Shown: positions 1 to 64,000 of the stretch, piece by piece | Layout of the letters: each line of letters opens with the position of its first letter | How positions within the stretch are numbered: the stretch's first letter is position 1 | Assembly (NCBI GenBank): GCA_001787405.1 | Contig: MFWV01000011.1 | Location: forward strand, 48,857-112,856 | Direction: 5' to 3' | DNA from: Candidatus Pacebacteria bacterium RIFOXYA1_FULL_38_18 | GTDB lineage: Bacteria > Patescibacteriota > Microgenomatia > UBA1400 > PJMF01 | Length of the DNA stretch: 64,000 bases | Translations under genes and position numbers: made by a program | The notes under the pieces: model-generated | Seen by the model: the letters and a program-made list of their open reading frames with translations, nothing else | Told to the model about the DNA's origin: nothing | Databases searched by the model: none

Positions 1-201
1 AATCAGTCAGTCAATCAGATGGCTCAGGCTAATCAACCGACTCAACCAATTAATCAATCAGCTAATCAATCAGCCGATCAGCCAATTTCTCAAACTTCAG
101 CTCAATCAGCTAATATTGATAAAAAAGAAAAGGACGAACAATCACCTTCTTACTCTGGTCACTACGACATAAACGACTACTCACCGCCAACTTCCCCTTG
201 A
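1..201 (+). CDS. 3' end of a gene running off the window start; Q/S/N/P-rich low-complexity C-terminus
   Basis: Frame 1 is open from nt 1 to the TGA at 199-201. ORF-track entry 19..201 is its internal Met. The DNA is made of AATCAG/TCAGTC-type short repeats. Confidence 0.3.
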   Translation, partial: NQSVNQMAQANQPTQPINQSANQSADQPISQTSAQSANIDKKEKDEQSPSYSGHYDINDYSPPTSP

Positions 202-318
202 CAGTTTGTGGGAAACTATGTGTATAACTATGAACGATCAATGGTAGCTACTAACTACCATGTAGATTACATTTATTATCCTTAGTTTTTTAATACAGCC
301 GCCCAAGAAAAAAATAGT

Positions 319-1809
319 ATGTTTACTACCACTCTCGAAGAGAGCGAAATTATTAAAATCTGGTCTGCTACTCAAAAAGAATTAGCGGATCAATTAACTC
401 CAGCAGTTTTTAATACCTGGATTGTTTCCAATCCTTTGACAAAAATTGAGGTTGACCAACAAAATAACGCCTTAGCCACTATTGTTTGTCCTACTGCTTT
501 CCATGCCACCAATCTTAAAAAAAATCTTTATACCCAAATCAAGCAATCACTGGAAAAACAACTCAAAAAAAACACCGAACTATCTTTTATAGTTGGTTCT
601 CCAGTAAATAAACAAACAGATGATGAACAAAAAAATTCTACAAGAAAAGCTACTATTGGTAATAATTTTTTAAAGATACCCCATCAAAAATCTCCCTCAC
701 CTACCGTAGATGAACTATTCTCGGCTCACACCCTACAAGCTACTATTCAAGACAGAATGAAGGCTGCGGCGCGTAGAGTAGGCCTACGCCCCGATTACAC
801 CTTCAAAACCTTTGCCGTCTCCACTAGTAACGAACTAGCCCACGCCGCAGCCACCGCAGTCTCCAATAATCCAGGTACTACCTATAATCCCCTTTTTCTT
901 TATGGCGGGGTAGGGGTTGGAAAAACTCATCTAATGCATGCCATTGGCTACAACGTGCTTCAACAAAATCCGGAAACGAATATTATTTATAGAACTGGAG
1001 AAGAATTCACAAATGAAATCGTAGCAGCCATTCAAACCAAGAAAGCCTTTGACTTTAAAAGAAAATATCGCAATGCTCAAATATTAATGATCGATGATAT
1101 CCAATTCATTGCCGGAAAAATGACTGTTCAGGAAGAATTTTTTCACACCTTCAATGCTCTCATCAAACAATCCTTCCAAATCATTCTTACTTCCGATCGC
1201 CCCCCTCATGAAATTAATCTCATGGAAGATAGATTACGCTCTCGTTTTGAAGCTGGTTTGATGATTGATATCCAACAACCTTCTTTTGAACTGAGAACTG
1301 CCATTTTACTAATTAAAGCTCAAGCCAATAATTTAGATCTCCCCATGGATTTAGCTCAACATATCGCTTCCAAAGTTGATAGTGCTAGACGCATTGAGGG
1401 TATTGTCACTCAACTTCGATCAGAAATAGAATTAAAAAATAAAGTCATTTCTCTTGAGTTGATTCAGGAAATTACTAAAAGCGAAAAAATTAATCATCAA
1501 AATATTTTACGAGTTAATCCTCAAGACGTTATTAAAACCGTAGCCAATCATTACCGTATCAAACAAAGTGCTGTCAAAGGCAAAAGACGTACAAAAGAGG
1601 TAGTAACCGCTCGTCATACTGCCATGTTTTTCTTGAGGAAAGAACTTAATATGCCTTTAGAGGAAATTGGGAAGTGGTTCTCGGGTAGAGATCATACTAG
1701 TGTTTTGCATGCTATTAAAAAAATAGAGAAAGAAACTATTGAAGAAAACTTGGTTCAGCAAGATATTTCTGCAATAAGAATGTCGCTTAATGCTCTTTCA
1801 AAATCATAG
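319..1809 (+). CDS. dnaA: chromosomal replication initiator DnaA
   Basis: 496 aa with AAA+ Walker A GGVGVGKTHL and Walker B ILMIDDIQF. The C-terminal DnaA-box-binding domain (VTARHTAMFFLRKEL...GRDHTSV) is present. dnaN follows. Confidence 0.95.
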   Translation: MFTTTLEESEIIKIWSATQKELADQLTPAVFNTWIVSNPLTKIEVDQQNNALATIVCPTAFHATNLKKNLYTQIKQSLEKQLKKNTELSFIVGSPVNKQTDDEQKNSTRKATIGNNFLKIPHQKSPSPTVDELFSAHTLQATIQDRMKAAARRVGLRPDYTFKTFAVSTSNELAHAAATAVSNNPGTTYNPLFLYGGVGVGKTHLMHAIGYNVLQQNPETNIIYRTGEEFTNEIVAAIQTKKAFDFKRKYRNAQILMIDDIQFIAGKMTVQEEFFHTFNALIKQSFQIILTSDRPPHEINLMEDRLRSRFEAGLMIDIQQPSFELRTAILLIKAQANNLDLPMDLAQHIASKVDSARRIEGIVTQLRSEIELKNKVISLELIQEITKSEKINHQNILRVNPQDVIKTVANHYRIKQSAVKGKRRTKEVVTARHTAMFFLRKELNMPLEEIGKWFSGRDHTSVLHAIKKIEKETIEENLVQQDISAIRMSLNALSKS

Positions 1810-2087
1810 TTTTCCCCAAATGTGGAAAACTTTGTAGAAAACTCTGTGGATTATGTTTGGAAAACTGTGGATAATTTTGGGCAATTGTGTAAAGCCCTTG
1901 CATTTTTCCCCGCTTTTCCCTCACAATACACATAGTTTTTCAGGTGGTAAATCAAGAGAATCCACAATGCTTTTTATGTTTTTACTTGATAAAAAGCGCG
2001 GTTTTTCCCACTTATCCACCGTCTCTATTACTACAACAAATATAATTAAGTAATAAGAAGATAGGAATGAAAAAAATAAAATAAATC
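1810..2087. promoter_or_regulatory. oriC: candidate oriC: DnaA-box cluster plus AT-rich unwinding region between dnaA and dnaN
   Basis: TGTGGAAAA at 1821-1829 (rc TTTTCCACA). TGTGGATTA at 1846-1854 (rc TAATCCACA). TGTGGATAA at 1866-1874 (rc TTATCCACA, a perfect box). GAATCCACA at 1958-1966. TTATCCACC at 2012-2020. An AT-rich tract follows at 2040-2087. Confidence 0.6.
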
Positions 2088-3194
2088 ATGAAAATTACAG
2101 TTTTACAAGAAAACCTAAAAAATGCTTTAGGTAGTTTGCAAAAAGTTATTCCCAACCGACCGCAATTACCAATTCTTTCATCTGTTTATCTAAAAGCAGA
2201 AAAAGATTCATTGGTTCTGGCTGCCACAGATCTTTATTTGGGAATCAAAAATACTATCCCAGCCAAAGTGACTAAGGGAGATACTCTGGTAGTACCAGGA
2301 GATATTCTTAAGAATTTGATATTTTCTTTTTCAGCTGGAGAAATAGAAATAGAAAAAAAAGATAATTCTCTTATTTTAAAATATGGTAATAGTATCTCCT
2401 CAATCCCCTATCAATCAGCAGAGGATTATCCATTATTTCCAGAGATATCAGGCGAGAGTTATTCGCTTTCTACTAAGCTATTGGAAAAAATAGAAAAATA
2501 TATTTCTTTTGCTGCTGCTATCGATCAAACCAGACCTATTTTAGCTTCATTATTATTTTCATTTAAAAAACAGGGATTAGAGATAGTAGGTACAGACGGT
2601 TTTAGATTGGCTACTCTAAATACGACTGAAAGTATTAAAGATTTTGAGGAAGATCTTCTCATTCCAGTTAAGGCTTTAAGTGAAGTATTTCGTATGGTTT
2701 CCCAAACAGAAGAAAAACAGGTGGAGTTTAAAATTGCCAGAGAATTAAAACAAGTTTTGTTTTCCATTAATGGTGCTCAAATATATGTTCGTTTGATTGA
2801 AGGCGAATATCCACCTTATAAAAAAATTATTCCACCTGATTTTGAACACAAATTTGCTTTGGATTGGGATGAATTAAATACACAAGTCAAGAGAGCCTTT
2901 ATTTTTTCCAGAGATATTTCCAACATTATTCGCTTTGAGATTAGTAAAGGTAGATTGGAGATAAAAGCTAGTTCACCCGCCCATGGTGAATATCAGGGTG
3001 AGATTAGCATCTCTCATCAGGGAAATCCATTGGAAATAGCCTTTAATGCTGTTTATTTATTGGATTTTTTGGCTACCCAACGAGCGAGTGAATTAATTTT
3101 TATGATGAATGAAAGTCTAAAACCAGCAGCGTTCAAAATTCAGGAGGAAAAAGATTATTTATATATCGTAATGCCTTTTCGCACTACAGACTAA
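2088..3194 (+). CDS. dnaN: DNA polymerase III beta sliding clamp
   Basis: 368 aa, immediately after dnaA and oriC. Typical N-terminus MKITVLQENLKNAL and a three-domain length. Confidence 0.9.
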   Translation: MKITVLQENLKNALGSLQKVIPNRPQLPILSSVYLKAEKDSLVLAATDLYLGIKNTIPAKVTKGDTLVVPGDILKNLIFSFSAGEIEIEKKDNSLILKYGNSISSIPYQSAEDYPLFPEISGESYSLSTKLLEKIEKYISFAAAIDQTRPILASLLFSFKKQGLEIVGTDGFRLATLNTTESIKDFEEDLLIPVKALSEVFRMVSQTEEKQVEFKIARELKQVLFSINGAQIYVRLIEGEYPPYKKIIPPDFEHKFALDWDELNTQVKRAFIFSRDISNIIRFEISKGRLEIKASSPAHGEYQGEISISHQGNPLEIAFNAVYLLDFLATQRASELIFMMNESLKPAAFKIQEEKDYLYIVMPFRTTD

Positions 3195-3220
3195 AAAACA
3201 GTCTGGTATAATTCCACATC

Positions 3221-3370
3221 ATGCCAAAAAGAACTTGGAACCCTAAAAAGAAAAAACGTTTACGAACTCACGGTTTTATAGAACGGATGAAAACCCTGAC
3301 TGGCCGTTCTGTATTAAAACGTCGTCGCGCTAAAGGGCGACAAAAACTCACTGTGGTTAAGAAAAAATAA
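3221..3370 (+). CDS. rpmH: 50S ribosomal protein L34
   Basis: Hand translation gives [49 protein letters not shown] (49 aa). This is the canonical L34 sequence. It is absent from the ORF track because it is under 60 aa. It sits upstream of rnpA as usual. Confidence 0.9.
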
Positions 3371-3411
3371 CTACGTGTTTAAGTTTGCGTGAGCACTTAT
3401 ACTAAAGCAAT

Positions 3412-3750
3412 ATGCTTGCTCGTTTTCATAGACTCAACTTTCGTTTGCAAAAAGATAGAGATCTTTTTCGTTTTGGAAAATTTCAGCAAGAGAAGAATTT
3501 CCAATTAGCCTATGATTTTAAAGGTGAAAATTTTCAATTTAGTGTAATGGTTCCCAAAAAAATCATTAGTTCTGCTGCAGCTAGAAATGCTCTACGTCGT
3601 ACAATTACTACAGCGCTACCTAGAGAGTTTGTAGAATTTAATAATTTACGCCTGGCAATAAAGATTACTTCCAGAGATGCTACTTTACTCAAACAAACAG
3701 ATTGGAAGAATTTTTTTGATAATTTATTCAAAAAATTATCAGTGCAATAA
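3412..3750 (+). CDS. rnpA: RNase P protein component
   Basis: 112 aa, basic, directly downstream of rpmH. N-terminus FHRLNFRLQKDRDLFRFGK is typical of RnpA. Confidence 0.8.
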   Translation: MLARFHRLNFRLQKDRDLFRFGKFQQEKNFQLAYDFKGENFQFSVMVPKKIISSAAARNALRRTITTALPREFVEFNNLRLAIKITSRDATLLKQTDWKNFFDNLFKKLSVQ

Positions 3751-3831
3751 ACTCAATTCTAAATAAAAAATCAGTTTAGAAAACTCAACTTAAAAAGACC
3801 GACTTAAAAACCTAATCTAAAAAACTCAACG

Positions 3832-4029
3832 ATGTTTAATAAAAAAGCTTTTAATATTTATCGATCTTTGGAGCCGATTAAACAAAGAATTCTTTTTACA
3901 GCTTTTGGTTTTAATAGCCACTGTAAACATTTTCCCACCTGTAGCGTTTATACTGAAAAACAAATTAACAAGCATGGTACAATCATGGGATCTTTAAAGG
4001 GATTTATAAGAATTTTAACTTGTTGGTAA
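3832..4029 (+). CDS. yidD: membrane protein insertion efficiency factor YidD
   Basis: 65 aa with the conserved C(K/R)xFPTCSxY motif (CKHFPTCSVYT). It lies between rnpA and yidC. Confidence 0.75.
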   Translation: MFNKKAFNIYRSLEPIKQRILFTAFGFNSHCKHFPTCSVYTEKQINKHGTIMGSLKGFIRILTCW

Positions 4030-4030
4030 T

Positions 4031-4780
4031 ATGAATTTTTTAATCACACAATTTATCCAATTATTGTCTTTTTTAAATGAATTTTTGGGCAGTTTAGGCT
4101 GGTCAATTATTGCTTTTACTCTATTGGTTAGGCTTGTTTTATTACCCATCACTCTCTCTTCTATTCGTGCTCAAAAAAAACTAAAAGACCTACAACCAGA
4201 ATTAAAGAAAATATCTGGTAAATTTAAAAATAATAAACAAGCTTTACAACAAGCTCAAATGGAGTTGTATAAAAAATACAATATTAATCCACTGGCTGGT
4301 TGTTTACCCCAAATTGTTCAGATTTTCGTCTTGATTATTCTTTACCGCGCCTTATTGGATTTCCTAGGAAATGGTACTGCCAATGGAACTAATTTACAGT
4401 TTTTTTGGTTAAATTTGGGAGAACCAGATAATACCTATATTTTGCCAATTTTAGCTGGTGTTAGTCAACTTTTCTTATCTTTTATGATTGCTCCTGGTGC
4501 AGAAATTCCAGATGTAGTATCCAATAAAAGCAAGAAAAAGAAGATTCAAGAAGCCAATAAAAAAGAAGAGAAAACTGCTGATATGGCCGCTACCATGCAA
4601 CAACAAATGTTGTTTATTATGCCTCTGATGACCGGCTTTTTAGCGGCACGCTTTCCTTCAGGATTAGCACTCTATTGGGTGGCAGCCACGATTTTTAGTA
4701 TAGTTCAGCAATATTATGTTTCTGGCTGGGGAGGTTTAACTTCCTATTGGCAAAGATTGTTAATTAAAATTAAAAAATAA
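4031..4780 (+). CDS. yidC: membrane protein insertase YidC/Oxa1 family (short form)
   Basis: 249 aa polytopic protein in the rnpA-yidD-yidC-jag context. Confidence 0.8.
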   Translation: MNFLITQFIQLLSFLNEFLGSLGWSIIAFTLLVRLVLLPITLSSIRAQKKLKDLQPELKKISGKFKNNKQALQQAQMELYKKYNINPLAGCLPQIVQIFVLIILYRALLDFLGNGTANGTNLQFFWLNLGEPDNTYILPILAGVSQLFLSFMIAPGAEIPDVVSNKSKKKKIQEANKKEEKTADMAATMQQQMLFIMPLMTGFLAARFPSGLALYWVAATIFSIVQQYYVSGWGGLTSYWQRLLIKIKK

Positions 4781-4787
4781 AGAGCAT

Positions 4788-5252
4788 ATGAAAAAGATTA
4801 AAGATAGGATCTTAAGAATTTTTGATTTTTATGAAATTGAAGAAGCAGATATTGATTTTGAAGAAGTAAAACAAAACGAAAAAATTTATTTAAACATCCT
4901 CTTACCAGAGGATCAAGCAAAGCATTTTATTGGTAGTAGAGGTGAAACGTTGGAAGCATTGGAGCTTTTGACAAGACTAGCTCACTTGGACGAGTTGAGC
5001 GAGGGAGAAAAGTTAATAATTGACATTAATGGTTACCGCAAGGAGAAAGAAGAAAAACTCCGAGAACGGGCGATTAGAGCAGCTCAAGGGGTCATTGAAA
5101 CTGGGCGCGAATATATTTTTGCTGATTTAAATTCCTATGAGCGCTATCTCGTACATAGCGCTATTGGAGAAAATCAGGAATTAAGTCAAGTAGAGACTGT
5201 TTCTGAAGATGATGCTTATGGTCGGGTTTTGATCATCAAACTTAAAGTTTAA
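4788..5252 (+). CDS. jag: Jag/KhpB-like RNA-binding protein (KH plus R3H domains)
   Basis: 154 aa. KH-like GSRGETLEALELLTRLA and R3H-like LNSYERYLVHSAI. It follows yidC. Confidence 0.7.
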   Translation: MKKIKDRILRIFDFYEIEEADIDFEEVKQNEKIYLNILLPEDQAKHFIGSRGETLEALELLTRLAHLDELSEGEKLIIDINGYRKEKEEKLRERAIRAAQGVIETGREYIFADLNSYERYLVHSAIGENQELSQVETVSEDDAYGRVLIIKLKV

Positions 5253-5263
5253 TTTAATAGAAC

Positions 5264-5680
5264 ATGCAATTAACTATTCACACTGATGGAGGTTCTCGGG
5301 GCAATCCCGGCATTTCTGGCGGAGGAGCCGTGGTTTTTCAAGATGATCGAGAAATACATTCTATGAGTGCTAGTTTTGGAATAAAAACCAATAACGAGGC
5401 AGAATACTTGGCAGTGATAATGGCTCTAAAATGGTTGAAAAAATTTTCTCAGAAACAATCAATCAAACAAGTAAAGTTTTTTCTTGACTCAAAACTGGTT
5501 ACAGAACAACTCAATAAGGCTTGGAAAATCAAAGAACCACGTTTGAGAACTTTAGCTCATAATTGTTGGGAAATTATCGAAACACTCCCCTATTCAGTTA
5601 TTTTTTCTCATGTGAGACGTGAGAAAAATGCCGAAGCAGATTTGCTAGCCAATCAAGCGATGGATACAGCTACAATGTAA
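5264..5680 (+). CDS. rnhA: ribonuclease HI
   Basis: 138 aa. IHTDGGSRGNPG, EAEYLAVIMALKW and the C-terminal NAEADLLAN are RNase H fold catalytic motifs. Confidence 0.8.
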   Translation: MQLTIHTDGGSRGNPGISGGGAVVFQDDREIHSMSASFGIKTNNEAEYLAVIMALKWLKKFSQKQSIKQVKFFLDSKLVTEQLNKAWKIKEPRLRTLAHNCWEIIETLPYSVIFSHVRREKNAEADLLANQAMDTATM

Positions 5681-5690
5681 GTAGCTGTCT

Positions 5691-8642
5691 ATGTCTCGTT
5701 TAGAAACCTTACCGGCATCCCAAAATCAGCGCGTCCTCTTAATTGGAGCTCAGACGTGGTTATTTTCTTTAATCAAAGAGAGATTTATTGACTACGATAT
5801 CCAAGTGATTGAAGTAACTGAGATTGATTTTCTAAAAATTGATCACCAGAGTTTACATCTAGAAACCATTTATAAAATTATCTGGTGGGTTGACTTCACC
5901 GATTTGAGGACTCAGCAATTGGTGTCCAATAATCTCCAATCAATGAAGGATATTTCATTCATTATTTTGGGTAAATTACCAGAATTATTCCTATTGGAAA
6001 CAGAGAAATTACCTCAAGAGATTACTAAAGCTCAAGAATTTTTTGTCAATCTTGCCGGAAAATTTACTTCAGCTCAATTGTTTTTTGTCAGAGATTTGGT
6101 AAATGAGGAAGAATTATCAGTAATTTTTCAATTTGTTTTTCGAGGGTTTAAAAAAAACATTCTCCTAGATCCTCAGGCTCACTGGTTTTTCTGCACTCGG
6201 CGAGATTTTTTTAAAGCCATCGAGCCCTATCTAGTCAGACCCCATGCCGTGCAACGAGTCTTAATCCAGGGTAAAAAAATTATTAGTAGTGTGATTCTAA
6301 AAAAAATAGTGGATTTATTAGCGCGTTATTACAATCTTTCCTTCAAAGTAATTTCTGTTATCGCCGAACGCCACTCTCCCCCACTCTTGGGTTTTGCAGA
6401 AGCTACCATAACATCACAAACAACGAATTTTATTGATGACTTTATTCGTCAAAAAAAATCGTGGCAAAAAGTGGCTGAGGATCTCCCCTTTCCTTCTGAA
6501 AAACATCTCTATCAAGACCTTTTAGAATCAAACGAAGATCGGCCTTTAGACAATATTCAGTTAAATGAATCAATTGAACTGATGAAAGAGAATTATTCTG
6601 AGAGAAATTCAATAAATGGTAAAAAGCCAAAAGTTTCTATTTCCGAGTCTCAAAGTAATTTTGAGCAACAGGAGGTTGATAAAGAAAAAAGATTGATAAA
6701 TGGGGAAGAAATTACAAAAGAACCTGTGGAAGAAGAGAAGATAGAAAGGGAACTAGCTCGCATTTTTCATCAGCAAAGAGATGAAAAAAAGCAAAAAAGA
6801 ATTGGTTTTAAAATAAAAATAATCAAAAAAATAGCCCAAAAATCCAAAAAAAATAAAACACTTTTTTTTGGCGGAATGGTTGCCGTGTTTGTGGGGGGAG
6901 TAATTCTTTCTCTCTGGGGAATATTATTTCTTACCACTGTTTTTGCTCGCAAAGAAGTGATGGCTTTTTTCACGACAAATTCTTCTCAAACAAAGCAGGT
7001 ATATCAACCTGATTTCTGGACTCAAGCATTAATTTCTCAAACAAATTTTTATCAAAATTTTTTGGATAAATCCTGGCTTGGAGCTAGTGGCGAGTTGGCA
7101 GAATTTAGTCAAGATTTTACTCAACTCAGTCAACAGCAAATAGAAATTAAAAATTTGGGAGGGCAATATCTTTTAAGTTTATTGAGTGGAAAAGAGGCTT
7201 TATCAGATTTATCGTCCTTACTGAATGAAAAACTGACCGAGGTTCAAAAATCAACCAATAAGATAGTTAATTCCGCAGAACTGGTTTTACCAGGCATATT
7301 AGATTCAGAAAATGATTGGTTGACGGCTTTTCAGCAAACCACTCAAAATCAAGCCCTAGCACTTCAACTGCCAGACCTATTAAGCTCTATTTTTGGAGGA
7401 GAAGGAAAGCGTACCTACGCAGTATTATTACAAAACAATTTAGAATTAAGACCAACAGGTGGTTTTATTCAAGCAATTGGTTTTCTCACGTTTGATCAAG
7501 GATTGTTAATTGATAGCCAAATTGTTAATCCTTATGATCTTGATCAGCGAGTGTTGGCCTCGGTTTTGGCTCCAACAGAGATAAGAAAATATTTGGGAGA
7601 AAATAATTGGTATTTGCGTGATAGTAATTGGAATCCGGATTTTCCAGAAACTGCCTTAAGAGTATCTTGGTTTATTCGTCAAGCAATTGGCCTGCAGGTG
7701 GATGGGGTTTGGGCCATTAATTATCTTGCTCTACAAGATATGTTGGAAGCAATTGGCCCATTGGAATTAGCCAATTATAATGAGCTATTAACAGAGAAAA
7801 ATCTTTTGGAAAGAGTAGAGTTTCATTCAGATGATGAGCTAACCAATGTTAAAGAACAACAACAAGATTATGCCACCACTGTTTTTAATCAATTTTTATT
7901 GCAATTACAGACAATGTCACCAGAGCAAGCTACGGCGTTTTTGGATACTTTACAACTTGGTTTAACCAACAAACAAATTTTGGTTAGCCTATTTGACCAG
8001 GAACAGGCAGAGCTTACAGAGAAAATGGGTTGGAATGGTCAGATAATTAATCCAATTTGTCCCACTCGATTTTCACAAGTAACTTGTTTGGTTGATCAAA
8101 TTTTTCAAGTAGAAACAAACATTGGACTGAATAGGGTAGGGGCTTATATCAAAAGAGAAATAGAACATCGCGTAGATTTGAGTGACGAAAAAATTGCTCA
8201 TACTAGATCAATAATTTTTAAAAACACCAGTCGTTCCGATGGTTGGCCCCTGGGTTCTTACAAAACCTATCTTCGTTTTATTCTGGACGGGGAAGCTCAG
8301 CCCAGTTCCATAAGCATTGATGGTCGAAAAATCGTGGGCGATCAAGTGATGATCTATGGAGAAGGTGGTAGGCGAGTGGTGGGAGTGCCGGTAGAAGTAC
8401 CCAAGCAAGCAACGGTTACAGTGGAGTTTTATTACTTGACCGAGACAATACCTCAAGAATCATTCTCCTATTTATTATTTGATCAACAACAATCTGGAGT
8501 AGAGGAGACACCAACCAAGATTGTTATTTATAATTCCGATCAAAAACCAAGCCTAATAGCTCCTCGAGCTGAGTTATTTGGCAACTCGGTGGAATTTAAT
8601 CAAATCAAGAACGAGCATCTATTTGTGGGAGTACGCTATTAA
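5691..8642 (+). CDS. large single-pass membrane protein (about 390-aa cytoplasmic N-domain, TM, about 570-aa extracytoplasmic domain); function unknown
   Basis: 983 aa. One strong TM (FFGGMVAVFVGGVILSLWGILFLTTVF). Downstream RPTGGFIQAIGF motif. No recognisable catalytic signature. Confidence 0.55.
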   Translation: MSRLETLPASQNQRVLLIGAQTWLFSLIKERFIDYDIQVIEVTEIDFLKIDHQSLHLETIYKIIWWVDFTDLRTQQLVSNNLQSMKDISFIILGKLPELFLLETEKLPQEITKAQEFFVNLAGKFTSAQLFFVRDLVNEEELSVIFQFVFRGFKKNILLDPQAHWFFCTRRDFFKAIEPYLVRPHAVQRVLIQGKKIISSVILKKIVDLLARYYNLSFKVISVIAERHSPPLLGFAEATITSQTTNFIDDFIRQKKSWQKVAEDLPFPSEKHLYQDLLESNEDRPLDNIQLNESIELMKENYSERNSINGKKPKVSISESQSNFEQQEVDKEKRLINGEEITKEPVEEEKIERELARIFHQQRDEKKQKRIGFKIKIIKKIAQKSKKNKTLFFGGMVAVFVGGVILSLWGILFLTTVFARKEVMAFFTTNSSQTKQVYQPDFWTQALISQTNFYQNFLDKSWLGASGELAEFSQDFTQLSQQQIEIKNLGGQYLLSLLSGKEALSDLSSLLNEKLTEVQKSTNKIVNSAELVLPGILDSENDWLTAFQQTTQNQALALQLPDLLSSIFGGEGKRTYAVLLQNNLELRPTGGFIQAIGFLTFDQGLLIDSQIVNPYDLDQRVLASVLAPTEIRKYLGENNWYLRDSNWNPDFPETALRVSWFIRQAIGLQVDGVWAINYLALQDMLEAIGPLELANYNELLTEKNLLERVEFHSDDELTNVKEQQQDYATTVFNQFLLQLQTMSPEQATAFLDTLQLGLTNKQILVSLFDQEQAELTEKMGWNGQIINPICPTRFSQVTCLVDQIFQVETNIGLNRVGAYIKREIEHRVDLSDEKIAHTRSIIFKNTSRSDGWPLGSYKTYLRFILDGEAQPSSISIDGRKIVGDQVMIYGEGGRRVVGVPVEVPKQATVTVEFYYLTETIPQESFSYLLFDQQQSGVEETPTKIVIYNSDQKPSLIAPRAELFGNSVEFNQIKNEHLFVGVRY

Positions 8643-8986
8643 CATTATTAGTTATTAAATCAGCATTATTAATTTCAAAAATAAAAAACAACTCAAAACA
8701 CGTTGTGAAAATATACTGTTTACTAATTATTCATTGGTTTTTATTCGCCCCACTTAGATTAAAAATTGATTAAAAAATCCTTAAAAAATGCCAAAATTAT
8801 TTTTTTAGGTTTTGCCCTTTTCACGTGAGCTCCCTCTGGTGTACATTAAAAAATCCTTAAAAAATCGAGTTTTCTCAATTATTTAATAATGATTTGTGTT
8901 AGAATGTGCGCTTACTTTTAATCGATTAAACTAATTACTTGAATTAATTGATTAAATCAATCGACCATCAAGTTAAATAAAAAATT

Positions 8987-9670
8987 ATGACCAAAATTAC
9001 TTTCCCAGTTCAAAAACGGGCAACTCAAAAACCAAAGGAACTTCGTCGAGAAGGAATTATTCCAGCCAATATTTTTGGCGATGGCGACTCGATTGCCATT
9101 CAGGCGGATACGCTTGGTTTTAGTAAGCTTTATGAACAAGTGGGAGAGACTGGACTAGTTTACTTAGAAATTGAAGGAGATGCTGATCAGCATCCAGTCT
9201 TGGTAGAAGAAGTGCAAACAGATCCAGTTAGTGGAGAGTTATTGCATGTTTCACTCAAACAAGTAAATCTAAAAGAAAAAATCGAGGCCGAAGTGCCGGT
9301 CGAGACAATCGGCGAATTTGATGTTCCTCAAGGTGTTTTGGTGGTAGTCAAAGACCAAATCGAAGTAGAGGCTTTACCAGCAGATTTACCAGAGAAATTT
9401 GAAATAGACATTAGTGCTTTAACTGAAATTGGCCAAATGGTAACTTATGCTGATCTGAAATATGATAAAAATAAGGTTCGTTTGATTTTGGGTGAAGAAG
9501 GTGAAGAAGAACCAGTGGTGTTGGTACAAGAGCAAAGAGCTGAGGAGCCAGAAGAAGAACCAGAAGTGATCGAAGGTGAAGAGAAAACCGAGGGCGAAGC
9601 TGAAGGTGAAAAAGCTGAGGATTCCAAAGAGGCTGGTGAGAAACCTGAGGAAGCTAAAAAAGCCGAGTAA
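8987..9670 (+). CDS. rplY: 50S ribosomal protein L25 / general stress protein Ctc with acidic C-terminal extension
   Basis: N-terminus MTKITFPVQKRATQKPKELRREGIIPANIFG is typical of L25. The last 60 aa are E/K-rich. Confidence 0.85.
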   Translation: MTKITFPVQKRATQKPKELRREGIIPANIFGDGDSIAIQADTLGFSKLYEQVGETGLVYLEIEGDADQHPVLVEEVQTDPVSGELLHVSLKQVNLKEKIEAEVPVETIGEFDVPQGVLVVVKDQIEVEALPADLPEKFEIDISALTEIGQMVTYADLKYDKNKVRLILGEEGEEEPVVLVQEQRAEEPEEEPEVIEGEEKTEGEAEGEKAEDSKEAGEKPEEAKKAE

Positions 9671-9813
9671 AAACTTGACTGAGATTTGGTTGAAGCTTGG
9701 TTTTGAATGAGTTGGAGTCTGGTTAAAAATTGATTATAGCTTGGTTGAAACTTGGTCAAGATTAATTTAAGCCAAATCTGGCAATCGATAATTTAAACTT
9801 CAAACTTGTCTTT

Positions 9814-10251
9814 TTAATCAATAAAAAAATCTCTATTTGGATTGATAAAACGTGCTAATTGTAAGTATTTATTTGCTTCTTCATATTGTTGCGCTTCATG
9901 AGCCAAAATGGCCAAATTTATATAATCGGCCTGAGGGATAAAGTTTTTTTTCAGGGTTTCAGTGCGGTAAGTTTGAAAAACTTCACTCAATTGCTCGTTT
10001 TTAATAGTGCGATAAACGGGAACTATCTCTTGACTATTTTCCAAAGAAATATTTAATTTGACAGCGTGTTGAGGCTGGGCGTTTGGTAACCAAATCAAGC
10101 CGGCTCCAAGCGCGATTAAACAGACAGTGAGGAGTAAATTGACCACCATCAGCCGAGTGATTTCCAACGGAAAGAAAATCAATTGACCAAAAGTCAGTCC
10201 AAGTTTGCCGATTAGTTTTAATGTAAAAAGAGGGAACTTAAGTTTCCACAT
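9814..10251 (-). CDS. hypothetical membrane protein
   Basis: 145 aa with one or two N-terminal TM helices. Confidence 0.45.
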   Translation of the reverse strand: MWKLKFPLFTLKLIGKLGLTFGQLIFFPLEITRLMVVNLLLTVCLIALGAGLIWLPNAQPQHAVKLNISLENSQEIVPVYRTIKNEQLSEVFQTYRTETLKKNFIPQADYINLAILAHEAQQYEEANKYLQLARFINPNRDFFID

Positions 10252-10258
10252 AAAGCTA

Positions 10259-12487
10259 TTATTCTTTGGATTTAGTTGGCCATAAAGCAGTAATTAATAA
10301 TGGTTCATTTGTTATTTTTTTCTCGACCAAAGTTTGCCAAACAGCTTCTGTTACGAAAGGCGTAAATGGATGAAGTAATTTAAGAAAAGTTTGTAGACCG
10401 GCAATTAGTTGCTGGCCGCCGAGCTTGCCAGCTTTGGCGGTTTCTATACATTCGTCGCAATACCAATGCCAGAATTCGTTATAAGCAGTCTCGGCGGCCA
10501 GCCCTAATTGAAAATTAGTTAGATTCTTGGTAATTACTTGACTAACTTCCTCGATTTTTTTATTAAATTGATCATTAATTTTTTCTTCACCTGCCTGAGT
10601 AGTATCCAGGTGTTCCAAAACAAATCGGGAAGCATTCCAAAGCTTATTGGTTAAATTGCGCATGGCTCTGAAATCTTGTTCACCCACGGCTTTGTCCAAT
10701 CCCGGCGTCGACCGGATTATTAAGGCCATTCTGAGCGCATCAGCACCGTATTTTTCGGTTAGTTCCATTGGGTTGACCACGTTACCCTTACTCTTACTCA
10801 TTTTTTGACCTTTGGCGTCTCTAATCAGTCCGTGTAAATAGATATCAGTGAATGGCAGTTTGCCAGTAACATATTTTCCCATGAACAACATTCTCATCAC
10901 CCAAAACATCAAAATATCATAGGCAGTCTCCAGCACTTGAGTGGGGTAGAAGCGTTCAAAATCTTTTTCAGACAAACTCTTGAGGGTAGTAAACGGCCAT
11001 TGTGCCGAGCTAAACCAGGTGTCCAGCGTGTCGGTTTCTTGAAGATAATTTTCACCGGGAGATTTGAGAGCAATCATATATTCGGCCGTCAATGGTGCGC
11101 GTAATTCTTGTAAACCCTGTCCAATTTCTTTGATTGCATAATTTTTAGCTAATAATTCTGAGCTAGTTCCAGTAATTTTTTCTCCAGTTTTGGTCAAAAA
11201 AGTAATTGATAGATCTAGATTTTTTTCTAGGTCGTACCAAACCGGCATTCTAATTCCCCAAACAATTTGACGTGAAATATTCCAATCATAGAGATTTTCG
11301 AGCCAGTGTTTGAGAATTTTGTCGTAACCAGTGCCATGAATACGAATCTTTTTCTCTTTTAGTGCTTCCAACACTGGTTTAACCAATGGCTTAACTTTGA
11401 TAAAAAATTGCGGTAGCAAAAGTGGTTCGATGACGTGCTTGCAACGATAACAGGTTGCTATTCTATTTTTATATGATTCATCAATCTTTTCTATCAATCC
11501 ATTTTTTTGCAAATCCGCTACTACTTGTTCACGAGCTACCTTAACTTTCAATCCAGCATATTTCCCCCCAGTCGCGACGATTCGTCCCATCAAATCAATT
11601 GCTGGATTAATAGGCAAGCCAAGCTTTTTTGCTACGGCAAAATCTTCTCGATCATGAGCGGGGGTAAGTTTAACCACGCCGGTGCCAAAGTCCGGATCTA
11701 CAAAATCATCACCAATAATTTCCATTTCGACTTGAGTTAGAGGATTCAAAACCTTTTTGCCAATTAGTGCTCGTCTCTTTTTATCTTTGGGATTTACTGC
11801 CAAATGAGTGTCGGCAAAAATTGGTTCTGGTCGAACCGTAGCCACAGTCACAAACTCACCAACCCGATCGACCAAAGGATATTTAACGTAATAAAGCGGA
11901 GTAGTTTGTTCTTGATGAATTACTTCCAACTCAGAGAAACTAGTCCCGCAGTGAGTGCAGTAATTGACCAATTGTTCATCTCGATAAAGCAGATCATCTT
12001 GGTCTAGTTTGAGCAGGGTTTTTAATGCCTCATCGACGGCTTTTTGATCAAGAGTAAAAACAAATCTAGACCAATCAGCACTTGCTCCCAATCTTTTCAT
12101 TTGTTTGATAGCTACTCCAGAATTTTCCTGAACATAATCCCAAATCATCTGGTAAAGAGTTTCCCGATCAAAATCAAACCTGGTTTTATTTTCCTTTTTT
12201 AGTTTTTTTTCAAAGACAAATTGAGTTTCGATTCCGGCGTGATCTGCGCCTGGTAACCAGAGGGTATCATCACCCAGCATACGATGAAATCTAGTGAGGA
12301 CGTCCTCGATTGCCACAAACATGGCATGACCCACATGCAGAGGATCATTGGCATTGGGTGGAGGCATGATAATGGTAAAGGGTTTTTGATTTTTAGCTAG
12401 CTGTTTTGCCGGAGAAAAAACCTGATTTTCTTCCCATAATCCATAAATTTTTTGCTCGTATTCTTGATGATCGTAACGCTTATCCAT
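10259..12487 (-). CDS. valS: valyl-tRNA synthetase (short form, no C-terminal coiled-coil)
   Basis: 742 aa. PPPNANDPLHVGHA (HIGH), GADHAGIETQ and KMSKSKGN are the ValRS pattern of class I aaRS. Confidence 0.9.
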   Translation of the reverse strand: MDKRYDHQEYEQKIYGLWEENQVFSPAKQLAKNQKPFTIIMPPPNANDPLHVGHAMFVAIEDVLTRFHRMLGDDTLWLPGADHAGIETQFVFEKKLKKENKTRFDFDRETLYQMIWDYVQENSGVAIKQMKRLGASADWSRFVFTLDQKAVDEALKTLLKLDQDDLLYRDEQLVNYCTHCGTSFSELEVIHQEQTTPLYYVKYPLVDRVGEFVTVATVRPEPIFADTHLAVNPKDKKRRALIGKKVLNPLTQVEMEIIGDDFVDPDFGTGVVKLTPAHDREDFAVAKKLGLPINPAIDLMGRIVATGGKYAGLKVKVAREQVVADLQKNGLIEKIDESYKNRIATCYRCKHVIEPLLLPQFFIKVKPLVKPVLEALKEKKIRIHGTGYDKILKHWLENLYDWNISRQIVWGIRMPVWYDLEKNLDLSITFLTKTGEKITGTSSELLAKNYAIKEIGQGLQELRAPLTAEYMIALKSPGENYLQETDTLDTWFSSAQWPFTTLKSLSEKDFERFYPTQVLETAYDILMFWVMRMLFMGKYVTGKLPFTDIYLHGLIRDAKGQKMSKSKGNVVNPMELTEKYGADALRMALIIRSTPGLDKAVGEQDFRAMRNLTNKLWNASRFVLEHLDTTQAGEEKINDQFNKKIEEVSQVITKNLTNFQLGLAAETAYNEFWHWYCDECIETAKAGKLGGQQLIAGLQTFLKLLHPFTPFVTEAVWQTLVEKKITNEPLLITALWPTKSKE

Positions 12488-12622
12488 GACCTGAATTGTA
12501 TCACGATGGCCTCTGGGAAGAGAGCTCGAGCATGATTTATCTAAACTTTTTCGACTAATAATTAATTACAGCAAGAATAGTTATCACCTAGTGGAATATT
12601 TTTTATTCAAATTTTTAGAATC

Positions 12623-13243
12623 ATGACCCGATCCCAACTCTCGCCTCAATTATTAGCTCGCCGGGTTGTATTAGTTAATGAACAAGATGAAGAAATTGGC
12701 TCGGCTAGCTTAATTGAAGCTCATCAGAAAAAAGGATTGTTGCATCGTGCTTCTTCTGTGTTTTTATTTCGTAAAAAAAATGGCAAATTAGAGTTTCTCA
12801 TCCAACAGAGAAGTCCACAGAAAGTTCTAGCAGCCAATCTATGGGCCAATACTGTTTGTGGCAATGTTACTCCAAAGGAGGATTGTAAACATTGCATTAC
12901 TCGTAGACTTAGAGAAGAATTGGGGATTGAAAAATCAGATCTGACTAAATTAGTAAAATATCGCTATCAAGTTGATTGCGGTGGTGGTTTTGCCGAAAAC
13001 GAAATAGATCAAATTTTTGTGGGTTGGTATGATGGCTCAATTAATCCCGATACTAGCGAGGTTATTCAAGCTAAATGGGTTGATTGGCAATCATTTTTGG
13101 CTTTTATTCAAAAGGGAACTATACCAACTGATAAAAATGAAAAACTAATTTTTCAACAAGATAATTTTGCTCCCTGGATAAAATTGATGTTTAATGAACC
13201 TCAAGTTTTGGAATCATTGGAAAAATTTATTAAACAATCATGA
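12623..13243 (+). CDS. idi: isopentenyl-diphosphate delta-isomerase type 1 (Nudix family)
   Basis: 206 aa. LLHRASSVFLF, WANTVCGNV (catalytic Cys) and ENEIDQIF (catalytic Glu) align with E. coli Idi. Confidence 0.8.
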   Translation: MTRSQLSPQLLARRVVLVNEQDEEIGSASLIEAHQKKGLLHRASSVFLFRKKNGKLEFLIQQRSPQKVLAANLWANTVCGNVTPKEDCKHCITRRLREELGIEKSDLTKLVKYRYQVDCGGGFAENEIDQIFVGWYDGSINPDTSEVIQAKWVDWQSFLAFIQKGTIPTDKNEKLIFQQDNFAPWIKLMFNEPQVLESLEKFIKQS

Positions 13244-13938
13244 CAACCCCCCAACACGTAGCGATTATTATGGATGGCAATCGTCGTTGGGCACGCCAAC
13301 AAGGTCTGCAGGCCTCACTGGGCCATAAACAAATGGTGGAAGAGGGAATTGAGCGGATAGTAAGAGGGGCGAAAAAGTTGGGAATTAAGTATCTTACTCT
13401 TTGGGCTTTTAGTACGGAAAATTGGCAGAGGGATAAAAAAGAAGTGCAGTTTTTGATGAAACTTTTTCGCCAAATGTTTACCAAAGAGGTTAAAAAACTT
13501 CACGAAAAAGGAGTAAGAATTCGCACCATAGGTGATCTGAGTCGTTTTGATCAAGATATTCAGGATAGTATTGCCAAATGGGTTGAAGAAACAGCAAAAA
13601 ATAAGGATATCACCGTGATTTTTGCTCTTAATTATGGTGGCCAGGATGAAATCTTGCGAGCAATAAATAAGATTACTCAAGAAATAAAATCAAATAATTC
13701 TCAACCAAAAAAACTTAGTCAGTCAAGATTTGAACAATACTTGGATACGGCTGATTTGCCCAAAGTGGATTTAATCATTCGTCCAGGAGGAGAACAGCGT
13801 TTATCAGGTTTTCTTGCCTGGCAAAGTGCTTATGCGGAATTGTATTTCACGGATGTATTAATGCCGGATTTTGATGAAAATGAATTAACAAAAGCCGTGA
13901 AAGAATTTCAACGTCGTCAACGAAGATTTGGCAAATAA
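13240..13938 (+). CDS. uppS: undecaprenyl diphosphate synthase
   Basis: 232 aa. HVAIIMDGNRRWA and the cis-prenyltransferase fold. It overlaps the idi stop by 4 nt. Confidence 0.9.
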   Translation: MTTPQHVAIIMDGNRRWARQQGLQASLGHKQMVEEGIERIVRGAKKLGIKYLTLWAFSTENWQRDKKEVQFLMKLFRQMFTKEVKKLHEKGVRIRTIGDLSRFDQDIQDSIAKWVEETAKNKDITVIFALNYGGQDEILRAINKITQEIKSNNSQPKKLSQSRFEQYLDTADLPKVDLIIRPGGEQRLSGFLAWQSAYAELYFTDVLMPDFDENELTKAVKEFQRRQRRFGK

Positions 13939-13947
13939 TAAAAATAC

Positions 13948-14388
13948 TTAAAGTGGCCACTGAGTCTCGGGCCCAGGGATTCTGAATTTTAAAATAGTTT
14001 TTACCCCTGTAAAATCACTGATTAGATTGAGAATAATAAAGGCAGACAGTGCTACCACTAGGCCGATTACTGCAGAAGTGATTGATTTTTGGGCTTTTTC
14101 TACGTTTTGACTATTTCCACCAGATAGCAAAATATTAAAGGCAGCCACAACGACCATGATAAAGGAAACTATTCCTACTAAAGTTAAAAAAGTAGCCAAG
14201 ACATTGGCCAATAAACATTGAAAACCTTGGATAGTGGCTACCGAGCTATCATTTTCACTCACACACACTCCACTCCAAGAACTGGTTTGGGCTAGAGCAG
14301 GGGAGGCGCTAGCTAAAAAACCAAGCAAGGCAGAGCCGATGACCGCTATTTTCCGATTAATATTTTTCATATAAGCGTAATTATACAT
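13948..14388 (-). CDS. small secreted two-TM protein, VirB2/TrbC-like (T4SS pilin-like), paralog 1 of 7
   Basis: The signal peptide is better from Met7 (MKNINRKIAVIGSALLGFLASASPALA). Two hydrophobic helices flank a GGNSQNVEKAQKSITSAVIGL loop motif. It shares the family motif with the next six genes. Confidence 0.6.
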   Translation of the reverse strand: MYNYAYMKNINRKIAVIGSALLGFLASASPALAQTSSWSGVCVSENDSSVATIQGFQCLLANVLATFLTLVGIVSFIMVVVAAFNILLSGGNSQNVEKAQKSITSAVIGLVVALSAFIILNLISDFTGVKTILKFRIPGPETQWPL

Positions 14389-14445
14389 ACAAAATCGAGA
14401 TAAAAAAATCTATTCAAAGCTGGACGGTTTGGTTTTTTTAAAAAA

Positions 14446-14480
14446 TAAAAAAAAGAAGCCCTCGCACGTTAGTGAGAAGG
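14446..14480 (-). terminator. rho-independent terminator downstream of pilin-like paralog 2
   Basis: On the minus strand AGAAGCC...GGCTTCT forms a 7-bp stem followed by CTTCTTTTTTTTATTTTTT. Confidence 0.5.
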
Positions 14481-14503
14481 CTTCTGAATTTCAATTAATT
14501 TAA

Positions 14504-14902
14504 TTAACCATTGATGGTTCTAGTTTCCAGCACTTCATTTAGGTCTTTGAAGCCCAAGAAGTTCAAGGCTAAAGTAAGAATGGCATAAGAAGCAGCCACT
14601 ACGATCAAGCCGATTATCGCTGAGGTAATTTTGTTTCTAGCACTTTCGGTTTTACCTTTATCACCTCCGCTAGTAATCCATTCAATACCTCCCCAAATGA
14701 GATAGAGAAAGACCATTAAGGCTGCTAACACCATAACAAAACTCAAAATACCATTTAACAACTTACCAAAATCAGTGGCGAAACCCTGACCTGGGGTAAC
14801 TTGAGTTTTGGCGATATCCACAGCTCCAGCTGGGACTACGGCAGCAACCAAGCTGGCAATGGACACACTGGTTGACAGAGTGAATTTTTGAAATTTATTC
14901 AT
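14504..14902 (-). CDS. VirB2/TrbC-like pilin-like protein, paralog 2 of 7
   Basis: Sec signal peptide (…AAVVPAGA|VD), TM1, loop WITSGGDKGKTESARNKITSAIIGLIVV, TM2. Confidence 0.65.
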   Translation of the reverse strand: MNKFQKFTLSTSVSIASLVAAVVPAGAVDIAKTQVTPGQGFATDFGKLLNGILSFVMVLAALMVFLYLIWGGIEWITSGGDKGKTESARNKITSAIIGLIVVAASYAILTLALNFLGFKDLNEVLETRTING

Positions 14903-15025
14903 GATTCTCCTTTTATTAATTTCTAAATTTTTTTACCCTAAAACAAGATTGCTGATCATTATACTCATATCTTGCCATAAACGTCAAAACATTATCAGTT
15001 CGCTTTTTCCAGTCAATCTCGAATT

Positions 15026-15367
15026 TTAACAAGTTCCTCCAAAATCAAGTATGCAGATATTTAAAAATTTTTGCAACAAAATAAAGAGTGCGGTGGTAGA
15101 AGCCAGTACGATTAAACCAATTAACGCTTGAGTAATTTTATTTCTAGAACTTTCTAGTTTGCTTTTATCACCCTCACTAGTGATCCATCCCAAGGCGCCT
15201 AGCAAAAGATAAATAAAAGCGACCAACACTGCCACCACCATGATTGCGCTCATTAGCGTACTCATAAAACCACCAAAACCACCTTTGACACTAGAACCAG
15301 GCAGATTGGCTTGATCAGCAGCACCGCTTAGATTGATGGTAGTCTGTTGGGCGATTAAATTATTCAT
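15026..15367 (-). CDS. VirB2/TrbC-like pilin-like protein, paralog 3 of 7 (no obvious signal peptide)
   Basis: WITSEGDKSKLESSRNKITQALIGLIVL lies between two TM helices. The N-terminus MNNLIAQQ resembles paralog 7. Confidence 0.6.
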   Translation of the reverse strand: MNNLIAQQTTINLSGAADQANLPGSSVKGGFGGFMSTLMSAIMVVAVLVAFIYLLLGALGWITSEGDKSKLESSRNKITQALIGLIVLASTTALFILLQKFLNICILDFGGTC

Positions 15368-15372
15368 GTTTT

Positions 15373-15792
15373 TTAATTCAAAGCACTAGGAATAGTTATT
15401 TTCAAAATATTAAAACTTTCACCAAAAAATAGGTCGCTAATGAAACTTAAAATGACGAAAGAACCAACTAAAATAATCAAACCAATAATTGCTTGCATGA
15501 TGCGATTTCTGGCTTTTTCCAGTTTACCCTTTTCACCCTCACTAGTAATCCACTCAAAAGCTCCCAAGATAAAGAATACCAAGACCGTGATTGCTCCAAT
15601 GCCAATAATGGCGCTCCAAAGAGTTACGAAATAATTGGCAAAAGTAACTCCGCTAGCTGCTCCTTCAGCGTCATTACCCAGCGCTCCCTCGACTACTGGA
15701 TTGGTTAATTGAGCAAAAGCGGGAGAAGCTGTTGCCAGTGTAAAAACACTCAGGGTTGATAGAGCGCTGCCGATTTTGATTATTTTTTTCAT
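15373..15792 (-). CDS. VirB2/TrbC-like pilin-like protein, paralog 4 of 7
   Basis: Signal peptide …ASPAFA|Q. Loop motif EWITSEGEKGKLEKARNRIMQAIIGLIIL between two TMs. Confidence 0.65.
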   Translation of the reverse strand: MKKIIKIGSALSTLSVFTLATASPAFAQLTNPVVEGALGNDAEGAASGVTFANYFVTLWSAIIGIGAITVLVFFILGAFEWITSEGEKGKLEKARNRIMQAIIGLIILVGSFVILSFISDLFFGESFNILKITIPSALN

Positions 15793-16208
15793 AATCCTCC
15801 TGAAACTGGGGCAATAATATTTTGAATTTGTTCGGCAGGATTCAAGAAATCAAAGCCCAATAGACTGCCCAACAACCCAATAATGCTGTATGAAGCGATG
15901 ATGATAATCATACCCAGTGCTCCATGTACCATTTGATTCCTAGCTTTTTCCAGTTTGCCCTTATCTCCCTCACTAGAAATCCATTGAAAGGCACCAATGA
16001 CAAACTGCACCACAAAAAACAACGCACCCAAAGCAGTTAAAAAGCCAATTATATTGGAAACAAAAAGTTCTAGATTGGTTAATGCTCCAGTACCAACATC
16101 TGATCCTTCACTATAAGCATCAGTGGGGGGAGTAAAACCACCTAGAGGAACATCTTCAGTAGCACCTTTACCTGCTTGAGTGATTAATGAAAAAAAACTA
16201 AATAGCAT
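15789..16208 (-). CDS. VirB2/TrbC-like pilin-like protein, paralog 5 of 7
   Basis: Loop motif QWISSEGDKGKLEKARNQMVHGALGMII between two TMs. Overlaps paralog 4 by 4 nt. Confidence 0.6.
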   Translation of the reverse strand: MLFSFFSLITQAGKGATEDVPLGGFTPPTDAYSEGSDVGTGALTNLELFVSNIIGFLTALGALFFVVQFVIGAFQWISSEGDKGKLEKARNQMVHGALGMIIIIASYSIIGLLGSLLGFDFLNPAEQIQNIIAPVSGGL

Positions 16209-16220
16209 AATTTGGACTCC

Positions 16221-16712
16221 TTACGAAACTCCTCGCAATGTAGGATTGATAATGTAAGTAGCATCACCAAAGAAAATCAGACCGATGATTGCAGCAATGG
16301 TATAGGCCCCCACAATCAAGCCAAGACCAACCAGACTATTAGTCATCATGGAGGAAGCTTGAGTAACACCCTTGCTGTCTCCAGAAGAAATAATGTATTG
16401 CCAGCCAGCCAAGATAAAATTGATCAGCACCCAAACTCCAGCAGCTACGGTGGCTAGACGAATGAGATTGGAAATAAAAGTAATAAGACCAATTCCGCCC
16501 TCACCTTCGGCGTTATAACGATCTACACCCGCTGGGGCTTCGATAGTACCAAAAATACTAGTTTCATCACTAGTTTTAGGATTAGTGGGAGTAATTTGAC
16601 CTACGGCAATTACTGAATTGGTAAAGCCACCCAGAAAAATTCCCAGGACAATTGTGAGAGAAAGAAAAAACTTGGTTAGTTGGTTGGTCAAACTAGATTT
16701 CATTTTCATCAT
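16221..16712 (-). CDS. VirB2/TrbC-like pilin-like protein, paralog 6 of 7 (longer N-region)
   Basis: Signal peptide, then a roughly 70-aa hydrophilic region, then TM1, loop QYIISSGDSKGVTQASSMMTNSLVGLGLIV and TM2. Confidence 0.55.
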   Translation of the reverse strand: MMKMKSSLTNQLTKFFLSLTIVLGIFLGGFTNSVIAVGQITPTNPKTSDETSIFGTIEAPAGVDRYNAEGEGGIGLITFISNLIRLATVAAGVWVLINFILAGWQYIISSGDSKGVTQASSMMTNSLVGLGLIVGAYTIAAIIGLIFFGDATYIINPTLRGVS

Positions 16713-16731
16713 GATTGTAGTATAGCTTTCT

Positions 16732-17067
16732 CTACAAAGGAATATCTGCTCCCGTGATTACTTTGATAATTTGTAAAATCCAATAGGCAGCAAACATGAT
16801 AACTAGACCAGCCACCATAGTGCTGGCGATTTTTTGGGCTTCTTGTAAACCTTTTTCTCCTTGAGCAATGAATTTATAACCGATCACAATAATAAGGACC
16901 ATGATCACTACGCCAGCAATAACGAAGAGATTTGGTACTATCAAATTGACTAAATCAGCAGGGGTGCTAAAGACTTCGCTAACAGGTTTCCCTCCTTGTA
17001 AAATATAGGATGATCCAAGATCTAAATCTCCTTCACCGGTGTTTTGAGCAATGAGTAGATCCAGCAT
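16732..17067 (-). CDS. VirB2/TrbC-like pilin-like protein, paralog 7 of 7 (divergent, no signal peptide)
   Basis: Two TMs flank KFIAQGEKGLQEAQKIASTMVAGLVIMF. First gene of the array, divergent from the sigma-factor gene. Confidence 0.5.
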   Translation of the reverse strand: MLDLLIAQNTGEGDLDLGSSYILQGGKPVSEVFSTPADLVNLIVPNLFVIAGVVIMVLIIVIGYKFIAQGEKGLQEAQKIASTMVAGLVIMFAAYWILQIIKVITGADIPL

Positions 17068-17110
17068 TGAATGGTATTATATCAGCAACCGGAGAAGAAA
17101 AAAACGTGTC

Positions 17111-17656
17111 ATGCACATCTTAATCAAAGACGAACAAAAACTAGTTGAACAATTGAGACAAGGCAAAAACCAAGCCGTAAAGACTTGGTTTAAATTATTT
17201 TCTCCTTATTTATTAGCCATTACCTTAAAAAAAGTTTCCAGCCACCAGGATGCAGAGGAATTAGTTCAAGAAACCTTCATCAATTGTTTGCGTCAACTAC
17301 CTCTGTTTGAGGGTCGGTCTAGATTAAAAACCTGGATGGTAAGTATTTTGCATCATGAAATTGCGGATTTTTATCGTAAAAAATATGCCAAAAAAACTCT
17401 GCAGACTATTCCACTAGTCAATCTTATTTTGACTCAACCGATCAAAGATGCGAGTGAAACTTCACAAAAAGTACGACAAGTACTATCAAATATGAGTCAG
17501 CGCAAGAGAGAATTACTATTGATGAAATATGTAGACAAAAAACAAGTCAAGGAAATCGCTCACTATTGGCAAAAAACAGCCAAATCAGTAGAAGCTGAAC
17601 TCTTTCGCGCCAGAGAGGAATTTCGATTGCTTTATGCTCAATTGGAAAGAGCTTAA
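17111..17656 (+). CDS. ECF-type RNA polymerase sigma-70 family factor
   Basis: Region 2 (ELVQETFINCLRQLPLFEGRSRLKTWMVSILHHEIADFYRKK) and region 4 (RKRELLLMKYVDKKQVKEIA) are present. The start is taken at Met21 to avoid a divergent overlap with the pilin array. The ORF track starts at 17051. Confidence 0.8.
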   Translation: MHILIKDEQKLVEQLRQGKNQAVKTWFKLFSPYLLAITLKKVSSHQDAEELVQETFINCLRQLPLFEGRSRLKTWMVSILHHEIADFYRKKYAKKTLQTIPLVNLILTQPIKDASETSQKVRQVLSNMSQRKRELLLMKYVDKKQVKEIAHYWQKTAKSVEAELFRAREEFRLLYAQLERA

Positions 17657-17894
17657 AAAATTTAGATTAAAAAAACCTAAACAGTTTAATTTGAAAGAAA
17701 CAAAAGATATGCAACAAGCTCAATTTTTACAAACCCTTGCCGAGGAGGCTCGTTTACAAGCTCAAATTAGCTCCACAAAAGTAGTGCCAAAAAGTTTGGA
17801 AAGAATGGCTAATTTAATCGGCAATCATACTTGGAAATTATTATTAGTAGTTTCTGGAATAATGTCCCTGCTCACAGAAATATGGCAGCGATGA
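17634..17894 (+). CDS. possible anti-sigma factor (small protein with C-terminal TM)
   Basis: 86 aa. Overlaps the sigma gene 3' end. C-terminal TM is TWKLLLVVSGIMSLLTEIW. The only support is position and topology. Confidence 0.3.
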   Translation: MLNWKELKKFRLKKPKQFNLKETKDMQQAQFLQTLAEEARLQAQISSTKVVPKSLERMANLIGNHTWKLLLVVSGIMSLLTEIWQR

Positions 17895-18247
17895 TACATC
17901 AACGATCTTTACACATTGCAACATCATTACTGTATTCCATTGGTCAGATTACCCAGGGTTTGTTTTTGCATCCCTATCAAACTATGCAGTTGTTGGTTCG
18001 TGAAAAAGTATTTTTTTGGCTGACTTTTTTACCTATGGGAGTGTGGGTGGTGGCTAGACTATTTTGGGGGTTAATCATCGTGCCTTTGGTGCGCTTGACT
18101 TTTTCCTGTAGCCAAACTGGCTTTATGGGTTGTGATTTGATTTCTTTTTTTAGTCGTTGGTTATTTTATTTTTGTATTTTATGGCAATTAATATTGTTAT
18201 ATTTGTTTGTCAGATTTAGTTATGCTTTTTTCAAAAAGAACTCATGA
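17882..18247 (+). CDS. hypothetical polytopic membrane protein
   Basis: Hydrophobic ORF between the anti-sigma candidate and recF. Start chosen at an internal Met; the ORF track starts at 17831. Confidence 0.35.
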   Translation: MAAMIHQRSLHIATSLLYSIGQITQGLFLHPYQTMQLLVREKVFFWLTFLPMGVWVVARLFWGLIIVPLVRLTFSCSQTGFMGCDLISFFSRWLFYFCILWQLILLYLFVRFSYAFFKKNS

Positions 18248-19335
18248 AAGTAGCTAAAATATTTTTTCAACACTTTCGCTTGTTTGAGCAACAAGAAGTA
18301 ACTCTAAATGATGTTACGTTGTTGGTGGGTGATAATGGTTCCGGCAAGACTTCTGTAATTGAAGGTTTATATTTACTTTCTCACGGTGAAAGCTTTCGAG
18401 CTTATAAAATTGATGAAATGATTGCTTTCAATCAGGAGTTGGCCAGAGTAGGAATTTCTTTGGTAGAAGAGATAGAAGAGAACAAATCAGCTTCAAGTTC
18501 AAAAACAGATATTTTGGAAGTGACATTGACTCGGGGATTGGTACAGGGATCGCGAACTAGAAAACGATTGTTTTCCATCAATGGAGCTGGTAAAAGTCAG
18601 AAAAATTTTGTAGGTGAATTTCAAGCAATTGTTTTTCAGCCAGAGGACATGAGGTTGGTAGAAGGCTCGCCTGGTCGTCGCCGTTCTTTTATTGATGAAG
18701 TTTTACAACTAACTAATCCAGAATATGCTTATTCGTTGCACACTTATGAACAAGCTCTTAAACGGTTAAATAAATTTCTAGAACAAGTTCGAGAGAGAGA
18801 ACAGCCTCGCTCGGTGTTGAAATATTGGGAAATGCTTTTGGTCAAACATGGAAAAATTTTGCAGACCGACAGACTTGAGTTTTTTGAGTTTTTACGACGC
18901 TTAGATTCACCTTTTAGTTTTGATGTGCGTTATTTAATTTCTGAAATTTCTGAAAAAGCACTTGATTCTCGTCAGGAAAAGGCTATTGCAGCTGGTCATG
19001 TCTTGATTGGTCCACATAAAGATGATTTTGAGATTTTATTTGCTGGTGAAAATTTAGACAATCGAGAATTGTCTATTTATGGCTCGCGTGGTCAACAACG
19101 CTTGGGAGTTTTATGGTTAAAACTAGGCGAATTGAGGTTTTTGGAAAAAATAAAAAAACAAAAGCCGCTTTTACTTTTGGATGATATTTTTTCTGAGTTG
19201 GATGAAGCTTCGGAAAACTTAGTGCTTGAATTGGTTGGTAAATATCAAACCGTAATTACTACGGCCAATGAAAATACTAAAGAATTTCTAAAACAAAAAC
19301 TAAAAAAATTAACGATTAAGAAGATGAAAAATTAA
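18244..19335 (+). CDS. recF: DNA replication and repair protein RecF
   Basis: 363 aa with Walker A GDNGSGKTS near the N-terminus. SMC-like, including the C-terminal LLLDDIFSELD signature region. Confidence 0.85.
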   Translation: MKVAKIFFQHFRLFEQQEVTLNDVTLLVGDNGSGKTSVIEGLYLLSHGESFRAYKIDEMIAFNQELARVGISLVEEIEENKSASSSKTDILEVTLTRGLVQGSRTRKRLFSINGAGKSQKNFVGEFQAIVFQPEDMRLVEGSPGRRRSFIDEVLQLTNPEYAYSLHTYEQALKRLNKFLEQVREREQPRSVLKYWEMLLVKHGKILQTDRLEFFEFLRRLDSPFSFDVRYLISEISEKALDSRQEKAIAAGHVLIGPHKDDFEILFAGENLDNRELSIYGSRGQQRLGVLWLKLGELRFLEKIKKQKPLLLLDDIFSELDEASENLVLELVGKYQTVITTANENTKEFLKQKLKKLTIKKMKN

Positions 19336-19343
19336 TTTGTTGA

Positions 19344-20141
19344 TTAAGAGTTTGATAAAGAGTCTCGCAATGTTTGCCAAAGAACTTGAGGAATGGCGGT
19401 AGCCAGATCACTAGTATTGAAATATGGTCCGACAGATTCATAAAGAAAATCGCCGGTTTTTTTATTAATATAACTACCAACGACACAGGCGGTGAGGGCG
19501 TCATGAGTGCAGTAGAGCGCGGCGACGAGGCCGGCCAAAACGTCGCCAGTGCCACCTTTGGTCATACCTACATTTCCACCCTCGATTTTTATTTCCACGC
19601 CGTCGCCGCGCACTACATCCACTTGTCCTTTAAGTAAAATCACGGCCTGAATTATTTGCTGATCAGTTAGTTTATCTTCAACGATCTTCATTTCTCTGGA
19701 GTGGGGCGTGATGATGTGATTTGATTTTAATAGTTGAGGTTGAATCATTTGCAGGGCACCGGCATCTAGCACCCATTTTTTGGCTGAGTATTTTTTTAAC
19801 AAAGTATTGGTTAATTGTTCAGTTTCTTCAGTTCTTTCCATACCTGGTCCAATCAAAATACAATCAGCTTCTTCGATATATTTTTCCAGCTCATCACGTG
19901 GTATCACAATACCATTCCAGAAATTACCCTTGGCCTCCTGAATGAGTTTATTATTACTGGGTATGGAAGAATAAAAAACCATGTCAACAAAGTGGGAAGC
20001 CACATCCAAACTCCATTTGCTGGCAGCATGAAATAGCTCTGATCCGCCGATAATCAATAATTTGCCATTTTGACCTTTATGAGAGCTTGTCATGGGCAAA
20101 TGAATGTTTTGTAAAAATGATGCGATGAAAGTAGGAATCAT
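19344..20141 (-). CDS. nnrD: ADP-dependent NAD(P)H-hydrate dehydratase (YjeF C-terminal domain only)
   Basis: 265 aa. GKLLIIGGSELFHAASKW, CILIGPGM, ITPHSREM and GGNVGMTKGGTGDVLAGL match the carbohydrate-kinase-like fold. Confidence 0.8.
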   Translation of the reverse strand: MIPTFIASFLQNIHLPMTSSHKGQNGKLLIIGGSELFHAASKWSLDVASHFVDMVFYSSIPSNNKLIQEAKGNFWNGIVIPRDELEKYIEEADCILIGPGMERTEETEQLTNTLLKKYSAKKWVLDAGALQMIQPQLLKSNHIITPHSREMKIVEDKLTDQQIIQAVILLKGQVDVVRGDGVEIKIEGGNVGMTKGGTGDVLAGLVAALYCTHDALTACVVGSYINKKTGDFLYESVGPYFNTSDLATAIPQVLWQTLRDSLSNS

Positions 20142-20479
20142 TATGATTTTTTCTTTAAATCAGTTTCTTTTTCTGCTTTATATTCCAAAGTTTTTTGAAT
20201 TCTGGCCAATTGCATGGTGACCAATACCGCCAATAAAGTCATGACTGTGGCATAAATAAAAAGAGAAATTGCTCCGCTTTTTTCTCCCAATAGAGGATCA
20301 ATGTAAATGGTAACGGTATTTTTGATTGCTTCATTCCAAGCCAAAGCCACTACCAAACCAAAACCACTAGTTGCCAAGGTAATGATATTGGTGACGATTG
20401 CCAGGGGCATATCTTTGATAGATTCTGGGGTTTTGATTTTGGACATGAAATTATTATACCAATTGGCTAGGAGCGGCAA
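20141..20479 (-). CDS. hypothetical small membrane protein (2 TM)
   Basis: 112 aa with two hydrophobic helices. Confidence 0.45.
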   Translation of the reverse strand: MPLLANWYNNFMSKIKTPESIKDMPLAIVTNIITLATSGFGLVVALAWNEAIKNTVTIYIDPLLGEKSGAISLFIYATVMTLLAVLVTMQLARIQKTLEYKAEKETDLKKKS

Positions 20480-20496
20480 CGAAGTGAAAATATTCC

Positions 20497-21621
20497 TTGC
20501 ATATTTTGCAAAAATTCTTTTACAATACGGTCAAAATGTATCAGCCTCAATTTCGAATTACCAATAACCTACTCACTTACATTTCCAACATTGAAGCCAG
20601 CAAGGCTGTGATCAACAATTCTCCACTAGTTCCTGCTTGGGAAGCCAAGTTTCGTGATGATGCTCTGACTCGCACCGTTCACTTTGGCACCAAAATAGAA
20701 GGCAATGATTTGACCAAAGATCAAGCGCAAAAGGTTATTCAGCTCAAAGGTGTTTCCAATAGCAAAGAGGCATCTGAAAAAACGGGAGTCACTGCTCGCG
20801 AGCGAGATATCCAAGAGGTAATTAATTATCGCAACGTTTTATTGTGGATTGATCAACAAAAAGCATTGGATCGCAAACCAGACATTTCATTGCAAACTTT
20901 GCACACCTTACATTCGCTGACCATGAAAGGTTTACTCGATGAAAAACTAGTTAGTCATTTTCGTCAAAAACAAGTTGTTGTGCAAGGAATAGGCAACAGC
21001 GAGGTGGTTTTCCGTCCCCCAGTTTCAGTGGAGGTGCCATTTTTGGTAGATGAATTATTTGCTTGGATTAATAGTCCAGAAGCCCAGCAATTTCATCCCG
21101 TTTTTCGAGCAGCTATTGTTCACTATCAATTAGTTTATATTCACCCTTATGTTGAGGGAAATGGTCGTACTGCCAGAGCCTTAGCCACACTGCTCATGTA
21201 TTTATTGGGTTATGATTTCAAACGCTTTTTCTCATTGGAACAATATTTTGATGGCGATGTGGATCGCTATTACAAGGCTCTTTTATCAGTTCAACAACAG
21301 AGTGGAGACACAACTTATTGGTTAGAATATTTTTGCTATGGTTTGGCAATAGAGATAGATAAAGTTAAATCACAAGTGCAAAAACTTTCCAAAGATCTCA
21401 AGATGAAAAAAGAACTAGGTCGACAAGTGGCTTTATCTGAGCGACAGATTATTTTGCTTGAGCTTCTTCAAAATCAAGGAGAAATTACTTCAGACGATGC
21501 TCAGGAAATTTTACCCAATATTTCAGTTGATACTATTTTGCGAGATATTCGTGATTTAATCCAAAAAGGAGTAGTGGCAAAACACGGAGTGACCAAAGGT
21601 GTGACTTATAAATTGGCTTAA
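20497..21621 (+). CDS. Fic family protein (AMPylator-type) with C-terminal winged-helix
   Basis: Fic motif HPYVEGNGRTARAL. 374 aa. C-terminal HTH-like segment. Confidence 0.85.
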   Translation: MHILQKFFYNTVKMYQPQFRITNNLLTYISNIEASKAVINNSPLVPAWEAKFRDDALTRTVHFGTKIEGNDLTKDQAQKVIQLKGVSNSKEASEKTGVTARERDIQEVINYRNVLLWIDQQKALDRKPDISLQTLHTLHSLTMKGLLDEKLVSHFRQKQVVVQGIGNSEVVFRPPVSVEVPFLVDELFAWINSPEAQQFHPVFRAAIVHYQLVYIHPYVEGNGRTARALATLLMYLLGYDFKRFFSLEQYFDGDVDRYYKALLSVQQQSGDTTYWLEYFCYGLAIEIDKVKSQVQKLSKDLKMKKELGRQVALSERQIILLELLQNQGEITSDDAQEILPNISVDTILRDIRDLIQKGVVAKHGVTKGVTYKLA

Positions 21622-21699
21622 AAATTAGCCTAAAAATGAATTTTAAAATAAAATGTTTCCTGAGTTTGAGCAAAATTCTGTTAAAGTAAAGGTAATCTT

Positions 21700-23493
21700 A
21701 TGACTTTTTTTACTTTTGCCCAGCATCTCAAAAAAATCGAGGCAGTTAGCGCTCGATTGGAAATTACTAGATTATTATCTCAATTATTTTCTGAGTTAAA
21801 AATCAAAGAAATTCCGCCGGCAATTTATTTATCACTTGGTCGATTGGTCCCGCAATATCAATCATTGGAATTTCAACTTTCAACCAAAATGATTCTTCGT
21901 GCATTAACCAAACATTTGGCTCACCACCCCGATATTTATGGAGCCAATGGATCAATGAGTAATTTGTTTAATGAAACAGATGAAAGTTTATATGAAGAGC
22001 GAGTAAATAAACTTTATAAACAAACTGGTGATATTGGTGAGACTACTGAACAGTTGTTAAGCTTGGGTGATAAAGAAGGCCTGAAGCCTGATTTACTAGA
22101 AGTTTATGAGCAATTGGTACAGATTGCCAAAGAGGGCGGAACCGGCTCTCAAGAGCGAAAAATAGCAGGACTAATTGATCTTTTTGAAAAACTAGATTCC
22201 AATTCTCTGCGTTTTATCGTGCGTATCATAGTGGGTAAATTGCGTTTGGGTTTTTCTACTATGACCGTGCTTGATGCTCTGTCATGGACTAAACACAATG
22301 ATAAGTCTGAGAGTGGCAAGCTTGAGGAATTATTTCAAAAAAAAGCTGACCTAGGATTATTAGCTCAAGTTTATTTGGATCCCCAACATAATTTAAAAGC
22401 AGTGCAAAAACTTTATCAAATTTCTGAGGGTATTCCAGTCATGCCGGCTTTATGTCAGCGACTCAATTCTGCCGAAGAAATTATTGCCAAAATGCCAAAA
22501 GTAATTGTTGAACCAAAATATGATGGTTTGCGCATTCAAATTCATTTGGGTAAAGACAAAAATAGTAAAAAATGGGTGCGTTCATTCACTCGTAATCTGG
22601 AAGAAACCTCTCAGATGTTTCCGGAATTAAATCAAGCTTTGACAAAACTGGATTGTGTTAGCTGTATTTTGGATGGGGAAGTGGTGGGAGTAGATAAAAA
22701 AACTGGCAAGATTGTTGCTTTTCAAGAAACATCTACGCGTCGTCGTAAACACGGCATAGCAGCAAAGGCTGAGGAATTGCCAGTGCGTTTTTATTTATTT
22801 GATGTATTAGAAAAAAATGGACAATCATTAATTGACACACCGCTTAGTGAGCGCAAAACAATCTTAAAACAAATCGTGAAAGCCGATACTGATGTTTTTA
22901 CCACTGCGCCTTTTATAGTCACTAGCGATCCCGAAGAATTACATGATTATCATACGAAACAATTGGCATTGGGATTGGAAGGAGCAGTAATCAAAAAACA
23001 TGACTCTGTTTATAAAAGTGGTCGCAAGGGCTGGCGTTGGGTGAAGATTAAAGAAGAAGAAGGCACTAGTGGCAAACTTAGTGACACACTGGACTGTATC
23101 GTGATGGGTTATTACGGTGGTCGGGGTAAGCGTGCGGCTTTTGGAGTGGGCGCTTTTTTAGTTGGTTTATTGGGTGATGATGGCAAAATTTATACACTGG
23201 CCAAGATTGGTACTGGACTCACTGATGAACAATTTAAAGAACTAAAAAAGCGCCTCAACAAACACGAGGTAAAGGTCAAACCCAAAGTTTATAAAGTACA
23301 TAAGAACCTAATTCCAGATGGCTGGATTGAACCATCTTTTGTGGTGGAAATTGCTGCTGATGAACTGACTCGTTCGCCAGTTCACTCGGCTGGTAAAGCC
23401 CTGCGCTTTCCTCGCTTAGTCAAGTTTAGAGACGACAAAACTTGGCAAGAAGCAACCACTCTCAAAGAAATGGAAACCATTAAAATTGGTTGA
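21700..23493 (+). CDS. lig: ATP-dependent DNA ligase (Lig I / archaeal-eukaryotic type)
   Basis: 597 aa. Motif I KYDGLRIQIH (adenylation lysine). N-terminal DNA-binding domain, then adenylation and OB domains. Confidence 0.85.
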   Translation: MTFFTFAQHLKKIEAVSARLEITRLLSQLFSELKIKEIPPAIYLSLGRLVPQYQSLEFQLSTKMILRALTKHLAHHPDIYGANGSMSNLFNETDESLYEERVNKLYKQTGDIGETTEQLLSLGDKEGLKPDLLEVYEQLVQIAKEGGTGSQERKIAGLIDLFEKLDSNSLRFIVRIIVGKLRLGFSTMTVLDALSWTKHNDKSESGKLEELFQKKADLGLLAQVYLDPQHNLKAVQKLYQISEGIPVMPALCQRLNSAEEIIAKMPKVIVEPKYDGLRIQIHLGKDKNSKKWVRSFTRNLEETSQMFPELNQALTKLDCVSCILDGEVVGVDKKTGKIVAFQETSTRRRKHGIAAKAEELPVRFYLFDVLEKNGQSLIDTPLSERKTILKQIVKADTDVFTTAPFIVTSDPEELHDYHTKQLALGLEGAVIKKHDSVYKSGRKGWRWVKIKEEEGTSGKLSDTLDCIVMGYYGGRGKRAAFGVGAFLVGLLGDDGKIYTLAKIGTGLTDEQFKELKKRLNKHEVKVKPKVYKVHKNLIPDGWIEPSFVVEIAADELTRSPVHSAGKALRFPRLVKFRDDKTWQEATTLKEMETIKIG

Positions 23494-23582
23494 TTTGGCT
23501 GAAATTAATTGGTTGAGCCGATGAAAACCAATTTAGTTGCAATTAATTGGTTCGGCTGAAATTCATTGGCTACGAGACTAAA

Positions 23583-24446
23583 TTAAAACTGAAGCTCGCG
23601 CAAGTTTTGCAAAATTTTTCTGGCTCTTTGGCGTTGTTTCTCTGAAGCTTCTTCCAGGAGCTTACTCAATTTTTTGAAAGAAAAACTCTTGACTTGATCA
23701 TAATATTTGCCACCCTTCATCACGTAACCAAAGTCTTTATTGCTAAAATCTTTACCCTGTAAATAACGCAGATTCATTTGGGCAGCTATTTTGAAAAACT
23801 TTAGAGTGCCCTCTTTGTTCATTCTGCGCAATGAATAATAATAGACAGGTTTTTTGAAGAGAGAAAATGAATATCCTTGATTGACTAAATTTTGCACAAA
23901 AATAGTATCTTCATAAATTTTCTGTTTTTCATCAAATTGATAGGTTTTTAGCAATTTTGTTCGACAACCAATTAATGCTCCAAAAGCAGAGACTCTACCC
24001 AATAAATGGTAAAGCTCTAGACCGTAATTGATACCTTTTTGAGTGGCTTTTTTTAATAAATCTTTATTATTTTCTACTTTAACCAAACAAGTAAAAACAT
24101 CTGTTTCTGGATTTTGCTTAAGTTGTTTTTTTATTGTTTTTAAAAAATTTTTATCCAAACGATTGTCTGCATCCATAAAAATTACCCACTCACCTTTGGC
24201 CAATTTAGCACCAGAGTTGCGTTGATGAGCTACATTTCTTTTAGTTACTACTTTGATTTTCAAAGTTAATCGATCGGCAAATTGATCAGCCAGCTTCACT
24301 GTTTGATCTTCAGAATTTCCATCTACGTGAATGACTTCAAAATCGTCAAAAGTTTGACTAGCAAGATCTTTTAATAGCAAAGGAAGATATTTTTCTTCAT
24401 TTAAAGTGGGAATTACGATTGAAAAAAAAGGTGATTTTGATATGGT
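23583..24446 (-). CDS. glycosyltransferase family 2
   Basis: FSIVIPTLNEEKYL, HVDGNSEDQT and DAD match the GT-A fold. Start at internal Met (MTISKS) because the ORF-track start at 24551 would overlap pth. Confidence 0.75.
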   Translation of the reverse strand, partial: TISKSPFFSIVIPTLNEEKYLPLLLKDLASQTFDDFEVIHVDGNSEDQTVKLADQFADRLTLKIKVVTKRNVAHQRNSGAKLAKGEWVIFMDADNRLDKNFLKTIKKQLKQNPETDVFTCLVKVENNKDLLKKATQKGINYGLELYHLLGRVSAFGALIGCRTKLLKTYQFDEKQKIYEDTIFVQNLVNQGYSFSLFKKPVYYYSLRRMNKEGTLKFFKIAAQMNLRYLQGKDFSNKDFGYVMKGGKYYDQVKSFSFKKLSKLLEEASEKQRQRARKILQNLRELQF

Positions 24447-24494
24447 CATAATTTTCAGTTCGTATATTGTAAAGCACATTGCTAGAATACTTCT

Positions 24495-25022
24495 ATGAGA
24501 GCAATCATTGGTTTGGGTAATCCAGAGGATCAGCATCAGAAAACTCGACATAATGTTGGTTTTCGAGTAATTGATATTTTAGCCAATCAGCTTGATATTA
24601 CGCTGACAACTTCTCCCAAACTTTTTTCATTGGTTGGTAAAAATAATGATTGGTTGTTGGCCAAACCGCAAACTTACATGAATAATTCTGGCCAAGCAGT
24701 GCAAGCAATTTTGCATTTTTATAAACTCACTCCTTCAGATTTAATTGTTATTCATGATGATTTAGACATTCCTTTTGGTTTTTTTAAAATCCAAAAAGGA
24801 ACAGGACCCAAAGCTCACAATGGTTTGTTATCTATTTATGAAGCTTTGCATAGTAAAGATTTTATCCACGTTAGAATTGGTGTTGAGAGTAGAGAACAAG
24901 ATCGATCTATGCCTGGAAAAAACTATGTCTTATCATCTTTTACCGATGAAGAAGAGAACCGACTGCAAACAGTGATTGGCCAAGCGGTTCAAGAATTGCT
25001 ACCATTGTCCAAAGGTAATTAA
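24495..25022 (+). CDS. pth: peptidyl-tRNA hydrolase
   Basis: 175 aa. MRAIIGLGNPEDQHQKTRHNVGF is the canonical N-terminus with the catalytic His. Confidence 0.9.
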   Translation: MRAIIGLGNPEDQHQKTRHNVGFRVIDILANQLDITLTTSPKLFSLVGKNNDWLLAKPQTYMNNSGQAVQAILHFYKLTPSDLIVIHDDLDIPFGFFKIQKGTGPKAHNGLLSIYEALHSKDFIHVRIGVESREQDRSMPGKNYVLSSFTDEEENRLQTVIGQAVQELLPLSKGN

Positions 25023-25054
25023 GTTAGTTGTAAGAATTAATTGCTCCAAATTAC

Positions 25055-26293
25055 ATGCCCGCCATCAATTTTGCCAACTCTCATCATTTTAATTGGCCAC
25101 GAATAGGAGTGGATAAATCAAGCAACATGCGCATTTTATTTGGTATTCGCATGTTGAGAGAGCTGGCAAATAAATTTGCCCTGTTTTTTTTACCAGTATT
25201 TTTATTTCAATTGGGTCAAAGCACTCAGTTTTTACATGCTCAAGGTTTGACTGAATTTCAGAGTGGAATCGTGCTCATGTCATTTTTTTTTGCTGGCTCC
25301 AGATTGTCGGTACTATTATTGGTTTTTCCGGTTGGAAAATTTATTCATAAATATGGTTTTACTGCTAGCTTGATTCTTTCTCATTTGCTATATGCAGTGA
25401 TGTTGGTATGTTTTCGTATCTCCTTGGATAATCTTAGTTGGTTGTGGTTGGGAATGGTGGCAGATGGAGTGAGCACCTTGTTGATGTGGAGTTCTTTTCA
25501 TACTATTTTTTCCAAAAATGCTCACAAATCCAGAATGGGTCGTGACTTAGGCTTTATGCAGGTTTTATTAAATTTGATCTGGATGATTGCTCCTGCTCTA
25601 AGCGGTATTGTGATTTTCTTGTTTGGTTACGAAATATTATTTTCTGTTGGTTTGGGAATAATTGGTTTGATTATCATCATTGCAACCTTTTTGAATGTGC
25701 CTCGTGAAAGAGATGAAGTTAGTTTGAAGGAATTATCGCTTTGGATTAATGAGCGCAGATTTATCAAGCTCGGCTTTTCCATCGCTGGTAAGACTTTATA
25801 CGATATTGGTATTTTTGTTTGGCCACTATATGTTTTCTTATTATTGGGTAACACCGAACGAGTAGGTATTTTGTATAGTCTTTCGTTTTTATTATCCATG
25901 ATTTTCAGTTTATTTATTGGTGCCAAACTAGATCATAAAGAACGTAAACGGCCATTTCTTATCTCTGGTGGTTTGCTATCAATTTTGTGGATCATTCGTT
26001 CGCAGATTTTTAATTTTTGGTCGATTGCCATCGTAGATTCTTTTGATAAATTAACGAGCAATTTTCATTGGTTATTTTTCGACAGAGTGCTTGTGAATAG
26101 AGGTAAAGGACGAGAAGCTTTTTCCTATTTCATCTACCGAGAGATAATTATTAGTTTAACGGCAATAGTTTTTTGGTCGGTTTTTGCTTTGACGTTTTTG
26201 ATTTGGCCATTGGAGTGGAAAGGATTGTTTGTTATGGCAGCAGTTGGCGTGTTAATGAGTTTGCTGATTAGCAAGAAACACGATCAAGTTTAA
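25055..26293 (+). CDS. polytopic membrane transporter, MFS-like (putative)
   Basis: 412 aa with about 10-12 TM helices. A loop resembles MFS motif A. Assignment is weak. Confidence 0.45.
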   Translation: MPAINFANSHHFNWPRIGVDKSSNMRILFGIRMLRELANKFALFFLPVFLFQLGQSTQFLHAQGLTEFQSGIVLMSFFFAGSRLSVLLLVFPVGKFIHKYGFTASLILSHLLYAVMLVCFRISLDNLSWLWLGMVADGVSTLLMWSSFHTIFSKNAHKSRMGRDLGFMQVLLNLIWMIAPALSGIVIFLFGYEILFSVGLGIIGLIIIIATFLNVPRERDEVSLKELSLWINERRFIKLGFSIAGKTLYDIGIFVWPLYVFLLLGNTERVGILYSLSFLLSMIFSLFIGAKLDHKERKRPFLISGGLLSILWIIRSQIFNFWSIAIVDSFDKLTSNFHWLFFDRVLVNRGKGREAFSYFIYREIIISLTAIVFWSVFALTFLIWPLEWKGLFVMAAVGVLMSLLISKKHDQV

Positions 26294-26304
26294 TTTCTTT
26301 TTCA

Positions 26305-26730
26305 TTGGCAATACCTGGTAAAATAAGGGCAGTGTCAACTGCAAAAACTCAATCAACTGTATCAAATCAGTCAGTCGGTCCATCAGATCGACCAAGTCAA
26401 CCAACTGCGCCTAATAAGCCAGTCGGTTTCCAGTCAGCCCAAGGCTTGTTTGCGAATTATAAATTGGAAGACAAGGGCGGTTATATTACTCGGGAATTTC
26501 AAGATTATGGTTATCGTTTGGCAATAGAATTGGGAGATTTGCCACACAAAAGTTTGTATATCAAAATGGCCAAACAAATAGAGCGAGGAATTTTGGAAAA
26601 AGCTCTTTCTTTTGTAGCAGATTCTCAAGCAGATAGTAAAGCCAGATTGTTTATGTGGAAGGTTAAACAACTAAGAGAAGAAGCCAAAACTAAAACCGAG
26701 ACTCAACTAAAAAACAAAAAAAAATCATGA
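26305..26730 (+). CDS. hypothetical protein with Q/S/P-rich N-terminus
   Basis: 141 aa. Low-complexity STAKTQSTVSNQSVGPSDRPSQPTAPNKP, then a basic C-terminal region. Confidence 0.4.
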   Translation: MAIPGKIRAVSTAKTQSTVSNQSVGPSDRPSQPTAPNKPVGFQSAQGLFANYKLEDKGGYITREFQDYGYRLAIELGDLPHKSLYIKMAKQIERGILEKALSFVADSQADSKARLFMWKVKQLREEAKTKTETQLKNKKKS

Positions 26731-27902
26731 AACATCGTTCTACAAAAATACTTATCCTCCTACTTTTAATTGGAGTAATTCTGTCTGGTTATAATTATTT
26801 TCAGCGACCATTTCTACAACGTTTTCTTCAATCAGAACAGACAACCGAGATTAAACGAGAGGTAGAAGTAGATCCCAGACAATTGATTTTAGAAAATCTT
26901 TCCACCAAAGAAAAAATTATGCAGACTATTGCTTTGCCAGTAATTTTGGGCGAAGCTACTCCTTCGGCTGATGCTCAGTTAGCTTGGATCGAGACTAATA
27001 ATCCCGGTTTTATTACGATTTTTGGCAATAATCTGACGGCAACGGAGGTTGCTAGTTTTACCAGTCAATTGAGTAAATTGGAAAGTCAGCAAAGACCACT
27101 GGTGGCAGTAGATCACGAAGGAGGAGCAGTGCAACGTTTGCGCGGACAAGGTTTTATAACTCTTTCCAGCTGGAGACAGAGCTGTCAAATGGACTCCGAT
27201 TCTAGAATTAAGATATTTAGTCAATCAGCCTCAGAACTCAATCAAGCTGGGGTTCAGATTGTTTTTGCTCCAGTAGTAGATGTTGCTCGTGCTAATTCTT
27301 TTTTGGGTAATAGAGCTTGCACTGATGCTGAAGAAATTGTAGCTACTACCAAAGATTATGTGACTAGTTTTGCTCAATACGGAATTTTATCAGTCATTAA
27401 GCATTTTCCAGGAATTGGTTCACTAACTAGTGATCCTCACAATCAACTAGATTCAGTTTCACTGGAATCGAGTGATACTTCAGTTTTTAATCAAGTTTTA
27501 AAGACTTTTCCCAATCTTGGTGTGATGACCACTCATGTAGCAGTAGAAAATAAAACATCAGGCTTACCTTGTAGTTTGAGTGCTTTATGTCTCAATTCTT
27601 TTTCAAGTAATTTTCCCCAAGTACTTATTTTCACTGATGCGTTGGAAATGGCTTCCGCTGGTTTTAGCTTGGAGGGCAACTCGGAAATTGAATCACCCAA
27701 ATCACTTTCCCAACGTGCTCAAGAAGCTCTAATTGCCGGTAACGATGTATTGGTTTTTGGGGAAACTATTGATATGGAAAAAATGATGATTCTAGTTGAT
27801 GAATTAGTTGACCGATATGAAAATGAAGAATCGCTTCGCGATAGAGTAGATGAGGTAGTGTTCAAGATTTTGACTCTTAAAACATCAGCAGAAAAATTAT
27901 AA
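26727..27902 (+). CDS. secreted glycoside hydrolase family 3 (NagZ-like beta-N-acetylhexosaminidase)
   Basis: Signal/TM at N-terminus. VAVDHEGGAVQRL, FAPVVDV and KHFPGIGS are GH3 N-domain motifs. Confidence 0.75.
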   Translation: MKHRSTKILILLLLIGVILSGYNYFQRPFLQRFLQSEQTTEIKREVEVDPRQLILENLSTKEKIMQTIALPVILGEATPSADAQLAWIETNNPGFITIFGNNLTATEVASFTSQLSKLESQQRPLVAVDHEGGAVQRLRGQGFITLSSWRQSCQMDSDSRIKIFSQSASELNQAGVQIVFAPVVDVARANSFLGNRACTDAEEIVATTKDYVTSFAQYGILSVIKHFPGIGSLTSDPHNQLDSVSLESSDTSVFNQVLKTFPNLGVMTTHVAVENKTSGLPCSLSALCLNSFSSNFPQVLIFTDALEMASAGFSLEGNSEIESPKSLSQRAQEALIAGNDVLVFGETIDMEKMMILVDELVDRYENEESLRDRVDEVVFKILTLKTSAEKL

Positions 27903-28379
27903 ATGTTGACAAATAAATCCAATTCACAAGTATTGATCTTTAAAGCATTGGTAGTGTTGGCCTATTTAGCAATTTTCTTTTTTCTCATTCCTTGGGGTTG
28001 GCACGTACTCTGGTTTTCCATTGGAGTATTGTTTGGACTGGGATTTTTATTGGGTGACGAAAAGTTTTTTTTCAGTTGGTATCGCGAACAAGTCACTGAT
28101 CGATTTTTGGTTACGCGCTCACCTTTGTTTTTGTTGTCATTAATTCCTCTGACTATTTTTGTGATGACTTCATCAGGAAGTTTTTTGGCCAGTGGCATGA
28201 TGGGAAGTATAGTGCTTTATTTATTATTGGAAATGACGGAACTCAAACACGACTCGCTCGCGTTTGACCAGCGTTTTTTACAAGGTATTAGTGGTCAAGT
28301 TTCTACACAAGCAATTCAATTAATCTTACTTGGAGGTTGGTTATTTTTCTTTTTAGTTCATTTATTAATGATTTATTGA
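27903..28379 (+). CDS. hypothetical polytopic membrane protein
   Basis: 158 aa, about 4 TM. Confidence 0.45.
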   Translation: MLTNKSNSQVLIFKALVVLAYLAIFFFLIPWGWHVLWFSIGVLFGLGFLLGDEKFFFSWYREQVTDRFLVTRSPLFLLSLIPLTIFVMTSSGSFLASGMMGSIVLYLLLEMTELKHDSLAFDQRFLQGISGQVSTQAIQLILLGGWLFFFLVHLLMIY

Positions 28380-28381
28380 AT

Positions 28382-28834
28382 ATGAAAAATAGAACCAAAG
28401 GACTTTTGGTTGCGGGTTTTTTGATAGCGGTTTTTTTATTGAGTCGATTTGCTGGTTTGACTAAATTTCAGCAGGTGAAATTACTGAATTTACCAGATCA
28501 TTCAATTATTGAGTTCCAAATTAGGGGAAAACGACTAATAGTAGAGGTAGTTAACACTCCAGAAAGTAGAAATAGAGGCTTGAGTGGACGAGAAAGATTG
28601 GAAACTGATGGTATGTTGTTTGTTTTTGATCGTCCCCAAATAATTGGTTTTTGGATGAAGGAAATGAAGTTTCCCATTGATATTATTTGGTTAAACAATA
28701 ATTCGATAGTTGGCTTGGAGCGCAATATTCAACCACCATCGCCTGATATTTTAGATGAACAACTAGAAAAATTTCTCTCTCCCCAGCCTGCTAATATGGT
28801 TCTGGAGACCAATCCTTTTTTGTTTGACGACTGA
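28382..28834 (+). CDS. DUF192 (COG1430) family protein, membrane-anchored
   Basis: GMLFVFDRPQIIGFWMKEMKFPIDIIWLNNNSIV matches the DUF192 core. Start set at Met16; the ORF track starts at 28337 and overlaps the upstream gene. Confidence 0.7.
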   Translation: MKNRTKGLLVAGFLIAVFLLSRFAGLTKFQQVKLLNLPDHSIIEFQIRGKRLIVEVVNTPESRNRGLSGRERLETDGMLFVFDRPQIIGFWMKEMKFPIDIIWLNNNSIVGLERNIQPPSPDILDEQLEKFLSPQPANMVLETNPFLFDD

Positions 28835-28883
28835 GTTTGCTGCGGCTCTTTTTTATGCTTGAGAAAACCAGTATTATAAAGGA

Positions 28884-29780
28884 GTGACTGATACTGCCCA
28901 ATCCACTACTGGCTTGGTTCGTCGTTTAGTTAATGATCCCAATTCAACTATTGGAGCAATGATTAAACGAGGCTCTTTAGGAGTTTCTTCTGGAAGTCTG
29001 ATTAATGGGATTAGTCAGCCACTTGTGATGGTTAATAGCTCAAGCGATCAATCTACCGATCTTACGAAGAAAAAATCAACTAGAGAATTGGATTTTTTAG
29101 AGCAAGCTATTAATGAAGCAAAAACTGCAATGTCATCCATTCAATCAACTCAACCAATTAATTCTGATTTTCAGTCAACGCCCCAACCTACTCAGGCTCA
29201 AAACTCGGATGATTTTTCTTCAAATCCTCAACCCGCAAGAGCTCAGTCGTTAACCGATCAAACTCAAAACTCTCGGAATTCTTGGGCTTCAAAAACGCAA
29301 CCTTCAAACACAGTAGCAGAGGGAGTGATGTCTCAAGCCATGCCTCAAGCTATTAATCAAGCAATTGATGATGCCGGTCAACAACAAACGTCGGTGACTG
29401 GTAAAAAAGAGGCCATAGAAAATGTTGGTTTGGATCAAGTTGCCATTGATGCTGCTCGTGGGGCGCAGTTGGTGGAAACAGAACCACAACCAGAGATTCC
29501 ACCAGAAGTAGAAAGTTATTTAGAAAAAGTGGAGGAGCGCAAAGAAACTGCGCCCCAAGAAATAGTCATTGCCGATGGAACTCAAGCCTCACCAAACAAT
29601 CGTTCTTATCCAGCTCAACCCGTAGTGGTTTTACCCATTACTGCAGCAGAAGAAAAAGAAGGAATCAAAAAAAGCCCTAAATTTAGCATTCGTTGGTTGG
29701 TAGAATGGAGCAAGAAGCTAATGAAGATCTTTATGGGAAAAGTAATTTATAGACCAGTAGAGGAGAAGATAGACCAGTAG
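28884..29780 (+). CDS. hypothetical S/Q/T-rich protein
   Basis: 298 aa, mostly low complexity. Sits upstream of the membrane ATPase, possibly co-transcribed. Confidence 0.45.
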   Translation: MTDTAQSTTGLVRRLVNDPNSTIGAMIKRGSLGVSSGSLINGISQPLVMVNSSSDQSTDLTKKKSTRELDFLEQAINEAKTAMSSIQSTQPINSDFQSTPQPTQAQNSDDFSSNPQPARAQSLTDQTQNSRNSWASKTQPSNTVAEGVMSQAMPQAINQAIDDAGQQQTSVTGKKEAIENVGLDQVAIDAARGAQLVETEPQPEIPPEVESYLEKVEERKETAPQEIVIADGTQASPNNRSYPAQPVVVLPITAAEEKEGIKKSPKFSIRWLVEWSKKLMKIFMGKVIYRPVEEKIDQ

Positions 29781-29793
29781 AGGAGAAGAAAGT

Positions 29794-32133
29794 TTGATGT
29801 TTATAGAATCTGATAGTTTTGTCACCAGTGTTTCTATGTTTTTCATCAATCTCTTTTTATGGATAGGAATTATTGGTTTAGTACTTATTTTGGCTTATTT
29901 ATTTTTACAATGGTTTAAACATCGCAAACGCGAAGTCTATTCTCTGGACTTTGTAACACTACTAGTTCGTCTTCCCAAAGACAATGAAGTAAAGATTGAT
30001 GCTGCCGAACAAATGTTTGCCGGACTTTATTCTCTCAAAAATGATGGAATTTTCTCTTTCTTAAAACCAGAAGAAATCATTAGTTTTGAGATAGTGGGCC
30101 TCAAAGAAGAAATTGCTTTTTATGTTAGTTGTCCCAGAAAAATTAGAGATTTAGTAGAAAAACAAATTCATGGAGCATATCCCTTTGCTGATATCAAAGA
30201 AACTGATGAGGTAAATATTTTTAGCGAAAAAGGGCGAGTAGCTTTTTCTTCATTGAAACTTAAAGAAGGTCACTCTTTACCTTTAAAGACTTACAAAGAT
30301 TTACCAACAGACGGCTTGTCATTGATTACTTCTGCTTTTTCCAAAATGGGAGAAGGAGATGGTGCGATCTTGCAAATCTTGATCAGACCGGAAGGCAATC
30401 GTTGGCAGAAAAAAGGCAGAAACTACATCAAAAACGAAAAAAAACGAGAAGCTGATCCTCAAAAAGCAACTTATGGCCATGATCCAAAAGAAATGGAAGC
30501 AGTAACAACCAAAGTTGAAAAACCAGGCTTCAGAACCTCAATCAGAGTAGTGGTATCTTCAGCTCATGAATCAATAGCCCACTCACATTTAAATAACATT
30601 GACGGTGCTTTTTCTCAATTTGCTTCTACCTATAACCAACTCACTCATTCTCGTTTTTACATCAAACATCTTTTTATGATTGATTTTATTTATCGTTATA
30701 TGCCGTTATTTAATATAGGTACTTCAATTTTGAATACCGAAGAGTTAGCCACTGTTTTTCACTTTCCCAATAAAACTGTGGAGACTCATCACATCAAGTG
30801 GCTACAAGCCAAAAACGCACCAGCCCCGCATCAAATTCCCAATGAGGGACTCTTTTTGGGCAAATCTCTTTATCGTGGAGAAATACGAGATGTGCACATG
30901 AAGCTGAAAGATCGTCAACGCCACATGTACATCATTGGAAAAACTGGTACCGGTAAATCTGAGTTTTTGAAAGAAATGATCATGCAGGACATTATTAAAG
31001 GAGAAGGAGTTTGTGCCATTGATCCGCATGGTGAGTTTGTAGAAGATATTTTGCAATTAATGCCACCAGAACGGGCAGAAGATGTCATCTATTTCAACCC
31101 ATCAGATCTAGATCGGCCGATGGGTTTGAATATGATGGAAGCAGATTTTGAGGAACAAAAGCATTTTGTGGTGAGTTCCATTATTGGTTTAATGTACAAA
31201 TTATATGATCCGCATCGCACTGGTATCATCGGTCCGCGATTTGAGCATGCCATCAGAAACGCTATGTTGACAATCATGTCTAGAGAAGGTTCTACTTTTA
31301 TTGAGCTAGTTCGGGCCCTAACAGATCAAAAATTTGTTGAAGAGCTCTTGCCTTATGTTAAAGATCCGGTAGTAAAACGATATTGGACTGATCAGATTGC
31401 TCAAACCAGTGATTTCCATAAGTCAGAAGTGCTTGACTACATTGTGTCCAAATTTGGCCGTTTTGTGACCAATAAAACGATGAGAAACATCATTGGCCAG
31501 CCCAAGAGCTCTTTTAATTTCCGCAAAGCAATGGACGAGAAAAAAATTATTTTATGCAACCTTTCCAAAGGCATCTTGGGTGAGGAAGATGCCAAGTTTC
31601 TTGGTTTGATTCTAGTGCCAAAAGTCCTAACTGCTGCTATGAGCAGACAAGATGTGCCGATGGATCAGCGAACTGATTTTTTTCTCTATGTGGACGAGTT
31701 TCAAAACTATGCTACCGAGGATTTTGCCACCATTCTTTCAGAGGCTAGAAAATACAAACTCAATTTGATTGTAGCCAATCAGTTTATTGGTCAGATTGAT
31801 GAGGAAGTCAAAAACGCGGTGTTTGGTAATGTTGGCACCATTATTTCTTTCCGCATTGGCGTAACAGATGCCAATTTCCTACAACATGAATTTACTCCAG
31901 TTTTTAACGAAACAGACTTGGTTAATGTAGAAAAGTATCACGTTTACATTAAAACCATTGTCAACAATGAGCCAGTATCAGCTTTCAGCATGTCATTGGA
32001 AAAAGACATGGACGCCATCAAAGCCCAAATGAATCCCAAGTTGGCAGAAATGATCAAACAGCTTTCCCGCTTAAAATATGGTAAAGAGAGATCCGTAGTT
32101 GAGGCAGAAATTTCCATTAGAGCAAGATTATAA
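29794..32133 (+). CDS. membrane-anchored P-loop ATPase of the FtsK/HerA/VirB4/VirD4 (TraG-like) superfamily
   Basis: 779 aa. N-terminal TM helices. Walker A IIGKTGTGKSEF. DPHGE motif. Walker B FFLYVDEFQNY. ARKYKLNLIVANQ arginine-finger/Q region. Confidence 0.6.
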   Translation: MMFIESDSFVTSVSMFFINLFLWIGIIGLVLILAYLFLQWFKHRKREVYSLDFVTLLVRLPKDNEVKIDAAEQMFAGLYSLKNDGIFSFLKPEEIISFEIVGLKEEIAFYVSCPRKIRDLVEKQIHGAYPFADIKETDEVNIFSEKGRVAFSSLKLKEGHSLPLKTYKDLPTDGLSLITSAFSKMGEGDGAILQILIRPEGNRWQKKGRNYIKNEKKREADPQKATYGHDPKEMEAVTTKVEKPGFRTSIRVVVSSAHESIAHSHLNNIDGAFSQFASTYNQLTHSRFYIKHLFMIDFIYRYMPLFNIGTSILNTEELATVFHFPNKTVETHHIKWLQAKNAPAPHQIPNEGLFLGKSLYRGEIRDVHMKLKDRQRHMYIIGKTGTGKSEFLKEMIMQDIIKGEGVCAIDPHGEFVEDILQLMPPERAEDVIYFNPSDLDRPMGLNMMEADFEEQKHFVVSSIIGLMYKLYDPHRTGIIGPRFEHAIRNAMLTIMSREGSTFIELVRALTDQKFVEELLPYVKDPVVKRYWTDQIAQTSDFHKSEVLDYIVSKFGRFVTNKTMRNIIGQPKSSFNFRKAMDEKKIILCNLSKGILGEEDAKFLGLILVPKVLTAAMSRQDVPMDQRTDFFLYVDEFQNYATEDFATILSEARKYKLNLIVANQFIGQIDEEVKNAVFGNVGTIISFRIGVTDANFLQHEFTPVFNETDLVNVEKYHVYIKTIVNNEPVSAFSMSLEKDMDAIKAQMNPKLAEMIKQLSRLKYGKERSVVEAEISIRARL

Positions 32134-32317
32134 GTTTATTTATTTGGCAAACCTCAGTAATCTTTGCATGATTTTGATAGATTTTGGAGACTATCTATAT
32201 GTGTGTTATTGCGAATGTGTTGTTGTAAATATGTTATTGCAAAAAATTTATAAATATTAACTTTTTTGACTTGAAACAAACACATAAACGCACTCAAAAC
32301 AAATTATTTTTTCAATC

Positions 32318-33184
32318 ATGAGCATAAACTCAACTTCTCTGGGAAAAATTATTCTTACGGGGGAGCATAGTGTAGTTTATGGTTACCCCGCTTTGGCCAT
32401 ACCTACCAAATTAGCCACTCATGTAAAGGTTTGGAAAAAACGAGAGGGAAGATCTACCAAACAGTCACTTCCTCTCAAAGTTGTTCAAGTTATTGACGTC
32501 ATAGGTGAGCATTTTCCAGAACTTGATTTAGGTTTATCTTTTCAGATTTTTTCTTCATTGCCACAAAATTCAGGCCTCGGTTCCTCTGCAGCGCTGGCTC
32601 ATGCTCTTGTAAAAGCTATTGCTGGATATTATCACCGCCAATTAACAAAAGAACAGCTTTTTCAGATTGTTCAAAAATGTGAAAAAATTTTTCATGGAAA
32701 ACCCAGTGGAATTGATGCTGCTACTGTAGTTTATGAAACCTGTCTGCGTTTTATAAGGTCTAAAGATCAAGTTACCATTAAAAAACTTGATTGTCTGAAA
32801 ACGATTCCACCCTTTCTTTTACTTGACTCTGGAAAGGCCACCGAAACAACAAAAGCAATGATAAAAATTGCCAGCGGCAATCCAGCAAAGAAAAGCATTT
32901 TAAAACAAATAGGCGCAATTACTCAAAAAATCGAGAATCTTTTACAAGATGAAAAATTTTCTCCAGAACTTATTACAGAGAATGAAAGATTGCTGGAGAA
33001 ATTGGGCGTGGTTGGTAAAAAAGCCACTCTCATCATTCGTGCTATCGAAGAATTTGGAGGTTTTGCAAAAATTACTGGAGCAGGGGGAGTGGCGAGTGGT
33101 TCTGGCGTCATTATTGCTTTTCACAAAGACATCCAGAAATTAAAGAATTATTGTAAAATCAAACGATTTCACTCATTCAATTAA
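32318..33184 (+). CDS. mvk: GHMP kinase, mevalonate kinase-like
   Basis: 288 aa. N-terminal GKIILTGEHSVVYGYPALAIP (MK signature). GHMP motif PQNSGLGSSAA. Glycine-rich GAGGVASGSG. Confidence 0.75.
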   Translation: MSINSTSLGKIILTGEHSVVYGYPALAIPTKLATHVKVWKKREGRSTKQSLPLKVVQVIDVIGEHFPELDLGLSFQIFSSLPQNSGLGSSAALAHALVKAIAGYYHRQLTKEQLFQIVQKCEKIFHGKPSGIDAATVVYETCLRFIRSKDQVTIKKLDCLKTIPPFLLLDSGKATETTKAMIKIASGNPAKKSILKQIGAITQKIENLLQDEKFSPELITENERLLEKLGVVGKKATLIIRAIEEFGGFAKITGAGGVASGSGVIIAFHKDIQKLKNYCKIKRFHSFN

Positions 33185-33222
33185 ATAGAAGCTAAAATTA
33201 AAATGGCAAAAGAAAATAATTT

Positions 33223-34206
33223 ATGAATAAGATTCAAGCCTCTGCTCCAGGAAAATTAATGTTGTTTGGTGAGCATGCGGTGGTGTACGGACATCCGTGT
33301 ATTGTTACTGCCGTTGATCAGCGCATTTTTGTAGAAGTTCAAAAAAAAGATAATCATTCTTTTTCTGTTGTAGCGCCCGAAGTAGGAGTGGACAAATATA
33401 CCAAAAGTTTGATTGAAATTGGAAAGGCAACTATTCCCAGATCTGTTGTTTTCCTAGAGAAATTATATAAAAAATTTATTGAAAAATATTCTGTTGGTGG
33501 CGGAATTCAAGTCACGACTAGAAGTGAGTTTTCTGCAAAATTTGGTTTTGGCTCAAGCAGTGCCGTTACAGTGGCTTTTGCAAAAGCTTTGACAAAATTG
33601 TTCGCGATTGAGTTATCAAAGAAAGAATTATTTGACCTTTGCTATCAAACCGTTATTGATGTGCAAGGAGTTGGATCAGGGTTTGATTTGGCTTCAGCAA
33701 TATGGGGTGGCACTATCTATTATATTAAACCTGCAAAAATAGTAGAGCAACTTTCTGAAAAAGAAATTCCCATCAGCGTGGCATACACCGGCATTAAAGC
33801 CGATACTACAAGTCTGGTAAAAATGGTTGCGGAAGAAAAGGCCAATAATGCAGACAAGATCAATGAGATTTTTGAGCAAATAACCATTATTACTAAATTG
33901 GCAAAAACGGCAATATTGGCAAGTGATTGGCCACAGGTGGGGAACCTTATGACTCAAAATCAATTGTTGTTGGCAGAATTGGGAGTGAGTAGCACAGAGC
34001 TGGATTCGCTCATCTCAGTCTCATTGTTATCAGGAGCATATGGAGCAAAATTATCTGGTGCTGGTGGAGGTGATTGTATGATTGCTCTAGCCGATCAGAA
34101 AATCAAGAAAAAAATGGAGATAGAGCTTGAAAATGTTGGCGGTCAGGTGCTACAGGTGCATACCGGCGCTGATGCAGTAAGATTGGAAACAGAAAGCAAA
34201 AAATGA
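33223..34206 (+). CDS. second GHMP kinase (phosphomevalonate kinase or MK paralog; assignment unresolved)
   Basis: 327 aa. SAPGKLMLFGEHAVVYGHP (MK-type GEHAVV, not ERG8-type GEYAV). FGFGSSSA. KLSGAGGGDCMIAL. Confidence 0.7.
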   Translation: MNKIQASAPGKLMLFGEHAVVYGHPCIVTAVDQRIFVEVQKKDNHSFSVVAPEVGVDKYTKSLIEIGKATIPRSVVFLEKLYKKFIEKYSVGGGIQVTTRSEFSAKFGFGSSSAVTVAFAKALTKLFAIELSKKELFDLCYQTVIDVQGVGSGFDLASAIWGGTIYYIKPAKIVEQLSEKEIPISVAYTGIKADTTSLVKMVAEEKANNADKINEIFEQITIITKLAKTAILASDWPQVGNLMTQNQLLLAELGVSSTELDSLISVSLLSGAYGAKLSGAGGGDCMIALADQKIKKKMEIELENVGGQVLQVHTGADAVRLETESKK

Positions 34207-35183
34207 AGAAACAAACAGTACTAGCTCATTCTGATGTAGCGCTAATTAAATACTGGGGTAAAAAAGACGTAGCAACTCAACTTCCAGAAAATAGCAGTGT
34301 CTCAGTTGCTCTAAATGGATTGGATACCATCACAACTGTAGAGTTTGACGATAAATTATTGGCAGACGACATTGTTATCCAAGGCAGTAGAGAAGCCAAA
34401 GAAGTAGAGCGAGTAGTTTTACATTTGGAAAGAATTAGAAACTTAGCCCAAATTAAAACATACGCAAAAGTTGTATCAAAAAACACCTTTCCCAAAGCAA
34501 CTGGGCTTTCTAGTTCTGGTTCTGGGTTTGCTGCTCTGACTTTGGCTGCAATTGGTGCTCTTGAACTGAAACTTTCCCCCAAAGAAATAAGTATTCTTGC
34601 TAGAAAAGCCTCTGGTACAGCTTGTCGTTGTGTGATGGGTGGTTTTATTAAGTGGCTCGCTGGAGATACATCAAGTTCTTCTTATTCAAAAACAATTTTT
34701 GATGAAAATTATTGGGATATTAGAGATGTAATTGCCATTGTTGATTTTGATAAGAAAAAAGTATCTTCTTCTGAAGGTCATTTATCAGCGCACTCAAGTC
34801 CGTTTTATCAAGTTCGCTTACAGCGAATTCCCAGTAAAATTAAAAAAATTAAACAATATATAAACGATAAAGATTTTTCATCCTTTGGCAAACTAATCGA
34901 ATCAGAAGCTTTGGAATTTCACTCAATTCTTCTGACAAGTAAACCCCCACTCATCGCTTGGTATCCTGGCACTATTGCGGTGATGAATCTTGTACAAGAA
35001 ATGCGAAAACAGGGTATTGAGGCATATTTCACCATCAATACGGGCTTTAATGTTCATATATTAACACTTCCTCAATTTGTAGATGAAGTTCAGAAGAGAG
35101 TTTCAAGTTTGTCATTTGTTCGTGATGTTATGAAAGCAACCGTGGGGGGTTTTCCCCAAAAATTGGATACCCACTTATTTTAA
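34203..35183 (+). CDS. mvaD: diphosphomevalonate decarboxylase family (MVD, or phosphomevalonate decarboxylase)
   Basis: 326 aa. ALIKYWGKKD, TGLSSSGSGFAAL and the GHMP fold. Overlaps the upstream gene by 4 nt. Confidence 0.85.
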   Translation: MKKQTVLAHSDVALIKYWGKKDVATQLPENSSVSVALNGLDTITTVEFDDKLLADDIVIQGSREAKEVERVVLHLERIRNLAQIKTYAKVVSKNTFPKATGLSSSGSGFAALTLAAIGALELKLSPKEISILARKASGTACRCVMGGFIKWLAGDTSSSSYSKTIFDENYWDIRDVIAIVDFDKKKVSSSEGHLSAHSSPFYQVRLQRIPSKIKKIKQYINDKDFSSFGKLIESEALEFHSILLTSKPPLIAWYPGTIAVMNLVQEMRKQGIEAYFTINTGFNVHILTLPQFVDEVQKRVSSLSFVRDVMKATVGGFPQKLDTHLF

Positions 35184-35268
35184 AAATGAATATTTTGGTT
35201 GCGAAAAACTAAAAAAACTTGATTTCAAGAACATAAAAAACTATTGCGAAAACTTATTTTGGATAACT

Positions 35269-35580
35269 TTACCGTGCTTCGTAACTATCTACCACCTGTT
35301 TGCAGTAAAGATATTGACCGTAATCAATAGCCTTTTGCTGAATACTGGGGCTACTCTCATCTACTTGAATACTGGTTCCTAGAACATTTTTTGCTTGAGT
35401 GCCAATTTCTTGGGCGCGAGAAGACATAATGGCAAACTGCTGACTGATGTTGCCCTGAAGAGCATCGATTTCTATGGGAAGACTTGGGTTATTGGCTAGG
35501 GAATTATTTTTAAAGAAATAAATATAGCCAGCAACCAGGAGGCCGATAATAGCCAGCGTGATATAAATTTTTCTTTTCAT
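35269..35580 (-). CDS. hypothetical small membrane-anchored protein
   Basis: Start taken at internal Met (MKRKIYITLAIIGLLVAGYIYFF) to avoid overlap with the ABC permease gene. Coordinates are approximate to about 3 nt. Confidence 0.35.
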   Translation of the reverse strand: MKRKIYITLAIIGLLVAGYIYFFKNNSLANNPSLPIEIDALQGNISQQFAIMSSRAQEIGTQAKNVLGTSIQVDESSPSIQQKAIDYGQYLYCKQVVDSYEAR

Positions 35581-35602
35581 TACTTTTGAGTATAACTTAG
35601 AT

Positions 35603-36823
35603 TTACTCGTAGCGCAGAGCTTCGATAGGGGAAAGTCTAGAAGCTCGTCTGGCTGGGGCAACGCCAAAAATGATTCCTACGGCTGCTGAAACACCAAAAG
35701 CCAAAAGTACCGCTTCCATAGTGACTTTGGCAGGGAAGAAGGCTTGTATGGCCAAAGAACCTAAATAGGCGATTCCCAAGCCAATCAAGCCACCAATGAC
35801 CGATAATAGGGCTGATTCGATTAAAAATTGAAATAAAATTTGATTGGGTGTAGCACCCAGGGCTTTACGCAAGCCAATTTCTCGGGTACGTTCAGTCACT
35901 GACACCAACATGATGTTCATGATTCCTATTCCGCCCACGATCAAAGAAATTGCTCCAATCCCACCCAAGGCAATAGTGAGTGTTCCCAAAATACTATTGA
36001 TTGTGTCTAGCAACTGAGTTTGATCAAAAACCGTAAACTCATCATCATCCAAAAATTTACTCAGGCTTTTTTCTACACCAGCTTTTGCTGACTCAACATC
36101 ATTTTGGTCCACTGCTTCAAAAGTAAATGAATCAATTAACTCAATATTGAAGTCATCAAACAGAGTATTGAGAGGCAAATAAACATAATTATCAAAATTT
36201 GGTCCACCAAAACTACCTCCCTGTTTCATCAACACACCGCTAACTGTGTAGGTTCGACTTTCAATGCGGATACGTTTACCTACCGGATCAATTTTACCGA
36301 ATAATTCTTCTGCGATACCATTTCCCAATACCACCACTCGCTCACTTCTGGATTCAGAGGCTTCATCAAACCATTTACCTTTTTCAGTCTCCATTTTGAC
36401 TACTTCACCATAATTGGCGGTTACGCCATAAAGAGTGATGCGTTTTGTGATTTCGCGGTATTTAGCTTCACCAGTGCTAAAGCCACTAGCTACTCCTGCT
36501 CTTATTATTCCTCGATTGTCACGCAAGACCTGATTAAGATAGGAACGTTTTAGGACTGGTTTGGTGCTTTCTATAAAACTGCTTTCACCAGAAAATCCAG
36601 ATCCTTCACCAAAAGGATTTCCTGGAGAAACAAAAATAATATTGCCTCCCAAACTGGCAAACTGATCGCTAATGTAAGCTTGCAAGCCAGCACCGATTGA
36701 AATGAGTAAAACAACGGAGGACACACCGATAATTACTCCCAGCATGGTAAGAAAAGCACGTCCCTTATTGACCGCGATGGCTTTAATGGCAATTAAAAAA
36801 GTATTTTTTAGATTTATATTCAT
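35603..36823 (-). CDS. ABC transporter permease, FtsX/MacB family
   Basis: 406 aa. N-terminal TM, large extracytoplasmic domain, three C-terminal TMs. Overlaps the ATPase gene by 4 nt. Confidence 0.8.
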   Translation of the reverse strand: MNINLKNTFLIAIKAIAVNKGRAFLTMLGVIIGVSSVVLLISIGAGLQAYISDQFASLGGNIIFVSPGNPFGEGSGFSGESSFIESTKPVLKRSYLNQVLRDNRGIIRAGVASGFSTGEAKYREITKRITLYGVTANYGEVVKMETEKGKWFDEASESRSERVVVLGNGIAEELFGKIDPVGKRIRIESRTYTVSGVLMKQGGSFGGPNFDNYVYLPLNTLFDDFNIELIDSFTFEAVDQNDVESAKAGVEKSLSKFLDDDEFTVFDQTQLLDTINSILGTLTIALGGIGAISLIVGGIGIMNIMLVSVTERTREIGLRKALGATPNQILFQFLIESALLSVIGGLIGLGIAYLGSLAIQAFFPAKVTMEAVLLAFGVSAAVGIIFGVAPARRASRLSPIEALRYE

Positions 36824-37554
36824 GATTTGAGTTTTCCGTTTACGATTTTTCCGTCAATCAAAGAAATATGTTTTTTGGCAATCTCAGCCACGTCATGTTC
36901 ATGAGTTACCATGATGATGGTTTTGCCCTCGAGATTGAGTTGCTTGAGAATTTTTTTAACCTCTTCACCACTTTTTGAATCCAAGTTGCCAGTTGGTTCA
37001 TCAGCAAAAATAATAGCGGGATCGTTGACTAGGGCTCGGGCGATAGCCACTCGCTGTTGTTGGCCGCCAGAAAGCTGAGAGGGGCCGTTATCCAGACGAT
37101 CTCCCAATCCTAGTTTTTCTAGAATATTGCGAGCTTTCTGGCGGCGAGTAGTTTCATCTATTCCAGCATAAACGAGAGGTAAGGCTACATTTTCCAAAGC
37201 AGAGGTTTTGGCTAACAAATTGAAAGTTTGAAAAACAAAACCAACCTCTTTATTTCTCAAGCGAGCCCTCTCTATTTCGTTGTATGTACTGGTATCTTTA
37301 CCATTAATCAAGATTTTACCCGAACTGGGTGTAGCTAGGATGCTAGCCACTTGTAAAAAAGTCGATTTTCCAGAGCCAGAGGGTCCCATGACAGAAAGAA
37401 ATTCGCCTTCTTTGACAGTCAAAGAAATATCGTCCAATGCTTTGATTGTTTGTGTTCCCACTTGATAAATTTTGGAAACATTTTTTAGTTCCAAAATAGT
37501 TGAATGAGTTTTTTTGGTATTTTTTAACTTACCTGAGTGTTTATTTTGAGGCAT
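36820..37554 (-). CDS. ABC transporter ATP-binding protein (MacB/LolD-like)
   Basis: Walker [10 protein letters not shown]. Signature [15 protein letters not shown]. Walker [13 protein letters not shown]. Start at internal Met, just downstream of the adaptor gene stop. Confidence 0.9.
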
Positions 37555-37576
37555 TGCATTGGTTGAGTTGATCAAT

Positions 37577-38620
37577 TTATTCAGGCAATAGAATCTCATC
37601 AGCTTCTGACAAGCCTGATAAAACCTCTATTTTTTCTTCTGTTTCCATTCCAGTAACAAGCTCCCGCTCTTCATAGGTATTTTTACCAGTGCGAAGATCA
37701 ACATAGACTTTTTCATCACGTTCTCTAGTGGCAATCAAAGGAACGGTGAGAACATTTGCTTTTTCTTCTATTTTTATCTCAACATCCCCATTCATGCCCA
37801 ACCGATATTTATTCAAGCTATCTATCTGATCAATGGGCATTTCTACAGCAAAAACTGTACCGCTAGCAGACAAGGTGCTCTGATAAGCAATGTAATTTAT
37901 GAAACTATCTATGTTTTCATCAGCATATGCATCCAGACTAATTACGGTTGATTGATTGGTCTGAATCAAAGAAATGTCTGCTTCGTCTACTAATGCTCGG
38001 AAAATAAGTGTTTTAGGATTGACGATCAGAAAAGAATCAGTTGCTAGTAGTTGTATGCCAGACACATTGGTCGGGGATTGAACTAAAATGCCATCAATGG
38101 GTGAAGACATCACGGTATTGGCTACAGTAATAGCTGCTATTTCCAGATCTATGACTGAATTTTCCAGATCTAATTGATTTTTTTCTACAGTACGGTTTTC
38201 CTCCTGATCTATTGTTCTGTCTTTGACATCATCAAGTTGTTGATCCCAATCCAGACGTTCTTTGGAATAAAGATTTAAATATTTTTCTTTACTTTTGGCA
38301 ACGCTGGCAGCATCAATTTGAGCAATTGTTTGCCATTTTTTTACCGAATCACCCTCTTTAGCTCCCAAATAAGTAACTTTACCACCAGCTAGAAAGCGTA
38401 AAGAAGCTTTTTCTTTGGCATCAATTACACCAGAAACCTCCAATGTTTTTATCAAATTTTCTCTAGTAGGAGAGATAAAAATAAGTTGTTCTTGATCTTG
38501 TGATTTAGCCAGAACCAGGCGACCGGCAACCAACAAGATAACTAAACCAATAATTATCCACCAGCGCTTTGTTTGCCAGAGATTTTTTAGTTTATTTAAA
38601 AACGGTTTAAAAAATTTCAT
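37577..38620 (-). CDS. efflux periplasmic adaptor / membrane-fusion protein (HlyD/MacA-like)
   Basis: 347 aa. N-terminal TM, then coiled-coil and beta-barrel-like regions. First gene of a three-gene efflux operon. Confidence 0.7.
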   Translation of the reverse strand: MKFFKPFLNKLKNLWQTKRWWIIIGLVILLVAGRLVLAKSQDQEQLIFISPTRENLIKTLEVSGVIDAKEKASLRFLAGGKVTYLGAKEGDSVKKWQTIAQIDAASVAKSKEKYLNLYSKERLDWDQQLDDVKDRTIDQEENRTVEKNQLDLENSVIDLEIAAITVANTVMSSPIDGILVQSPTNVSGIQLLATDSFLIVNPKTLIFRALVDEADISLIQTNQSTVISLDAYADENIDSFINYIAYQSTLSASGTVFAVEMPIDQIDSLNKYRLGMNGDVEIKIEEKANVLTVPLIATRERDEKVYVDLRTGKNTYEERELVTGMETEEKIEVLSGLSEADEILLPE

Positions 38621-38649
38621 GAGCAGCTATTCTATCAAATTATTGCAAG

Positions 38650-38723
38650 TGCGTGCGCTAGGACTCGAACCTAGAACCACCAAGGTATAAGCTTGGTGCT
38701 CTGACCAATTGAGCTACGCACGC
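38650..38723 (-). tRNA. tRNA-Ile, anticodon UAU (reads AUA)
   Basis: Hand-folded cloverleaf. Acceptor GCGTGCG/CGCACGC. D-stem GCTC/GAGC. Anticodon stem CCAAG/CTTGG with loop CTTATAC. T-stem CTAGG/CCTAG with loop TTCGAGT. No encoded CCA. Confidence 0.75.
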
Positions 38724-38815
38724 TTTAATAAAAGAAATTATAACGGATGTTTCATAAAAACCCGAGAGAGATTATCAAAATGTCCAAAATATAAAACGTG
38801 ATAAATTTGATTGGA

Positions 38816-39523
38816 TTAGAGCAAGAGTAGTAGTAATGCTCCTATTCCCAGAGTGGCTAAACCAACTTGTAGATAATTTAGCCAGTCAGCAGGACCGCTT
38901 TTGTATAATTCTTCAGGATAATCAGGTTGTCCGTCCGCAACAGATGCGGAAGGTGTTGAGGTTGGAGCAGAAGTAGGCGTTAGTGTAGTTGTTGGTGTAG
39001 TAGTTGGTGTAGTCGTTGGCGTAGTAGTTGGTGTAGTCGTTGGCACTGGCTCTTCACAACAACTAGCAACTGTAGGATTGGCAATACAGGCATCTTTATA
39101 ATCTTCTACTGCACAGTATTTTTCTCCATCATCAGCAGTAATACAGACCAAGTCGCCAGCGCAGTCAGTATCGGTTCCACAAGGAGTGTAACCACACTCA
39201 CTAGGTTCAGCTGGCTCTAATACAGTAAAGGTCAAAGTACAACTTGATTGTCGAATAATAGAGGCTTCTGGGAAAGATTGCGGAGCACTAGGAGCTACTG
39301 GCTCTTGACTCAAGTATTGTTTTTGAGCAATCAATACGCCCACCAAACCAATAGCAAAAAACACGATCAGAATCAAAATTGTCCAGATTGTTCTGGCTAT
39401 GGGTGGTTTTTGCGGAGGAACAGCCCGTTCTTTGGCGTAACGCTTGGCAAATTCCTGTTGCTTTGGCGTTGAACTAGTCATTGGGGCTTGGTTGGCTGGT
39501 GGGTTTTGATAAGTGTTTTCCAT
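38816..39523 (-). CDS. cell-surface protein: N-terminal signal-anchor, Cys-rich module, (PTTT)n linker, conserved C-terminal GPADWLNYLQVGL-TM tail
   Basis: Start taken at MENTYQ, 4 nt after the upstream stop. PTTTPTTTPTTTPTTT linker. C-terminus KSGPADWLNYLQVGLATLGIGALLLLLL is paralogous to the tail of 40681..41589. Confidence 0.6.
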   Translation of the reverse strand: MENTYQNPPANQAPMTSSTPKQQEFAKRYAKERAVPPQKPPIARTIWTILILIVFFAIGLVGVLIAQKQYLSQEPVAPSAPQSFPEASIIRQSSCTLTFTVLEPAEPSECGYTPCGTDTDCAGDLVCITADDGEKYCAVEDYKDACIANPTVASCCEEPVPTTTPTTTPTTTPTTTPTTTLTPTSAPTSTPSASVADGQPDYPEELYKSGPADWLNYLQVGLATLGIGALLLLLL

Positions 39524-39527
39524 CAAT

Positions 39528-40544
39528 TTATTCACAAGTACTTGGTGTATAAGGTTCCCAATCACAGATAGTAGTGTTTGATGAGTTTGTATAACAAACA
39601 GCACATTGCACTGCATAACTTCCAGCTAGTTCAATGTCGTAACTTATTCCCCAGCTATTTGATATAAGTTGCAAAGGCGAATCGTGGTGATTACTGCCAC
39701 ATGGTTCCCATATTTTGAATGAATAGAAGTATTCATCATTATCTATGGGAGTAGTAGCCGAACAAACAAAATTAACAGTAGTTTCACCGGGTATAAAGCC
39801 AGCATCGTCTTCACCATTCAACGCAATATTTGTTCCACTAGTAGGATCTAACATTGTTATACTATGACATTGTGGACCGACGGGTGATGTAGGTGTGGGA
39901 GTAGATGTAGGTGTGGGAGTTGGTGTAACGGAAGGAGTTGGTGTTGGGGTTGGCGTGTTGTCGCAGGTAGAATCATATTCACAGGTACTATAACGAATTT
40001 TCTGCACTTGATAAGTGCCATTGGCCCCAGTGCAAAAATTACCATCTTTCATACAATCGAAAATCCAAATCTGGCACCTATCTGTTCCTACACATCTTGT
40101 GTCTACACAATGATCTGCATATTCGCTACAACCAGAAGGACAACTACTCACAATATCATCCTCAAATTGTGGTCTATGATAGCAAGCATTATTGTTTACG
40201 CTACCACCTGAAGGATAACTAGTTGGAGTGGGAGTGGGTTCTTCTCCTGCTTTAATAGGAGTGGGAGTGGGTTCTTCTCCTGCTTTAATAGGAGTGGGAG
40301 TCGGTTCTTCTCCTGCTTTGGTAGGAGTTGGAGTGGGAGTGGGTTCTTCTCCTGCTTTATAAGCCTGCTGGCGAACGTCCTGACTTTGTTTGGTTAAAAA
40401 TAAACCTACGGCCGCTCCTATAAGGAGCACTAATAAAACTATACCACCCATCCAGAGTGACAATGTTTTTTTTTGGGGACTAGAAAATTTACTAAAGTCT
40501 TTATTTGGTTGTGGACTGATAAAACTAGAATTATTTTCTGACAC
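39528..40544 (-). CDS. cell-surface protein: N-terminal signal-anchor, KAGEEPTPTPI tandem repeats, large Cys-rich domain
   Basis: 338 aa. TM GGIVLLVLLIGAAVGLFL, then QDVRQQAYKAGEEP shared with 40681..41589. About 20 Cys in the C-terminal half. Confidence 0.6.
   Translation of the reverse strand: MSENNSSFISPQPNKDFSKFSSPQKKTLSLWMGGIVLLVLLIGAAVGLFLTKQSQDVRQQAYKAGEEPTPTPTPTKAGEEPTPTPIKAGEEPTPTPIKAGEEPTPTPTSYPSGGSVNNNACYHRPQFEDDIVSSCPSGCSEYADHCVDTRCVGTDRCQIWIFDCMKDGNFCTGANGTYQVQKIRYSTCEYDSTCDNTPTPTPTPSVTPTPTPTSTPTPTSPVGPQCHSITMLDPTSGTNIALNGEDDAGFIPGETTVNFVCSATTPIDNDEYFYSFKIWEPCGSNHHDSPLQLISNSWGISYDIELAGSYAVQCAVCYTNSSNTTICDWEPYTPSTCE
40225..40360. repeat. 33-nt in-frame tandem repeat (about 4 copies) encoding KAGEEPTPTPI
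   Basis: GGAGTGGGAGTGGGTTCTTCTCCTGCTTTAATA recurs head-to-tail with one or two substitutions. Confidence 0.7.
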
Positions 40545-40680
40545 AGTGTTAATAATTCTTCGCTTTATTTCAAAACCATTTTTATATAAGTGAAGAATCT
40601 TTCTCCAGTATATAGAACTTTTTAGGTAAAGGTCAACTAAGAACGCTTGGGAATTTTTTTATTTTAATTGATGAGTAATT

Positions 40681-41589
40681 TTAAATGAAGAGCAGTAACA
40701 AAGCTCCAATTCCCAACATGCCCAAGCCAATTTGCAAGTATTTTAGCCAATCTTCTGGTCCGGTTTCAGGCAAAGTGCTGGGAAGAGTGGGCTGATCATC
40801 CTGATAGCCAGTGGTACCAGTGGTGGTACCAGTAGTCGTAGTTTCAGTATAGGCGAGAGTATCGGTATTTTCATCAGTCTCATCAGTTCTAGTATAGGCA
40901 AGAGTATCGGTATTTTCATCAGTGTCATCAGTGGTGCTAGTTGGAGTGGGAGGAGTTGGGGTAACAGTCGTTGTAGTAGTGGTGCTAGTTGGAGTGGGAG
41001 GAGTTGGGGTAACAGTCGTTGTAGTAGTGGTGCTAGTTGGAGTGGGAGGAGTTGGGGTGATAGTAGTTCCGCTAGTTGGAGTGGGAGTTGAGATGACAGT
41101 AGTTCCACTAGTGGGAGTGGGAATCGGTTCCTCTCCCGCTTTGGTAGGGTCTTCTCCTGCTTTAATAGGAGTGGGAGTCGGTTCCTCTCCTGCTTTGGTA
41201 GGGTCTTCTCCTGCTTTGGTAGGGTCTTCTCCTGCTTTAATAGGAGTGGGAGTCGGTTCCTCTCCCGCTTTGGTAGGGTCTTCTCCTGCTTTATAAGCCT
41301 GCTGGCGAACGTCCTGACTGATTTGAGTAAGATATAAACCAGCTCCACCACCTATGATGATAATCAATAATCCTATCAAGGCAATGATAGTGTTTTTTGA
41401 CAATTTACCCTTTTTCTTTGGTGGTTGAGTTGAAGAGGGGGTAGCAGTTTCTGATTTATTTGGAACTTTTTCCTCGTTCTTTGTTTGTGCGCTAGTTGGC
41501 TCGCTTATATTTTCCTTTGGAAGATCAGTCGGCAACTCTGGAGGCAAAGAATCTGTAGGCTGGGGTGTAGAACCAATAACGTTGATCAT
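40681..41589 (-). CDS. LPXTG-type cell-surface protein with KAGE(D/E)PT repeats and poly-Thr/Pro stalk
   Basis: N-terminal signal-anchor. KAGEDPT / KAGEEPTPTPI repeats. TTTTTTVTPTPPTPTS triplicated. C-terminus LPETGPEDWLKYLQIGLGMLGIGALLLLFI. Confidence 0.65.
   Translation of the reverse strand: MINVIGSTPQPTDSLPPELPTDLPKENISEPTSAQTKNEEKVPNKSETATPSSTQPPKKKGKLSKNTIIALIGLLIIIIGGGAGLYLTQISQDVRQQAYKAGEDPTKAGEEPTPTPIKAGEDPTKAGEDPTKAGEEPTPTPIKAGEDPTKAGEEPIPTPTSGTTVISTPTPTSGTTITPTPPTPTSTTTTTTVTPTPPTPTSTTTTTTVTPTPPTPTSTTDDTDENTDTLAYTRTDETDENTDTLAYTETTTTGTTTGTTGYQDDQPTLPSTLPETGPEDWLKYLQIGLGMLGIGALLLLFI
41105..41300. repeat. in-frame tandem repeats (21-nt and 33-nt units) encoding KAGEDPT / KAGEEPTPTPI, plus a thrice-repeated roughly 57-nt Thr/Pro unit at 40930-41100
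   Basis: GGTAGGGTCTTCTCCTGCTTT and GGAGTGGGAGTCGGTTCCTCTCC(T/C)GCTTTGGTA units. GGTGCTAGTTGGAGTGGGAGGAGTTGGGGTAACAGTCGTTGTAGTAGT occurs three times. Confidence 0.65.
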
Positions 41590-41644
41590 AAAAATGAAAT
41601 TAAGATTTATTAAATAAATAATATCTATTGCTGGTAAGCATAGA

Positions 41645-42757
41645 TTATGAACTAGAGAGGTGTAAAGAAGAAGTTATGGTTTGATATTTATTTCTGATAT
41701 TTATGAATATTGCTGCGAAAAAAAATGCCATAATCCGCGGTCTTATGAGGCGAACCAAAGAAGAATCATTTTTAATAATTAATTTGAGAATATTTAGTCT
41801 GATAAGAATTTTTTTAATTTTTGGTTCATATTTTTTAAGATGCCAAAACTTCAAAGGAGGAAACTCAGCGAACCACTCGATTGGCAATAAATGAGCCAAT
41901 ATGAGAATTTTCCAAGATGTATTTTTACTAATAAAACTTGGAGTTGAGTATCTAAAGAAACAATTGCTCAAAATTATCATCAACCAGGCCTCATTTTGAA
42001 ACTGATATTGTTTTGCTAATTGTAAAAAATTAGACCATTGACTTGGTTTTTTATAGGTTTGAGTTAATTTTCCGATTTCATAAAGCGTGCCCAGACCCGT
42101 TGCTAAATCATTGAATAAAAAACGAATGCACAAAGACAGTAATTGATAGTTTTTATTTTGAATGTGGTGATTGTGTTTTGTGTTGTTCAATAGTGCTGTG
42201 GAAAATTTCCGCACAATTAGGATCTCTTGCGCATTGAGAGTGCCAAAATGTGGATGTGCAATCATGCTATGAATATCAAGATTTAAATAACGAGCCTTAG
42301 AATAAGTAATTTCTTTGGGCGGATAAATGGTTTTTTTATAACCCTGATTGGTTAACCATTGATCAATAATCATCATGCCCTGCTTGTTGGTAAGCAAATC
42401 AAGATCATTAGTAAGAAATAATTGCTGATTTAGTTTGTTTTTAAAATCCTTAAAAAAAATACCTTTTATTTTTGTTTTCTCCAAAAAAGAAATTAGACGT
42501 TGTTTTTCTTTTTCATATAACAAGCTGGAAAAAATGCTATTTTTTTGATGTTTGATTAGTTTGTTTTTAAAAGATTTATTCAAATGTTTTTGACAATTTT
42601 GACAGTTTGTAAAGTGATCTAAGGCATGGAAAACTTTATTAAACATTGCTTTTTCATAGAGTTTGCTAGTGCTTTTTTTAACTAAATTGATTGGAGGACA
42701 AACAGAGGAATTGTTTTGCAATAAAAAAACCAAGATTTCTATATCGGCATTTAACAT
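41645..42757 (-). CDS. uncharacterised nucleotidyltransferase (pol-beta superfamily, NTP_transf_5-like)
   Basis: 370 aa. hhxDhDhh metal-binding motif TNDLDLLTN. Size and composition fit the PF14907-type family often found in peptide-modification clusters. No HMM was run. Confidence 0.45.
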   Translation of the reverse strand: MLNADIEILVFLLQNNSSVCPPINLVKKSTSKLYEKAMFNKVFHALDHFTNCQNCQKHLNKSFKNKLIKHQKNSIFSSLLYEKEKQRLISFLEKTKIKGIFFKDFKNKLNQQLFLTNDLDLLTNKQGMMIIDQWLTNQGYKKTIYPPKEITYSKARYLNLDIHSMIAHPHFGTLNAQEILIVRKFSTALLNNTKHNHHIQNKNYQLLSLCIRFLFNDLATGLGTLYEIGKLTQTYKKPSQWSNFLQLAKQYQFQNEAWLMIILSNCFFRYSTPSFISKNTSWKILILAHLLPIEWFAEFPPLKFWHLKKYEPKIKKILIRLNILKLIIKNDSSLVRLIRPRIMAFFFAAIFINIRNKYQTITSSLHLSSS

Positions 42758-42760
42758 AGA

Positions 42761-43702
42761 GTGATTATAATCGTTGTTATGATATCTGTTTTGATTGCTA
42801 CTAAAGAACGGCCAGATTCATTACTTGTGTGTCTTCAATCAATTGTCTCCAATCAATTCACTCAGTACGAAGTGATTGTTATTGATCAGAGCAATGTTGT
42901 CAGTGCGCTAATCAAACAATATCTTAAAAAGCATCATCGCATACATTTTTATCATCTGCCAAATAGGGGTAGGGAGAGGGGCAAAAGTTATGCCCTACAA
43001 CAAGGATTGATGAAAGCAAAAGGAGAAATCATTGCTTTTACAGACGATGACTGCATAGTGGATAAAAAATGGTTAAAGATTCTTTGGCAAGGTTTTGCCC
43101 AAAACAAATGTGATGGTCTATTTGGTCAGGTTTTACCATATCAGCCAGCTCAACATGCTGATGAAACTTGCCCCTGTACAATGCGTTTTGCAAAAAAAGA
43201 ATTTGTTCGTCAACCGCGCTACCATGTTTCCATTGGTTACGGCAATAACATGGCTTTTAGAAAGCAAGCTCTTGATGAGATTGGTTCACCAAAAACCTGG
43301 CTCGGTCCCGGATCAATTGGTTCGAATGCGGAAGATGCGGAGCTTACCCTACGGGCATTATTTGCCAAAAAAATTATTTTGAGATATCCAAAATCTATTG
43401 TTTATCACAATCGTTGGTTGAATGCTCAAGAAATGAAAGAACAGCAACTCTCTTACACTCAAGGAGAAGCGGCTTGTTATGGCTATTTTTCCTTTCTTGG
43501 ATCAAATTTTTGCAAACAAATATTAATTAGAGGAATCAAAGCCAATCTTCAGAATTTAAAACGCAATCTATTGTCAGTTTTTAGTTTTAACAAAGGTAAG
43601 CGGACGCGAAACAACGTTTATTGGAATTTTCGATCATTACTAGCTAGTGCACGAGGATTGAGTGTAGGATTTTGGTTTTTTTTAACAGAGTCTTTAAAAT
43701 AG
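42761..43702 (+). CDS. soluble glycosyltransferase family 2
   Basis: VLIATKERPDSLLVCLQSI, VIDQSN and AFTDDDC are GT-A motifs. No TM. Confidence 0.7.
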   Translation: MIIIVVMISVLIATKERPDSLLVCLQSIVSNQFTQYEVIVIDQSNVVSALIKQYLKKHHRIHFYHLPNRGRERGKSYALQQGLMKAKGEIIAFTDDDCIVDKKWLKILWQGFAQNKCDGLFGQVLPYQPAQHADETCPCTMRFAKKEFVRQPRYHVSIGYGNNMAFRKQALDEIGSPKTWLGPGSIGSNAEDAELTLRALFAKKIILRYPKSIVYHNRWLNAQEMKEQQLSYTQGEAACYGYFSFLGSNFCKQILIRGIKANLQNLKRNLLSVFSFNKGKRTRNNVYWNFRSLLASARGLSVGFWFFLTESLK

Positions 43703-43703
43703 T

Positions 43704-44699
43704 TTGATTAAAATTATGTCAATATCAGCTTCAATTATTATTCCAACCAAAGAGAGATTTGAAACTCTCCAGCATTGTTTATTGGCTACAATTAAACAAT
43801 TATCCAAAGAGGACGAAGTAATGGTGGTAGAAAATGGTCAAGCTTATCAAAAAACTAAACACTTAATTAATATTTTAGCCAAAAATCACCAAATAAGTTA
43901 TGTTCATGAATCACGACTTGGACCAGCTTTTGCTCGCAATAAAGGAATTAGTTTGGCTCGCAATGAAATCTTGATTTTTTTGGATGATGATTGTGTGCCT
44001 GGTCCGGGCTGGTTGAAAGCAATTAAAAAGCGTCATGAAAATGAAAAAAAACACCAGCAAACAGTGGTTTTTCAGGGAAAAATTAATTATGTTTATAAAA
44101 AATCGAATGCATTTGTTGAGTTATTTCATTTAAGAAATCGGATGGATTGGCAAGTAATTCGGAAAACTCCGGGATGGAAAATGGGGAAATTCATAAATTT
44201 TTTAAATGCTGGAATTTTTTCTGTTCGAAGGTCGGTTTTAGTTAAAAATAAGATTAAATTTAATGAACTTTTTTTTCCTTTTGTTGGTGAAGAGAGAGAT
44301 CTGACAGCGCAATTACATTTGCATGGTATTTCCATTGTTTATGCATCGGAAATACAAGTAACACATTACAAAGATAGAGGAAGCGTAGTGAATTCATTAA
44401 AAAGATCTTTTCAGGCGGGATTGGCACAAGAAATACTGAACGTTTTATATAAAACCAATCAATCAACAAAATCTTTGTTTAAGAAATCTTTTCGAAAAGA
44501 AAAAAATGGAATAATCGCTGAATTGTTAAAACAATTTAATCAGCAGTCACTATTTACCATTACAGGTATGATCATTACTTATTTGCGATTGAGTATGTTG
44601 GTCCTGGGAAGAGTTTATGGCAAATTTTGGTGTCTGTTGCAAAAAAACAAGCTTTATGAACATAGAAAAAAGCTATTTTTATCAATCACTAAGAACTAA
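43704..44699 (+). CDS. soluble glycosyltransferase family 2
   Basis: SIIIPTKERFETLQHCL and IFLDDDCVPGPGWL match the GT-A fold. No TM. One nt after the previous GT2 stop. Confidence 0.7.
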   Translation: MIKIMSISASIIIPTKERFETLQHCLLATIKQLSKEDEVMVVENGQAYQKTKHLINILAKNHQISYVHESRLGPAFARNKGISLARNEILIFLDDDCVPGPGWLKAIKKRHENEKKHQQTVVFQGKINYVYKKSNAFVELFHLRNRMDWQVIRKTPGWKMGKFINFLNAGIFSVRRSVLVKNKIKFNELFFPFVGEERDLTAQLHLHGISIVYASEIQVTHYKDRGSVVNSLKRSFQAGLAQEILNVLYKTNQSTKSLFKKSFRKEKNGIIAELLKQFNQQSLFTITGMIITYLRLSMLVLGRVYGKFWCLLQKNKLYEHRKKLFLSITKN

Positions 44700-45168
44700 T
44701 AAGCTTGCGATATAGATGTTTTAAAAAAGGATATTTATAAAGATTTTTTATTTTTAATAAATTTGGAAAATGGTGATTCAGTCGTGAATACCAAGTCAGA
44801 ATAAAAACAAAAAACCGCGAGCGATTATTTTCCAAAAAGATAGTATGCGAAGGATATATGATTTTTATAGCTTTTCCCATGAGTTTTTTAATATCAACCT
44901 GGTTATCATAATCTAATTTATTATCGCCCTTGGTAATAACATATTTTTTTTTAATAGCCATTAAGCGATGAAGAATTATTTGATTGTTTTTTTTAAAAGC
45001 TACAATATCGCCAACCGTATATTCTTGAGAATAATTAAGTTTTAAAACAACTTTTGCACCATGTTTAATTAAGGGTTCCATGCTATAACCCTTGCTAGTG
45101 GTTTGTATAATAAGCGAATGTTTATTAGTAATGAATTGAGTAATTAATGAAACATTTTTCATTGTCAT
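44689..45168 (-). CDS. S26-family signal-peptidase-like serine protease (Ser/His SipW/ER-type), no obvious TM
   Basis: GYSMEP (nucleophile Ser). ILHRL (His replaces the Lys of the KR box). KGDNKLDYDNQ (GDNxxxSxDSR-like). Start ambiguous; the ORF track gives 45234. Confidence 0.5.
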   Translation of the reverse strand: MTMKNVSLITQFITNKHSLIIQTTSKGYSMEPLIKHGAKVVLKLNYSQEYTVGDIVAFKKNNQIILHRLMAIKKKYVITKGDNKLDYDNQVDIKKLMGKAIKIIYPSHTIFLENNRSRFFVFILTWYSRLNHHFPNLLKIKNLYKYPFLKHLYRKLISS

Positions 45169-45185
45169 TGTGCATTGCTGATTTG

Positions 45186-46334
45186 ATGATTTTACTATAC
45201 ACGAACACAAATCAAGAGCATGATTTTTTGGCAAACAAATATGAGGACTATATAGTAACGGACAGTCAAGAAAAAACTGCAGTAGTATCTATTGCTTGCG
45301 GTTTTGAACATCGTGAGAAAGAAATTCCCAGCTTTGTTTTTAAAGAAAGTGTAATAGAGAGGTTTGGTTTATTTAGTGAGTTTTTCCGCAAAATATTAAT
45401 GGGAGTATTAAATACTCATGATGGAGCTTTATTGCATGCCAGTTCTATTGTTTATAAAAATCAGGGCTTTATTTTTATTGGTCATGAAGGAGCAGGCAAA
45501 ACAACTATTCGCAAATTACTAAATAACTACGTTTCTTTGGGCGATGATACAGCTATTATACGAATTAGAGGGGAAAAGACTTATCTATATGGTTCTCCAC
45601 TTTATCAACGAACTAAGCGTTCTTATCCGAATAAACGAGTTTTGATCTGTGGTATTTTTTCTTTAAAACAAGCAAAATATGCTCTAATTAATGATCTTGA
45701 TCTCAATCAGCAAGTGAAAGCGCTGTCGTCAAATGTTTTTTTATCTGGCTTAAAAGAATTTAACAATGAAAATAGAAAATTAAGTTTGACATTATTTACT
45801 TTGGGACAGCAACAACTTGTTCATAATTTATCTTTTGCCAAAACATCCCCAGTATCAAAAGTACTAAAAATATTTGCTCAAAAACCCTGGCAAAAAAAAT
45901 CAATCAAGAACCTATTGGTTCAAGCCAGCACTGTCTTTGTTCAAGAACTCCAAGATCATGTTGTTTGGTCGAAGGGTGTTGCCGATCGCGACTTTTTAAC
46001 TCAATGTTTGATAATTAATGAACATAGTTGGATTTTTGAATTCGGTTCACAGCGAATTTTGAAAGTAATAGCAGATAAAATTATTGGAAATCAAGAAGAG
46101 GCTTATCATCATTCTCTTGTGTTTAAAAAAATTAAACAATTCAAAGAAATCAAGGTTTTGCCTACGATAGTTGTTGTTCGAAAAGAAAATAATTTTGTAA
46201 TTATTGATGGCAATCATCGGGCATTGGCTTGGTATTTGCATAATAAAAATAATTTAACTGGAGAAATTTTGGTGTTAGTAGGAGATTTAAAAAATAATTT
46301 TAAAGAAAATAGTAAAATTTTTGCTTATTTATAA
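45186..46334 (+). CDS. HPr-kinase-like P-loop kinase fused to a C-terminal ParB/Srx-like domain
   Basis: GFIFIGHEGAGKTTIRKLL...LGDD fits the HprK C-domain pattern GxxGxGKS/T...hhDD. C-terminal VIIDGNHRALAWYL is ParB-like. Start ambiguous; the ORF track gives 45147. Confidence 0.5.
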   Translation: MILLYTNTNQEHDFLANKYEDYIVTDSQEKTAVVSIACGFEHREKEIPSFVFKESVIERFGLFSEFFRKILMGVLNTHDGALLHASSIVYKNQGFIFIGHEGAGKTTIRKLLNNYVSLGDDTAIIRIRGEKTYLYGSPLYQRTKRSYPNKRVLICGIFSLKQAKYALINDLDLNQQVKALSSNVFLSGLKEFNNENRKLSLTLFTLGQQQLVHNLSFAKTSPVSKVLKIFAQKPWQKKSIKNLLVQASTVFVQELQDHVVWSKGVADRDFLTQCLIINEHSWIFEFGSQRILKVIADKIIGNQEEAYHHSLVFKKIKQFKEIKVLPTIVVVRKENNFVIIDGNHRALAWYLHNKNNLTGEILVLVGDLKNNFKENSKIFAYL

Positions 46335-46369
46335 TTTTTGATTTTTTATAAAACTAATTAAGGTTGAAC

Positions 46370-46915
46370 AATTATTTTCAAAAACTACCGAACAACGTCG
46401 ATTGTTGGGAGTTTGGGCACATCCAGATGACGAATCACTCAATATAGAAGAAATTTTGGCTCTAGCAAACAAAGCTAAAATAAATACGCAAATAATTTGT
46501 CTTATGGAGAAATGGGCTTATCTCAAAATAGTGCCTTAGGGACTCGAGGGCGAGATGGGAAATCTGGCAAGAAAGCGATCGGTCGTGGAAGCTTTATTTT
46601 AGCGTTCTGGAACAGGACATAAAACGTCTTTATAAACATTCCAGAAAACTAACGATTTGGAAAAATATGCTAAAAGCAGATTTTCAAATAAGTATTACCA
46701 AAACAACTGATCAAAAAATAACGGCCTGTTTAGCTCACGTCAGCCAGTTGTCAGTTCTCAACAAACCAATCCCATTAAAAATAATTTTTAAAATGTTTGA
46801 TAATGAGTATTTACATCTAGTAACTGCACAAAACAAATATAATTTTCAATTTGTGAATTTTTTCACTCAAAGGTATAATTATCGTGTCAAAAACAAAACC
46901 GAAGGCTTTTCATAA
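46370..46915 (+). pseudogene. decayed LmbE/PIG-L-family deacetylase gene (no start codon, frameshift)
   Basis: Hand translation of 46378.. gives EQRRLLGVWAHPDDESLNIEEILALANKAKINTQIICLMEKW, with the PIG-L AHPDDE motif, ending in a stop. The reading frame of ORF 46667..46915 continues it after a frame change. Confidence 0.4.
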
Positions 46916-46931
46916 TAAAAAGGAATATTTT

Positions 46932-47216
46932 ATGGCTAAAAAATTTGACGATAATACTATGATAAAAAGAATGCAGGGCATTGTTTATAAAGAAGTTGAA
47001 GGGGTGTTTTATATTTTGAACTATCAAACAGTAACATTGCACACACTCAATGAAACAGCTAGCTTTGTCTGGAAAGAATTGGCCAAACCCAAAACTATTA
47101 AACAATTAACTGAAACGATCGTTGATAATTTTTCAACAACGAAAACTCAAGCAAAACAAGATCTTGAAAAATTCATTATCAAGTATAAAAAACTTGGCTT
47201 TCTTGAACTGATATAG
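46932..47216 (+). CDS. PqqD-family protein (RiPP recognition element-type peptide chaperone)
   Basis: 94 aa from MAKKFDDN with RBS AAGGAA 8 nt upstream. LNETASFVWKEL, LTETIVDNF and AKQDLEKFIIKYKKLGFLEL match the PqqD/RRE consensus. Confidence 0.65.
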   Translation: MAKKFDDNTMIKRMQGIVYKEVEGVFYILNYQTVTLHTLNETASFVWKELAKPKTIKQLTETIVDNFSTTKTQAKQDLEKFIIKYKKLGFLELI

Positions 47217-47242
47217 TTATCAAATAAAAATTAAAAAATTAT

Positions 47243-47341
47243 TTACTGGTATGATTCCAGAGTAAAAACATCTATTTCAATTTTTTCAACTTTTTCCGCT
47301 GGAGCCTTGTAGGCTTTTTTGGTTTTTTGGTTTTTGTTCAT
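47243..47341 (-). CDS. candidate 32-aa peptide (possible modified-peptide precursor)
   Basis: AGGAGA is 4 nt upstream of the ATG on the minus strand. Product MNKNQKTKKAYKAPAEKVEKIEIDVFTLESYQ. Convergent on pqqD-like; 50 nt downstream of the previous minus-strand gene. Confidence 0.4.
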   Translation of the reverse strand: MNKNQKTKKAYKAPAEKVEKIEIDVFTLESYQ

Positions 47342-47393
47342 AAAATCTCCTATTTTTATTTGGTATTTTATTACTTGATAAAGTATTTCATTT

Positions 47394-48317
47394 TTAAGAA
47401 TTAATGTCAACTTTGTATTGAAAAATATTTTTTTCATTTAATTGGTTATTAATCTTTTTTTTGTTCGAGAAAATCCCAATAAAATTTCCTTTGCATTTAT
47501 AAATTTGAGTATAACGGGCGATTTTAATATATTTTTCAAAAAATGAACGATGATCGATTGATGATTTTTTCAAACCAAAATTGACAATGACGTACTCACT
47601 AGATGCGAGAATTTTTTTAATAAAAATACTATTTTTTATCTTTGGAACAATAAGATGATCGACAAAGAGATCAACAATTATAAGACCATATTGCTTTTTA
47701 TTTTGCGAAGTATATGCAAAAGCATCAGCTTGAATTAATTTAATTTTAGAAATTTTTGATCCAAGAAAACTTTTTCGCAAGGGTAAAAAATATTTTTTAG
47801 CTACTTTAATCATAATGGGAGAAATTTCTACTACATCGCTGGAGATTTCAAGACTAGTCAATAATTCCAATGGAATTACTGCTCCGCCCCCACCTAGCAC
47901 TAATGCAGAGCGTTTTTGAGGTTGATTTTTTTTAATTAATTTACGAATGAAGTCTAAATACAACCAAGAATTATGATTTTTTAAATAAATAGAAGAATAA
48001 GATACATTAGATTTCGGCTGGCAAATTGTTCTCAATGATTTGGATGGATGTAAAGGAAAAAAACGATCTCTAACAATGAAATGTTCCTTATTTTTTTCGA
48101 TTATTTCTTTTTGAAAAACAGTTATACCTTTAGTTAACCCTAAAAAAACTAAAATAAGAATAATATTAATAAAAACCAAAGTAATAACGACGAAAATTTC
48201 TAAGGGAAGTTTAAATACTAAATTAAAAATTAACCAAATGATGAATGAAGATAAAAAAAATAAGATTTTTTTATAACCAATAGAGGTTTTGGTAATCCAA
48301 AAAGGTTTTATTTTCAT
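47394..48317 (-). CDS. membrane-anchored spermidine-synthase-like (PABS fold) protein
   Basis: Two N-terminal TMs. VLGGGGGAVIPLEL glycine-rich motif. GLIIVDLF. Confidence 0.55.
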   Translation of the reverse strand: MKIKPFWITKTSIGYKKILFFLSSFIIWLIFNLVFKLPLEIFVVITLVFINIILILVFLGLTKGITVFQKEIIEKNKEHFIVRDRFFPLHPSKSLRTICQPKSNVSYSSIYLKNHNSWLYLDFIRKLIKKNQPQKRSALVLGGGGAVIPLELLTSLEISSDVVEISPIMIKVAKKYFLPLRKSFLGSKISKIKLIQADAFAYTSQNKKQYGLIIVDLFVDHLIVPKIKNSIFIKKILASSEYVIVNFGLKKSSIDHRSFFEKYIKIARYTQIYKCKGNFIGIFSNKKKINNQLNEKNIFQYKVDINS

Positions 48318-48362
48318 TGTAATGATCGTATAAAATTGACTAAAATCTGCTTTGACAAATTA

Positions 48363-49112
48363 TCAATGACGAACCAGAACATTTTTTTTATAAGCTTCTA
48401 TAGCCCTTATTCCATCATTTTGAATAAGTTTTCCTTTTTCCAGCCAAATGATTCTCGTGCAATGATCTTTTAGATAATCCAACCAATGACTGACGCTAAT
48501 AATTGTTTTACCTTGTTTGTAAAATTGATTGATTTTTTGCAAAGATTTTTTTCTAAACTCTTCATCTCCCACAGCTATTGCCTCGTCCAAAAGTAAAATA
48601 TCTGGATCAGAGTGAACAGCAATAGAAAATCCTAGTCTCAAGGACATTCCAGAAGAATAGGTGTAAAGGGGAGAGTCAATAAATTTTTTTAGGCCGCTAA
48701 ACTGAATAATTTTTTTATATTTTTTTTCTATTTCTGGTCTCGTCATGCCAACAATAAGTCCATTGAGAAAAATGTTTTCTTCTCCAGTGAGTTCAGGATG
48801 AAAACCCGCTTCAAGTTCTATTAATGAAACAATTCTTCCTTTAGTGATAATTTTTCCAGTTGTGGGAGCGGTTATGCCAGCGATCATTTTGAGAACAGTT
48901 GTTTTTCCAGATCCATTGGGCCCAATGATTCCCACTTTTTCTCCACTATATATTTCGAAAGAAACATCTTTTAGAGCCTCAAATTTTTCTCTAGATTCCA
49001 GTCCCAAAAATGATCCTACCAGAGTTGGTTTTTGGTGTTTAAGAACGTATTTTTTACAGACTTTTTCAAAATAGATAACTGTTTGTTTTTTGCGTTTCAT
49101 TTTTACATCCAA
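48363..49112 (-). CDS. ABC transporter ATP-binding protein, polysaccharide/teichoic-acid exporter type (Wzt/TagH-like)
   Basis: Walker A GPNGSGKTT. Signature YSSGMSLRLGFSIAV. Walker B ILLLDEAIAVGD. Confidence 0.85.
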   Translation of the reverse strand: MDVKMKRKKQTVIYFEKVCKKYVLKHQKPTLVGSFLGLESREKFEALKDVSFEIYSGEKVGIIGPNGSGKTTVLKMIAGITAPTTGKIITKGRIVSLIELEAGFHPELTGEENIFLNGLIVGMTRPEIEKKYKKIIQFSGLKKFIDSPLYTYSSGMSLRLGFSIAVHSDPDILLLDEAIAVGDEEFRKKSLQKINQFYKQGKTIISVSHWLDYLKDHCTRIIWLEKGKLIQNDGIRAIEAYKKNVLVRH

Positions 49113-49858
49113 TCATCAAAATATTTTTGTTCTTTTTTAAATACCAGAATTCCCAGAATGGTAATTATGATCGTAGAGAAAATTGGCAACCAAAGAGCGT
49201 CTGGAGAAAGAAGATAATCTTGAATACCAAAAGAAACTCTAAACAGCTGAATGATAGCAGTGAGTGGATTTAAAAATAAGATTAGTTTAATTTTCTCTGG
49301 AATTAACTGAATTGAGTAAATGATTGGAGTGGCATAAAACCAAATAGGAATTATGGCTCTGACAAGAAAACTCATGTCTCTAAACTTCACATTAAGACTA
49401 GCAAAGAATAAAGAAATGCCGATTGTAAAAATAAAAATCCAAAAAATTGCCAGAATGAGTGTGAAAAAATTGATCATGGTTAAAGAAAATGGAAAAACCA
49501 AAATAAAGCCCACTATAAGATGAAAGAGATTTGATAGAACCAAAGAAAGAATCAGTGATTCTCTAGGAAAAACTGCTTTTTTGATCAAATGTCTTTCATC
49601 GACAAACAAAGAAACAGCTTTGGAAAAACTGATTGAGAAAAAATTCCAGGGCAAAAGTCCTAGAAAAAGATATAAAAAGTAATTTTCAGTTCTAATTCCT
49701 GGGAAAAATTGCAATACAAACCCAATAACCAACATTTGCAATAAAGGGTTGATTATCAGCCACAAAAACCCCAGTACCACATGTTTATATCTACCCTTGA
49801 GCTCTCTGGTAGTTAGCGCAAGCGTAAAATCCAGCCATCTTTTCCATTTTTTTATCAC
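49103..49858 (-). CDS. ABC-2 type transport permease (Wzm/TagG-like)
   Basis: 251 aa, 6 TM. Overlaps the cognate ATPase gene. Confidence 0.75.
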   Translation of the reverse strand: MIKKWKRWLDFTLALTTRELKGRYKHVVLGFLWLIINPLLQMLVIGFVLQFFPGIRTENYFLYLFLGLLPWNFFSISFSKAVSLFVDERHLIKKAVFPRESLILSLVLSNLFHLIVGFILVFPFSLTMINFFTLILAIFWIFIFTIGISLFFASLNVKFRDMSFLVRAIIPIWFYATPIIYSIQLIPEKIKLILFLNPLTAIIQLFRVSFGIQDYLLSPDALWLPIFSTIIITILGILVFKKEQKYFDDWM

Positions 49859-49871
49859 CCAATTTCCTTTT

Positions 49872-51002
49872 TTAAAAATTTTTTACAGCATCAGAGATAG
49901 CAATTATCTTATTCTTCCAACTGTTTGCAAGGGAAAGTTTTTTTTGTTTAGTTTTTTTGTTTTTAGCATGTTTCTCATTCAACAGAGAGCTTATATGTTC
50001 TTGCCATTCTTGGGAAGAGTGGCCTATTTTAATCAAATCTATAAATTTCTTCAGTTCAATTATGGGTGTAGCAATTACTGGTTTACCTAAATAAAAATAC
50101 TCAAAAATCTTCATGGGATAGGAGTATTGATTGGATTTTAAGGCAATATTGTAGGGAATCATACAGACATCAAATTGCTTGATGATATTTGGTAACTCGC
50201 GACGATTAGTGCTTTGGCCAAAGAACACGTTTGGTAGTGTTTTAAGCTTTCGGTTAGTCTCGAAATCGTCGGTAGCTTCAAGATCTTGCCTTGGTCCCCA
50301 AAAAACAAATAACCATTGGGGATTCTGTTTGATCAATCGATGTAGGAGTGCAAAATCTAGGCGGTAGTCAACCGAACCAACATAGCCAATGATAGGTTTG
50401 TTTTTGGGAAATTTTACTTTTGTTTTTAGAGGTCGTTGAAAATCATTGAGTCTGAACCCCTGGGGAACAATGGCGGTGGGTTGTCTAGTTTTTGAGTGAA
50501 GTTTGGCCAATACTTGAGAGTTAACGAAGAAGAAATCAGAGTTTTTGATCAATTTTTTTTCTTGAATTCGCAGTAATTTTCTCAATTTTATCTCGCAATG
50601 CCAGACATAATCCACGCAGTCATATAGAGAGATCAGTTTGGGATAGAAAATCTTTATTTTGGGGTAAAACCAAAAGAGGGAATCGAAAATCCATAAGACA
50701 GTGTGCTGTTTTCCACGACCATAGCGAATTAACAAATACCAAAGATTTAGCAATTGATTGAGTTTTTCTATCCATGCAAATCGGCGAAAAGGAATGAGAT
50801 AACGAGGTTGGTAGGCTAACAGATTGGCTTTTGATGGAAAGGTATTTAGTGGTCGTGGTTTAAGAAAAAACCTGGCATCAGCATTGATGTAAGCCACTAC
50901 TAGGTTGTTTTTAGCCAGCTCCAAGCAAGTTTGCATTTGATAATCAGCAGACCAATTCCAAGGTAATTGAAAGGGAATGATGATTAAACTTTTTTTAAAC
51001 AT
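49872..51002 (-). CDS. glycosyltransferase family 1 (GT4-like)
   Basis: IGYVGSVDYRLDF, FDVCMIPY and GKPVIATP are GT-B C-domain motifs. Start at internal Met; the ORF track gives 51032. Confidence 0.7.
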   Translation of the reverse strand: MFKKSLIIIPFQLPWNWSADYQMQTCLELAKNNLVVAYINADARFFLKPRPLNTFPSKANLLAYQPRYLIPFRRFAWIEKLNQLLNLWYLLIRYGRGKQHTVLWIFDSLFWFYPKIKIFYPKLISLYDCVDYVWHCEIKLRKLLRIQEKKLIKNSDFFFVNSQVLAKLHSKTRQPTAIVPQGFRLNDFQRPLKTKVKFPKNKPIIGYVGSVDYRLDFALLHRLIKQNPQWLFVFWGPRQDLEATDDFETNRKLKTLPNVFFGQSTNRRELPNIIKQFDVCMIPYNIALKSNQYSYPMKIFEYFYLGKPVIATPIIELKKFIDLIKIGHSSQEWQEHISSLLNEKHAKNKKTKQKKLSLANSWKNKIIAISDAVKNF

Positions 51003-52581
51003 GATTTGTTGTCTTTTGGTCAAATAAAGCAAGGCCTACATATAGAAAAAAATATGAAGAGAGTTCTGGATGATTGAGAAAGATGGGATAAAACATGGCA
51101 CACAGTAAATAAATGCCGGCAGCCAAGTTATATTCTTTGATAATGCCAGTTTTTAATCCCAAAAAAAATGGTTTGACGGTCAAAAAGCCAAATAATAAAA
51201 AGAGCGTTAGACCAACAATTCCGGTTTCGGCTAATAATTGAAAAAATAAATTATGCGGATAAGTAGGATCAAAGGCAAGTTGCTCTCCTTTAAATTCAGT
51301 TGCTAAATAATAAGGAGAAAGATTGATTCCCACTCCGAACAACGGATTATCCAACGAAAGGCGAGTGGCGTAGTACATCATGCGCAAGCGATAGGTAGCA
51401 CTACCATATTGAGTAAATACGTCTGATAAGGTTTCTATTCGGCGAGCTAAATAAGGGGCTAGGGCAATAGTAATGATTATTAAAATCGCAGCGAAAACAC
51501 CCATTACTTTTGACGGAATCCTTATTTTATTTTTTTTATTCGATTGCTGCCAGCGCTTCCAACTCCAAAAAGCTCCCACCAACCAGATGCCATACAAAAT
51601 TCGACTACCAGTAAAAACCAAGGCTAGACTACCCAAACCAATTGATAAAAGAGTAATTATTTTTGAAGCATTAATAATTCTTTTTTTACTCAAAAGAGCG
51701 GGAAGCAAAATAGCCATTTGCATCAATAAAAAAGTACCTAGAATGCTGGGTTCAAAAAAAGTACCGGCAAGTCTTAATAAACCTCTGTTTTCCGAAGATA
51801 AAATACCAAGTTGGGCTCCGGGTAAGTAAACCTCAATGTCTTTTCCCAGCGGTCCACCAGCCAAGCGTTGAACAAGCACCCAGCCAGCTTCAAACAATAA
51901 CACGGCCACAACAACGCTAAAAATAATTTTTCTCAATTGAGTTTTCTGTTTGGCAAATAATAGAAAAGGTAAAGCTATCAGCATCATCATTCTGACTAGT
52001 TGCAAGGAGGACAATAGACCAATCTCAGGAACAATGCTGAAAGTGCCACTCAAAATAGTCCAAACAATGAACAAAAAAAACAACCAAAGCGATTTGTTTT
52101 TTTGAAATGATAACTGAATTTGCTTGGCAGTCTGTTTGCCACGCAAGTACAAATAACCCAATAAACCCAAGAAAATATCTGCAATATAGATTGGAAAAAA
52201 ATAACTAATATCAAACCACGCCCAACGTTCTATATCTTCTTTGGGAAGCAACATTATTTGATAGGCTCGGCCTTTTGGAAATAAAAGAGTGGCAATCAAT
52301 CCAGCAAAAAGTGATAATTTCAAATTTTTGGTGATGCGATAAATTATTAACCAATAAAGGAAAGTAAATAAAATGAGAGTGCGATTGCTTGTGCTAAAAT
52401 ACAGGCTAACATAATAAAGGAGTGTAACAAAAAAAAGCCTGAGCGAAGGAGCTGAAACCATTACAATGGTTCGCCCAATAAAGCTTTTTGATATGGTACG
52501 CAATAGTTTCATGAAGTTCATTATACCTAAACGTTTTTTGGGAAAATTTAATATCTTTGACCTGGTTATAGCGGTTGCCAT
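50995..52581 (-). CDS. polytopic membrane protein, O-antigen ligase/polymerase (Wzy_C)-like
   Basis: 528 aa, more than 10 TM, with a periplasmic loop in the C-terminal third. The true start is probably an internal Met (about 52461) because of divergent overlap with 52466..53329. Confidence 0.4.
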   Translation of the reverse strand: MATAITRSKILNFPKKRLGIMNFMKLLRTISKSFIGRTIVMVSAPSLRLFFVTLLYYVSLYFSTSNRTLILFTFLYWLIIYRITKNLKLSLFAGLIATLLFPKGRAYQIMLLPKEDIERWAWFDISYFFPIYIADIFLGLLGYLYLRGKQTAKQIQLSFQKNKSLWLFFLFIVWTILSGTFSIVPEIGLLSSLQLVRMMMLIALPFLLFAKQKTQLRKIIFSVVVAVLLFEAGWVLVQRLAGGPLGKDIEVYLPGAQLGILSSENRGLLRLAGTFFEPSILGTFLLMQMAILLPALLSKKRIINASKIITLLSIGLGSLALVFTGSRILYGIWLVGAFWSWKRWQQSNKKNKIRIPSKVMGVFAAILIIITIALAPYLARRIETLSDVFTQYGSATYRLRMMYYATRLSLDNPLFGVGINLSPYYLATEFKGEQLAFDPTYPHNLFFQLLAETGIVGLTLFLLFGFLTVKPFFLGLKTGIIKEYNLAAGIYLLCAMFYPIFLNHPELSSYFFLYVGLALFDQKTTNHV

Positions 52582-53329
52582 TTTATTAATTTTTGGTTCG
52601 TTTTTATGGCTGAGAGTTTCCAGAAAAACTGAATGGATTTCATTGCGAATGGTTGTCTCAAATGATGAATGGTGGTACGAGGGGGCAGCTCCTCAATGGT
52701 GGTACACGGATGGATTGACTGCTGGCCAAACAGCCAAGAATACTTTTGGAGAAGTAATGGCAGAAATTACCAATGTACAAAGTTTTGATATTGGCAGTTA
52801 TCGCAGGAGAGTTTTTATTGATCTAAAAGTTAAGGGATATTTTGATACCAAACGAGGAATTTATATTTACAATTATCAGCCATTACAAATCGGCAAACCA
52901 CTTGACCTAACATTTGGTAAAAATAATTTACGAGGAGTTGTCACTTATATCGAAAATGCCCCAGAAGATTTTATAGAAAAGACTATTGAAGTATATATTC
53001 CGGCAGTACATTTATGGGTGGCACAGTCATATGAAAAAGGCATGCAAGTCAAGGATTTGCAAGGTAGAATTTTGGCTGAAATTGCTTCTGTAACAATTAC
53101 TCCCACCACTGCTCTAGAAATAACTGAGATTTTTCCTGGTGTTGCAGAAAAGAAGTTTGGCCCCGAGCAATTTTATGATTTAAAACTAGTGGTTAAGATT
53201 AAAACTTTTGAAAGTGGAGGAGTTAATTATTTTGTTGATCGATCAGCCATCAAAATAGGTGAATACATCTGTTTTCAATTTCCACAAACAACTGTTCGTC
53301 AGGCAGAAATTATTGGGATTATAGAGTAA
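52466..53329 (+). CDS. hypothetical N-terminally anchored protein
   Basis: 287 aa. TM FNIFDLVIAVAILLIFGSFLWL. Start uncertain. Confidence 0.45.
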   Translation: MVRPIKLFDMVRNSFMKFIIPKRFLGKFNIFDLVIAVAILLIFGSFLWLRVSRKTEWISLRMVVSNDEWWYEGAAPQWWYTDGLTAGQTAKNTFGEVMAEITNVQSFDIGSYRRRVFIDLKVKGYFDTKRGIYIYNYQPLQIGKPLDLTFGKNNLRGVVTYIENAPEDFIEKTIEVYIPAVHLWVAQSYEKGMQVKDLQGRILAEIASVTITPTTALEITEIFPGVAEKKFGPEQFYDLKLVVKIKTFESGGVNYFVDRSAIKIGEYICFQFPQTTVRQAEIIGIIE

Positions 53330-53350
53330 AATAATTTTTTTTAAAATTTC

Positions 53351-54019
53351 ATGTTTAAAAAATTGCGTGTTTTAGCATATTACTCCTTTTTGCCTTGGTC
53401 AAAGCGTATTTTTATCTCTTTCCGCTTACTCAGTTGTCCTTTTTTAGAATTGATAGATTACATACCTCAAAAAGGATCCTTACTTGATGTTGGCACTGGT
53501 TTTGGTTTATTGCCATTATTATTAACAAAGACAAAACATAAACAACAAATTATGGGTATTGATCCAGACATCAATCGTATTAAATGTGCTAAAAAAGCTA
53601 GTCAGGCTTTTCCCAATCTTCAATTCAAGTCAGGCATTATTCACCAGCTGAAAATCAATAAAAAGTTCTCAAGCATTACTATTATTGATGTTTTATATTT
53701 ATTACCGAAATTACAAAAACAAAAAATGATTCAATCAACTCGAAATTTGTTAAAATCCAACGGGCAACTTTTGCTAAAAATTAATGACCGATCTTTTAGT
53801 TTGAGTTTTTTTCTAACTTGGTTGCAGGAAAAAATTACTATTCATCTGCTTGGAGAAACAACTACTAGTTTTCCTGATGTATATTTTGAAAATGTAGTGG
53901 AAGTTAAAAAAATGCTCAGAAATAATGGTTTTAAAGTCAAAAAAACAGTTAGATTGCGCACTCCCTTTCCATTTTTTCATCAACATTGGTTGGTGATTGG
54001 TGAAAAGAAACATCAATGA
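53351..54019 (+). CDS. class I SAM-dependent methyltransferase
   Basis: Motif I LLDVGTGFGLLPLLL. Rossmann-like. Confidence 0.75.
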   Translation: MFKKLRVLAYYSFLPWSKRIFISFRLLSCPFLELIDYIPQKGSLLDVGTGFGLLPLLLTKTKHKQQIMGIDPDINRIKCAKKASQAFPNLQFKSGIIHQLKINKKFSSITIIDVLYLLPKLQKQKMIQSTRNLLKSNGQLLLKINDRSFSLSFFLTWLQEKITIHLLGETTTSFPDVYFENVVEVKKMLRNNGFKVKKTVRLRTPFPFFHQHWLVIGEKKHQ

Positions 54020-54024
54020 CTAAT

Positions 54025-55605
54025 CTAATTAAGTTTTGATTCGGCATGCATAACCATGATCGGCTTAATTGGAGAATCGATAACTTCTTTCAAGATAAAT
54101 TTTTCTTGATAATATTTTTCATTAATATATTTTTCAAAACTATTTAAACAATCAATTTTAGTAAAACTATCCTGCACATCATGACAAATGATATATAGAA
54201 CTTTTGGTGAAGTATTTGATTTACGCTTGGCTTTACTAGTTTCCATATCGATGTCTACTAAATATTGATGGGTTATTTTTTCTAAAACATACCAATAAAA
54301 AGAAGTCTCCCAACCATAAGGGTCATAATTACTAATTGCCAGAAGATCTATGTCGGTTAATTGCAATTTTTTTTGTTTCGTATTTTCCAAAATAGCTGTA
54401 ATAGTAATATTGGTTTTTTCTATGTGGTTAAAACTACTGTTATTTTGGACTAGTTTTAAATCATAAAAAATTAAAAAGAATATCAAAAAAACTATGATTG
54501 GTATAAATAGTTTTTTGTTTAATCTACTCAATAAAGCTCCTAACCAAAGAAGTAAAAAAGGAATAGCGATAAATAAGTAAGCTCTTTCATCCATAAGATG
54601 AGGATTTTTAAAAACGATAGCCAAAAAAAGTATGGGACTAAACCATAATAAAAATATACCCACGATTTTTTTCTGTATTAGTTTCTGATTTATCATTGAA
54701 TAAATTTCTGAAATTATTCCGCCCAATATGATGAAAAACAAAATTGTTTGACTAAAAAAAGTGGGGAAAATATATTTGAGCATTTTTTTAAAACTAACAA
54801 CAAGTCTTGTTCCAAAAGAATCTTCCGTGATAGTGAAATCTGGATTTTGCAGATAATTATTTAAGGTTTGAAAATTAATCCAATCATATTTCAATTCAAT
54901 TTGAAGTAGGGGTAAATAAATTAAGATAGCACCCATTAGAGTTAGTGCCATTGTTTGTTTTTTCTTTTTAATTTTTTTGAAACCAAAACAGTACAAACCG
55001 ATTTTGATTGGTAGCAAAAGATACATGGGTGGATAAAATTGAGTGGCTAGCAAGCTAACTAGGGAAGAGGCAATGAAAAATTTGTCTTTTCTTTTTTTTA
55101 TAAATTTAGCTGCCAAAAACAGAGCAATACTTTCAAAAAAGACCGCTATTACTGGTTGAGATGTCCATATCGAAGCATGAATCATACTATGAGAGAACAG
55201 TGCTAAAACGAGAGCTGTCATACCAGCCTGTTTTCCCCAAAGAGATTTGGCTGCTTGATAGAGTAAGTAAGCTTGAATTAGATTGAGAAAAACAAAAATT
55301 AGGACATATCCCTCAGCAGTTTTAAAGCCAAGCAAATAAACTAAGCTAATAAAATAATAACCCAGAGGAGAATTGTGCATTAAATATTGATTTTTTGTGT
55401 CCAAAGCACTAATTTCTCCTACTGTTGGTAGAACCTTGTATTTGATGAAGTGCTCTGCAGTCAGTAGTTGTACTCCCTCATCTCCTGCAAGAGTATTTAG
55501 GTGATTCCAATTAAATACTCTCATCACTCCAGCGATCAAAAAAAGAATGATAATTGGTAATTTATTTTTAACAAACTGAGTAGTTTTTTTTTGACTATTT
55601 TTCAT
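54025..55605 (-). CDS. GT-C fold glycosyltransferase, ArnT/PMT_2-like (GT83/GT39-type)
   Basis: 526 aa, about 11 TM. First extracytoplasmic loop carries LAGDEGVQLL (the DE motif of GT-C enzymes). Confidence 0.6.
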   Translation of the reverse strand: MKNSQKKTTQFVKNKLPIIILFLIAGVMRVFNWNHLNTLAGDEGVQLLTAEHFIKYKVLPTVGEISALDTKNQYLMHNSPLGYYFISLVYLLGFKTAEGYVLIFVFLNLIQAYLLYQAAKSLWGKQAGMTALVLALFSHSMIHASIWTSQPVIAVFFESIALFLAAKFIKKRKDKFFIASSLVSLLATQFYPPMYLLLPIKIGLYCFGFKKIKKKKQTMALTLMGAILIYLPLLQIELKYDWINFQTLNNYLQNPDFTITEDSFGTRLVVSFKKMLKYIFPTFFSQTILFFIILGGIISEIYSMINQKLIQKKIVGIFLLWFSPILFLAIVFKNPHLMDERAYLFIAIPFLLLWLGALLSRLNKKLFIPIIVFLIFFLIFYDLKLVQNNSSFNHIEKTNITITAILENTKQKKLQLTDIDLLAISNYDPYGWETSFYWYVLEKITHQYLVDIDMETSKAKRKSNTSPKVLYIICHDVQDSFTKIDCLNSFEKYINEKYYQEKFILKEVIDSPIKPIMVMHAESKLN

Positions 55606-56707
55606 TGACCAGTAAATCTATTACCAATAAACAATCTTCAGAATTGCCAGCATAACAATCATAACGATATTGATATTGAATTATGCCGATCAAAATAATG
55701 ATAGCCCAAAAAAGAATTGGTTTTTTGATTAATTTTTGTAGCAAGACTAGAAACAATAGGTAAAAAACAGGCAAAACTGGGAAAATATATCTGGGTAAAA
55801 AATAACCAAGTTTAGTTATCATGAGTAGGCTGGGCAGAGAAGTAATACCCAAAATTAAACCAGGGATAGATATCTTTTTGATTTGTTGGATAAGTTTTTT
55901 ACTAGTAAGCAACATAACAAAAATAGATTCAGAAATAATATATCTTCCCTGACGAACAGTGATATAAACAATGGCGTCCCACAAACTTTGCCAGGGTTGT
56001 TCATCAAAATATCTCTCAGGTGAATAGATCCACCAACCAGTTATTTGCAAATGAATGACCAACCAGAGGACTGTAGTTAATAAAAAGGGGAAGACATAGC
56101 GAATGATCCAGTTTAATTTATTGGTTATTTCTTTTTCCAAAAAAAGATAGGCAATTGCTGATGCACTCAAGAAAAGACTGTTATCAATTCTGGTTAAAAT
56201 AGCAATCAAGCCAATGATGGTAAAACGTAAATATTTTTTTTCTAGTAAGAAAATTACAGCTAGAAAGCGCAAAGCTGTGCCAATGATTTCAAAATAAACC
56301 AAATGTGTTTGTGCTAAAAAAAGAGGGTTAGTTAAAAATAGTAAAACCAAAGCCATGCCTACTTTTTTATTAACCAATTTGTTACCCAATAAGTACATAA
56401 CAATAAGGAAAAAAATTGAGAGCAATAACCCTAGTATATGAATGAGTAGCAAATGATTGCCTGGCATTTGCAAAATTAAAGCAATAGCCAGAGGTAATAA
56501 AAAGGTGTGAGGATAATCACTAAATCCCAGATAAGAAAATAAGTTGCTTGTTTCAGCAATTGATCCAGCTGCAGCTATCAAAAACCATTCGGTATCCCAG
56601 TAGAAAGGGAGCAAAAATCCTTGTTTTAGGATCCAAAAAAGAAGAAAAACAACAAAAATAAAAAATAAAACTAAATATTGATTTTTTTTGATTAAAATTT
56701 TAATCAT
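55595..56707 (-). CDS. hypothetical polytopic membrane protein
   Basis: 370 aa, 9-10 TM. Confidence 0.45.
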   Translation of the reverse strand: MIKILIKKNQYLVLFFIFVVFLLFWILKQGFLLPFYWDTEWFLIAAAGSIAETSNLFSYLGFSDYPHTFLLPLAIALILQMPGNHLLLIHILGLLLSIFFLIVMYLLGNKLVNKKVGMALVLLFLTNPLFLAQTHLVYFEIIGTALRFLAVIFLLEKKYLRFTIIGLIAILTRIDNSLFLSASAIAYLFLEKEITNKLNWIIRYVFPFLLTTVLWLVIHLQITGWWIYSPERYFDEQPWQSLWDAIVYITVRQGRYIISESIFVMLLTSKKLIQQIKKISIPGLILGITSLPSLLMITKLGYFLPRYIFPVLPVFYLLFLVLLQKLIKKPILFWAIIILIGIIQYQYRYDCYAGNSEDCLLVIDLLVNEK

Positions 56708-58079
56708 ATAAATTGCCTGGGTGAGTAATGTTTGTCTCGATCAATGGACTCGAAATTCTGTTTTTTGTCAATGTAAGTGAAAAATATCTGGCAAAAAACA
56801 AAGCTTGTAAAACACAAAACATTAAATATTTATGAGGTCTAAATATCAAGTAAGAAATAGTAGAGGCAGTGCTTCTAATCGATAATTTATATTGATTGGT
56901 CATTTTTACAACTAGCTGATTGAGTAAATTAAAAGTATGAATGTGCTGTTCTGAATCAACGTAAGTCGGTGAAAGAGTCAATGATTCAAGTCGCTTAAAC
57001 TGATTATTTAACTCTAGATCAATTTCATTTAATCGAATTTGCCCAAATAAAAGTTTTATCAGAAAAATAAAAAGAGAGAAAAAATTTCCTTGATGATTTA
57101 CTAATGATGGAATTAAATAAGATTTTGTTATTGGTTTACCTCTAGTTAAATTAAAATGAAGACCAATTTTAATTTGTTTTTTGAAATGAAGTAATTTTTG
57201 AGCTTCTGATTTAGAAATTAAGTTGGCCAATACGGAAACGCCGTCCAAGTTTTTGGCTTCGATTTGATTTAATATCGCTTGATCAACAAGCGGAGATAAA
57301 CCGTAGTCATCAGCGATTATTAATTTATTTTTTTGATATATATTTTTTCGGTCAAAAGTATTTATCAAATAAAAACTCGCTAATCGATAAAGATCAATCA
57401 AAAGAGCTCTCATTCTTTTCCAAGAAGTGTAGCGACTGGGTCTGAGTTCAGTAACTTTAATAGGAATTTCCTTAATAGTTTGCTGTTGCTGGTGGAGTTT
57501 TAATAATAACTCAGTATCTAAAATTTCATGTTTAGTGGCACAGTTTCTTAGAGTATTAATCAAGATTGGAGTAAGGCGAAAAGCCTTCAATCCATGAGTG
57601 TCTGTACCTGGATAAGCAAATAAAATTTTCAATAATTGATGAAATAATTTGGTTTGTGCGCGTCGCAATAAATTTCTTTGATCATAATTTTTAATTAGGG
57701 TTTTTGAACCAATTATTATTTTGTGTTTTTTAAGTAATTTCTGGGTTTGAGAAATAAAATCATGATCAAATAAATCGACATTGAGAATATAAACAAATTG
57801 ACCTAAAGAGCTTAAGATTCCATGTTTGAGTGCTTGTCCATAAGAAGCCTTGTTGACACGCAAGGCTCGTAAGCTCGAATATTTTTTAGTTAATTGTTTA
57901 ATAATTGACCAAGATTGATCACTACTACCATTTTCTACCAGTAGAACCTCGAATTTAGTAATGCGCTCTTTATTTAATAATTGATAAAAAAGTTTTATCT
58001 GTGAAGAAAGATGAAGAGCCTCATTGTGAACTGGGAAGATAAAACTGTGTTTTTTAGGGTGAATGATTTTTTTTGTCAT
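56700..58079 (-). CDS. fusion: GT2 polyprenol-phosphate-sugar-synthase-like N-domain plus YdjC/ChbG-like carbohydrate deacetylase C-domain
   Basis: N-domain FIFPVHNEALHL, LLVENGSSDQS. C-domain KLIIADDYGLSPLVDQAIL, IKIGLHFNLTRGKP (YdjC-family). Confidence 0.6.
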   Translation of the reverse strand: MTKKIIHPKKHSFIFPVHNEALHLSSQIKLFYQLLNKERITKFEVLLVENGSSDQSWSIIKQLTKKYSSLRALRVNKASYGQALKHGILSSLGQFVYILNVDLFDHDFISQTQKLLKKHKIIIGSKTLIKNYDQRNLLRRAQTKLFHQLLKILFAYPGTDTHGLKAFRLTPILINTLRNCATKHEILDTELLLKLHQQQQTIKEIPIKVTELRPSRYTSWKRMRALLIDLYRLASFYLINTFDRKNIYQKNKLIIADDYGLSPLVDQAILNQIEAKNLDGVSVLANLISKSEAQKLLHFKKQIKIGLHFNLTRGKPITKSYLIPSLVNHQGNFFSLFIFLIKLLFGQIRLNEIDLELNNQFKRLESLTLSPTYVDSEQHIHTFNLLNQLVVKMTNQYKLSIRSTASTISYLIFRPHKYLMFCVLQALFFARYFSLTLTKNRISSPLIETNITHPGNLYD

Positions 58080-59290
58080 TAATAAATCTGATGGTTTTTT
58101 TTAAGAACACTATCATATTTTTTCATAAACTTATCATTTTGATCAGTATTGTGATTTTTCTTTATATACTGATTATTATCGTTTACCATTTTTTGAGCTT
58201 TTTGGGGAGAAGAAAGAATTCTTATAATTGCTTCAATGAATTGTTTTGTTGAATTTGCTTCTAAATAATGTTTATTTTTTATCAATTTTAAACCTTCTAC
58301 TCCAAGTGATGTAGAAACAATTGGTAGGCCGGCGGCCAAACTGGTAAGTGCTTTCAATCGCACTCCACCACCCATTTTGAAAGGCAAGACAAAAACATCT
58401 GCTTGGGCTAAAAATGGTGTTAAATCAGTTTGATAGCCATGCAAAATCACATTTTTTTTGATTGGTAAGGTTTTTTCAAAAGGAGGATATGATCGACCCA
58501 CAATATGAAACTCAACATTGGGAATTTGTTTTTCTATTGTTGGCAGTATTTTTTTGATAAACCACCTCACAGCATCTTCGTTTGGCGGCCAGCCGAGCAT
58601 GCCGATAAATAAAATATAAGGGTTTTTTGAGCGCCGTTTTTTAATTGGTTTTGCCTGGTAAATTAACGGCTGAGCCGCCACATGCTCCACTCCAAATATT
58701 TTTTGCAAGCGCTTTTTTTCAGGTTCAGAAATCGCAAAAATAAAATCAAATTTGGGCAACATTTTTCTTTCATAAAAATAAGTCAGCACCATCTCAATCA
58801 ACAAATATAATTTACGCGTTGGTTTGATGGTGTGTACAAACCTAGTCCAATAAAGATAGGTTTCCACATTATGATGTTCCAGAATCCATTTTTCTTTTTT
58901 TATTTTCGGCAAGTATTGCGCAGTATTGAGATGATCAATATGAATAATGTCTGGTTGGAATTGTTGGATGGTTTTTTTGATAAACCTACCGGCCGGTAAA
59001 TGAGTATATTGAAAAACATAATGAGGAATACCTTGTATAAAATTTTTGAAAAGCCCCCACAGATCACCTTTAACCGAAGCCAAAATTGTAGAACTATAAA
59101 AAATCTTTACCCGGATGCCCGCATCGGTTAAAACCTTTACATCACTTGGCTTTGGTTTTTCTTCAGAAATAAAAACCGCAAACACCTGATATTGCTTAGC
59201 CAGAGCAAGTACGGTATTAAGAGTCTTAATCTTGCCACCAGAATCTGGTGGATAAGGAAAAAGTTGACTAAGATAAAGAATTTTTTTCAT
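58079..59290 (-). CDS. glycosyltransferase family 1 (GT4-like)
   Basis: ILFIGMLGWPPNEDAV and LPFKMGGGVRLKALTSLAAGLPIVST match the GT-B fold. Confidence 0.75.
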   Translation of the reverse strand: MKKILYLSQLFPYPPDSGGKIKTLNTVLALAKQYQVFAVFISEEKPKPSDVKVLTDAGIRVKIFYSSTILASVKGDLWGLFKNFIQGIPHYVFQYTHLPAGRFIKKTIQQFQPDIIHIDHLNTAQYLPKIKKEKWILEHHNVETYLYWTRFVHTIKPTRKLYLLIEMVLTYFYERKMLPKFDFIFAISEPEKKRLQKIFGVEHVAAQPLIYQAKPIKKRRSKNPYILFIGMLGWPPNEDAVRWFIKKILPTIEKQIPNVEFHIVGRSYPPFEKTLPIKKNVILHGYQTDLTPFLAQADVFVLPFKMGGGVRLKALTSLAAGLPIVSTSLGVEGLKLIKNKHYLEANSTKQFIEAIIRILSSPQKAQKMVNDNNQYIKKNHNTDQNDKFMKKYDSVLKKNHQIY

Positions 59291-60765
59291 TGTTCAATAT
59301 AAAATTTTTCTATAGTATATTTTTCATCCTCATTATTTTCGTTGATTGTAACTTGATAAAGTGTATTAAAATTTTCAGGTTCAACAACAGTTGGTTGAGA
59401 ATTGCTTATTACCACCAATTCTTTTTGTAGTTTTTCTTCCAAAAAAAGCCAAAGAGCAGAATTGAAGGTACTATCACTATCAGTTAATTCATAAACTTCA
59501 TTAATTAAATTTATAGAAAAGTGCTTGCTGTTATTATTTTTACTTACATCCAAGCTAATTTTTTGAGAAATGTCTTCTAATAAAGCGATTTCTTTTCCAG
59601 GCCAATAAATTAATTTAATTTTAACACTCTGTAAATATAAAAATACCAATAATAATCCCAGAATAATTCCAATATTTTTAAATTCTTTTCCTGATTTACA
59701 GATATAAAAAATTGCCAATGGTATTTGTAGATGAAAAAGTATTAAAAAAGGAAAAAAATATCCTCCATAAAATATATAAAGGAAGCCACTTATTGAAAGA
59801 ATAATTAGAGTCGATGTGTATTTATTAAAACTTTGATAAGAAGCAGATTCTTTGAAAAATGAAAGATAAAAAAACAAGAATATTAGAATCAACGAACCTA
59901 TTAGTAATGATTGATAAATATCACTTAGCCAAAAATCATTGATATTGAATAATGCTTGAGTAGCAATATTAATATTGCTTACTATTTGCTGAGCATTGGT
60001 TGTAATTAATGAAGCTTGACTATAATTTTTGATTAAATAATTTAAGTTAAAACTAAATGATAATCTGAAACTAAAACTGATGACCATAATTGTAAAAATT
60101 ATTAGTCTTTTTTGTTTAGTCTTAAAAGACTTTATCAAAACCCAAATAAACATCAGAATTACTAAAATGAAAGTGGAGTAGTGAAGATGAATTAGTATAT
60201 TACTAACAACGAAAAAAATAGCCAGTTTTAGCGAAGCTTTATTGAGGCTTTTTACAGAGATTAAATTAAAAAAAACAAAAACCAATAAAGGTATAAATAA
60301 TATTAACAAATGCATTTGCCAAACCCATCTAGAAGCTTCAACAAAGATTGGATTAATAGCAGTATAGAATGCCAAATAATAACCAGCAGTTTTATTTTCA
60401 ATTTTTTTCCCCAAAGCATAAGCAACCAAGACAACAAGAGATTGAATAATGGCAAAAAGGATTATCATTCCTTCAATAGATGGTGCTAGAAACCATAAAA
60501 AACCAATAATTAAAAAATAAAGCGGTGAGTTACTTAAAAAACTGTTTGTGGTAGCAGGACGAGCGGAGAAAGGCGCTGAGAAATTTGCCAAGTGTTTAGC
60601 AACTAGCAAATCTCTGCCTGTATCACCCATGATAGAAGTAGTATTTAAAATATTGTAAGTTCTCAAAAAAATCGCCAGAGCCAAAATGACCAATAAAGGA
60701 GTAGCTTTTTTCACCCAAAAAACCAAAGATTGCAAATTAAACGAGGGAGGACTGATTTTGAACAC
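59287..60765 (-). CDS. polytopic membrane protein, possible GT-C family glycosyltransferase
   Basis: 492 aa, about 12 TM. Early loop IMGDTGRDLLVAKH. Confidence 0.45.
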   Translation of the reverse strand: MFKISPPSFNLQSLVFWVKKATPLLVILALAIFLRTYNILNTTSIMGDTGRDLLVAKHLANFSAPFSARPATTNSFLSNSPLYFLIIGFLWFLAPSIEGMIILFAIIQSLVVLVAYALGKKIENKTAGYYLAFYTAINPIFVEASRWVWQMHLLILFIPLLVFVFFNLISVKSLNKASLKLAIFFVVSNILIHLHYSTFILVILMFIWVLIKSFKTKQKRLIIFTIMVISFSFRLSFSFNLNYLIKNYSQASLITTNAQQIVSNINIATQALFNINDFWLSDIYQSLLIGSLILIFLFFYLSFFKESASYQSFNKYTSTLIILSISGFLYIFYGGYFFPFLILFHLQIPLAIFYICKSGKEFKNIGIILGLLLVFLYLQSVKIKLIYWPGKEIALLEDISQKISLDVSKNNNSKHFSINLINEVYELTDSDSTFNSALWLFLEEKLQKELVVISNSQPTVVEPENFNTLYQVTINENNEDEKYTIEKFYIEQ

Positions 60766-60897
60766 TTATTTATTAAATAGCAGTTTTCGCATTTTTGCAT
60801 CATTAAATTTTTTCAATGAATAAAATATGAAATTTTTTTGAGTGGGTTTTTTAATTGGGTAAGATGAAAAATAATGGCTGCACTACCACGTATTTCA

Positions 60898-60937
60898 CTC
60901 CAAATTTTTCTATAGTATATTTTTCATTCTCATTATT
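60898..60937. repeat. roughly 40-nt near-copy of the 3' coding end of gene 59287..60765 (59305-59343), now in that gene's upstream intergenic region
   Basis: AATTTTTCTATAGTATATTTTTCAT(C/T)CTCATTATTTT occurs at both places. The intergenic copy reads ...NNENEKYTIEKFGVKYVVVQPLFFILPN* on the minus strand. Confidence 0.6.
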
Positions 60938-60973
60938 TTTATTTTTTAAAATCATTTATTTTCTATTTACTAA

Positions 60974-61423
60974 TTACTTTTTGTAAGTAATTTTTAATGC
61001 CAGATCAGTTTCAAAATCAGGTATTAACAAATTATTATTTCCCGCTATTACGCTTCCGCTCTCTACTTCCAGACCAGTTTGAGGATCCAACCAAATAAAC
61101 GTACCATCAAAATTGGCTAAATAAACAGAATCGTCAATTATTGTTGCTGGAAAAGGACTGTAATTTTGAGCAGTAAACTCCCAGACTAAATTACCAGTAT
61201 TTTGTTTTAGAGCATAAGTGTTGTTGTTTTGACTGCTAAAAATTATTAAATCATCGTCAAAACTCAAGTTGTCAAAAATCTCAAGCTTGTTATTTGGTCC
61301 GATACTTTCATCACTATAAAATTGCCAATTTACGGCTCTACTATTAATCAATAAAAACAGACAGATAGACAAACTGAAGATGATTATTGGTTTTAAAGTT
61401 TTTTGATTGAGTTTAATTTGCAT
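60974..61423 (-). CDS. small secreted protein with PQQ-like beta-propeller repeats
   Basis: Signal peptide. YALKQNTGNLVWEF and FIWLDPQTGLE repeats. Confidence 0.5.
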   Translation of the reverse strand: MQIKLNQKTLKPIIIFSLSICLFLLINSRAVNWQFYSDESIGPNNKLEIFDNLSFDDDLIIFSSQNNNTYALKQNTGNLVWEFTAQNYSPFPATIIDDSVYLANFDGTFIWLDPQTGLEVESGSVIAGNNNLLIPDFETDLALKITYKK

Positions 61424-62198
61424 TGAAAGTCTTTTTTATTTTTTTGAAAAGATTAACGGAAAATTGTTTGCTAATTAAAAAGATAAATAAAAAATTGAAA
61501 ACCAGATAACGCCGGCCCAATCTTCTTGGTTCCTGCAATAATCTAAAAAACCATTCCAGGCCAGCTGACCTCATCCAATGCGGGGCTTGTTTCACTCGAC
61601 CGGTTAAAAAATTAAAAGCCGCTCCCACACCAATTGCGATACCGGTTTTCAAGTTTGGTAAATTGTCGATCATCCATAGTTCTTGTTGTGGGCAACCTAA
61701 CCCTATAAAAATTAATTGTGGTTTAGCAATATTAATTTGTTTAATAATTTGTTGATTTTTTTGTTTGGGCAATGGGCGCACGGGAGTATCAACATGACCA
61801 ACCACCCTGATACCAGGAAATTTTTTTTGCAAAACATTTTTGAGTTTTTTACTTTGCCCCCTTATTCCGCCTAATAAAAAAATTGTTGCTCCAATTTGAC
61901 TAGCTCGTGCACAGATTTTAAGCATCAAATCTGGTCCATAGACTCGTTCAACGTGTTTTTGTCCATCGGCTTTCAGCAACCACACTAGGGGCATCCCATC
62001 CGGAGTGACCAATCCAGCTCGATTTAGTCCAGCCAACAATCGAGGGTCTTTTTGACACTCCATGATTGAATGAACCGCGGCCACACAAACATAATTTTTG
62101 CGTCGGTTTTTAACCCAATCGAAAATTATATTAAGTGCCAGCGGATAGTTAAGTTGTGAGACTTTGACTCCTAAAATATCGGTATTTTTGTTCATCAT
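61413..62198 (-). CDS. WecB/TagA/CpsF family glycosyltransferase (GT26)
   Basis: 261 aa. ILGVKVSQLNYPLALNII...VTPDGMPLVWL matches the family. Confidence 0.8.
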   Translation of the reverse strand: MMNKNTDILGVKVSQLNYPLALNIIFDWVKNRRKNYVCVAAVHSIMECQKDPRLLAGLNRAGLVTPDGMPLVWLLKADGQKHVERVYGPDLMLKICARASQIGATIFLLGGIRGQSKKLKNVLQKKFPGIRVVGHVDTPVRPLPKQKNQQIIKQINIAKPQLIFIGLGCPQQELWMIDNLPNLKTGIAIGVGAAFNFLTGRVKQAPHWMRSAGLEWFFRLLQEPRRLGRRYLVFNFLFIFLISKQFSVNLFKKIKKTFNAN

Positions 62199-62204
62199 AT
62201 GTGA

Positions 62205-63392
62205 CTATTCCAGTGATGATTTTTTTGCAAACTGAGCTTGAATAATCTGTAGCAATTGTTGTTGAAATTTTTGCTCACTAAATTTCGCAGCTTGTCTTCG
62301 GCAATTTTGGGCAGACCAAGTATTTTTCTCGAATTCTTTAATAGCTCTTTCCAGAGATTTTATCGAAAACCTATCAAACAACAAGCCTGTTTTTTTGTGA
62401 ACCACTGTTTCCTTGACTCCTCCAGAGGCAAACGCAATCACCGGCACTCCACAGCTCATGGCTTCCACTGGTACTAAACCAAAATCTTCTTCGATGGCAG
62501 TATAAATCAATGCTCGAGCTTGACCATAAAGTTTAATCAGTTGTTGATCGGTGACAAAACCGACAAAACTAATATTCGGACCTGCGATCTTTTGCAGATA
62601 TTTTTTCTCTGCTCCCGTACCAATCACTATCAGTGGCTTGTTAAGTCGATTAAAAGTTTTAATGACTAATTCAGCACCCTTTTGTTTGACTAGTCGGGAA
62701 TGAAATAAATAGTATTGGGGTTGAGCTGCCGATCGTTTTGACAGTTCAGTTGTTTTGGGTAAAATAGCCGGCGGATAAATCACTAGACTTTTTCTGTCAT
62801 AATATTTGGCAATGCGTTTTTGAGTAGTTTGGGAATTGGCAATTAATTGATCGACTCGTTGAGCGGCTTGCCAATCTTTTTTTCTTAAATAAGTGAGCCA
62901 GCCAGAAAATATTTTTTGAAAAAAAGGTTTTTTAACCCAATTCATTTCGTTGAATTCACGATACAGATAGCGGGGGGGAGTATGAAGATAAGCAAGGTGC
63001 AGAGTGGAGAATTTAGTTTTAACCGATTTGGCAGAAAATGAATGTGACGAAGAAATCACCAGATCGTATTGATCGAGTTTGAGCCGTTCCCAATAAGCTA
63101 TCACCAATGGTTTTAAAAAACTAATATATTTTTCTGGCAGTGGTATCTTGTTTAATAAGGAAGTGTGGATGGTGTGTGTCCGACTCAATTTTTTCCAATA
63201 AGGTTTTTTAATGAGGGCAATATAGACCTCAGCTTGAGGAAATAATTTTAAGATGTTTTCTAAAACTCGTTCGGCACCACCGAGGTAAAGGTAGCAATCA
63301 TGCACCACTGCAATCTTGAGTTTATCGAAATCAATGACTGGCAGTTGTTTATTGGGCAACTGGGTCTGTATTGTATTTTTATCTTGCCTCAT
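62205..63392 (-). CDS. glycosyltransferase family 1 (GT4-like)
   Basis: GGAERVLENILKLFP and EEDFGLVPVEAMSCGVPVIA. Confidence 0.8.
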   Translation of the reverse strand: MRQDKNTIQTQLPNKQLPVIDFDKLKIAVVHDCYLYLGGAERVLENILKLFPQAEVYIALIKKPYWKKLSRTHTIHTSLLNKIPLPEKYISFLKPLVIAYWERLKLDQYDLVISSSHSFSAKSVKTKFSTLHLAYLHTPPRYLYREFNEMNWVKKPFFQKIFSGWLTYLRKKDWQAAQRVDQLIANSQTTQKRIAKYYDRKSLVIYPPAILPKTTELSKRSAAQPQYYLFHSRLVKQKGAELVIKTFNRLNKPLIVIGTGAEKKYLQKIAGPNISFVGFVTDQQLIKLYGQARALIYTAIEEDFGLVPVEAMSCGVPVIAFASGGVKETVVHKKTGLLFDRFSIKSLERAIKEFEKNTWSAQNCRRQAAKFSEQKFQQQLLQIIQAQFAKKSSLE

Positions 63393-63433
63393 AATTGATT
63401 AAATAATTACCGCTTATTTATGATCTTATACGT

Positions 63434-64000
63434 ATGATACCTTCTTTTGTAGCAATTCCATCTATTTTTTCCTTATTTTCAATCTTTTTTTTATTGCTGG
63501 GTGAGTCTTTTTTGCGTTGGTACTTTATGGGATTGTTTGCTTTAGTTTTTTTGATAATTTTCAAAAAACTTAATTTTTCTCTGGTTGCAACTTTATCAAA
63601 ACAGTTTTTATGGTGGGGAATATTTTTATCAATTCTTCTTGTTTCTTTTTTATTTACGCACAACATGCCCCTAAGTTTGGATTCATTGTCATTTTACTTG
63701 TTCGCTTTTTTAACATTTATTTTGTCTCTAGCAATTGATTTTAAAGATTTTAAAAAAGAATATTTAGCTTACTTTATTTTTTTTATTGGTTTTGTTTTTT
63801 CTCTTTTGAGTTTATTTTTCCTTTTTAATCAAAAGCTGGCGGCATCTTTACCAGGGATGAATTTGATTTATGCAACTTATGGTCATAATCACTTGGCTGC
63901 TTTTTTATTATTGATTTTACCTTTGAGTTGGAGAGAAGTATTTATTTCTTTTCAAAATAAAGAACGAGGTCTTTATTTACTAAAGTTGATTGGAACATTG
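63434..64000 (+). CDS. 5' part of a polytopic membrane protein gene running off the window end
   Basis: ATG at 63434. The frame is open through 64000 and encodes successive hydrophobic helices. It is absent from the ORF track because no stop lies in the window. Confidence 0.4.
   Translation, partial: MIPSFVAIPSIFSLFSIFFLLLGESFLRWYFMGLFALVFLIIFKKLNFSLVATLSKQFLWWGIFLSILLVSFLFTHNMPLSLDSLSFYLFAFLTFILSLAIDFKDFKKEYLAYFIFFIGFVFSLLSLFFLFNQKLAASLPGMNLIYATYGHNHLAAFLLLILPLSWREVFISFQNKERGLYLLKLIGTL

Follow-up and report, generated by a model that had tools for sequence, protein, structure and literature searches.

A conserved tandem array of seven VirB2-like pilin paralogs in a Patescibacteria genome

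We found seven paralogous open reading frames (P1-P7) on the minus strand, spanning positions 13948-17067 of the window (the whole 64,000-nucleotide stretch of DNA that was analysed), which, taken with the mechanism proposed below, are probably a VirB2-like pilin array of a chromosomal, origin-proximal T4SS in the genome of an ultra-small Patescibacteria (CPR; Pacebacteria/Microgenomatia) bacterium. The array is real but already known as a type of locus, since pilin arrays have been published (PMC12102498; PMC10633639); in 2025, 441 arrays of 2-11 VirB2-like pilins were described from 383 Patescibacteria assemblies, with abundance in Microgenomatia (PMC12102498). The view in the first-pass annotation that seven pilin genes in tandem are unusual holds against canonical T4SS loci, but not within Patescibacteria. 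The detail added here is fixed positional orthology, purifying selection, a contrast between the P2 unit and an apparently leaderless P7-P3 unit, and a co-inherited ECF sigma module. A keyword search of PMC12102498 and PMC10633639 found neither positional orthology nor purifying selection, and gave no match for the P2 versus P7-P3 contrast or for ECF sigma co-inheritance; "sigma" has 0 occurrences in PMC12102498.

Seven paralogs of a pilin family

The paralogs were numbered by ascending coordinate, and the gene order along the minus strand is P7-P6-P5-P4-P3-P2-P1. They comprise P1 (13948-14388; 146 aa), P2 (14504-14902; 132 aa), P3 (15026-15367; 113 aa), P4 (15373-15792; 139 aa), P5 (15789-16208; 139 aa), P6 (16221-16712; 163 aa, with a divergent loop) and P7 (16732-17067; 111 aa). 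An all-versus-all phmmer comparison of the window's ORFs linked 18 of the 21 paralog pairs at E ~5e-4 or better, including P3 with P2 (E = 7e-23) and P6 with P4 and P5 (about 1e-10). The unlinked pairs were those of P7 with P3, P4 and P5, and P7 was joined to the group via P1, P2 and P6 (1e-5 to 1e-7); phmmer searches with the array paralogs matched nothing beyond the seven among the window's ORFs. These links indicate paralogy far beyond chance, as the first-pass annotation had claimed for the seven same-strand genes. Its loop motif, W-I-[TS]-S-[EG]-G-[DE]-K-[GS]-K-x-E-x-[AS]-R-N, had been ascribed to all seven; it is kept in P2-P5 and is degenerate in P1, P6 and P7. Identity between paralogs is 16-42%.

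A VirB2/TrbC-like identity had been proposed together with two HMMs by which it could be checked, and one of these, PF18895 (T4SS_pilin), bears it out. All seven paralogs matched this model, four of them above its curated gathering cut-off of 26.6 bits: P2, with the top score of 40.8 bits, P1 (33.1 bits), and P4 and P5 (27.2 bits each). P3 (24.4 bits), P6 (19.2 bits) and P7 (17.3 bits) fell below it. The other model, PF04956 (TrbC/VirB2; cut-off 27.9 bits), gave only sub-threshold matches of at most 17.9 bits, with P7 at 16.6 bits. A further match of P2, to the pilin-like conjugal transfer protein model NF045849, scored 32.2 bits and so fell short of the cut-off of 40. In a collection of 5.8 billion proteins we found 856 homologs at E <= 0.001; PF18895 is present in every one of the best 120 of these 856, PF04956 occurs in some of them as well, and NCBI names one of them "pilin."

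The expected order of signal, transmembrane segment, loop and transmembrane segment was likewise recovered. Hydropathy, from which the topology of the other paralogs was read, revealed two long hydrophobic segments in all seven, and the AF2 model of P2 predicts a membrane hairpin of two helices, H41-77 and H82-115 (pLDDT > 90). A fold search was non-specific; two-TM hairpins are common. P1 (read from Met7; MKNINRK...ALA followed by Q), P2, P4 (cleavage between AFA and Q) and P6 each begin with a classical signal peptide that has both a charged n-region and an AxA site. The description of "most" paralogs as carrying a Sec signal peptide was therefore generous, as the count is four of seven. P3 and P7 do lack one, as had been noted, but they are not alone, because P5 also has no classical signal peptide and its n-region contains no Lys or Arg. 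P3 begins with a short MNNLIAQ leader and P7 with MLDLLIAQ, while the mature N-terminal region of P1 contains two conserved Cys residues.

Expression signals and the divergent sigma module

To follow these features across relatives, we used a comparison set of 80 related loci, labelled as Pacebacteria, Paceibacterota, Woesebacteria, Microgenomates or Patescibacteria. The intrinsic terminator that had been noted at 14446-14480 on the minus strand, 3' of P2, is real and conserved. Its stem of 9 bp (GAAGCCTTCTC...GCGAGGGCTTC) includes one G-U pair and is followed by a T8 run, at about -19 kcal/mol, and 73 of 81 loci have an equivalent hairpin and T-run 3' of the P2 ortholog. Upstream of P2 lies a sigma-70-type promoter (14958-14987, minus strand; TTGACG-18-TATAAT) that agrees with the consensus at 11 of 12 positions; TTGAC and TATAAT-like boxes precede most P2 orthologs, and 80 of 81 have a Shine-Dalgarno site. 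P2 alone in the array combines a near-consensus promoter, a canonical Shine-Dalgarno site and a strong terminator, and no other array gene has a canonical Shine-Dalgarno site. It is thus an effectively monocistronic unit, and these expression signals suggest that P2 is probably the major subunit.

The signals of P7 and P1 are of a different kind. An extended -10 box read from the sequence at 17076-17084 on the minus strand (TGATATAAT) stops 8 nt short of the P7 ATG, so the P7-P3 mRNA would be leaderless or near-leaderless. A -10-like box lies 5-12 nt before the start in 54 of 74 P7 orthologs, only one of which has a Shine-Dalgarno site (1/74). In P1, the first ATG of the ORF falls inside a TATAAT box (14385-14380) and another ATG, at 14370, lies nine nucleotides downstream; most P1 orthologs share this layout, and Met7 at 14370 is the probable true start. 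Both P7 and P1 look leaderless. Since the genes from P7 to P3 lie close together or overlap (the P3-P4 gap is 5 nt and the P4/P5 overlap 4 nt), they are predicted to be co-transcribed as one operon, with P7 its first gene and P3 its last. The independent expression of individual paralogs suggested at first pass is confirmed for one of them, P2, whose own promoter and terminator are conserved.

Divergent from the array is an ECF-type sigma factor gene (17051-17656, plus strand; probable start ATG 17111), an assignment that Sigma70_r2 (51.4 bits), Sigma70_r4_2 (33.1 bits) and TIGR02937 (73.3 bits; cut-off 42.9) confirm. The small membrane protein that had been reported just downstream is also there: a single-pass protein (17634-17894, plus strand; ~61 aa from Met26 at 17709, the probable start) with orthologs directly 3' of the sigma gene in 58 loci, all with a conserved amphipathic helix at the N-terminus and a TM segment at the C-terminus. 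It may be a minimal anti-sigma factor. Third in the sigma operon is a gene (17831-18247, plus strand) for a multi-pass membrane protein; its motif G-L-x-L-H-P-Y-Q-T-M-Q is near-invariant, and orthologs occur in 60 loci. Neither membrane protein matched Pfam, NCBIfam or PHROG families. In 60 of the 80 loci the sigma gene and the P7 ortholog are arranged head-to-head, and the sigma gene and both small membrane proteins occur beside the array in ~59 of the 69 loci with enough upstream sequence to be informative, including loci whose outer flanks differ. The module is thus co-inherited with the array, which it may link to signals from the envelope or from host contact. This was the envelope-signal control suggested at first pass, of which the conserved adjacency stands. 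However, we found no conserved ECF-type motif, and because the recognisable promoters of the array look sigma-70-type, control of the array by the ECF sigma is unproven; direct control of its promoters has no support in the sequence.

The secretion core and a proposed mechanism

The search of the rest of the genome for T4SS parts that had been recommended recovered a VirB4-containing core (M23 hydrolase, PrgI/VirB3-like, TraC/TrsD-like and VirB4) directly upstream of dnaA. Positions 1-201 (plus strand) are the 3' end of the VirB4-like ATPase gene, whose reading frame ends at 201 and whose remainder lies outside the window. The genes upstream of dnaA (locus L081) encode an M23 peptidase (1212 aa), a protein of 321 aa, a PrgI-like protein (389 aa), a TraC-like protein (355 aa) and VirB4 (705 aa; P-loop_TraG 82.9 bits, AAA_10 47.9, CagE_TrbE_VirB 22.7). 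The array and this core lie on opposite sides of dnaA, about 13-23 kb apart, and virB4 does not adjoin the array; in Patescibacteria with pilin arrays, virB4 is found near dnaA (PMC12102498). The membrane ATPase at 29794-32133 (plus strand), 12 kb downstream of the array, had been placed in the VirB4/VirD4 superfamily. The superfamily was right (DUF87 matched at 38.6 bits), but its best matches, which all fall below family cut-offs (TrwB_AAD_bind 32.1 bits, TraG-D_C 20.5; in NCBIfam SXT_TraD and CD1115 VirD4-like, both far below), point to a VirD4/TraD-like coupling protein (T4CP) and not VirB4, the real VirB4 being at the window's left edge.

We propose that all seven proteins contribute to a single structure as non-interchangeable subunits and that each would first be inserted into the membrane, P1, P2, P4 and P6 by Sec and signal peptidase and P3, P5 and P7 probably by YidC or as signal-anchor proteins, a route left uncertain by their missing signal peptide. 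A VirB4-driven machine would then pull the subunits into a T4SS pilus or envelope-spanning conduit. From the expression signals we infer that P2 would be the abundant major subunit and the others low-abundance minor, priming or tip subunits. To our knowledge, a filament has not been seen for any Patescibacterial T4SS, and "pilus" is therefore used here by homology only. By analogy with the pilin series SEML1_0006-0019, which is essential in Southlakia epibionticum ML1 (PMC10633639; PMC12857230), the structure may serve a host-attached lifestyle rather than conjugation.

Alternatively, the hairpins might be membrane-retained translocon components or scaffolds of a monoderm T4SS, like the "pilin-like" proteins of ICEs in Mycoplasma, which has no cell wall. 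Three paralogs lack signal peptides, P2 scores 32.2 bits against the NCBIfam model for the Mbov_0395 pilin-like protein of those elements (below the cut-off of 40), and we recognised no VirB6 homolog in the core cluster. Moreover, Gram-positive T4SSs are generally without pili (PMC10633639) and VirB6 homologs are scarce in Microgenomatia (PMC12102498). We nevertheless regard this reading as unlikely, as a set of seven different, conserved subunits, among them one with signals for high expression, better fits a major-plus-minor polymer. In addition, related genomes encode 280-500 aa fusions of this hairpin with a large Cys-rich extracellular domain, an arrangement that suggests display on a structure outside the cell.

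Conservation and comparison with known systems

The order P7-P6-P5-P4-P3-P2-P1 is kept one-for-one across the 80 related loci, in which the P7 ortholog is the first array position; they contain 6-13 pilin genes, most commonly seven, with extra P2 or P6 copies in some lineages. Orthologs share 40-93% identity, versus 16-42% between paralogs. As each position has its own ortholog down to ~40% identity, the duplications are older than the radiation, with every copy retained. In comparing the window with one related locus (L001), we obtained dN/dS values of 0.06-0.14 for six pilin genes and 0.07-0.19 for flanking housekeeping neighbours, values that are rough because dS is near saturation (0.8-1.6); P3 could not be computed because its dS was saturated. 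P2 had the lowest dN in the array (0.046). On this rough measure, purifying selection on six of the seven genes appears as strong as on the neighbours.

These results contradict the earlier suggestion of alternative subunits or surface variation, in which the paralogs would be interchangeable major subunits, differentially expressed or swapped so as to vary the surface or host range. Such a role has been proposed for the VirB2 paralogs of Bartonella and Anaplasma. The low paralog identity, the separate promoters of P1 and P2 and the extra P2 or P6 copies would suit it, and the idea was raised for pilin arrays in PMC12102498. Positional orthology, dN/dS not above that of housekeeping genes and the probable co-transcription of P7-P3 all argue against it, and the data are explained without invoking repeats or recombination signals; we consider it quite improbable. 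Finally, it is extremely improbable that these are unrelated small membrane proteins (holins, bacteriocin immunity or ECF-regulon stress proteins) that resemble pilins in topology only, despite the commonness of two-TM hairpins, the non-specific fold search and the adjoining ECF sigma gene, given specific above-threshold PF18895 matches, a matching T4SS core in the genome, sigma-70-type rather than ECF-type promoters, and no holin or immunity family among Pfam matches at E <= 1 or in PHROGs; the HMM matches and the genomic context in effect refute this reading.

The preferred reading, a conserved pilin array of non-interchangeable subunits, can be set beside several known systems. Like canonical VirB2/TrbC/TraA (PF04956) of diderm T4SSs, the paralogs are small, with two helices, a short charged loop and a signal peptide, and the genome encodes a VirB4 ATPase. 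Here, however, PF04956 matches are sub-threshold, there are seven copies and not one, three lack signal peptides, the host is monoderm, and VirB5, VirB7, VirB9 and VirB10 were not seen. The Bartonella Trw (TrwL) and Anaplasma VirB2 arrays are likewise tandem VirB2-like genes of a T4SS in a host-dependent bacterium; they are lineage-specific expansions thought to give variation, whereas the copies here appear ancient, positionally orthologous and under purifying selection. Type IV pili, unrelated in fold and machinery, offer a functional analogy rather than a homology, in that one highly expressed major subunit is accompanied by an operon of conserved, non-interchangeable minor ones. Closest are the published Patescibacteria arrays (Quinonero-Coronel et al. 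2025, PMC12102498), which share the PF18895 family, a chromosomal location near the origin, an MPF-FATA-like VirB4/PrgI/TrsD core and a T4CP encoded elsewhere; they hold 2-11 genes with a mean identity of 25%, compared with seven genes at 16-42% here. The T4SS cluster of S. epibionticum (Wang et al. 2023, PMC10633639) includes its pilin genes, whereas here the pilin genes are ~13 kb from the core, across dnaA.

The seven paralogs and their family

The array at 13948-17067 consists of seven head-to-tail ORFs on the minus strand, numbered P1 to P7 by rising coordinate and transcribed in the direction P7 to P1, which encode proteins of 146, 132, 113, 139, 139, 163 and 111 aa. When we compared all seven with the ORFs of the window by phmmer, 18 of the 21 P1-P7 pairs were linked at E-values of about 5e-4 or better; P7 gave no direct match to P3, P4 or P5 and was tied to the array through P1, P2 and P6. 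No further window ORF outside the array was matched in this search. By sequence comparison the seven are thus true paralogs, as the first-pass annotation had proposed. P2-P5 share the loop motif described there without change, and P1, P6 and P7 have degenerate forms of it.

That annotation had also likened the proteins to VirB2/TrbC pilins and named two Pfam families to search. Four paralogs reached the gathering score of 26.6 bits for PF18895 (T4SS_pilin), namely P1 (33.1), P2 (40.8), P4 (27.2) and P5 (27.2); P3 (24.4), P6 (19.2) and P7 (17.3) fell under it, and we counted these three with the family because they are paralogous to the others. PF18895 was carried by all of the P2 homologs listed, the best 120 of 856 matches. 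The second family, PF04956 (TrbC/VirB2), stayed below threshold, with best scores of 17.9 (P2), 16.6 (P7) and 14.9 (P1) bits against a gathering score of 27.9; a precomputed PF04956 match is present in some close homologs. The assignment of P1-P7 as VirB2-like pilins of a type IV secretion system (T4SS) is supported as far as PF18895 and the genomic context go.

The proposed hairpin topology held as well. Hydropathy placed two long hydrophobic segments in each of the seven paralogs, and from 42 sequences AlphaFold2 modelled P2 as a helical hairpin (helices 41-77 and 82-115, pLDDT >90) joined by a short polar loop of four residues, 78-81. A profile search of PDB sequences returned nothing relevant. 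Heuristic analysis detected a classical signal peptide in P1, P2, P4 and P6, that of P1 only with a translation start at Met7. In P3, P5 and P7 the same analysis found the signal peptide absent or vestigial, leaving only short leaders of the 'M..L(I/L)AQ' type (minus strand, 15347-15367, 16188-16208 and 17047-17067, respectively). These look like remnants of truncated signal peptides, because in other lineages the P7 orthologs have a complete signal peptide that ends in A-x-A followed by Q or C. Some P1 orthologs (e.g., in related loci L027 and L035) are truncated likewise, to 'MQI.KQAYAQT'.

Positional orthology and expression signals of the array

We gathered 80 related loci with P2-P5 as query. 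They come from MAGs of Pacebacteria/Paceibacterota, Woesebacteria, Microgenomates and 'Patescibacteria group'. When searched with an HMM of the paralogs, almost all complete loci contained 6-13 small pilin genes, seven being the commonest number. Best-hit assignment of every array member gave the order P7-P6-P5-P4-P3-P2-P1 in all loci, the only departures being occasional additional copies of P6 or P2, and orthologs share 40-93% identity, compared with 16-42% between the paralogs. Between the window and the closest locus, L001, dN/dS was 0.06-0.14 for six pilin genes and 0.07-0.19 for flanking housekeeping genes, rough values with dS near saturation; for P3, where dS was saturated, the ratio was not computable. 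The dN of P2 (0.046) was the lowest among all genes tested. On the strength of positional orthology and low dN/dS, the paralogs appear from sequence to be ancient, individually conserved and not interchangeable, which argues against surface or host-range variation, the former having been suggested at first. A recent lineage-specific amplification under relaxed or diversifying selection was considered and rejected on the same two grounds.

'Uncultured Pseudomonadales' is the title of many clearly CPR-like contigs that share this array and synteny (L003, L004, L009 and others), and of L010 and L048 one is titled 'Vitreimonas sp.' and the other 'candidate division TM6 ... complete genome' (CP011212.1, locus GC 34%); such record titles look unreliable. 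Related genomes also encode proteins of 280-500 aa in which a large Cys-rich or otherwise extracellular N-terminal domain precedes a C-terminal PF18895 hairpin (L012:2399-3592, L021:3518-4705, L069:1145-2647 and L069:303-1148). These are candidate adhesin or tip pilins, and the window holds no such fusion gene.

Within the array, P7 to P3 are packed or overlapping, and 60-120 nt lie ahead of P2 and of P1. P2 has a near-consensus promoter (TTGACG-18-TATAAT, 14987-14958, minus), a Shine-Dalgarno site (AAGGAG) and a strong terminator (14446-14480, minus); a Shine-Dalgarno site precedes 80 of 81 P2 orthologs, and a hairpin with a T-run follows 73 of 81. These expression signals lead us to infer a major role for P2, as the abundant subunit, and minor roles for the other six. 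As no terminator was seen between P3 and the P2 promoter, read-through from P3 into P2 is likely.

The starts of P7 and P1 are laid out differently from that of P2. The sequence TGATATAAT precedes the P7 ATG, its end 8 nt upstream, and the P1 ORF has its first ATG inside a TATAAT box that lies 9 nt ahead of 14370, the probable true start. Both starts (minus strand, 17068-17084 for P7 and 14371-14388 for P1) thus fall 8-9 nt past a TATAAT without a Shine-Dalgarno site, which implies leaderless mRNAs, and the layout is kept in most related loci. Among P7 orthologs, a Shine-Dalgarno site was found in 1 of 74 and a -10 box at leaderless distance in 54 of 74. Because the loose -10 pattern has a noticeable background in AT-rich DNA (4-6% for P3 and P4, 22-45% for P5 and P6), the leaderless reading is firm for two genes only, P7 and P1, whose boxes can also be seen in the aligned sequences.

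The divergent sigma module

Divergent from the array, on the plus strand at 17051-17656, lies a gene for an ECF-type sigma factor with regions 2 and 4 only (PF04542, 51.4 bits; PF08281, 33.1 bits; TIGR02937, 73.3 bits against a cut-off of 42.9). Directly after it, overlapping its stop codon, is a gene whose product, about 61 aa long, has an amphipathic cytoplasmic helix and one TM segment. The third gene, at 17831-18247, encodes a multi-pass membrane protein with conserved Cys residues and a near-invariant GLxLHPYQTMQ. This 'HPYQTMQ' gene always comes third, after the sigma and 61-aa genes (its ortholog in the closest locus is L001:5811-6227). Neither small membrane protein gave a Pfam, NCBIfam or PHROG match, and Pfam and NCBIfam contained no anti-sigma family match for the 61-aa protein.

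Homologs of the sigma, 61-aa and 'HPYQTMQ' genes occur in 60, 58 and 60 of the 80 loci, and of the 69 loci whose sequence extends at least 1.5 kb upstream of the array, about 59 have the module. The sigma gene and the P7 ortholog are arranged head to head, mostly with tens of bases between them, and this adjacency persists where the outer flank is IDI instead of RecF. In loci lacking the module, larger proteins in which an extracellular Cys-rich domain is fused to a PF18895 hairpin occupy its place. The link between sigma and array is real at the level of gene order.

Domains and conserved adjacency bear out the initial description of a divergent ECF sigma followed by a small TM protein, but not the envelope-signal control that had been read from it. 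The conserved elements upstream of P7, P2 and P1 are of the TATAAT (housekeeping) type, and direct reading of the aligned loci showed no conserved ECF-type promoter (AAC ... CGT) before the sigma gene or its presumed targets. One candidate, GCAAC-N15-CGTGTC before the sigma ATG, was discarded, as its CGT is missing from L001, where P2 is 93% identical, and it lies too near the ATG. Since the array promoters are of the housekeeping type, the ECF-like motif is not conserved and the 61-aa protein lacks a detectable anti-sigma domain, control of the array by the ECF sigma is hypothetical. The papers that we checked, a limited library, contained nothing linking an ECF sigma to Patescibacterial pilin arrays. 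The -10 box of P7 overlaps a TATTAT of the sigma strand in the near-palindromic ATATAATA, and because of this overlap the two divergent promoters may compete.

Genomic setting, proposed role and known systems

The window begins with dnaA, dnaN, rnpA, yidC and jag, and the array therefore lies some 12-15 kb from the origin of replication. We read the T4SS core on L081, which covers 10 kb of the same contig (MFWY01000010.1, MAG GCA_001787375.1, with an exact DnaA match) immediately upstream of dnaA. It encodes, in this order, an M23 peptidase (hydrolase, 1212 aa), a 321-aa protein without a family match, a VirB3-like PrgI protein (389 aa; 34 bits against a cut-off of 27), a TraC-like protein (TrsD-type, 355 aa) and VirB4 (705 aa; P-loop_TraG, AAA_10 and CagE_TrbE_VirB domains). 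A search for VirB4 and its partners elsewhere in the genome, which the first-pass annotation had recommended, thus located a core cluster with VirB4 directly upstream of dnaA. The window itself opens within the last 67 codons of the VirB4 frame, which stops at position 201; this C-terminal tail (1-201) is of low complexity and rich in N, Q, S and P. Core and array are not contiguous but about 13-23 kb apart. Inside the window, a Pfam search for T4SS core genes found none beyond the 779-aa ATPase (29794-32133) pointed out in the first-pass annotation, which is closest to VirD4/TraD coupling proteins, and no relaxase was seen there.

Several other features of the window were recorded. Its GC content is 36%, falling to 28-34% at about 42000-62000, a stretch dense in glycosyltransferases (GT2, GT4) that also encodes an O-antigen-ligase-like Wzy_C protein, a PMT_2-family protein and a YdjC fusion and is likely a surface-glycan island. 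A 983-aa DUF4012 protein (5691-8642) lies between rnhA and rplY, and an ATP-dependent DNA ligase of the archaeal/eukaryotic type is encoded at 21700-23493. The sole tRNA gene in the 64 kb is a tRNA-Ile with anticodon TAT (UAU) at 38649-38723 (minus), an uncommon bacterial means of reading AUA.

In the mechanism that we propose, the hairpins would first insert into the membrane, the four with a signal peptide through Sec and signal peptidase and the three with vestigial leaders probably through YidC or as signal anchors. From there the VirB4/PrgI/TrsD machine, whose genes lie beside the origin, would draw them out to build a pilus-like filament or an envelope-spanning conduit, with P2 making up most of it and P1 and P3-P7 in fixed minor positions. 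Judging by the analogy of Saccharibacteria, its role would be host interaction, not conjugation. A further, joint reading, which we consider possible and clearly short of probable, makes the seven hairpins fixed, non-redundant blocks of a heteromeric T4SS filament or conduit, with P2 as the major subunit, P7-P3 as a stoichiometric minor set from a leaderless operon and P1 as a special, disulfide-bearing subunit. In this reading the sigma factor, 61-aa TM protein and 'HPYQTMQ' protein would act as a dedicated sensor/regulator, which in Microgenomatia would make assembly depend on the state of the envelope or on contact with a host. Neither this subunit logic nor the sigma regulatory module was found in the literature searched.

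The main rival to assembly into a filament or conduit is that the hairpins remain membrane-embedded, as parts of the channel of a monoderm T4SS, which we judge rather unlikely. No extracellular T4SS-dependent filament has been demonstrated in any Patescibacterium (PMC12857230). A variation cassette, the reading to which positional orthology and low dN/dS are opposed, is improbable; the Bartonella Trw and Anaplasma VirB2 arrays, which would be of the variation type, are lineage-specific expansions, whereas P1-P7 are positionally orthologous across loci. That the genes belong to an unrelated membrane-protein family is scarcely credible, as no holin, phage or immunity family of Pfam matched at E <= 1 and the only PHROG match was to a generic 'membrane protein' (E = 0.003).

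The locus leaves the picture of the Patescibacterial T4SS unchanged. What the comparison does is sharpen testable hypotheses: the array is a conserved seven-part set and not a variation device, P2 alone shows every signal of a major subunit that is highly expressed, and in Microgenomatia the array is accompanied by a small sigma module. These details point experimenters to the paralog for tagging or imaging and to the regulator to test. Of lasting value are the orthology by position, the expression unit of P2 and the sigma module inherited together with the array.

The first-pass annotation had considered seven pilin genes in tandem unusual, yet such arrays are already published for Patescibacteria. 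Quinonero-Coronel et al. (2025) screened 3,035 genomes of Patescibacteria, using PF18895, PF04956 and the pilin profiles of CONJScan, and described arrays of 2-11 divergent copies with a mean identity of about 25%, virB4 near dnaA and dnaN, and T4CP (coupling protein) homologs mostly encoded far from virB4 (PMC12102498). In Southlakia epibionticum, the pilin series within the T4SS cluster is essential (Wang et al. 2023, PMC10633639), which a 2025 review repeats while speculating on a pilus-like conduit (PMC12857230); epibiotic growth has been described as dependent on the Patescibacterial T4SS and pilin series, whose function is given as unknown, in the only species tested (PMC11665869). The present array is an instance of this known phenomenon, in the lineage where it was described. 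It shares with the Patescibacterial VirB2-like arrays the PF18895 family, the hairpin, the tandem divergent copies, a T4SS core in the genome and a Patescibacteria/CPR host, and it differs from that of S. epibionticum, whose pilins lie inside the T4SS cluster, in not being contiguous with the core.

Follow-up and report, generated by a model that had tools for sequence, protein, structure and literature searches.

The locus at positions 28884 to 32133 of the window (the whole 64,000-nucleotide stretch of DNA analysed here) raises the question of which ATPase family its long gene belongs to and which machinery the encoded protein would serve. An earlier note, made from the sequence alone, had described a membrane-anchored ATPase of the FtsK/HerA/VirB4/VirD4 superfamily with a Ser/Gln-rich partner, possibly part of a dispersed translocation apparatus.

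Gene pair and local sequence features

Sequence analysis revealed two genes on the forward strand, a partner gene encoding 298 amino acids from a GTG start (28884..29780) and an ATPase gene (29797..32133). Each has many homologues, and both are thus real genes and not chance open reading frames. The ORF-finding program placed the ATPase start at a TTG codon (29794-32133, forward strand, 779 amino acids); since close homologues begin with M-F-(L/I)-E, the ATG at 29797 is probably the true start, giving the 778-residue protein whose numbering is used here. The pair is separated by 13 nt in the window; relatives show a 1-4 nt overlap between the stop codon of the first gene and the start codon of the second. 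The operon suspected by the earlier note is supported by the conservation of this pairing among relatives.

A perfect 20-bp tandem duplication (ATAGACCAGTAGAGGAGAAG, two copies, 29749..29788, no strand assigned) spans the last codons and stop codon of the partner gene and the Shine-Dalgarno region of the ATPase gene; it is absent from the close relatives L001 and L006, in which the partner ends differently. Promoter and terminator scans returned sites no more numerous than in shuffled sequence. The GC content of the ATPase gene equals that of its flanks (0.37-0.38), and its neighbours are housekeeping genes, with dnaA about 28 kb away, the surrounding housekeeping-gene synteny being kept in relatives.

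Domain architecture of the ATPase

The C-terminal part of the ATPase is a RecA-like domain of the VirB4/VirD4/HerA class (30832..32130, forward strand), recognised from the sequence and the AF2 model. It contains the Walker A motif GKTGTGKS (residues 381-388; 30937-30960), followed in order by DPHGE, the Walker B motif FFLYVDEFQNY (31675-31701) and RKYKLNLIVANQ, so that both reading frames and every motif quoted earlier were present in the sequence. Between Walker A and Walker B, the AF2 model showed an all-helical insert (approximately residues 451-620; 31147-31656, forward strand).

Several N-terminal transmembrane helices had been expected, and Kyte-Doolittle analysis and the AF2 model agreed on one hydrophobic segment only: a single transmembrane helix at residues ~13-38 (29833..29910, forward strand), which the model covers with one long helix of residues 5-50. 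The sequence KHRKRE follows it directly, and by the positive-inside rule the rest of the protein past the helix is predicted to be cytoplasmic. The next segment is an N-terminal alpha/beta domain of about 300 amino acids (29944..30831, forward strand), assigned to Pfam PF26449 (DUF8128) from precomputed Pfam matches on homologues 76-92% identical to the window ATPase. The domain closes with a nearly invariant FHFP...W motif, and its AF2 pLDDT was mostly 85-94. A profile of this domain returned only chance matches against PDB sequences (E>1), and thus no PDB relative by sequence; hhalign likewise detected no similarity between it and the VirB4-like, TraC-like, PrgI-like and 321-aa proteins encoded in the same genome (probability <1% for the VirB4-like protein).

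Assignment within the ATPase superfamily

The nucleotide-binding domain of the ATPase is RecA-like, its Walker A and B motifs are intact, and its fold resembles that of TrwB. When the family profile was compared with PDB sequences, TrwB (1e-7) and DotL (7e-6) were retrieved and no VirB4 was found, these two coupling proteins being the closest solved relatives by sequence. Fold comparison was about equal for the VirB4 C-terminal domain and TrwB, with a slightly higher score for the former, a point against a coupling-protein identity. The helical insert does not separate coupling proteins from VirB4, because the VirB4 C-terminal domain has an equivalent helical bundle.

The HMM comparison proposed by the earlier note gave a divided outcome. 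PF10412 (TrwB_AAD_bind) scored 32.1 against a cutoff of 20.5, only over residues 366-440, and DUF87 was above its cutoff only around the P-loop (residues 355-459). PF12696 stayed below its cutoff (20.5 against 22) and PF02534 had no match in the window ATPase, while parcubacterial orthologues match both models. The NCBIfam models for TraD, CD1115 and TrbC reached 30-49 bits against cutoffs of 250-800; that no NCBIfam coupling-protein model came near its cutoff counts against placement among the type IV coupling proteins (T4CPs). AAA_10 scored 16.6 against a cutoff of 27.5, and PF03135 had no match.

Three narrower identities were rejected. A VirB4 identity does not fit the PF03135 and AAA_10 results or the separate VirB4-like gene beside dnaA, the fold of the C-terminal domain alone being similar. 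For HerA proper, the N-terminal domain is alpha/beta and follows a transmembrane helix, no HAS barrel was found, and no nuclease gene is a neighbour; for FtsK/SpoIIIE proper, the four-helix membrane N-terminus, the alpha, beta and gamma domains and a PF01580 match above cutoff were not found. The superfamily assigned earlier was right and can be narrowed: judged by sequence, the ATPase is closest to the type IV coupling proteins within it.

Homologues, paralogue clades and essentiality

The search for ATPase homologues returned 6800 matches at E<=1e-5, with identities of 76-92% among the best 120 of them. The gene occurs in at least 598 species genomes, the window copy being an ordinary orthologue. 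A neighbour-joining tree resolved two paralogue clades, A and B, separated at 100% bootstrap support, and placed the window ATPase in clade A together with locus L072. The window comes from an ultrasmall bacterium of the candidate phyla radiation (CPR); the ATPase tree tracks CPR taxonomy, and the gene, which is inherited vertically, occurs across Patescibacteria. Genes of clade B are preceded by a Sigma70_r4+HARE-HTH gene. Pfam scans of the long relatives (1,200-2,000 aa) revealed only TPR N-termini or unannotated extensions, and no functional clue.

Published Tn-seq data from Southlakia epibionticum give this division a possible functional meaning. SEML1_0142 was called ES/ES/ES, and SEML1_0141, a small gene lying 12 nt upstream of it, received 0 insertions and was scored essential, which could reflect a polar effect on SEML1_0142. 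Each gene of the L072 locus has a counterpart in SEML1_0138-0145 that agrees with it in size, strand and domains; from this synteny and the tree, and not from its own sequence, SEML1_0142 appears to be the clade-A orthologue. SEML1_0293 is non-essential and is likewise preceded by a Sigma70_r4+HARE-HTH gene, and clade B probably corresponds to it, on synteny and domain pattern. The clade-A counterpart in the one genetically tractable relative thus appears to be essential for growth. The later comparative study of these proteins names only a non-essential t4cp homologue (PMC12102498), and the split into a clade A (SEML1_0142-like, called essential) and a clade B (SEML1_0293-like, dispensable) is new here. 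On this evidence there are two T4CP-like paralogues in CPR genomes, and the window holds the copy from the clade whose Southlakia member was scored essential.

[quoted passage not shown]

Other T4SS components, whose absence from the genome had been named as telling against the proposal, were found. Immediately upstream of dnaA, on the same contig and just outside the window (L086), lie genes for a VirB4-like protein of 705 aa (DUF87, AAA_10, P-loop_TraG), a TraC/TrsD-like protein, a PrgI-like protein and an M23 hydrolase. Within the window, seven tandem genes for VirB2-like T4SS pilins (PF18895) occupy 13948..17067 on the reverse strand, and four of the seven reach the Pfam cutoff. The dispersed apparatus suggested earlier fits this context, pilins and dnaA-side genes included. 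The pilin array belongs to the Patescibacteria T4SS that, we infer, the ATPase would serve, a physical or functional link between the ATPase and that system being presumed.

In Southlakia the T4SS and pilin genes, the latter an array of six, are all essential by Tn-seq, and the T4SS cluster lacks a recognisable coupling protein (Wang et al.). The Patescibacteria T4SS is the first reported to be essential for its owner. The genome studied here similarly carries a Patescibacteria T4SS and no linked coupling protein, which supports a coupling role for the ATPase; the distance of its gene from virB4, about 20 kb or roughly 37 CDS, counts against one.

The upstream protein

The 298-aa partner had no Pfam or NCBIfam match. 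Its N-terminal stretch of ~32 aa and its C-terminal module of ~120 aa are conserved, and the low-complexity middle between them is variable; its 220 homologous matches are confined to Pacebacteria/Woesebacteria. The middle is the Ser/Gln-rich part described earlier, an S/Q/T/N-rich insert at residues ~33-172 (28980..29399, forward strand) with 17% S and 14% Q by composition. The stretch is missing from the 212-aa partner of relative L001, whose ATPase is 92% identical. The earlier description thus holds for the window's protein and fails as a conserved property of the partners, the sequence comparison indicating that the stretch is a lineage-specific insert. Near the C-terminus, a conserved VVLPIT motif, which recurs in upstream ORFs across Microgenomates, precedes a predicted amphipathic helix (SPKFSIRWLVEWSKKLMKIFMGKVIYRP; 29673..29756, forward strand; hydrophobic moment 0.59). 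An AF2 model of the ATPase fused to its partner, built with no alignment, had a mean pLDDT of 35.8 and was uninformative overall; even there, the C-terminal helix of the partner was predicted to be helical.

Upstream proteins of this kind are small, fast-evolving and, by prediction, largely disordered, and their genes lie nearly always directly 5' of the ATPase gene. Of 68 loci, 46 have a same-strand ORF (median 153 aa) whose end falls between -30 and +35 nt from the ATPase start, and in a further 13 a same-strand upstream ORF lies at most 135 nt from it. When the upstream-ORF families of Microgenomates, Parcubacteria and Saccharibacteria were compared profile to profile, no homology was detected, a point against the role proposed below; the ORFs of different CPR classes share only their position and general character, namely disorder and a C-terminal helix.

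Proposed role and alternative explanations

On balance, we find it somewhat probable that the ATPase is the coupling ATPase of the essential Patescibacteria T4SS, unlinked to the other genes of that system and working without a relaxase. In the proposed mechanism, one transmembrane helix would tether the ATPase to the cytoplasmic face of the membrane, where it would most likely assemble into a hexamer, like the rings of TrwB, VirB4 and HerA, and hydrolyse ATP through its intact Walker A and B motifs. It may act with the oriC-region T4SS, comprising the VirB4-like, TrsD/TraC-like and PrgI-like proteins, the cell-wall hydrolase and the VirB2-like pilin array, and could recruit a substrate, unfold it or energise it; this substrate would probably be something other than a plasmid piloted by a relaxase. 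The upstream protein, presumably made by translational coupling, might assist the ATPase as its adaptor, its regulator or its tether to the membrane, much as CagZ is paired with Cagbeta and DotM/DotN/IcmSW with DotL. If the T4SS link holds, the locus provides a concrete, testable candidate for the part of this system that supplies energy and selects substrates, and its two genes form a defined module for mutation, depletion or bait experiments.

A bolder version, which we regard as doubtful, would see in the clade-A ATPase, together with its disordered partner, an essential engine that the Patescibacteria T4SS-pilus machine has so far seemed to lack, one for relaxase-free transfer of host-derived or epibiont-derived macromolecules between epibiont and host, possibly as import and not export. 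The fast-evolving partner would then be a lineage-specific adaptor or a threaded substrate, and a conjugation-derived coupling motor would have been repurposed as an obligate organ of episymbiosis.

The main competing explanation, which we rate as rather unlikely, is an essential membrane translocase specific to CPR and independent of the T4SS, in which a T4CP-derived ATPase and its partner were exapted for another housekeeping task, such as moving DNA, protein or another polymer in division, envelope biogenesis or host uptake, without docking to VirB4/VirB6. The published authors raise this possibility themselves (PMC12102498), and it agrees with the housekeeping neighbours of the gene and with the very high conservation and vertical inheritance typical of core housekeeping functions. 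The ATPase gene is unlinked to virB4 here and in ~97% of cases, T4CP homologues lying near virB4 in 148 of 5,713 across Patescibacteria (PMC12102498). It is also more widespread: T4CP-like genes occur in 2,918 of 3,035 genomes (96%) and VirB4 in 2,417 (80%), counts that pool both paralogues and come from incomplete MAGs (PMC12102498), and because of this excess some genomes may keep the ATPase without a T4SS. However, exaptation would leave the T4SS of the lineage without any other essential candidate for a coupling ATPase, the closest non-CPR relatives stand in conjugation operons, and the gene context suggests no alternative partner machinery. An FtsK-like role is, moreover, already filled, since a true FtsK is present and essential in Southlakia; replacement of FtsK was rejected on this ground.

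A motor for DNA uptake, pulling transforming DNA into the cell like ComFA or the archaeal Ced ATPases, is very unlikely. Patescibacteria are naturally competent, T4SS genes of the ABY1 class adjoin comF, recG and radA, and NCBIfam CedD and CedB matched weakly, at 32 and 20 bits and well short of their cutoffs. In the window, however, no competence genes adjoin the ATPase gene, and deletion of comEC in Southlakia abolishes competence and leaves the cells viable; as the orthologue of the ATPase appears to be essential there, competence alone cannot explain the requirement for it, and competence, entertained earlier, is unlikely as its sole role. Conjugation, also entertained, is unlikely for a chromosomal, vertically inherited gene with no relaxase nearby or elsewhere in the window. 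An origin of the gene in an integrated element, be it conjugative, mobilisable or a prophage, of which it would be a remnant or cargo, is extremely improbable: homologues do occur on plasmids and in Bacillus phages, with a strong match to phrog_5156, but the housekeeping synteny is conserved, the tree follows CPR taxonomy, the GC content matches the flanks, at least 598 species genomes have the gene, its surroundings contain no relaxase, integrase or repeat boundary, and no att sites, integrase or patchy presence were seen among close relatives. A part in anti-phage defence, as an ATPase like HerA or DndH, is scarcely credible, although generic PADLOC matches to mad8 (4e-16), HerA and DndH might point to it; no nuclease, Sir2 or Dnd partner lies nearby, and a universal, vertically inherited and apparently essential gene is unlike those of defence islands. 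The mobile-element and defence readings were rejected on these counts.

Comparison with known systems

FtsK/SpoIIIE and HerA belong to the same ASCE superfamily as the window ATPase, whose Walker motifs resemble theirs and which, like them, would be expected to form a hexameric ring. As for VirB4 (TrwK; the C-terminal domain of T. pseudethanolicus VirB4, 4ag5), the genome already has its own VirB4-like and TrsD/TraC-like genes beside dnaA. Compared with TrwB of R388, VirD4, TraD, TraG, DotL and Cagbeta, which have two transmembrane helices and a short periplasmic loop, the window ATPase has one transmembrane helix and a cytoplasmic domain of 300 aa, an N-terminal architecture whose departure from canonical VirD4 counts against a coupling role, and it lacks the relaxase, the acidic C-terminal tail and the Dtr or Mpf linkage of canonical coupling proteins. 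In contrast to those of plasmids, its orthologue appears to be essential for growth.

Outside CPR, the ATPase resembles the 'DUF87 domain-containing' ATPases encoded first in conjugation operons of small Bacillus plasmids (for example NZ_CP154917, WP_345805471), with 25% identity and colinearity over the N-terminal domain and the ATPase. BLASTP to the first gene of a B. subtilis plasmid operon gave an E-value of 1e-56 over query residues 71-749, N-terminal domain included. The operon, annotated 'conjugal transfer', continues with genes for Replic_Relax, TcpC and a VirB4-like AAA_10 protein. Unlike the window ATPase, the plasmid protein has no transmembrane helix, no small upstream ORF and a long acidic C-terminal tail, and downstream of its gene come those for Replic_Relax and for VirB8- and VirB4-like proteins. 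Homologues in Bacillus phage G (gp156, adjoining a VirB-like gene) and in SPO1-like phages such as SP8 are colinear too. Because these plasmid and phage proteins are colinear over it, the DUF8128-like domain is, on sequence comparison, not CPR-specific, and the colinearity suggests that the ATPase descends from conjugative coupling ATPases.

The closest counterparts are the T4CP homologues of Patescibacteria (Quinonero-Coronel et al. 2025, PMC12102498; PF26449 and PF10412), which share with the window ATPase the clade, the same order of transmembrane helix, DUF8128 and ATPase domain, the small co-directional upstream gene and the chromosomal site away from virB4. Nothing essential differs between them, and the window protein is a further member of this catalogued but uncharacterised family.

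Organization of the gene pair and its genomic setting

Analysis of the window confirmed both open reading frames described in the earlier note: the partner gene at 28884-29780 (+, 298 aa) and, after a gap of 13 nt, the ATPase gene at 29794-32133 (+), which encodes 779 aa when read from TTG. Since close homologues open with M-F-(L/I)-E, the true start of the ATPase is likely the ATG at 29797, giving 778 aa. All of the motifs quoted for the ATPase were found, namely Walker A GKTGTGKS (residues 381-388), DPHGE, Walker B FFLYVDEFQNY and RKYKLNLIVANQ. Of the several N-terminal transmembrane helices claimed, only one was detected (residues ~13-38; helix 5-50 in the AF2 model), and it is followed by KHRKRE, so that according to the positive-inside rule most of the polypeptide is predicted to be cytoplasmic. 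At 29749-29788 a 20-bp sequence is perfectly duplicated in tandem (two copies of ATAGACCAGTAGAGGAGAAG), which changes the partner's final residues and stop codon and doubles the Shine-Dalgarno-like GGAGAAG before the ATPase gene; neither L001 nor L006, the loci of two close relatives, has this duplication.

The description of the partner as S/Q-rich holds for its middle (residues ~33-172; S 17%, Q 14%) and fails for the rest of the protein. This low-complexity middle varies in length among homologues and is missing in L001, and conservation is found in the N-terminal ~32 aa and the C-terminal ~120 aa, the latter with a VVLPIT motif and an amphipathic helix (RWLVEWSKKLMKIF; hydrophobic moment 0.59). 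No Pfam domain was found in the partner, whose homologues occur only in Pacebacteria and Woesebacteria relatives (220 matches), with a 100% match in JGI data. In 46 of 68 loci, an ORF on the same strand (median 153 aa) ends -30 to +35 nt from the ATPase start, and a further 13 loci have one within 135 nt. Iterative HMM searches placed 28 upstream ORFs in one family (Microgenomates loci and two Dojkabacteria-type loci); those of Parcubacteria form a separate family, with the motif ...WLKIIPGVNKFFxEQEAKIKTD, and those of Saccharibacteria another. As profile-profile comparison revealed no link among the three families, the pairing is conserved by position and general character, not demonstrably by sequence. 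We infer that the partner is an adaptor, regulator or tether.

The window comes from a genome of Patescibacteria (Pacebacteria-type). The genes dnaA and dnaN begin ~320 nt into it, and its DnaA protein is also found on NCBI contig MFWY01000010.1 (assembly GCA_001787375.1). Around the gene pair, GC content is uniform (0.37-0.38) and the neighbours are housekeeping genes (GH3 hydrolase, DUF192, mevalonate-pathway kinases, ATP-dependent DNA ligase, peptidyl-tRNA hydrolase) in an order conserved in relatives. In relatives whose ATPase is 92% identical (L001, 12554-19119), HMG-CoA reductase, HMG-CoA synthase and thiolase genes lie between the ATPase and the mevalonate/phosphomevalonate kinase genes; the window has the kinase genes right after the ATPase (32318-35183), and the upper mevalonate genes are therefore elsewhere or lost. 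Near oriC, between the rnpA-yidC group and rplY, a gene for a 983-aa DUF4012 protein (5691-8642, +) is kept at the equivalent place on MFWY01000010.1. The region 42000-62000 has a GC content of 0.28-0.35, against 0.37-0.40 elsewhere. It is filled with genes for glycosyltransferases, PMT_2, YdjC and a Wzy_C protein resembling O-antigen ligases, and so has the look of an island for cell-surface polysaccharide that may have arrived by horizontal transfer. The sole tRNA of the 64-kb window is a tRNA-Ile with anticodon TAT (38649-38723, -). Since AUA is read in most bacteria by a CAT tRNA modified with lysidine, this gene may bear on decoding in CPR.

Family assignment and ancestry of the ATPase

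The ATPase passed the Pfam cutoffs for the DUF87/HerA P-loop region (38.6 bits; cutoff 23.2) and TrwB_AAD_bind (32.1; cutoff 20.5), and scored under those for TraG-D_C, FtsK_SpoIIIE and AAA_10. Its best NCBIfam matches were conjugative coupling proteins (SXT TraD, CD1115 VirD4-like, CedD and TrbC), all far under cutoffs. A PDB sequence search returned TrwB first and DotL second, followed weakly by HerA and VirB4, and a 62-sequence family profile matched TrwB (1e-7) and DotL (7e-6), with VirB4 not among its PDB matches. In the AF2 model built from the same alignment (mean pLDDT 85.8), the transmembrane helix is followed by an alpha/beta domain (residues ~50-345) and then by a RecA-like domain, in which an insert made up entirely of helices (residues ~451-620) separates Walker A from Walker B. 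Together these results place the motor in the VirB4/VirD4/HerA branch, nearest by sequence to coupling proteins, and the broader FtsK/HerA/VirB4/VirD4 assignment is narrowed by the exclusion of FtsK proper.

In homologues, precomputed Pfam data assign the N-terminal domain to PF26449 (DUF8128), for which sequence searches found no PDB relative. Relatives of 1,400-1,500 aa (P0187, P0195 and similar) carry ~1,000 aa of TPR repeats in place of DUF8128 before the same ATPase, and others of 1,700-2,000 aa have ~1,000 aa of extra C-terminal sequence without annotation.

Searches of plasmids and phages by tblastn revealed homologues whose colinearity takes in the N-terminal domain (query residues ~54-772; 20-26% identity). 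One of them, an 885-aa "DUF87 domain-containing protein" from a Bacillus subtilis plasmid of 27.5 kb, matched query residues 71-749 (BLASTP E 1e-56). Its gene opens an operon, in which it is followed by genes for a Replic_Relax protein, TcpC (VirB8-like) and a VirB4-like AAA_10 ATPase, along with further "conjugal transfer" genes; unlike the window ATPase, the plasmid protein has an acidic tail and lacks both the transmembrane helix and a small upstream ORF. Colinear homologues also occur in the large Bacillus phages SP8 (4794-8331 of the locus L089) and G (2303-6445 of L090), with a Replic_Relax (PF13814) protein after the homologue in SPO1-like phages and a "VirB-like" gene before it in phage G, and the window ATPase matches phrog_5156 at E 4.6e-91. 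These homologues indicate that N-terminal domain and ATPase together are a coupling-type module of long standing in the conjugation systems of monoderms, consistent with the MPF-FATA origin proposed for Patescibacteria VirB4. The transmembrane anchor, small partner, relaxase loss and chromosomal fixation are features of the CPR lineage.

Distribution and relationship to the Southlakia genes

Homologues of the ATPase gave 6800 matches at E<=1e-5, the best 120 of them at 76-92% identity, and the family comprised 22,344 clusters (50% identity) at E<=1e-3 and 5,677 at E<=1e-30. At least 598 loci were found in a scan of one genome per species, in Microgenomates orders, Dojkabacteria, WWE3, Saccharibacteria, Berkelbacteria, Doudnabacteria, Falkowbacteria and other Parcubacteria. 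Many contigs with clear Patescibacteria genes (among L007-L085) are titled "uncultured Gammaproteobacteria/Pseudomonadales", "Bathyarchaeia", "Limisphaerales" or "Methylomirabilota"; these MAG labels are thus unreliable and are not evidence of occurrence outside CPR.

In three loci from genomes labelled Saccharibacteria or Berkelbacteria, tblastn revealed a second full-length T4CP-like paralogue (975-1073 aa) 2-3 kb downstream of the clade-A gene (L070, 13135-17299; L073, 12817-17193; L077, 14470-18551). These clade-B proteins match one another at 1150-1430 BLASTP bits and all others at 440-530, and a neighbour-joining tree (42 sequences, 739 columns, 100 bootstraps) separated them with 100% support from clade A (39 sequences), which contains the window ATPase. 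Branching inside clade A roughly tracks CPR taxonomy, and the clade is thus a vertically inherited orthologous group. Every clade-B gene is preceded by a gene for a 346-aa Sigma70_r4+HARE-HTH protein.

Southlakia epibionticum has two T4CP-like genes, SEML1_0142 and SEML1_0293 (Wang et al. 2023, PMC10633639, Tables S1 and S2). In that study SEML1_0142 (1019 aa) scored essential at 3/3 time points and SEML1_0141 (139 aa), 12 nt upstream, had zero insertions after selection; SEML1_0293 (921 aa), preceded by the Sigma70_r4+HARE-HTH gene SEML1_0294, was non-essential. In the Saccharibacteria MAG locus L072, a 146-aa ORF overlaps the start of a 1027-aa clade-A gene, and the order (Mg-chelatase-like protein, two small ORFs, ATPase, 194-aa protein, DUF11 protein, GyrB) agrees with SEML1_0138-0145 by size, strand and domains. 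The clade-B Pfam pattern (PF10412 across 405-701) agrees with that reported for SEML1_0293. This synteny, together with the clade-B upstream gene and Pfam pattern, suggests that clade A corresponds to the essential SEML1_0142 and clade B to the dispensable SEML1_0293. A polar effect on SEML1_0142 could explain why SEML1_0141 appears essential. A separate survey counted 5,713 T4CP homologues in 2,918/3,035 genomes, only 148 of them near virB4, and called the Southlakia t4cp homologue non-essential (Quinonero-Coronel et al. 2025, PMC12102498), a description that fits SEML1_0293 only.

The T4SS of the same genome and the proposed role of the ATPase

Other T4SS parts, on which the earlier note had made its reading of a dispersed apparatus depend, are present in the genome. 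On MFWY01000010.1, the stretch that immediately precedes dnaA, a little beyond the window edge, contains genes for a 1212-aa M23 peptidase, a 321-aa protein, a PrgI-like protein (VirB3 type), a TraC-like/TrsD protein and a 705-aa VirB4-like protein, and the window itself holds seven tandem, sequence-divergent VirB2-like pilin genes (13948-17067, -; PF18895) between leuS and a sigma-factor gene. The dnaA-adjacent cluster contains no T4CP-like gene, and the ATPase gene is ~20 kb from virB4. The VirB4-like, TraC-like/TrsD and PrgI-like proteins bear Q/P/N/S/T-rich low-complexity tails (MFWY01000010.1 locus, 4250-9883; e.g. NQPTNQSVNQMAQANQPTQPINQSANQ), similar in flavour to the S/Q-rich insert of the partner (window 28980-29399), a resemblance that could reflect drift of composition across the lineage or a disordered "sticky" module common to proteins related to the T4SS.

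On balance, we lean slightly towards the view that this ATPase, though encoded apart from it, couples and energises the essential T4SS of Patescibacteria, which has no relaxase. With its catalytic motifs intact, it would form a membrane-tethered ring, hexameric by analogy with its family, on the cytoplasmic face, and the small partner would modulate or localise it. The main rival, exaptation of the same motor for an essential task independent of the T4SS, would suit a gene unlinked to virB4 and the occurrence of T4CP-like genes in 96% of genomes against 80% for VirB4, although these counts pool both paralogues and MAGs are incomplete; we consider it doubtful. Replacement of FtsK by clade A was ruled out, because published data show that Southlakia has its own complete and essential FtsK. 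A role confined to competence is unlikely given that comEC deletion is viable, a remnant of a mobile element is difficult to reconcile with the neighbour-joining tree and the synteny and is likewise unlikely, and a defence role, to which only generic HerA matches point, is improbable.

The window gene is an ordinary orthologue of an already catalogued family, and as an object would not surprise a T4SS or CPR specialist. What is new is the split into A and B paralogues, with clade A tied by synteny to the essential Southlakia gene pair, the N-terminal domain common to the CPR ATPase and coupling-type ATPases of Firmicutes plasmids and phages, and the conserved small upstream gene. The clade-A ATPase is a candidate, open to direct testing, for the "missing" coupling ATPase of a secretion system that is both essential and enigmatic. 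The dnaA-adjacent genes and the window pilins agree with the published oriC-proximal T4SS and pilin array of Patescibacteria, and the seven-pilin array finds its parallel in the essential six-pilin array of Southlakia.

Follow-up and report, generated by a model that had tools for sequence, protein, structure and literature searches.

The lower mevalonate gene set of the CPR (Microgenomates) is an already described system (Hoshino & Gaucher 2018, PMC6107057), and the same source reports homologues of isopentenyl phosphate kinase (IPK) in some Microgenomates. Other lower pathways available for comparison are the Gram-positive operon encoding mevalonate kinase (MK), MDD and phosphomevalonate kinase (PMK, TIGR01220), and the route of Chloroflexi and haloarchaea, which combines a phosphomevalonate decarboxylase (PMD) with IPK (Dellas 2013; 6n0x-6n0z). 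In MK, residue roles have been assigned to the Lys and His of motif I, the P-loop Ser and the catalytic Asp, the His reading the C3 hydroxyl and the methyl group of the mevalonate moiety (PMC6283576). For the decarboxylases a “conserved lysine of DMD” (diphosphomevalonate decarboxylase) and a “conserved histidine of PMD” have been named (PMC11052028), and the lysine (S. epidermidis Lys21) is one of those that surround the diphosphate of the substrate (Dellas Table 4; PMC11052028).

The catalytic Asp of the decarboxylases is reported to be conserved in all decarboxylating homologues and to be missing only in the non-decarboxylating mevalonate-3-kinase. Its role is debated, e.g. as general base, in orientation of the 3-OH, or in assistance of a carbocation or the leaving group. 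In P. torridus bisphosphomevalonate decarboxylase the D309N exchange abolishes activity. S. solfataricus DMD keeps decarboxylase activity as D281N and becomes a 3-kinase as D281T or D281V (PMC9254496).

We analyzed a lower mevalonate gene cluster within a stretch of DNA of 64,000 nucleotides (the window) from a Candidatus Pacebacteria (CPR) genome. The relevant features are the following:

12623-13243, + strand: divergent homologue of type-1 IDI (Nudix fold), identified by NF002995 and solved-IDI matches
13240-13938, + strand: UppS (cis-prenyltransferase), identified by TIGR00055 and Pfam Prenyltransf
32318-33184, + strand: K1, 288 aa, bacterial-type MK
33223-34206, + strand: K2, 327 aa, deep-branching PMK-like GHMP kinase with MK-type GEH, annotated “mevalonate kinase”
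34203-35183, + strand: D, 326 aa, MVD-family ATP-dependent decarboxylase homologue, putative DMD
34260-34262, + strand: AAA codon of D Lys20, the “conserved lysine of DMD”, equivalent to N20 of A. thermophila PMD
34509-34511: codon of P-loop Ser103 of D, co-varying with Asn279
34779-34781, + strand: CAT codon of D His193, the “conserved histidine of PMD”, equivalent to H194 of A. thermophila PMD
35037-35039, + strand: AAT codon of D Asn279, at the catalytic Asp position

As the initial annotation had described, three adjacent GHMP-fold genes lie at 32318-35183, all on the + strand. The co-directional ORFs are intact and translationally coupled, with a gap of 38 bp between K1 and K2 and a 4-bp overlap (ATGA) between K2 and D. 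The N-terminal MK signatures noticed earlier in both kinases are present (K1 GKIILTGEHSVVYG, K2 GKLMLFGEHAVVYG), and neither kinase has GEYAV. NCBI names both of them “mevalonate kinase”.

Judged by its sequence, K1 is an ordinary bacterial-type MK. It passes the MK model TIGR00549 marginally in the profile search (165.7 bits, cut-off 163.05); the relative P0029 fails it with 161 bits. Its top solved matches are MKs throughout, and the alignment to S. aureus MK spans residues 7-280. Motif II reads LPQNSGLGSSAA, and the catalytic set is complete: Lys10, His17, P-loop Ser89, Glu122 and Asp133 (HGKPSGID). In MK a Glu lies 11 positions ahead of the catalytic Asp (Asp -11), and its role is known from work on the human and rat enzymes. 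This position is Glu in 26/26 MKs, in 12/12 K1 sequences and in all 99 wider K1-family sequences in which the motif was found. At 11 columns that discriminate MK from PMK, K1 shows the MK state in nine and the PMK state in none. Bacterial MKs score 143 and 131 with the K1 profile versus 112 and 97 with the K2 profile. In a neighbour-joining tree K1 nests inside the MK clan, among context-defined and solved MKs.

K2 exceeds the cut-off of TIGR00549 (203.6 versus 163.05 bits) and stays below those of NF003036 (216 versus 403), the GHMP-type PMK model TIGR01220 (109.5 versus 165.7), Arch_PMK (90.9 versus 500) and the ERG8 model (35.7 versus 377). Because the TIGR00549 cut-off is passed, K2-type proteins of Patescibacteria are named “mevalonate kinase”, and as a result these genomes seemingly have no PMK. 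On the PMK models, however, K2 outscores a genuine MK: TIGR01220 gives 66 for M. mazei MK and 36 for K1, Arch_PMK 52 and 30.8, respectively. With the PMK profile K2 sequences score 115-151, context-defined MKs 21-89 and distant PMKs 105-166. In the neighbour-joining tree the split that separates K2 and PMK from all MKs and K1 is found in 94/100 bootstraps, with monophyly of K2 in 97/100 and of PMK in 99/100; since this tree is unrooted, a sister relation of K2 and PMK hinges on the position of the root.

Several residue states distinguish K2 from MK. Val144 occupies the site of the invariant MK Glu. Across the K2 sequences this residue is Val or Ile (117/117), and in the PMKs of Firmicutes it is His (111/111). 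Motif III is the PMK heptapeptide GAGGGDC (Asp284), which is found in 115/120 K2 sequences, with G(A/S)GGGDC in 120/120 PMKs. The catalytic-Asp motif is GSGFD (GSxxD), in which Gly151 corresponds to Gly in 12/12 PMKs and to Pro, Ala or Ser in MKs. Within our dataset this amounts to a two-site signature: Glu at Asp -11 together with GAGGxx for MK, a non-acidic residue at Asp -11 together with GAGGGDC for PMK. K2 also retains GEH in motif I with His18, where PMKs are aromatic (Tyr in 7, Trp in 3, Phe in 2), and four further MK-type states. Archaeal MKs are its top solved-sequence and Foldseek matches. For its AlphaFold model (pLDDT 92.6) the TM is 0.88 with Listeria PMK 3k17 and 0.83 with the MK of M. 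mazei. The placement outside the MK clan, the missing Glu and the GAGGGDC motif lead us to prefer the suggestion of the initial annotation that the second gene is a divergent PMK. K2 is thus better regarded as a probable deep-branching PMK, mislabelled as MK and unconventional within its family; its substrate would be mevalonate 5-phosphate.

D belongs to the MVD family, as already recognized from the motif ALIKYWGKKD. Its TIGR01240 score of 250.6 bits exceeds the cut-off of 171.35, and the Pfam domains MVD-like_N (167.5 bits) and MDD_C (61.6 bits) are both present. The best solved sequence match is the PMD of Anaerolinea (A. thermophila, 6n0x; 249 bits, 36% identity), with S. aureus MDD at 194. 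Likewise the structural model (pLDDT 96.4) reaches a TM of 0.94-0.95 with the PMD structures 6n0x/6n0y/6n0z, compared with 0.92-0.93 for the MDDs of Staphylococcus. D is below the cut-offs of the models for PMD (NF040704, 190.4 versus 475), mevalonate-3-kinase (46 versus 440 bits) and bisphosphomevalonate decarboxylase (49.9 versus 560 bits); NF040704 may cover the diversity of PMDs only in part.

We compared the substrate-discriminating residues of D across 16 CPR loci and 69 non-CPR loci, the sample including 11 decarboxylases in PMK context and 14 in IPK context. D retains Tyr17, Ser105, Arg142, Lys185 and Ser189. Position 20 is Lys in 11/11 PMK-context enzymes, Asn or Ala in 14/14 IPK-context enzymes and Lys or Arg in 16/16 CPR loci. 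The S-R-x-G-M loop carries Met in 11/11 PMK-context enzymes, as in canonical DMDs, and His193 in D. Further, D has R205, K212, H285, D175, E235 and most clade-specific residues in common with IPK-context enzymes. Of the two exchanges in 6n0z, the N20K H194M mutant of A. thermophila PMD, D matches only the Lys. As Lys20 is of the DMD type and His193 of the PMD type, the specificity state of D is a hybrid of both. D probably acts on mevalonate 5-diphosphate.

The initial annotation, which called this decarboxylase unmistakable, overlooked Asn279 at the catalytic Asp site. Here D reads FTINTGFNV; the aligned stretch is FTMDAGPNV for the MDD of S. aureus and YTLDAGPNV for the PMD of A. thermophila. 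The site corresponds to D283 of S. epidermidis, D282 of E. faecalis and D281 of S. solfataricus, and the catalytic Asp is present in the solved MDDs and PMDs to which D was aligned. D has no acidic residue at 279 or at +4 (NTGFN). Asn is found at this site in 9/16 CPR loci and in none of the 69 non-CPR loci, all of which have Asp. It strictly co-varies with Thr280 and P-loop Ser103, and the remaining catalytic residues are invariant inside the Asn clade. Asn-variant D is the sole MVD-family gene in complete operons, and the exact D protein occurs on 16 contigs. This natural replacement appears to be previously unreported. What counts against an active D is that Asp to Asn kills the P. torridus enzyme. 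S. solfataricus D281N shows that Asn can be tolerated, and we favour a compensated remodelling of the site at the 3-OH of the substrate and the second metal ion, with activity retained, over a functional loss.

The genomic context of the cluster was compared as well. D is paired with a K2-type kinase in 16/16 CPR loci, and with K1 too wherever the flank is long enough; the operon partners of K2 are MK and an MVD-family decarboxylase in all 16, with no IPK. IPK was found within 8 kb of D in 0/16 CPR loci, and the same profile matched IPK beside D in 14 non-CPR loci. Every non-CPR locus with IPK context has one kinase only. The search for HMGS, HMGR, IPK and MEP genes was negative in the 84 kb made up of the window and 10 kb of flank at either end. 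Neither the window nor the complete operons of relatives contain another MVD-family gene or any other decarboxylase candidate. Identical proteins occur on 15-16 contigs, and motifs are invariant among relatives at 35-62% identity.

The operon of IDI and UppS 19 kb upstream of K1-K2-D is located where it had been placed, with an overlap of 4 bp between both genes. The IDI homologue is above the cut-off of NF002995 (129.7 versus 127) and below that of TIGR02150 (94.7 versus 105.8). Its top solved matches are type-1 IDIs, to which Cys79 and Glu125/Glu127 (E-N-E) align; Asn81 is found at the His of C-G-H. UppS scores 285 bits on TIGR00055 (cut-off 109.55) and 274.5 on Pfam Prenyltransf. In relatives UppS lies directly 3' of D, and in six of them (L007, L008, L010, L015, L034, L055) the genes form a single block, IDI-HMGR-HMGS-AACT-DUF35-K1-K2-D-UppS. 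These blocks, together with the gene set given in PMC6107057, bear out the proposed tie of IDI and UppS to the mevalonate pathway.

We consider it most likely, with a probability of roughly two in three, that K1-K2-D make up the whole lower mevalonate pathway and that its order is the classical one (MK, PMK, DMD), because D goes together with K1/K2 in each of the 16 CPR loci and no IPK is near any of them. K1 would convert mevalonate to mevalonate 5-phosphate and K2 would convert this to mevalonate 5-diphosphate. D would then yield IPP by ATP-dependent 3-phosphorylation, elimination and decarboxylation. The IDI homologue would isomerise IPP, and UppS would use it to make undecaprenyl diphosphate. 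K2 may represent a slowly evolving lineage between archaeal-type MKs and bacterial GHMP-type PMKs. D may be a PMD-like scaffold that gained the DMD-typical Lys, followed in one sub-lineage by the exchange of the catalytic Asp for Asn, with Thr replacing Ala directly after it and Ser replacing Ala in the P-loop. What we observed is which families the proteins belong to, their residue states, their place in the tree and the genes around them; every substrate named here and the retained decarboxylase activity of D are what we infer from this. Counting against the classical order are the position of K2 below the PMK and above the MK cut-off, the fact that both sequence and structure bring D nearer to a proven PMD than to any DMD, and the IPK homologues of some Microgenomates (PMC6107057), given that our own search comprised 84 kb of contig.

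The initial annotation had also considered D to be a PMD in an alternative order of phosphorylation and decarboxylation. The nearest solved relative and the preserved His agree with this; Lys20 and the 16 CPR clusters without IPK nearby make it the less likely option. Since no IPK lies near these clusters, such an order would need a replacement kinase: K1 would form mevalonate 5-phosphate, D as PMD isopentenyl phosphate, and K2 would be a GHMP-fold IPK replacing the amino-acid-kinase-fold IPK. This would fit the similarity of D to A. thermophila PMD (249 bits; TM 0.95), its PMD-type His and five residues of IPK-context enzymes, the non-canonical PMK features of K2 and the absence of IPK near all CPR clusters. 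We regard it as unlikely, since Lys or Arg at position 20 is universal in the CPR and elsewhere in the sample restricted to PMK-paired enzymes. The MK-type His kept by K2 points, weakly, to a mevalonate-type substrate, and to our knowledge no GHMP-fold IP kinase has a precedent. Even less probable is that K1 and K2 are MK isozymes as annotated, D being a PMD and a conventional IPK elsewhere completing the route of haloarchaea and Chloroflexi. Both kinases pass TIGR00549, archaeal MKs are the best matches of K2, and an IPK as known from some Microgenomates (PMC6107057) might lie beyond the 84 kb of contig searched. However, K2 is outside the MK clan, has PMK-type GGGDC and lacks the Glu of 26/26 MKs and 12/12 K1s, D has the DMD lysine, and every CPR locus whose flanks are long enough keeps the kinases side by side, in contrast to the single kinase of non-CPR loci with IPK context.

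The loss of the catalytic Asp raises the question whether D does no more than phosphorylate the 3-position, in the manner of mevalonate-3-kinase or D281T/V, with elimination and decarboxylation taking place elsewhere or spontaneously. The reported absence of Asp solely from mevalonate-3-kinase, the inactive D309N enzyme and the lack of an acidic residue at 279 or +4 are in line with this. We rate it about as improbable as the isozymes, as S. solfataricus D281N still decarboxylates (PMC9254496), the window and the complete operons of relatives hold no alternative decarboxylase candidate, and D is far below the mevalonate-3-kinase (46 versus 440) and bisphosphomevalonate decarboxylase (50 versus 560) cut-offs. 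A decaying relic in a cell scavenging isoprenoid precursors from a host is very hard to believe. The cluster is detached from IDI-UppS, upper-pathway genes were not found in the 84 kb, and both IDI and D are substituted at canonical catalytic or ligand positions. Yet none of the three ORFs is disrupted, their translation is coupled, identical proteins recur on 15-16 contigs, motifs are invariant in relatives at 35-62% identity, and the changes that go with the Asn variant are specific substitutions instead of scattered damage.

The basic reading is unchanged: an ordinary, previously described pathway supplying undecaprenyl phosphate. K2 and D look like kept intermediates of the proposed MK to PMK and PMD to DMD transitions, and bear on the debate whether the classical pathway goes back to the CPR/bacterial stem or came in by transfer. 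More speculatively, and in our view improbably, the CPR pathway may still be transitional, with K2 an MK/PMK hybrid and D a PMD scaffold with DMD lysine that is Asp-less in half of the lineages. D would then act mainly on mevalonate 5-phosphate or be bifunctional, with K2 acting on isopentenyl phosphate, or Asn-type D would catalyze without a carboxylate at the canonical position. If K2 did phosphorylate isopentenyl phosphate, it would be the first GHMP-fold IP kinase.

K1-K2-D is the same system as the Microgenomates gene set of Hoshino & Gaucher (2018). The main text of that paper (PMC6107057) does not tell the kinases apart and makes no mention of the Lys/His hybrid or the catalytic Asp loss of D. 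With the Gram-positive operon the cluster shares three GHMP-fold enzymes in one operon without IPK. K1 resembles the MKs of S. aureus and S. pneumoniae, K2 has GAGGGDC, GSxxD and the missing Glu of the Gram-positive PMKs, and D has Lys20, Ser105, Arg142, Lys185 and Ser189 of the MDDs. In contrast, the gene order is K1-K2-D instead of MK-D-PMK, K2 has GEH instead of GEY and is below the PMK cut-off, and D has His for Met and Asn for Asp. The Chloroflexi/haloarchaeal route provides the nearest decarboxylase to D, with the His194 equivalent kept, but differs by Asn at position 20, where D has Lys, by the PMK-like second kinase and by the lack of IPK near the CPR clusters. As in the S. solfataricus D281N/T/V mutants and the Thermoplasma mevalonate-3-kinase, the catalytic Asp is replaced in D; the latter enzyme belongs to a different subfamily (46 bits versus a cut-off of 440). 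Unlike in the mutants, the Asn of D occurs naturally and throughout a lineage, together with Thr280 and P-loop Ser103; the Asn-type enzyme offers a test case that complements the engineered ones.

The genome under study was assembled from a metagenome and belongs to a Candidatus Pacebacteria member of the Microgenomates (CPR). Three GHMP-fold genes and an isomerase/cis-prenyltransferase pair had been proposed in the initial annotation, and they were found exactly where proposed, with motifs and family scores in agreement:

32318-33184, + strand: kinase gene K1, 288 aa
33223-34206, + strand: kinase gene K2, 327 aa, 38 bp from K1
34203-35183, + strand: MVD-family decarboxylase gene D, 326 aa, overlapping K2 in an ATGA
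12623-13243: isomerase gene IDI
13240-13938: cis-prenyltransferase gene UppS, overlapping IDI by 4 bp

Both kinases carry a GEH-type motif I, pass the mevalonate kinase (MK) model TIGR00549 (cut-off 163.05; K1 165.7 bits, K2 203.6 bits) and are named 'mevalonate kinase' by NCBI. D scores 250.6 bits with the diphosphomevalonate decarboxylase (DMD or MDD) model at a cut-off of 171.35. A further 15-16 contigs, the longest of 579 kb, carry the identical K1, K2 and D proteins (OGJ37507-37509). In 31900-35500, promoter-like sites were fewer than in shuffled sequence (6 vs 9.5) and the + strand had no terminator, which made the scan of this interval uninformative.

All solved relatives of K1 are mevalonate kinases, and S. 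aureus MK aligns across residues 7-280 of its 288. Motif II is of the MK type (LPQNSGLGSSAA); the HGKPSGID of K1 is shared with S. aureus, while S. pneumoniae has HMNPSGLD. We compared 26 MKs, known from solved structures or assigned through gene context, with 12 phosphomevalonate kinases (PMKs) and obtained 11 alignment columns separating the two groups. K1 shows the MK state in 9 of these columns and the PMK state in none, and it falls inside the MK clan in an unrooted, bootstrapped neighbour-joining tree of 65 kinases. K1 is, as predicted from these features, a mevalonate kinase.

By its profile scores, the overall similarity of K2 is intermediate between MK and PMK:

Scores of kinases with three profile models (TIGR00549, TIGR01220, Arch_PMK)
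M. mazei MK: 287, 66, 52
K1: 165.7, 36, 30.8
K2: 204, 109.5, 90.9
True PMKs (S. pneumoniae, Listeria): 51-94, 189-327, 40-68

With a profile made from 120 Firmicutes PMKs, K2 proteins scored 115-151, context-defined MKs 21-89 and the distant proteobacterial and Caldithrix PMKs 105-166. In the unrooted tree K2 and the PMKs were each monophyletic (97/100 and 99/100 replicates), and a split placing K2 with the PMKs against all MKs and K1 was recovered in 94/100. Two sites follow the same division. A Glu 11 residues before the catalytic Asp is present in 26/26 MKs and in all 99 members of the K1 family in which the motif was found, and motif III of MKs and K1 lacks an Asp. The K2 family has Val or Ile at the first site (117/117) and GAGGGDC as motif III (115/120); in Firmicutes PMKs these are His (111/111) and G(A/S)GGGDC (120/120). 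Within our data this signature separates MK and K1 from K2 and PMK as a binary character. In human and rat MK the Glu reportedly aids Mg-ATP binding, and we infer that the Asp of motif III replaces its role in PMKs and K2.

These sequence features speak against K2 being a further mevalonate kinase. The earlier suggestion of a divergent PMK agrees with the tree, the GAGGGDC motif and the missing Glu, but K2 fails the PMK cut-offs, retains His18 of GEH together with four further MK states, and has archaeal MKs as its best solved matches. For these reasons we describe it as a putative PMK-like, deep-branching kinase outside TIGR01220 rather than as a member of that family. Lys101 of S. pneumoniae PMK was discarded as a K2 signature: the K2 of the window shares the Lys, yet Ser, Gln or Leu predominate across its family. 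A fold search with the K2 model did not discriminate either, MKs and PMK alike matching at TM 0.8-0.88.

The best solved match of D is the mevalonate 5-phosphate decarboxylase (PMD) of Anaerolinea thermophila (249 bits vs 194 for S. aureus MDD), on which the AlphaFold model of D (pLDDT 96.4) superimposes with a TM of 0.94-0.95. According to PDB entry titles and sequences, 6n0z is an N20K H194M mutant of this PMD; in a later paper the first position is called the conserved DMD lysine and the second the conserved PMD histidine (PMC11052028). D combines one state from each enzyme type: of the substrate-discriminating residues it has the DMD-type Lys (Lys20) but not the DMD-type Met, which is replaced by His193. 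We annotated 80 genomic loci containing relatives of D with our own profiles for K1, K2, PMK, isopentenyl phosphate kinase (IPK), IDI, UppS and upper-pathway genes, and classed the decarboxylases by neighbor, so that labels such as 'PMK-context' depend on these profiles.

Residues of decarboxylases by gene context (position 20; Met/His position; catalytic Asp position)
D beside PMK (11): Lys 11/11; Met 11/11; Asp 11/11
D beside IPK (14): Asn/Ala 14/14; Met 0/14, His 13/14; Asp 14/14
CPR D (16): Lys/Arg 16/16; mostly His or Gln; Asp 7/16, Asn 9/16

Most residues common to D and the IPK-context enzymes are probably phylogenetic signal and not determinants of specificity, and they were not counted. 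Natural fusions of the decarboxylase with each kinase type occur in four relatives (P0373, P0374, P0476, P0499). Since K1-D, K2-D and D followed by a PMK-like domain are all represented, we rejected fusions as a sign of which kinase feeds D.

At the position of the catalytic Asp, D has Asn279 (codon AAT, 35037-35039): its FTINTGFNV corresponds to FTMDAGPNV of S. aureus MDD and YTLDAGPNV of A. thermophila PMD. An error can be dismissed: an identical NTGFN is found in two related loci (L006, L007), N-T-G occurs in 11 of 150 family representatives (50% identity), D's closest relatives among them, and Asn occupies the position in 9/16 CPR loci, whose bins are labelled Pacebacteria, Levybacteria, Roizmanbacteria, Microgenomates and others. 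Two subtypes exist, NTGFN and NTGQD/NTGHD. Loci outside the CPR have Asp in 69/69. Asn tracks strictly with Thr for the next Ala and with Ser for the P-loop Ala (GLSSS vs GLASS; 9/9 vs 0/76). Glu238 is largely specific to the Asn clade (8/9 Asn-type vs 1/7 CPR Asp-type enzymes). The Asp of E. faecalis MDD is 3.3 Å away from the substrate 3-oxygen and close to one of two metal ions, and a P-loop Ser contributes to a metal site (PMC7414129).

Aoki et al. describe the Asp as kept in all decarboxylating homologues and missing only in mevalonate-3-kinase (PMC9254496), which would be in line with D acting only as a 3-kinase. Replacements have had differing effects: D309N abolishes P. torridus bisphosphomevalonate decarboxylase (PMC9254496), and for S. 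solfataricus DMD the same paper reports that D281T and D281V yield 3-kinases and, cited at second hand, that D281N keeps decarboxylase activity. A function of D as a 3-kinase only is a rival that we regard as improbable. D is the sole MVD-family gene in complete operons and its remaining catalytic residues are invariant; we infer that it still decarboxylates and that the Asn, Thr and Ser represent a compensated remodelling of the 3-oxygen/metal site. Three ATP-dependent steps lead from mevalonate to IPP, three enzymes are present, and Lys20 points to the diphosphate as the probable substrate of D; we therefore favor the classical order MK, PMK, DMD with a probability of roughly 0.65. The initial annotation had also considered a reversed order, with the decarboxylase acting on the monophosphate; in a version using the same three genes, K2 would be an IP kinase. 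The PMD-type His193 would fit this arrangement and Lys20 speaks against it; we regard it as unlikely. A Thermoplasma-type route was ruled out by profile scores.

A K2-type kinase is present in each of the 16 CPR loci, as is K1 wherever the flank is long enough. Our IPK profile, which gives 130-190 bits for IPKs of Chloroflexi, Thermoanaerobaculia and Gemmatimonadota, had no match within 8 kb at any of the 16. Six loci (L007, L008, L010, L015, L034, L055) contain the whole pathway in one block, IDI-HMGR-HMGS-AACT-DUF35-K1-K2-D-UppS. Our profiles and precomputed Pfam gave no IPK, HMG-CoA reductase (HMGR), HMG-CoA synthase (HMGS), AACT or MEP genes across the window and a further 10 kb at either end. 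Between thiolase and K1, CPR operons (L007 8799-9089, L008, L010, L012, L015, L034, L055) have a gene for some 100 aa, which matches across loci at 26-36 bits with our own profile; it was provisionally labelled DUF35-like in analogy to the archaeal thiolase/HMGS complex. The K1-K2-D operons of L009, L010, L033, L055 and L020 are typical of the CPR, yet the bins of these loci are labelled Gammaproteobacteria, Pseudomonadales or 'archaeon'; the contigs are probably mis-binned or mislabelled.

Relatives (L006 8357-12699, L007 4812-12671) have IDI, (upper pathway), K1-K2-D and UppS together in one block, whose neighbors match the surroundings of IDI-UppS in the window: pilin genes, a sigma-70 factor, an AAA ATPase, Carb_kinase, Fic and DNA ligase. 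In this lineage K1-K2-D appears to have left its place between IDI and UppS for one at a distance of 19 kb, following the gene of a DUF87 ATPase. The IDI itself clears NF002995 by a margin of just 2.7 bits, falls short of TIGR02150 and is labelled hypothetical by NCBI. The C-G/S-H motif of solved type-1 IDIs ends in a His, a metal ligand in the E. coli enzyme; here Asn81 (within 'VCGNV') takes its place. Further features were noticed:

13948-16712, - strand: array of six or seven small T4SS_pilin-like genes
21700-23493, + strand: ATP-dependent DNA ligase (DNA_ligase_A N, M and C domains)
29794-32133, + strand: DUF87/VirB4-like ATPase immediately upstream of K1
38649-38723, - strand: tRNA-Ile with anticodon TAT (ARAGORN prediction)
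about 39500-64000: large cluster of glycosyltransferases, Wzy_C polymerase/ligase-like proteins, PMT_2, WecG and ABC-2 exporter
45147-46334, + strand: ScmC-family protein
46884-47216, + strand: PqqD-like small protein adjoining it, in an AT-rich stretch (GC 0.30)

Most bacteria read AUA through a modified CAU anticodon. Outside the window, a TraC-like gene and another DUF87 ATPase are found a short way upstream of dnaA (L088 6648-9883); with the pilin array and the ATPase they suggest a type-IV-secretion-like or conjugation-like apparatus around the origin region. The ScmC-family and PqqD-like proteins may be a peptide-maturation pair, and the glycosyltransferase cluster is a plausible consumer of UppS-made undecaprenyl phosphate.

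The cluster as such is already known, since its gene set was reported by Hoshino and Gaucher 2018 (PMC6107057). That study describes CPR mevalonate genes syntenic with a cis-prenyltransferase gene, CPR sequences at the base of bacterial clades and IPK homologues in some CPR genomes. The mevalonate-derived supply to undecaprenyl phosphate advanced in the initial annotation is likewise their published view. Beyond this study, the accessible literature yielded no characterised CPR mevalonate enzymes and no natural Asn variants; nor did it contain an explicit K1/K2 assignment, a two-site MK/PMK signature, the Lys-plus-His state of a CPR decarboxylase or a natural loss of the catalytic Asp.
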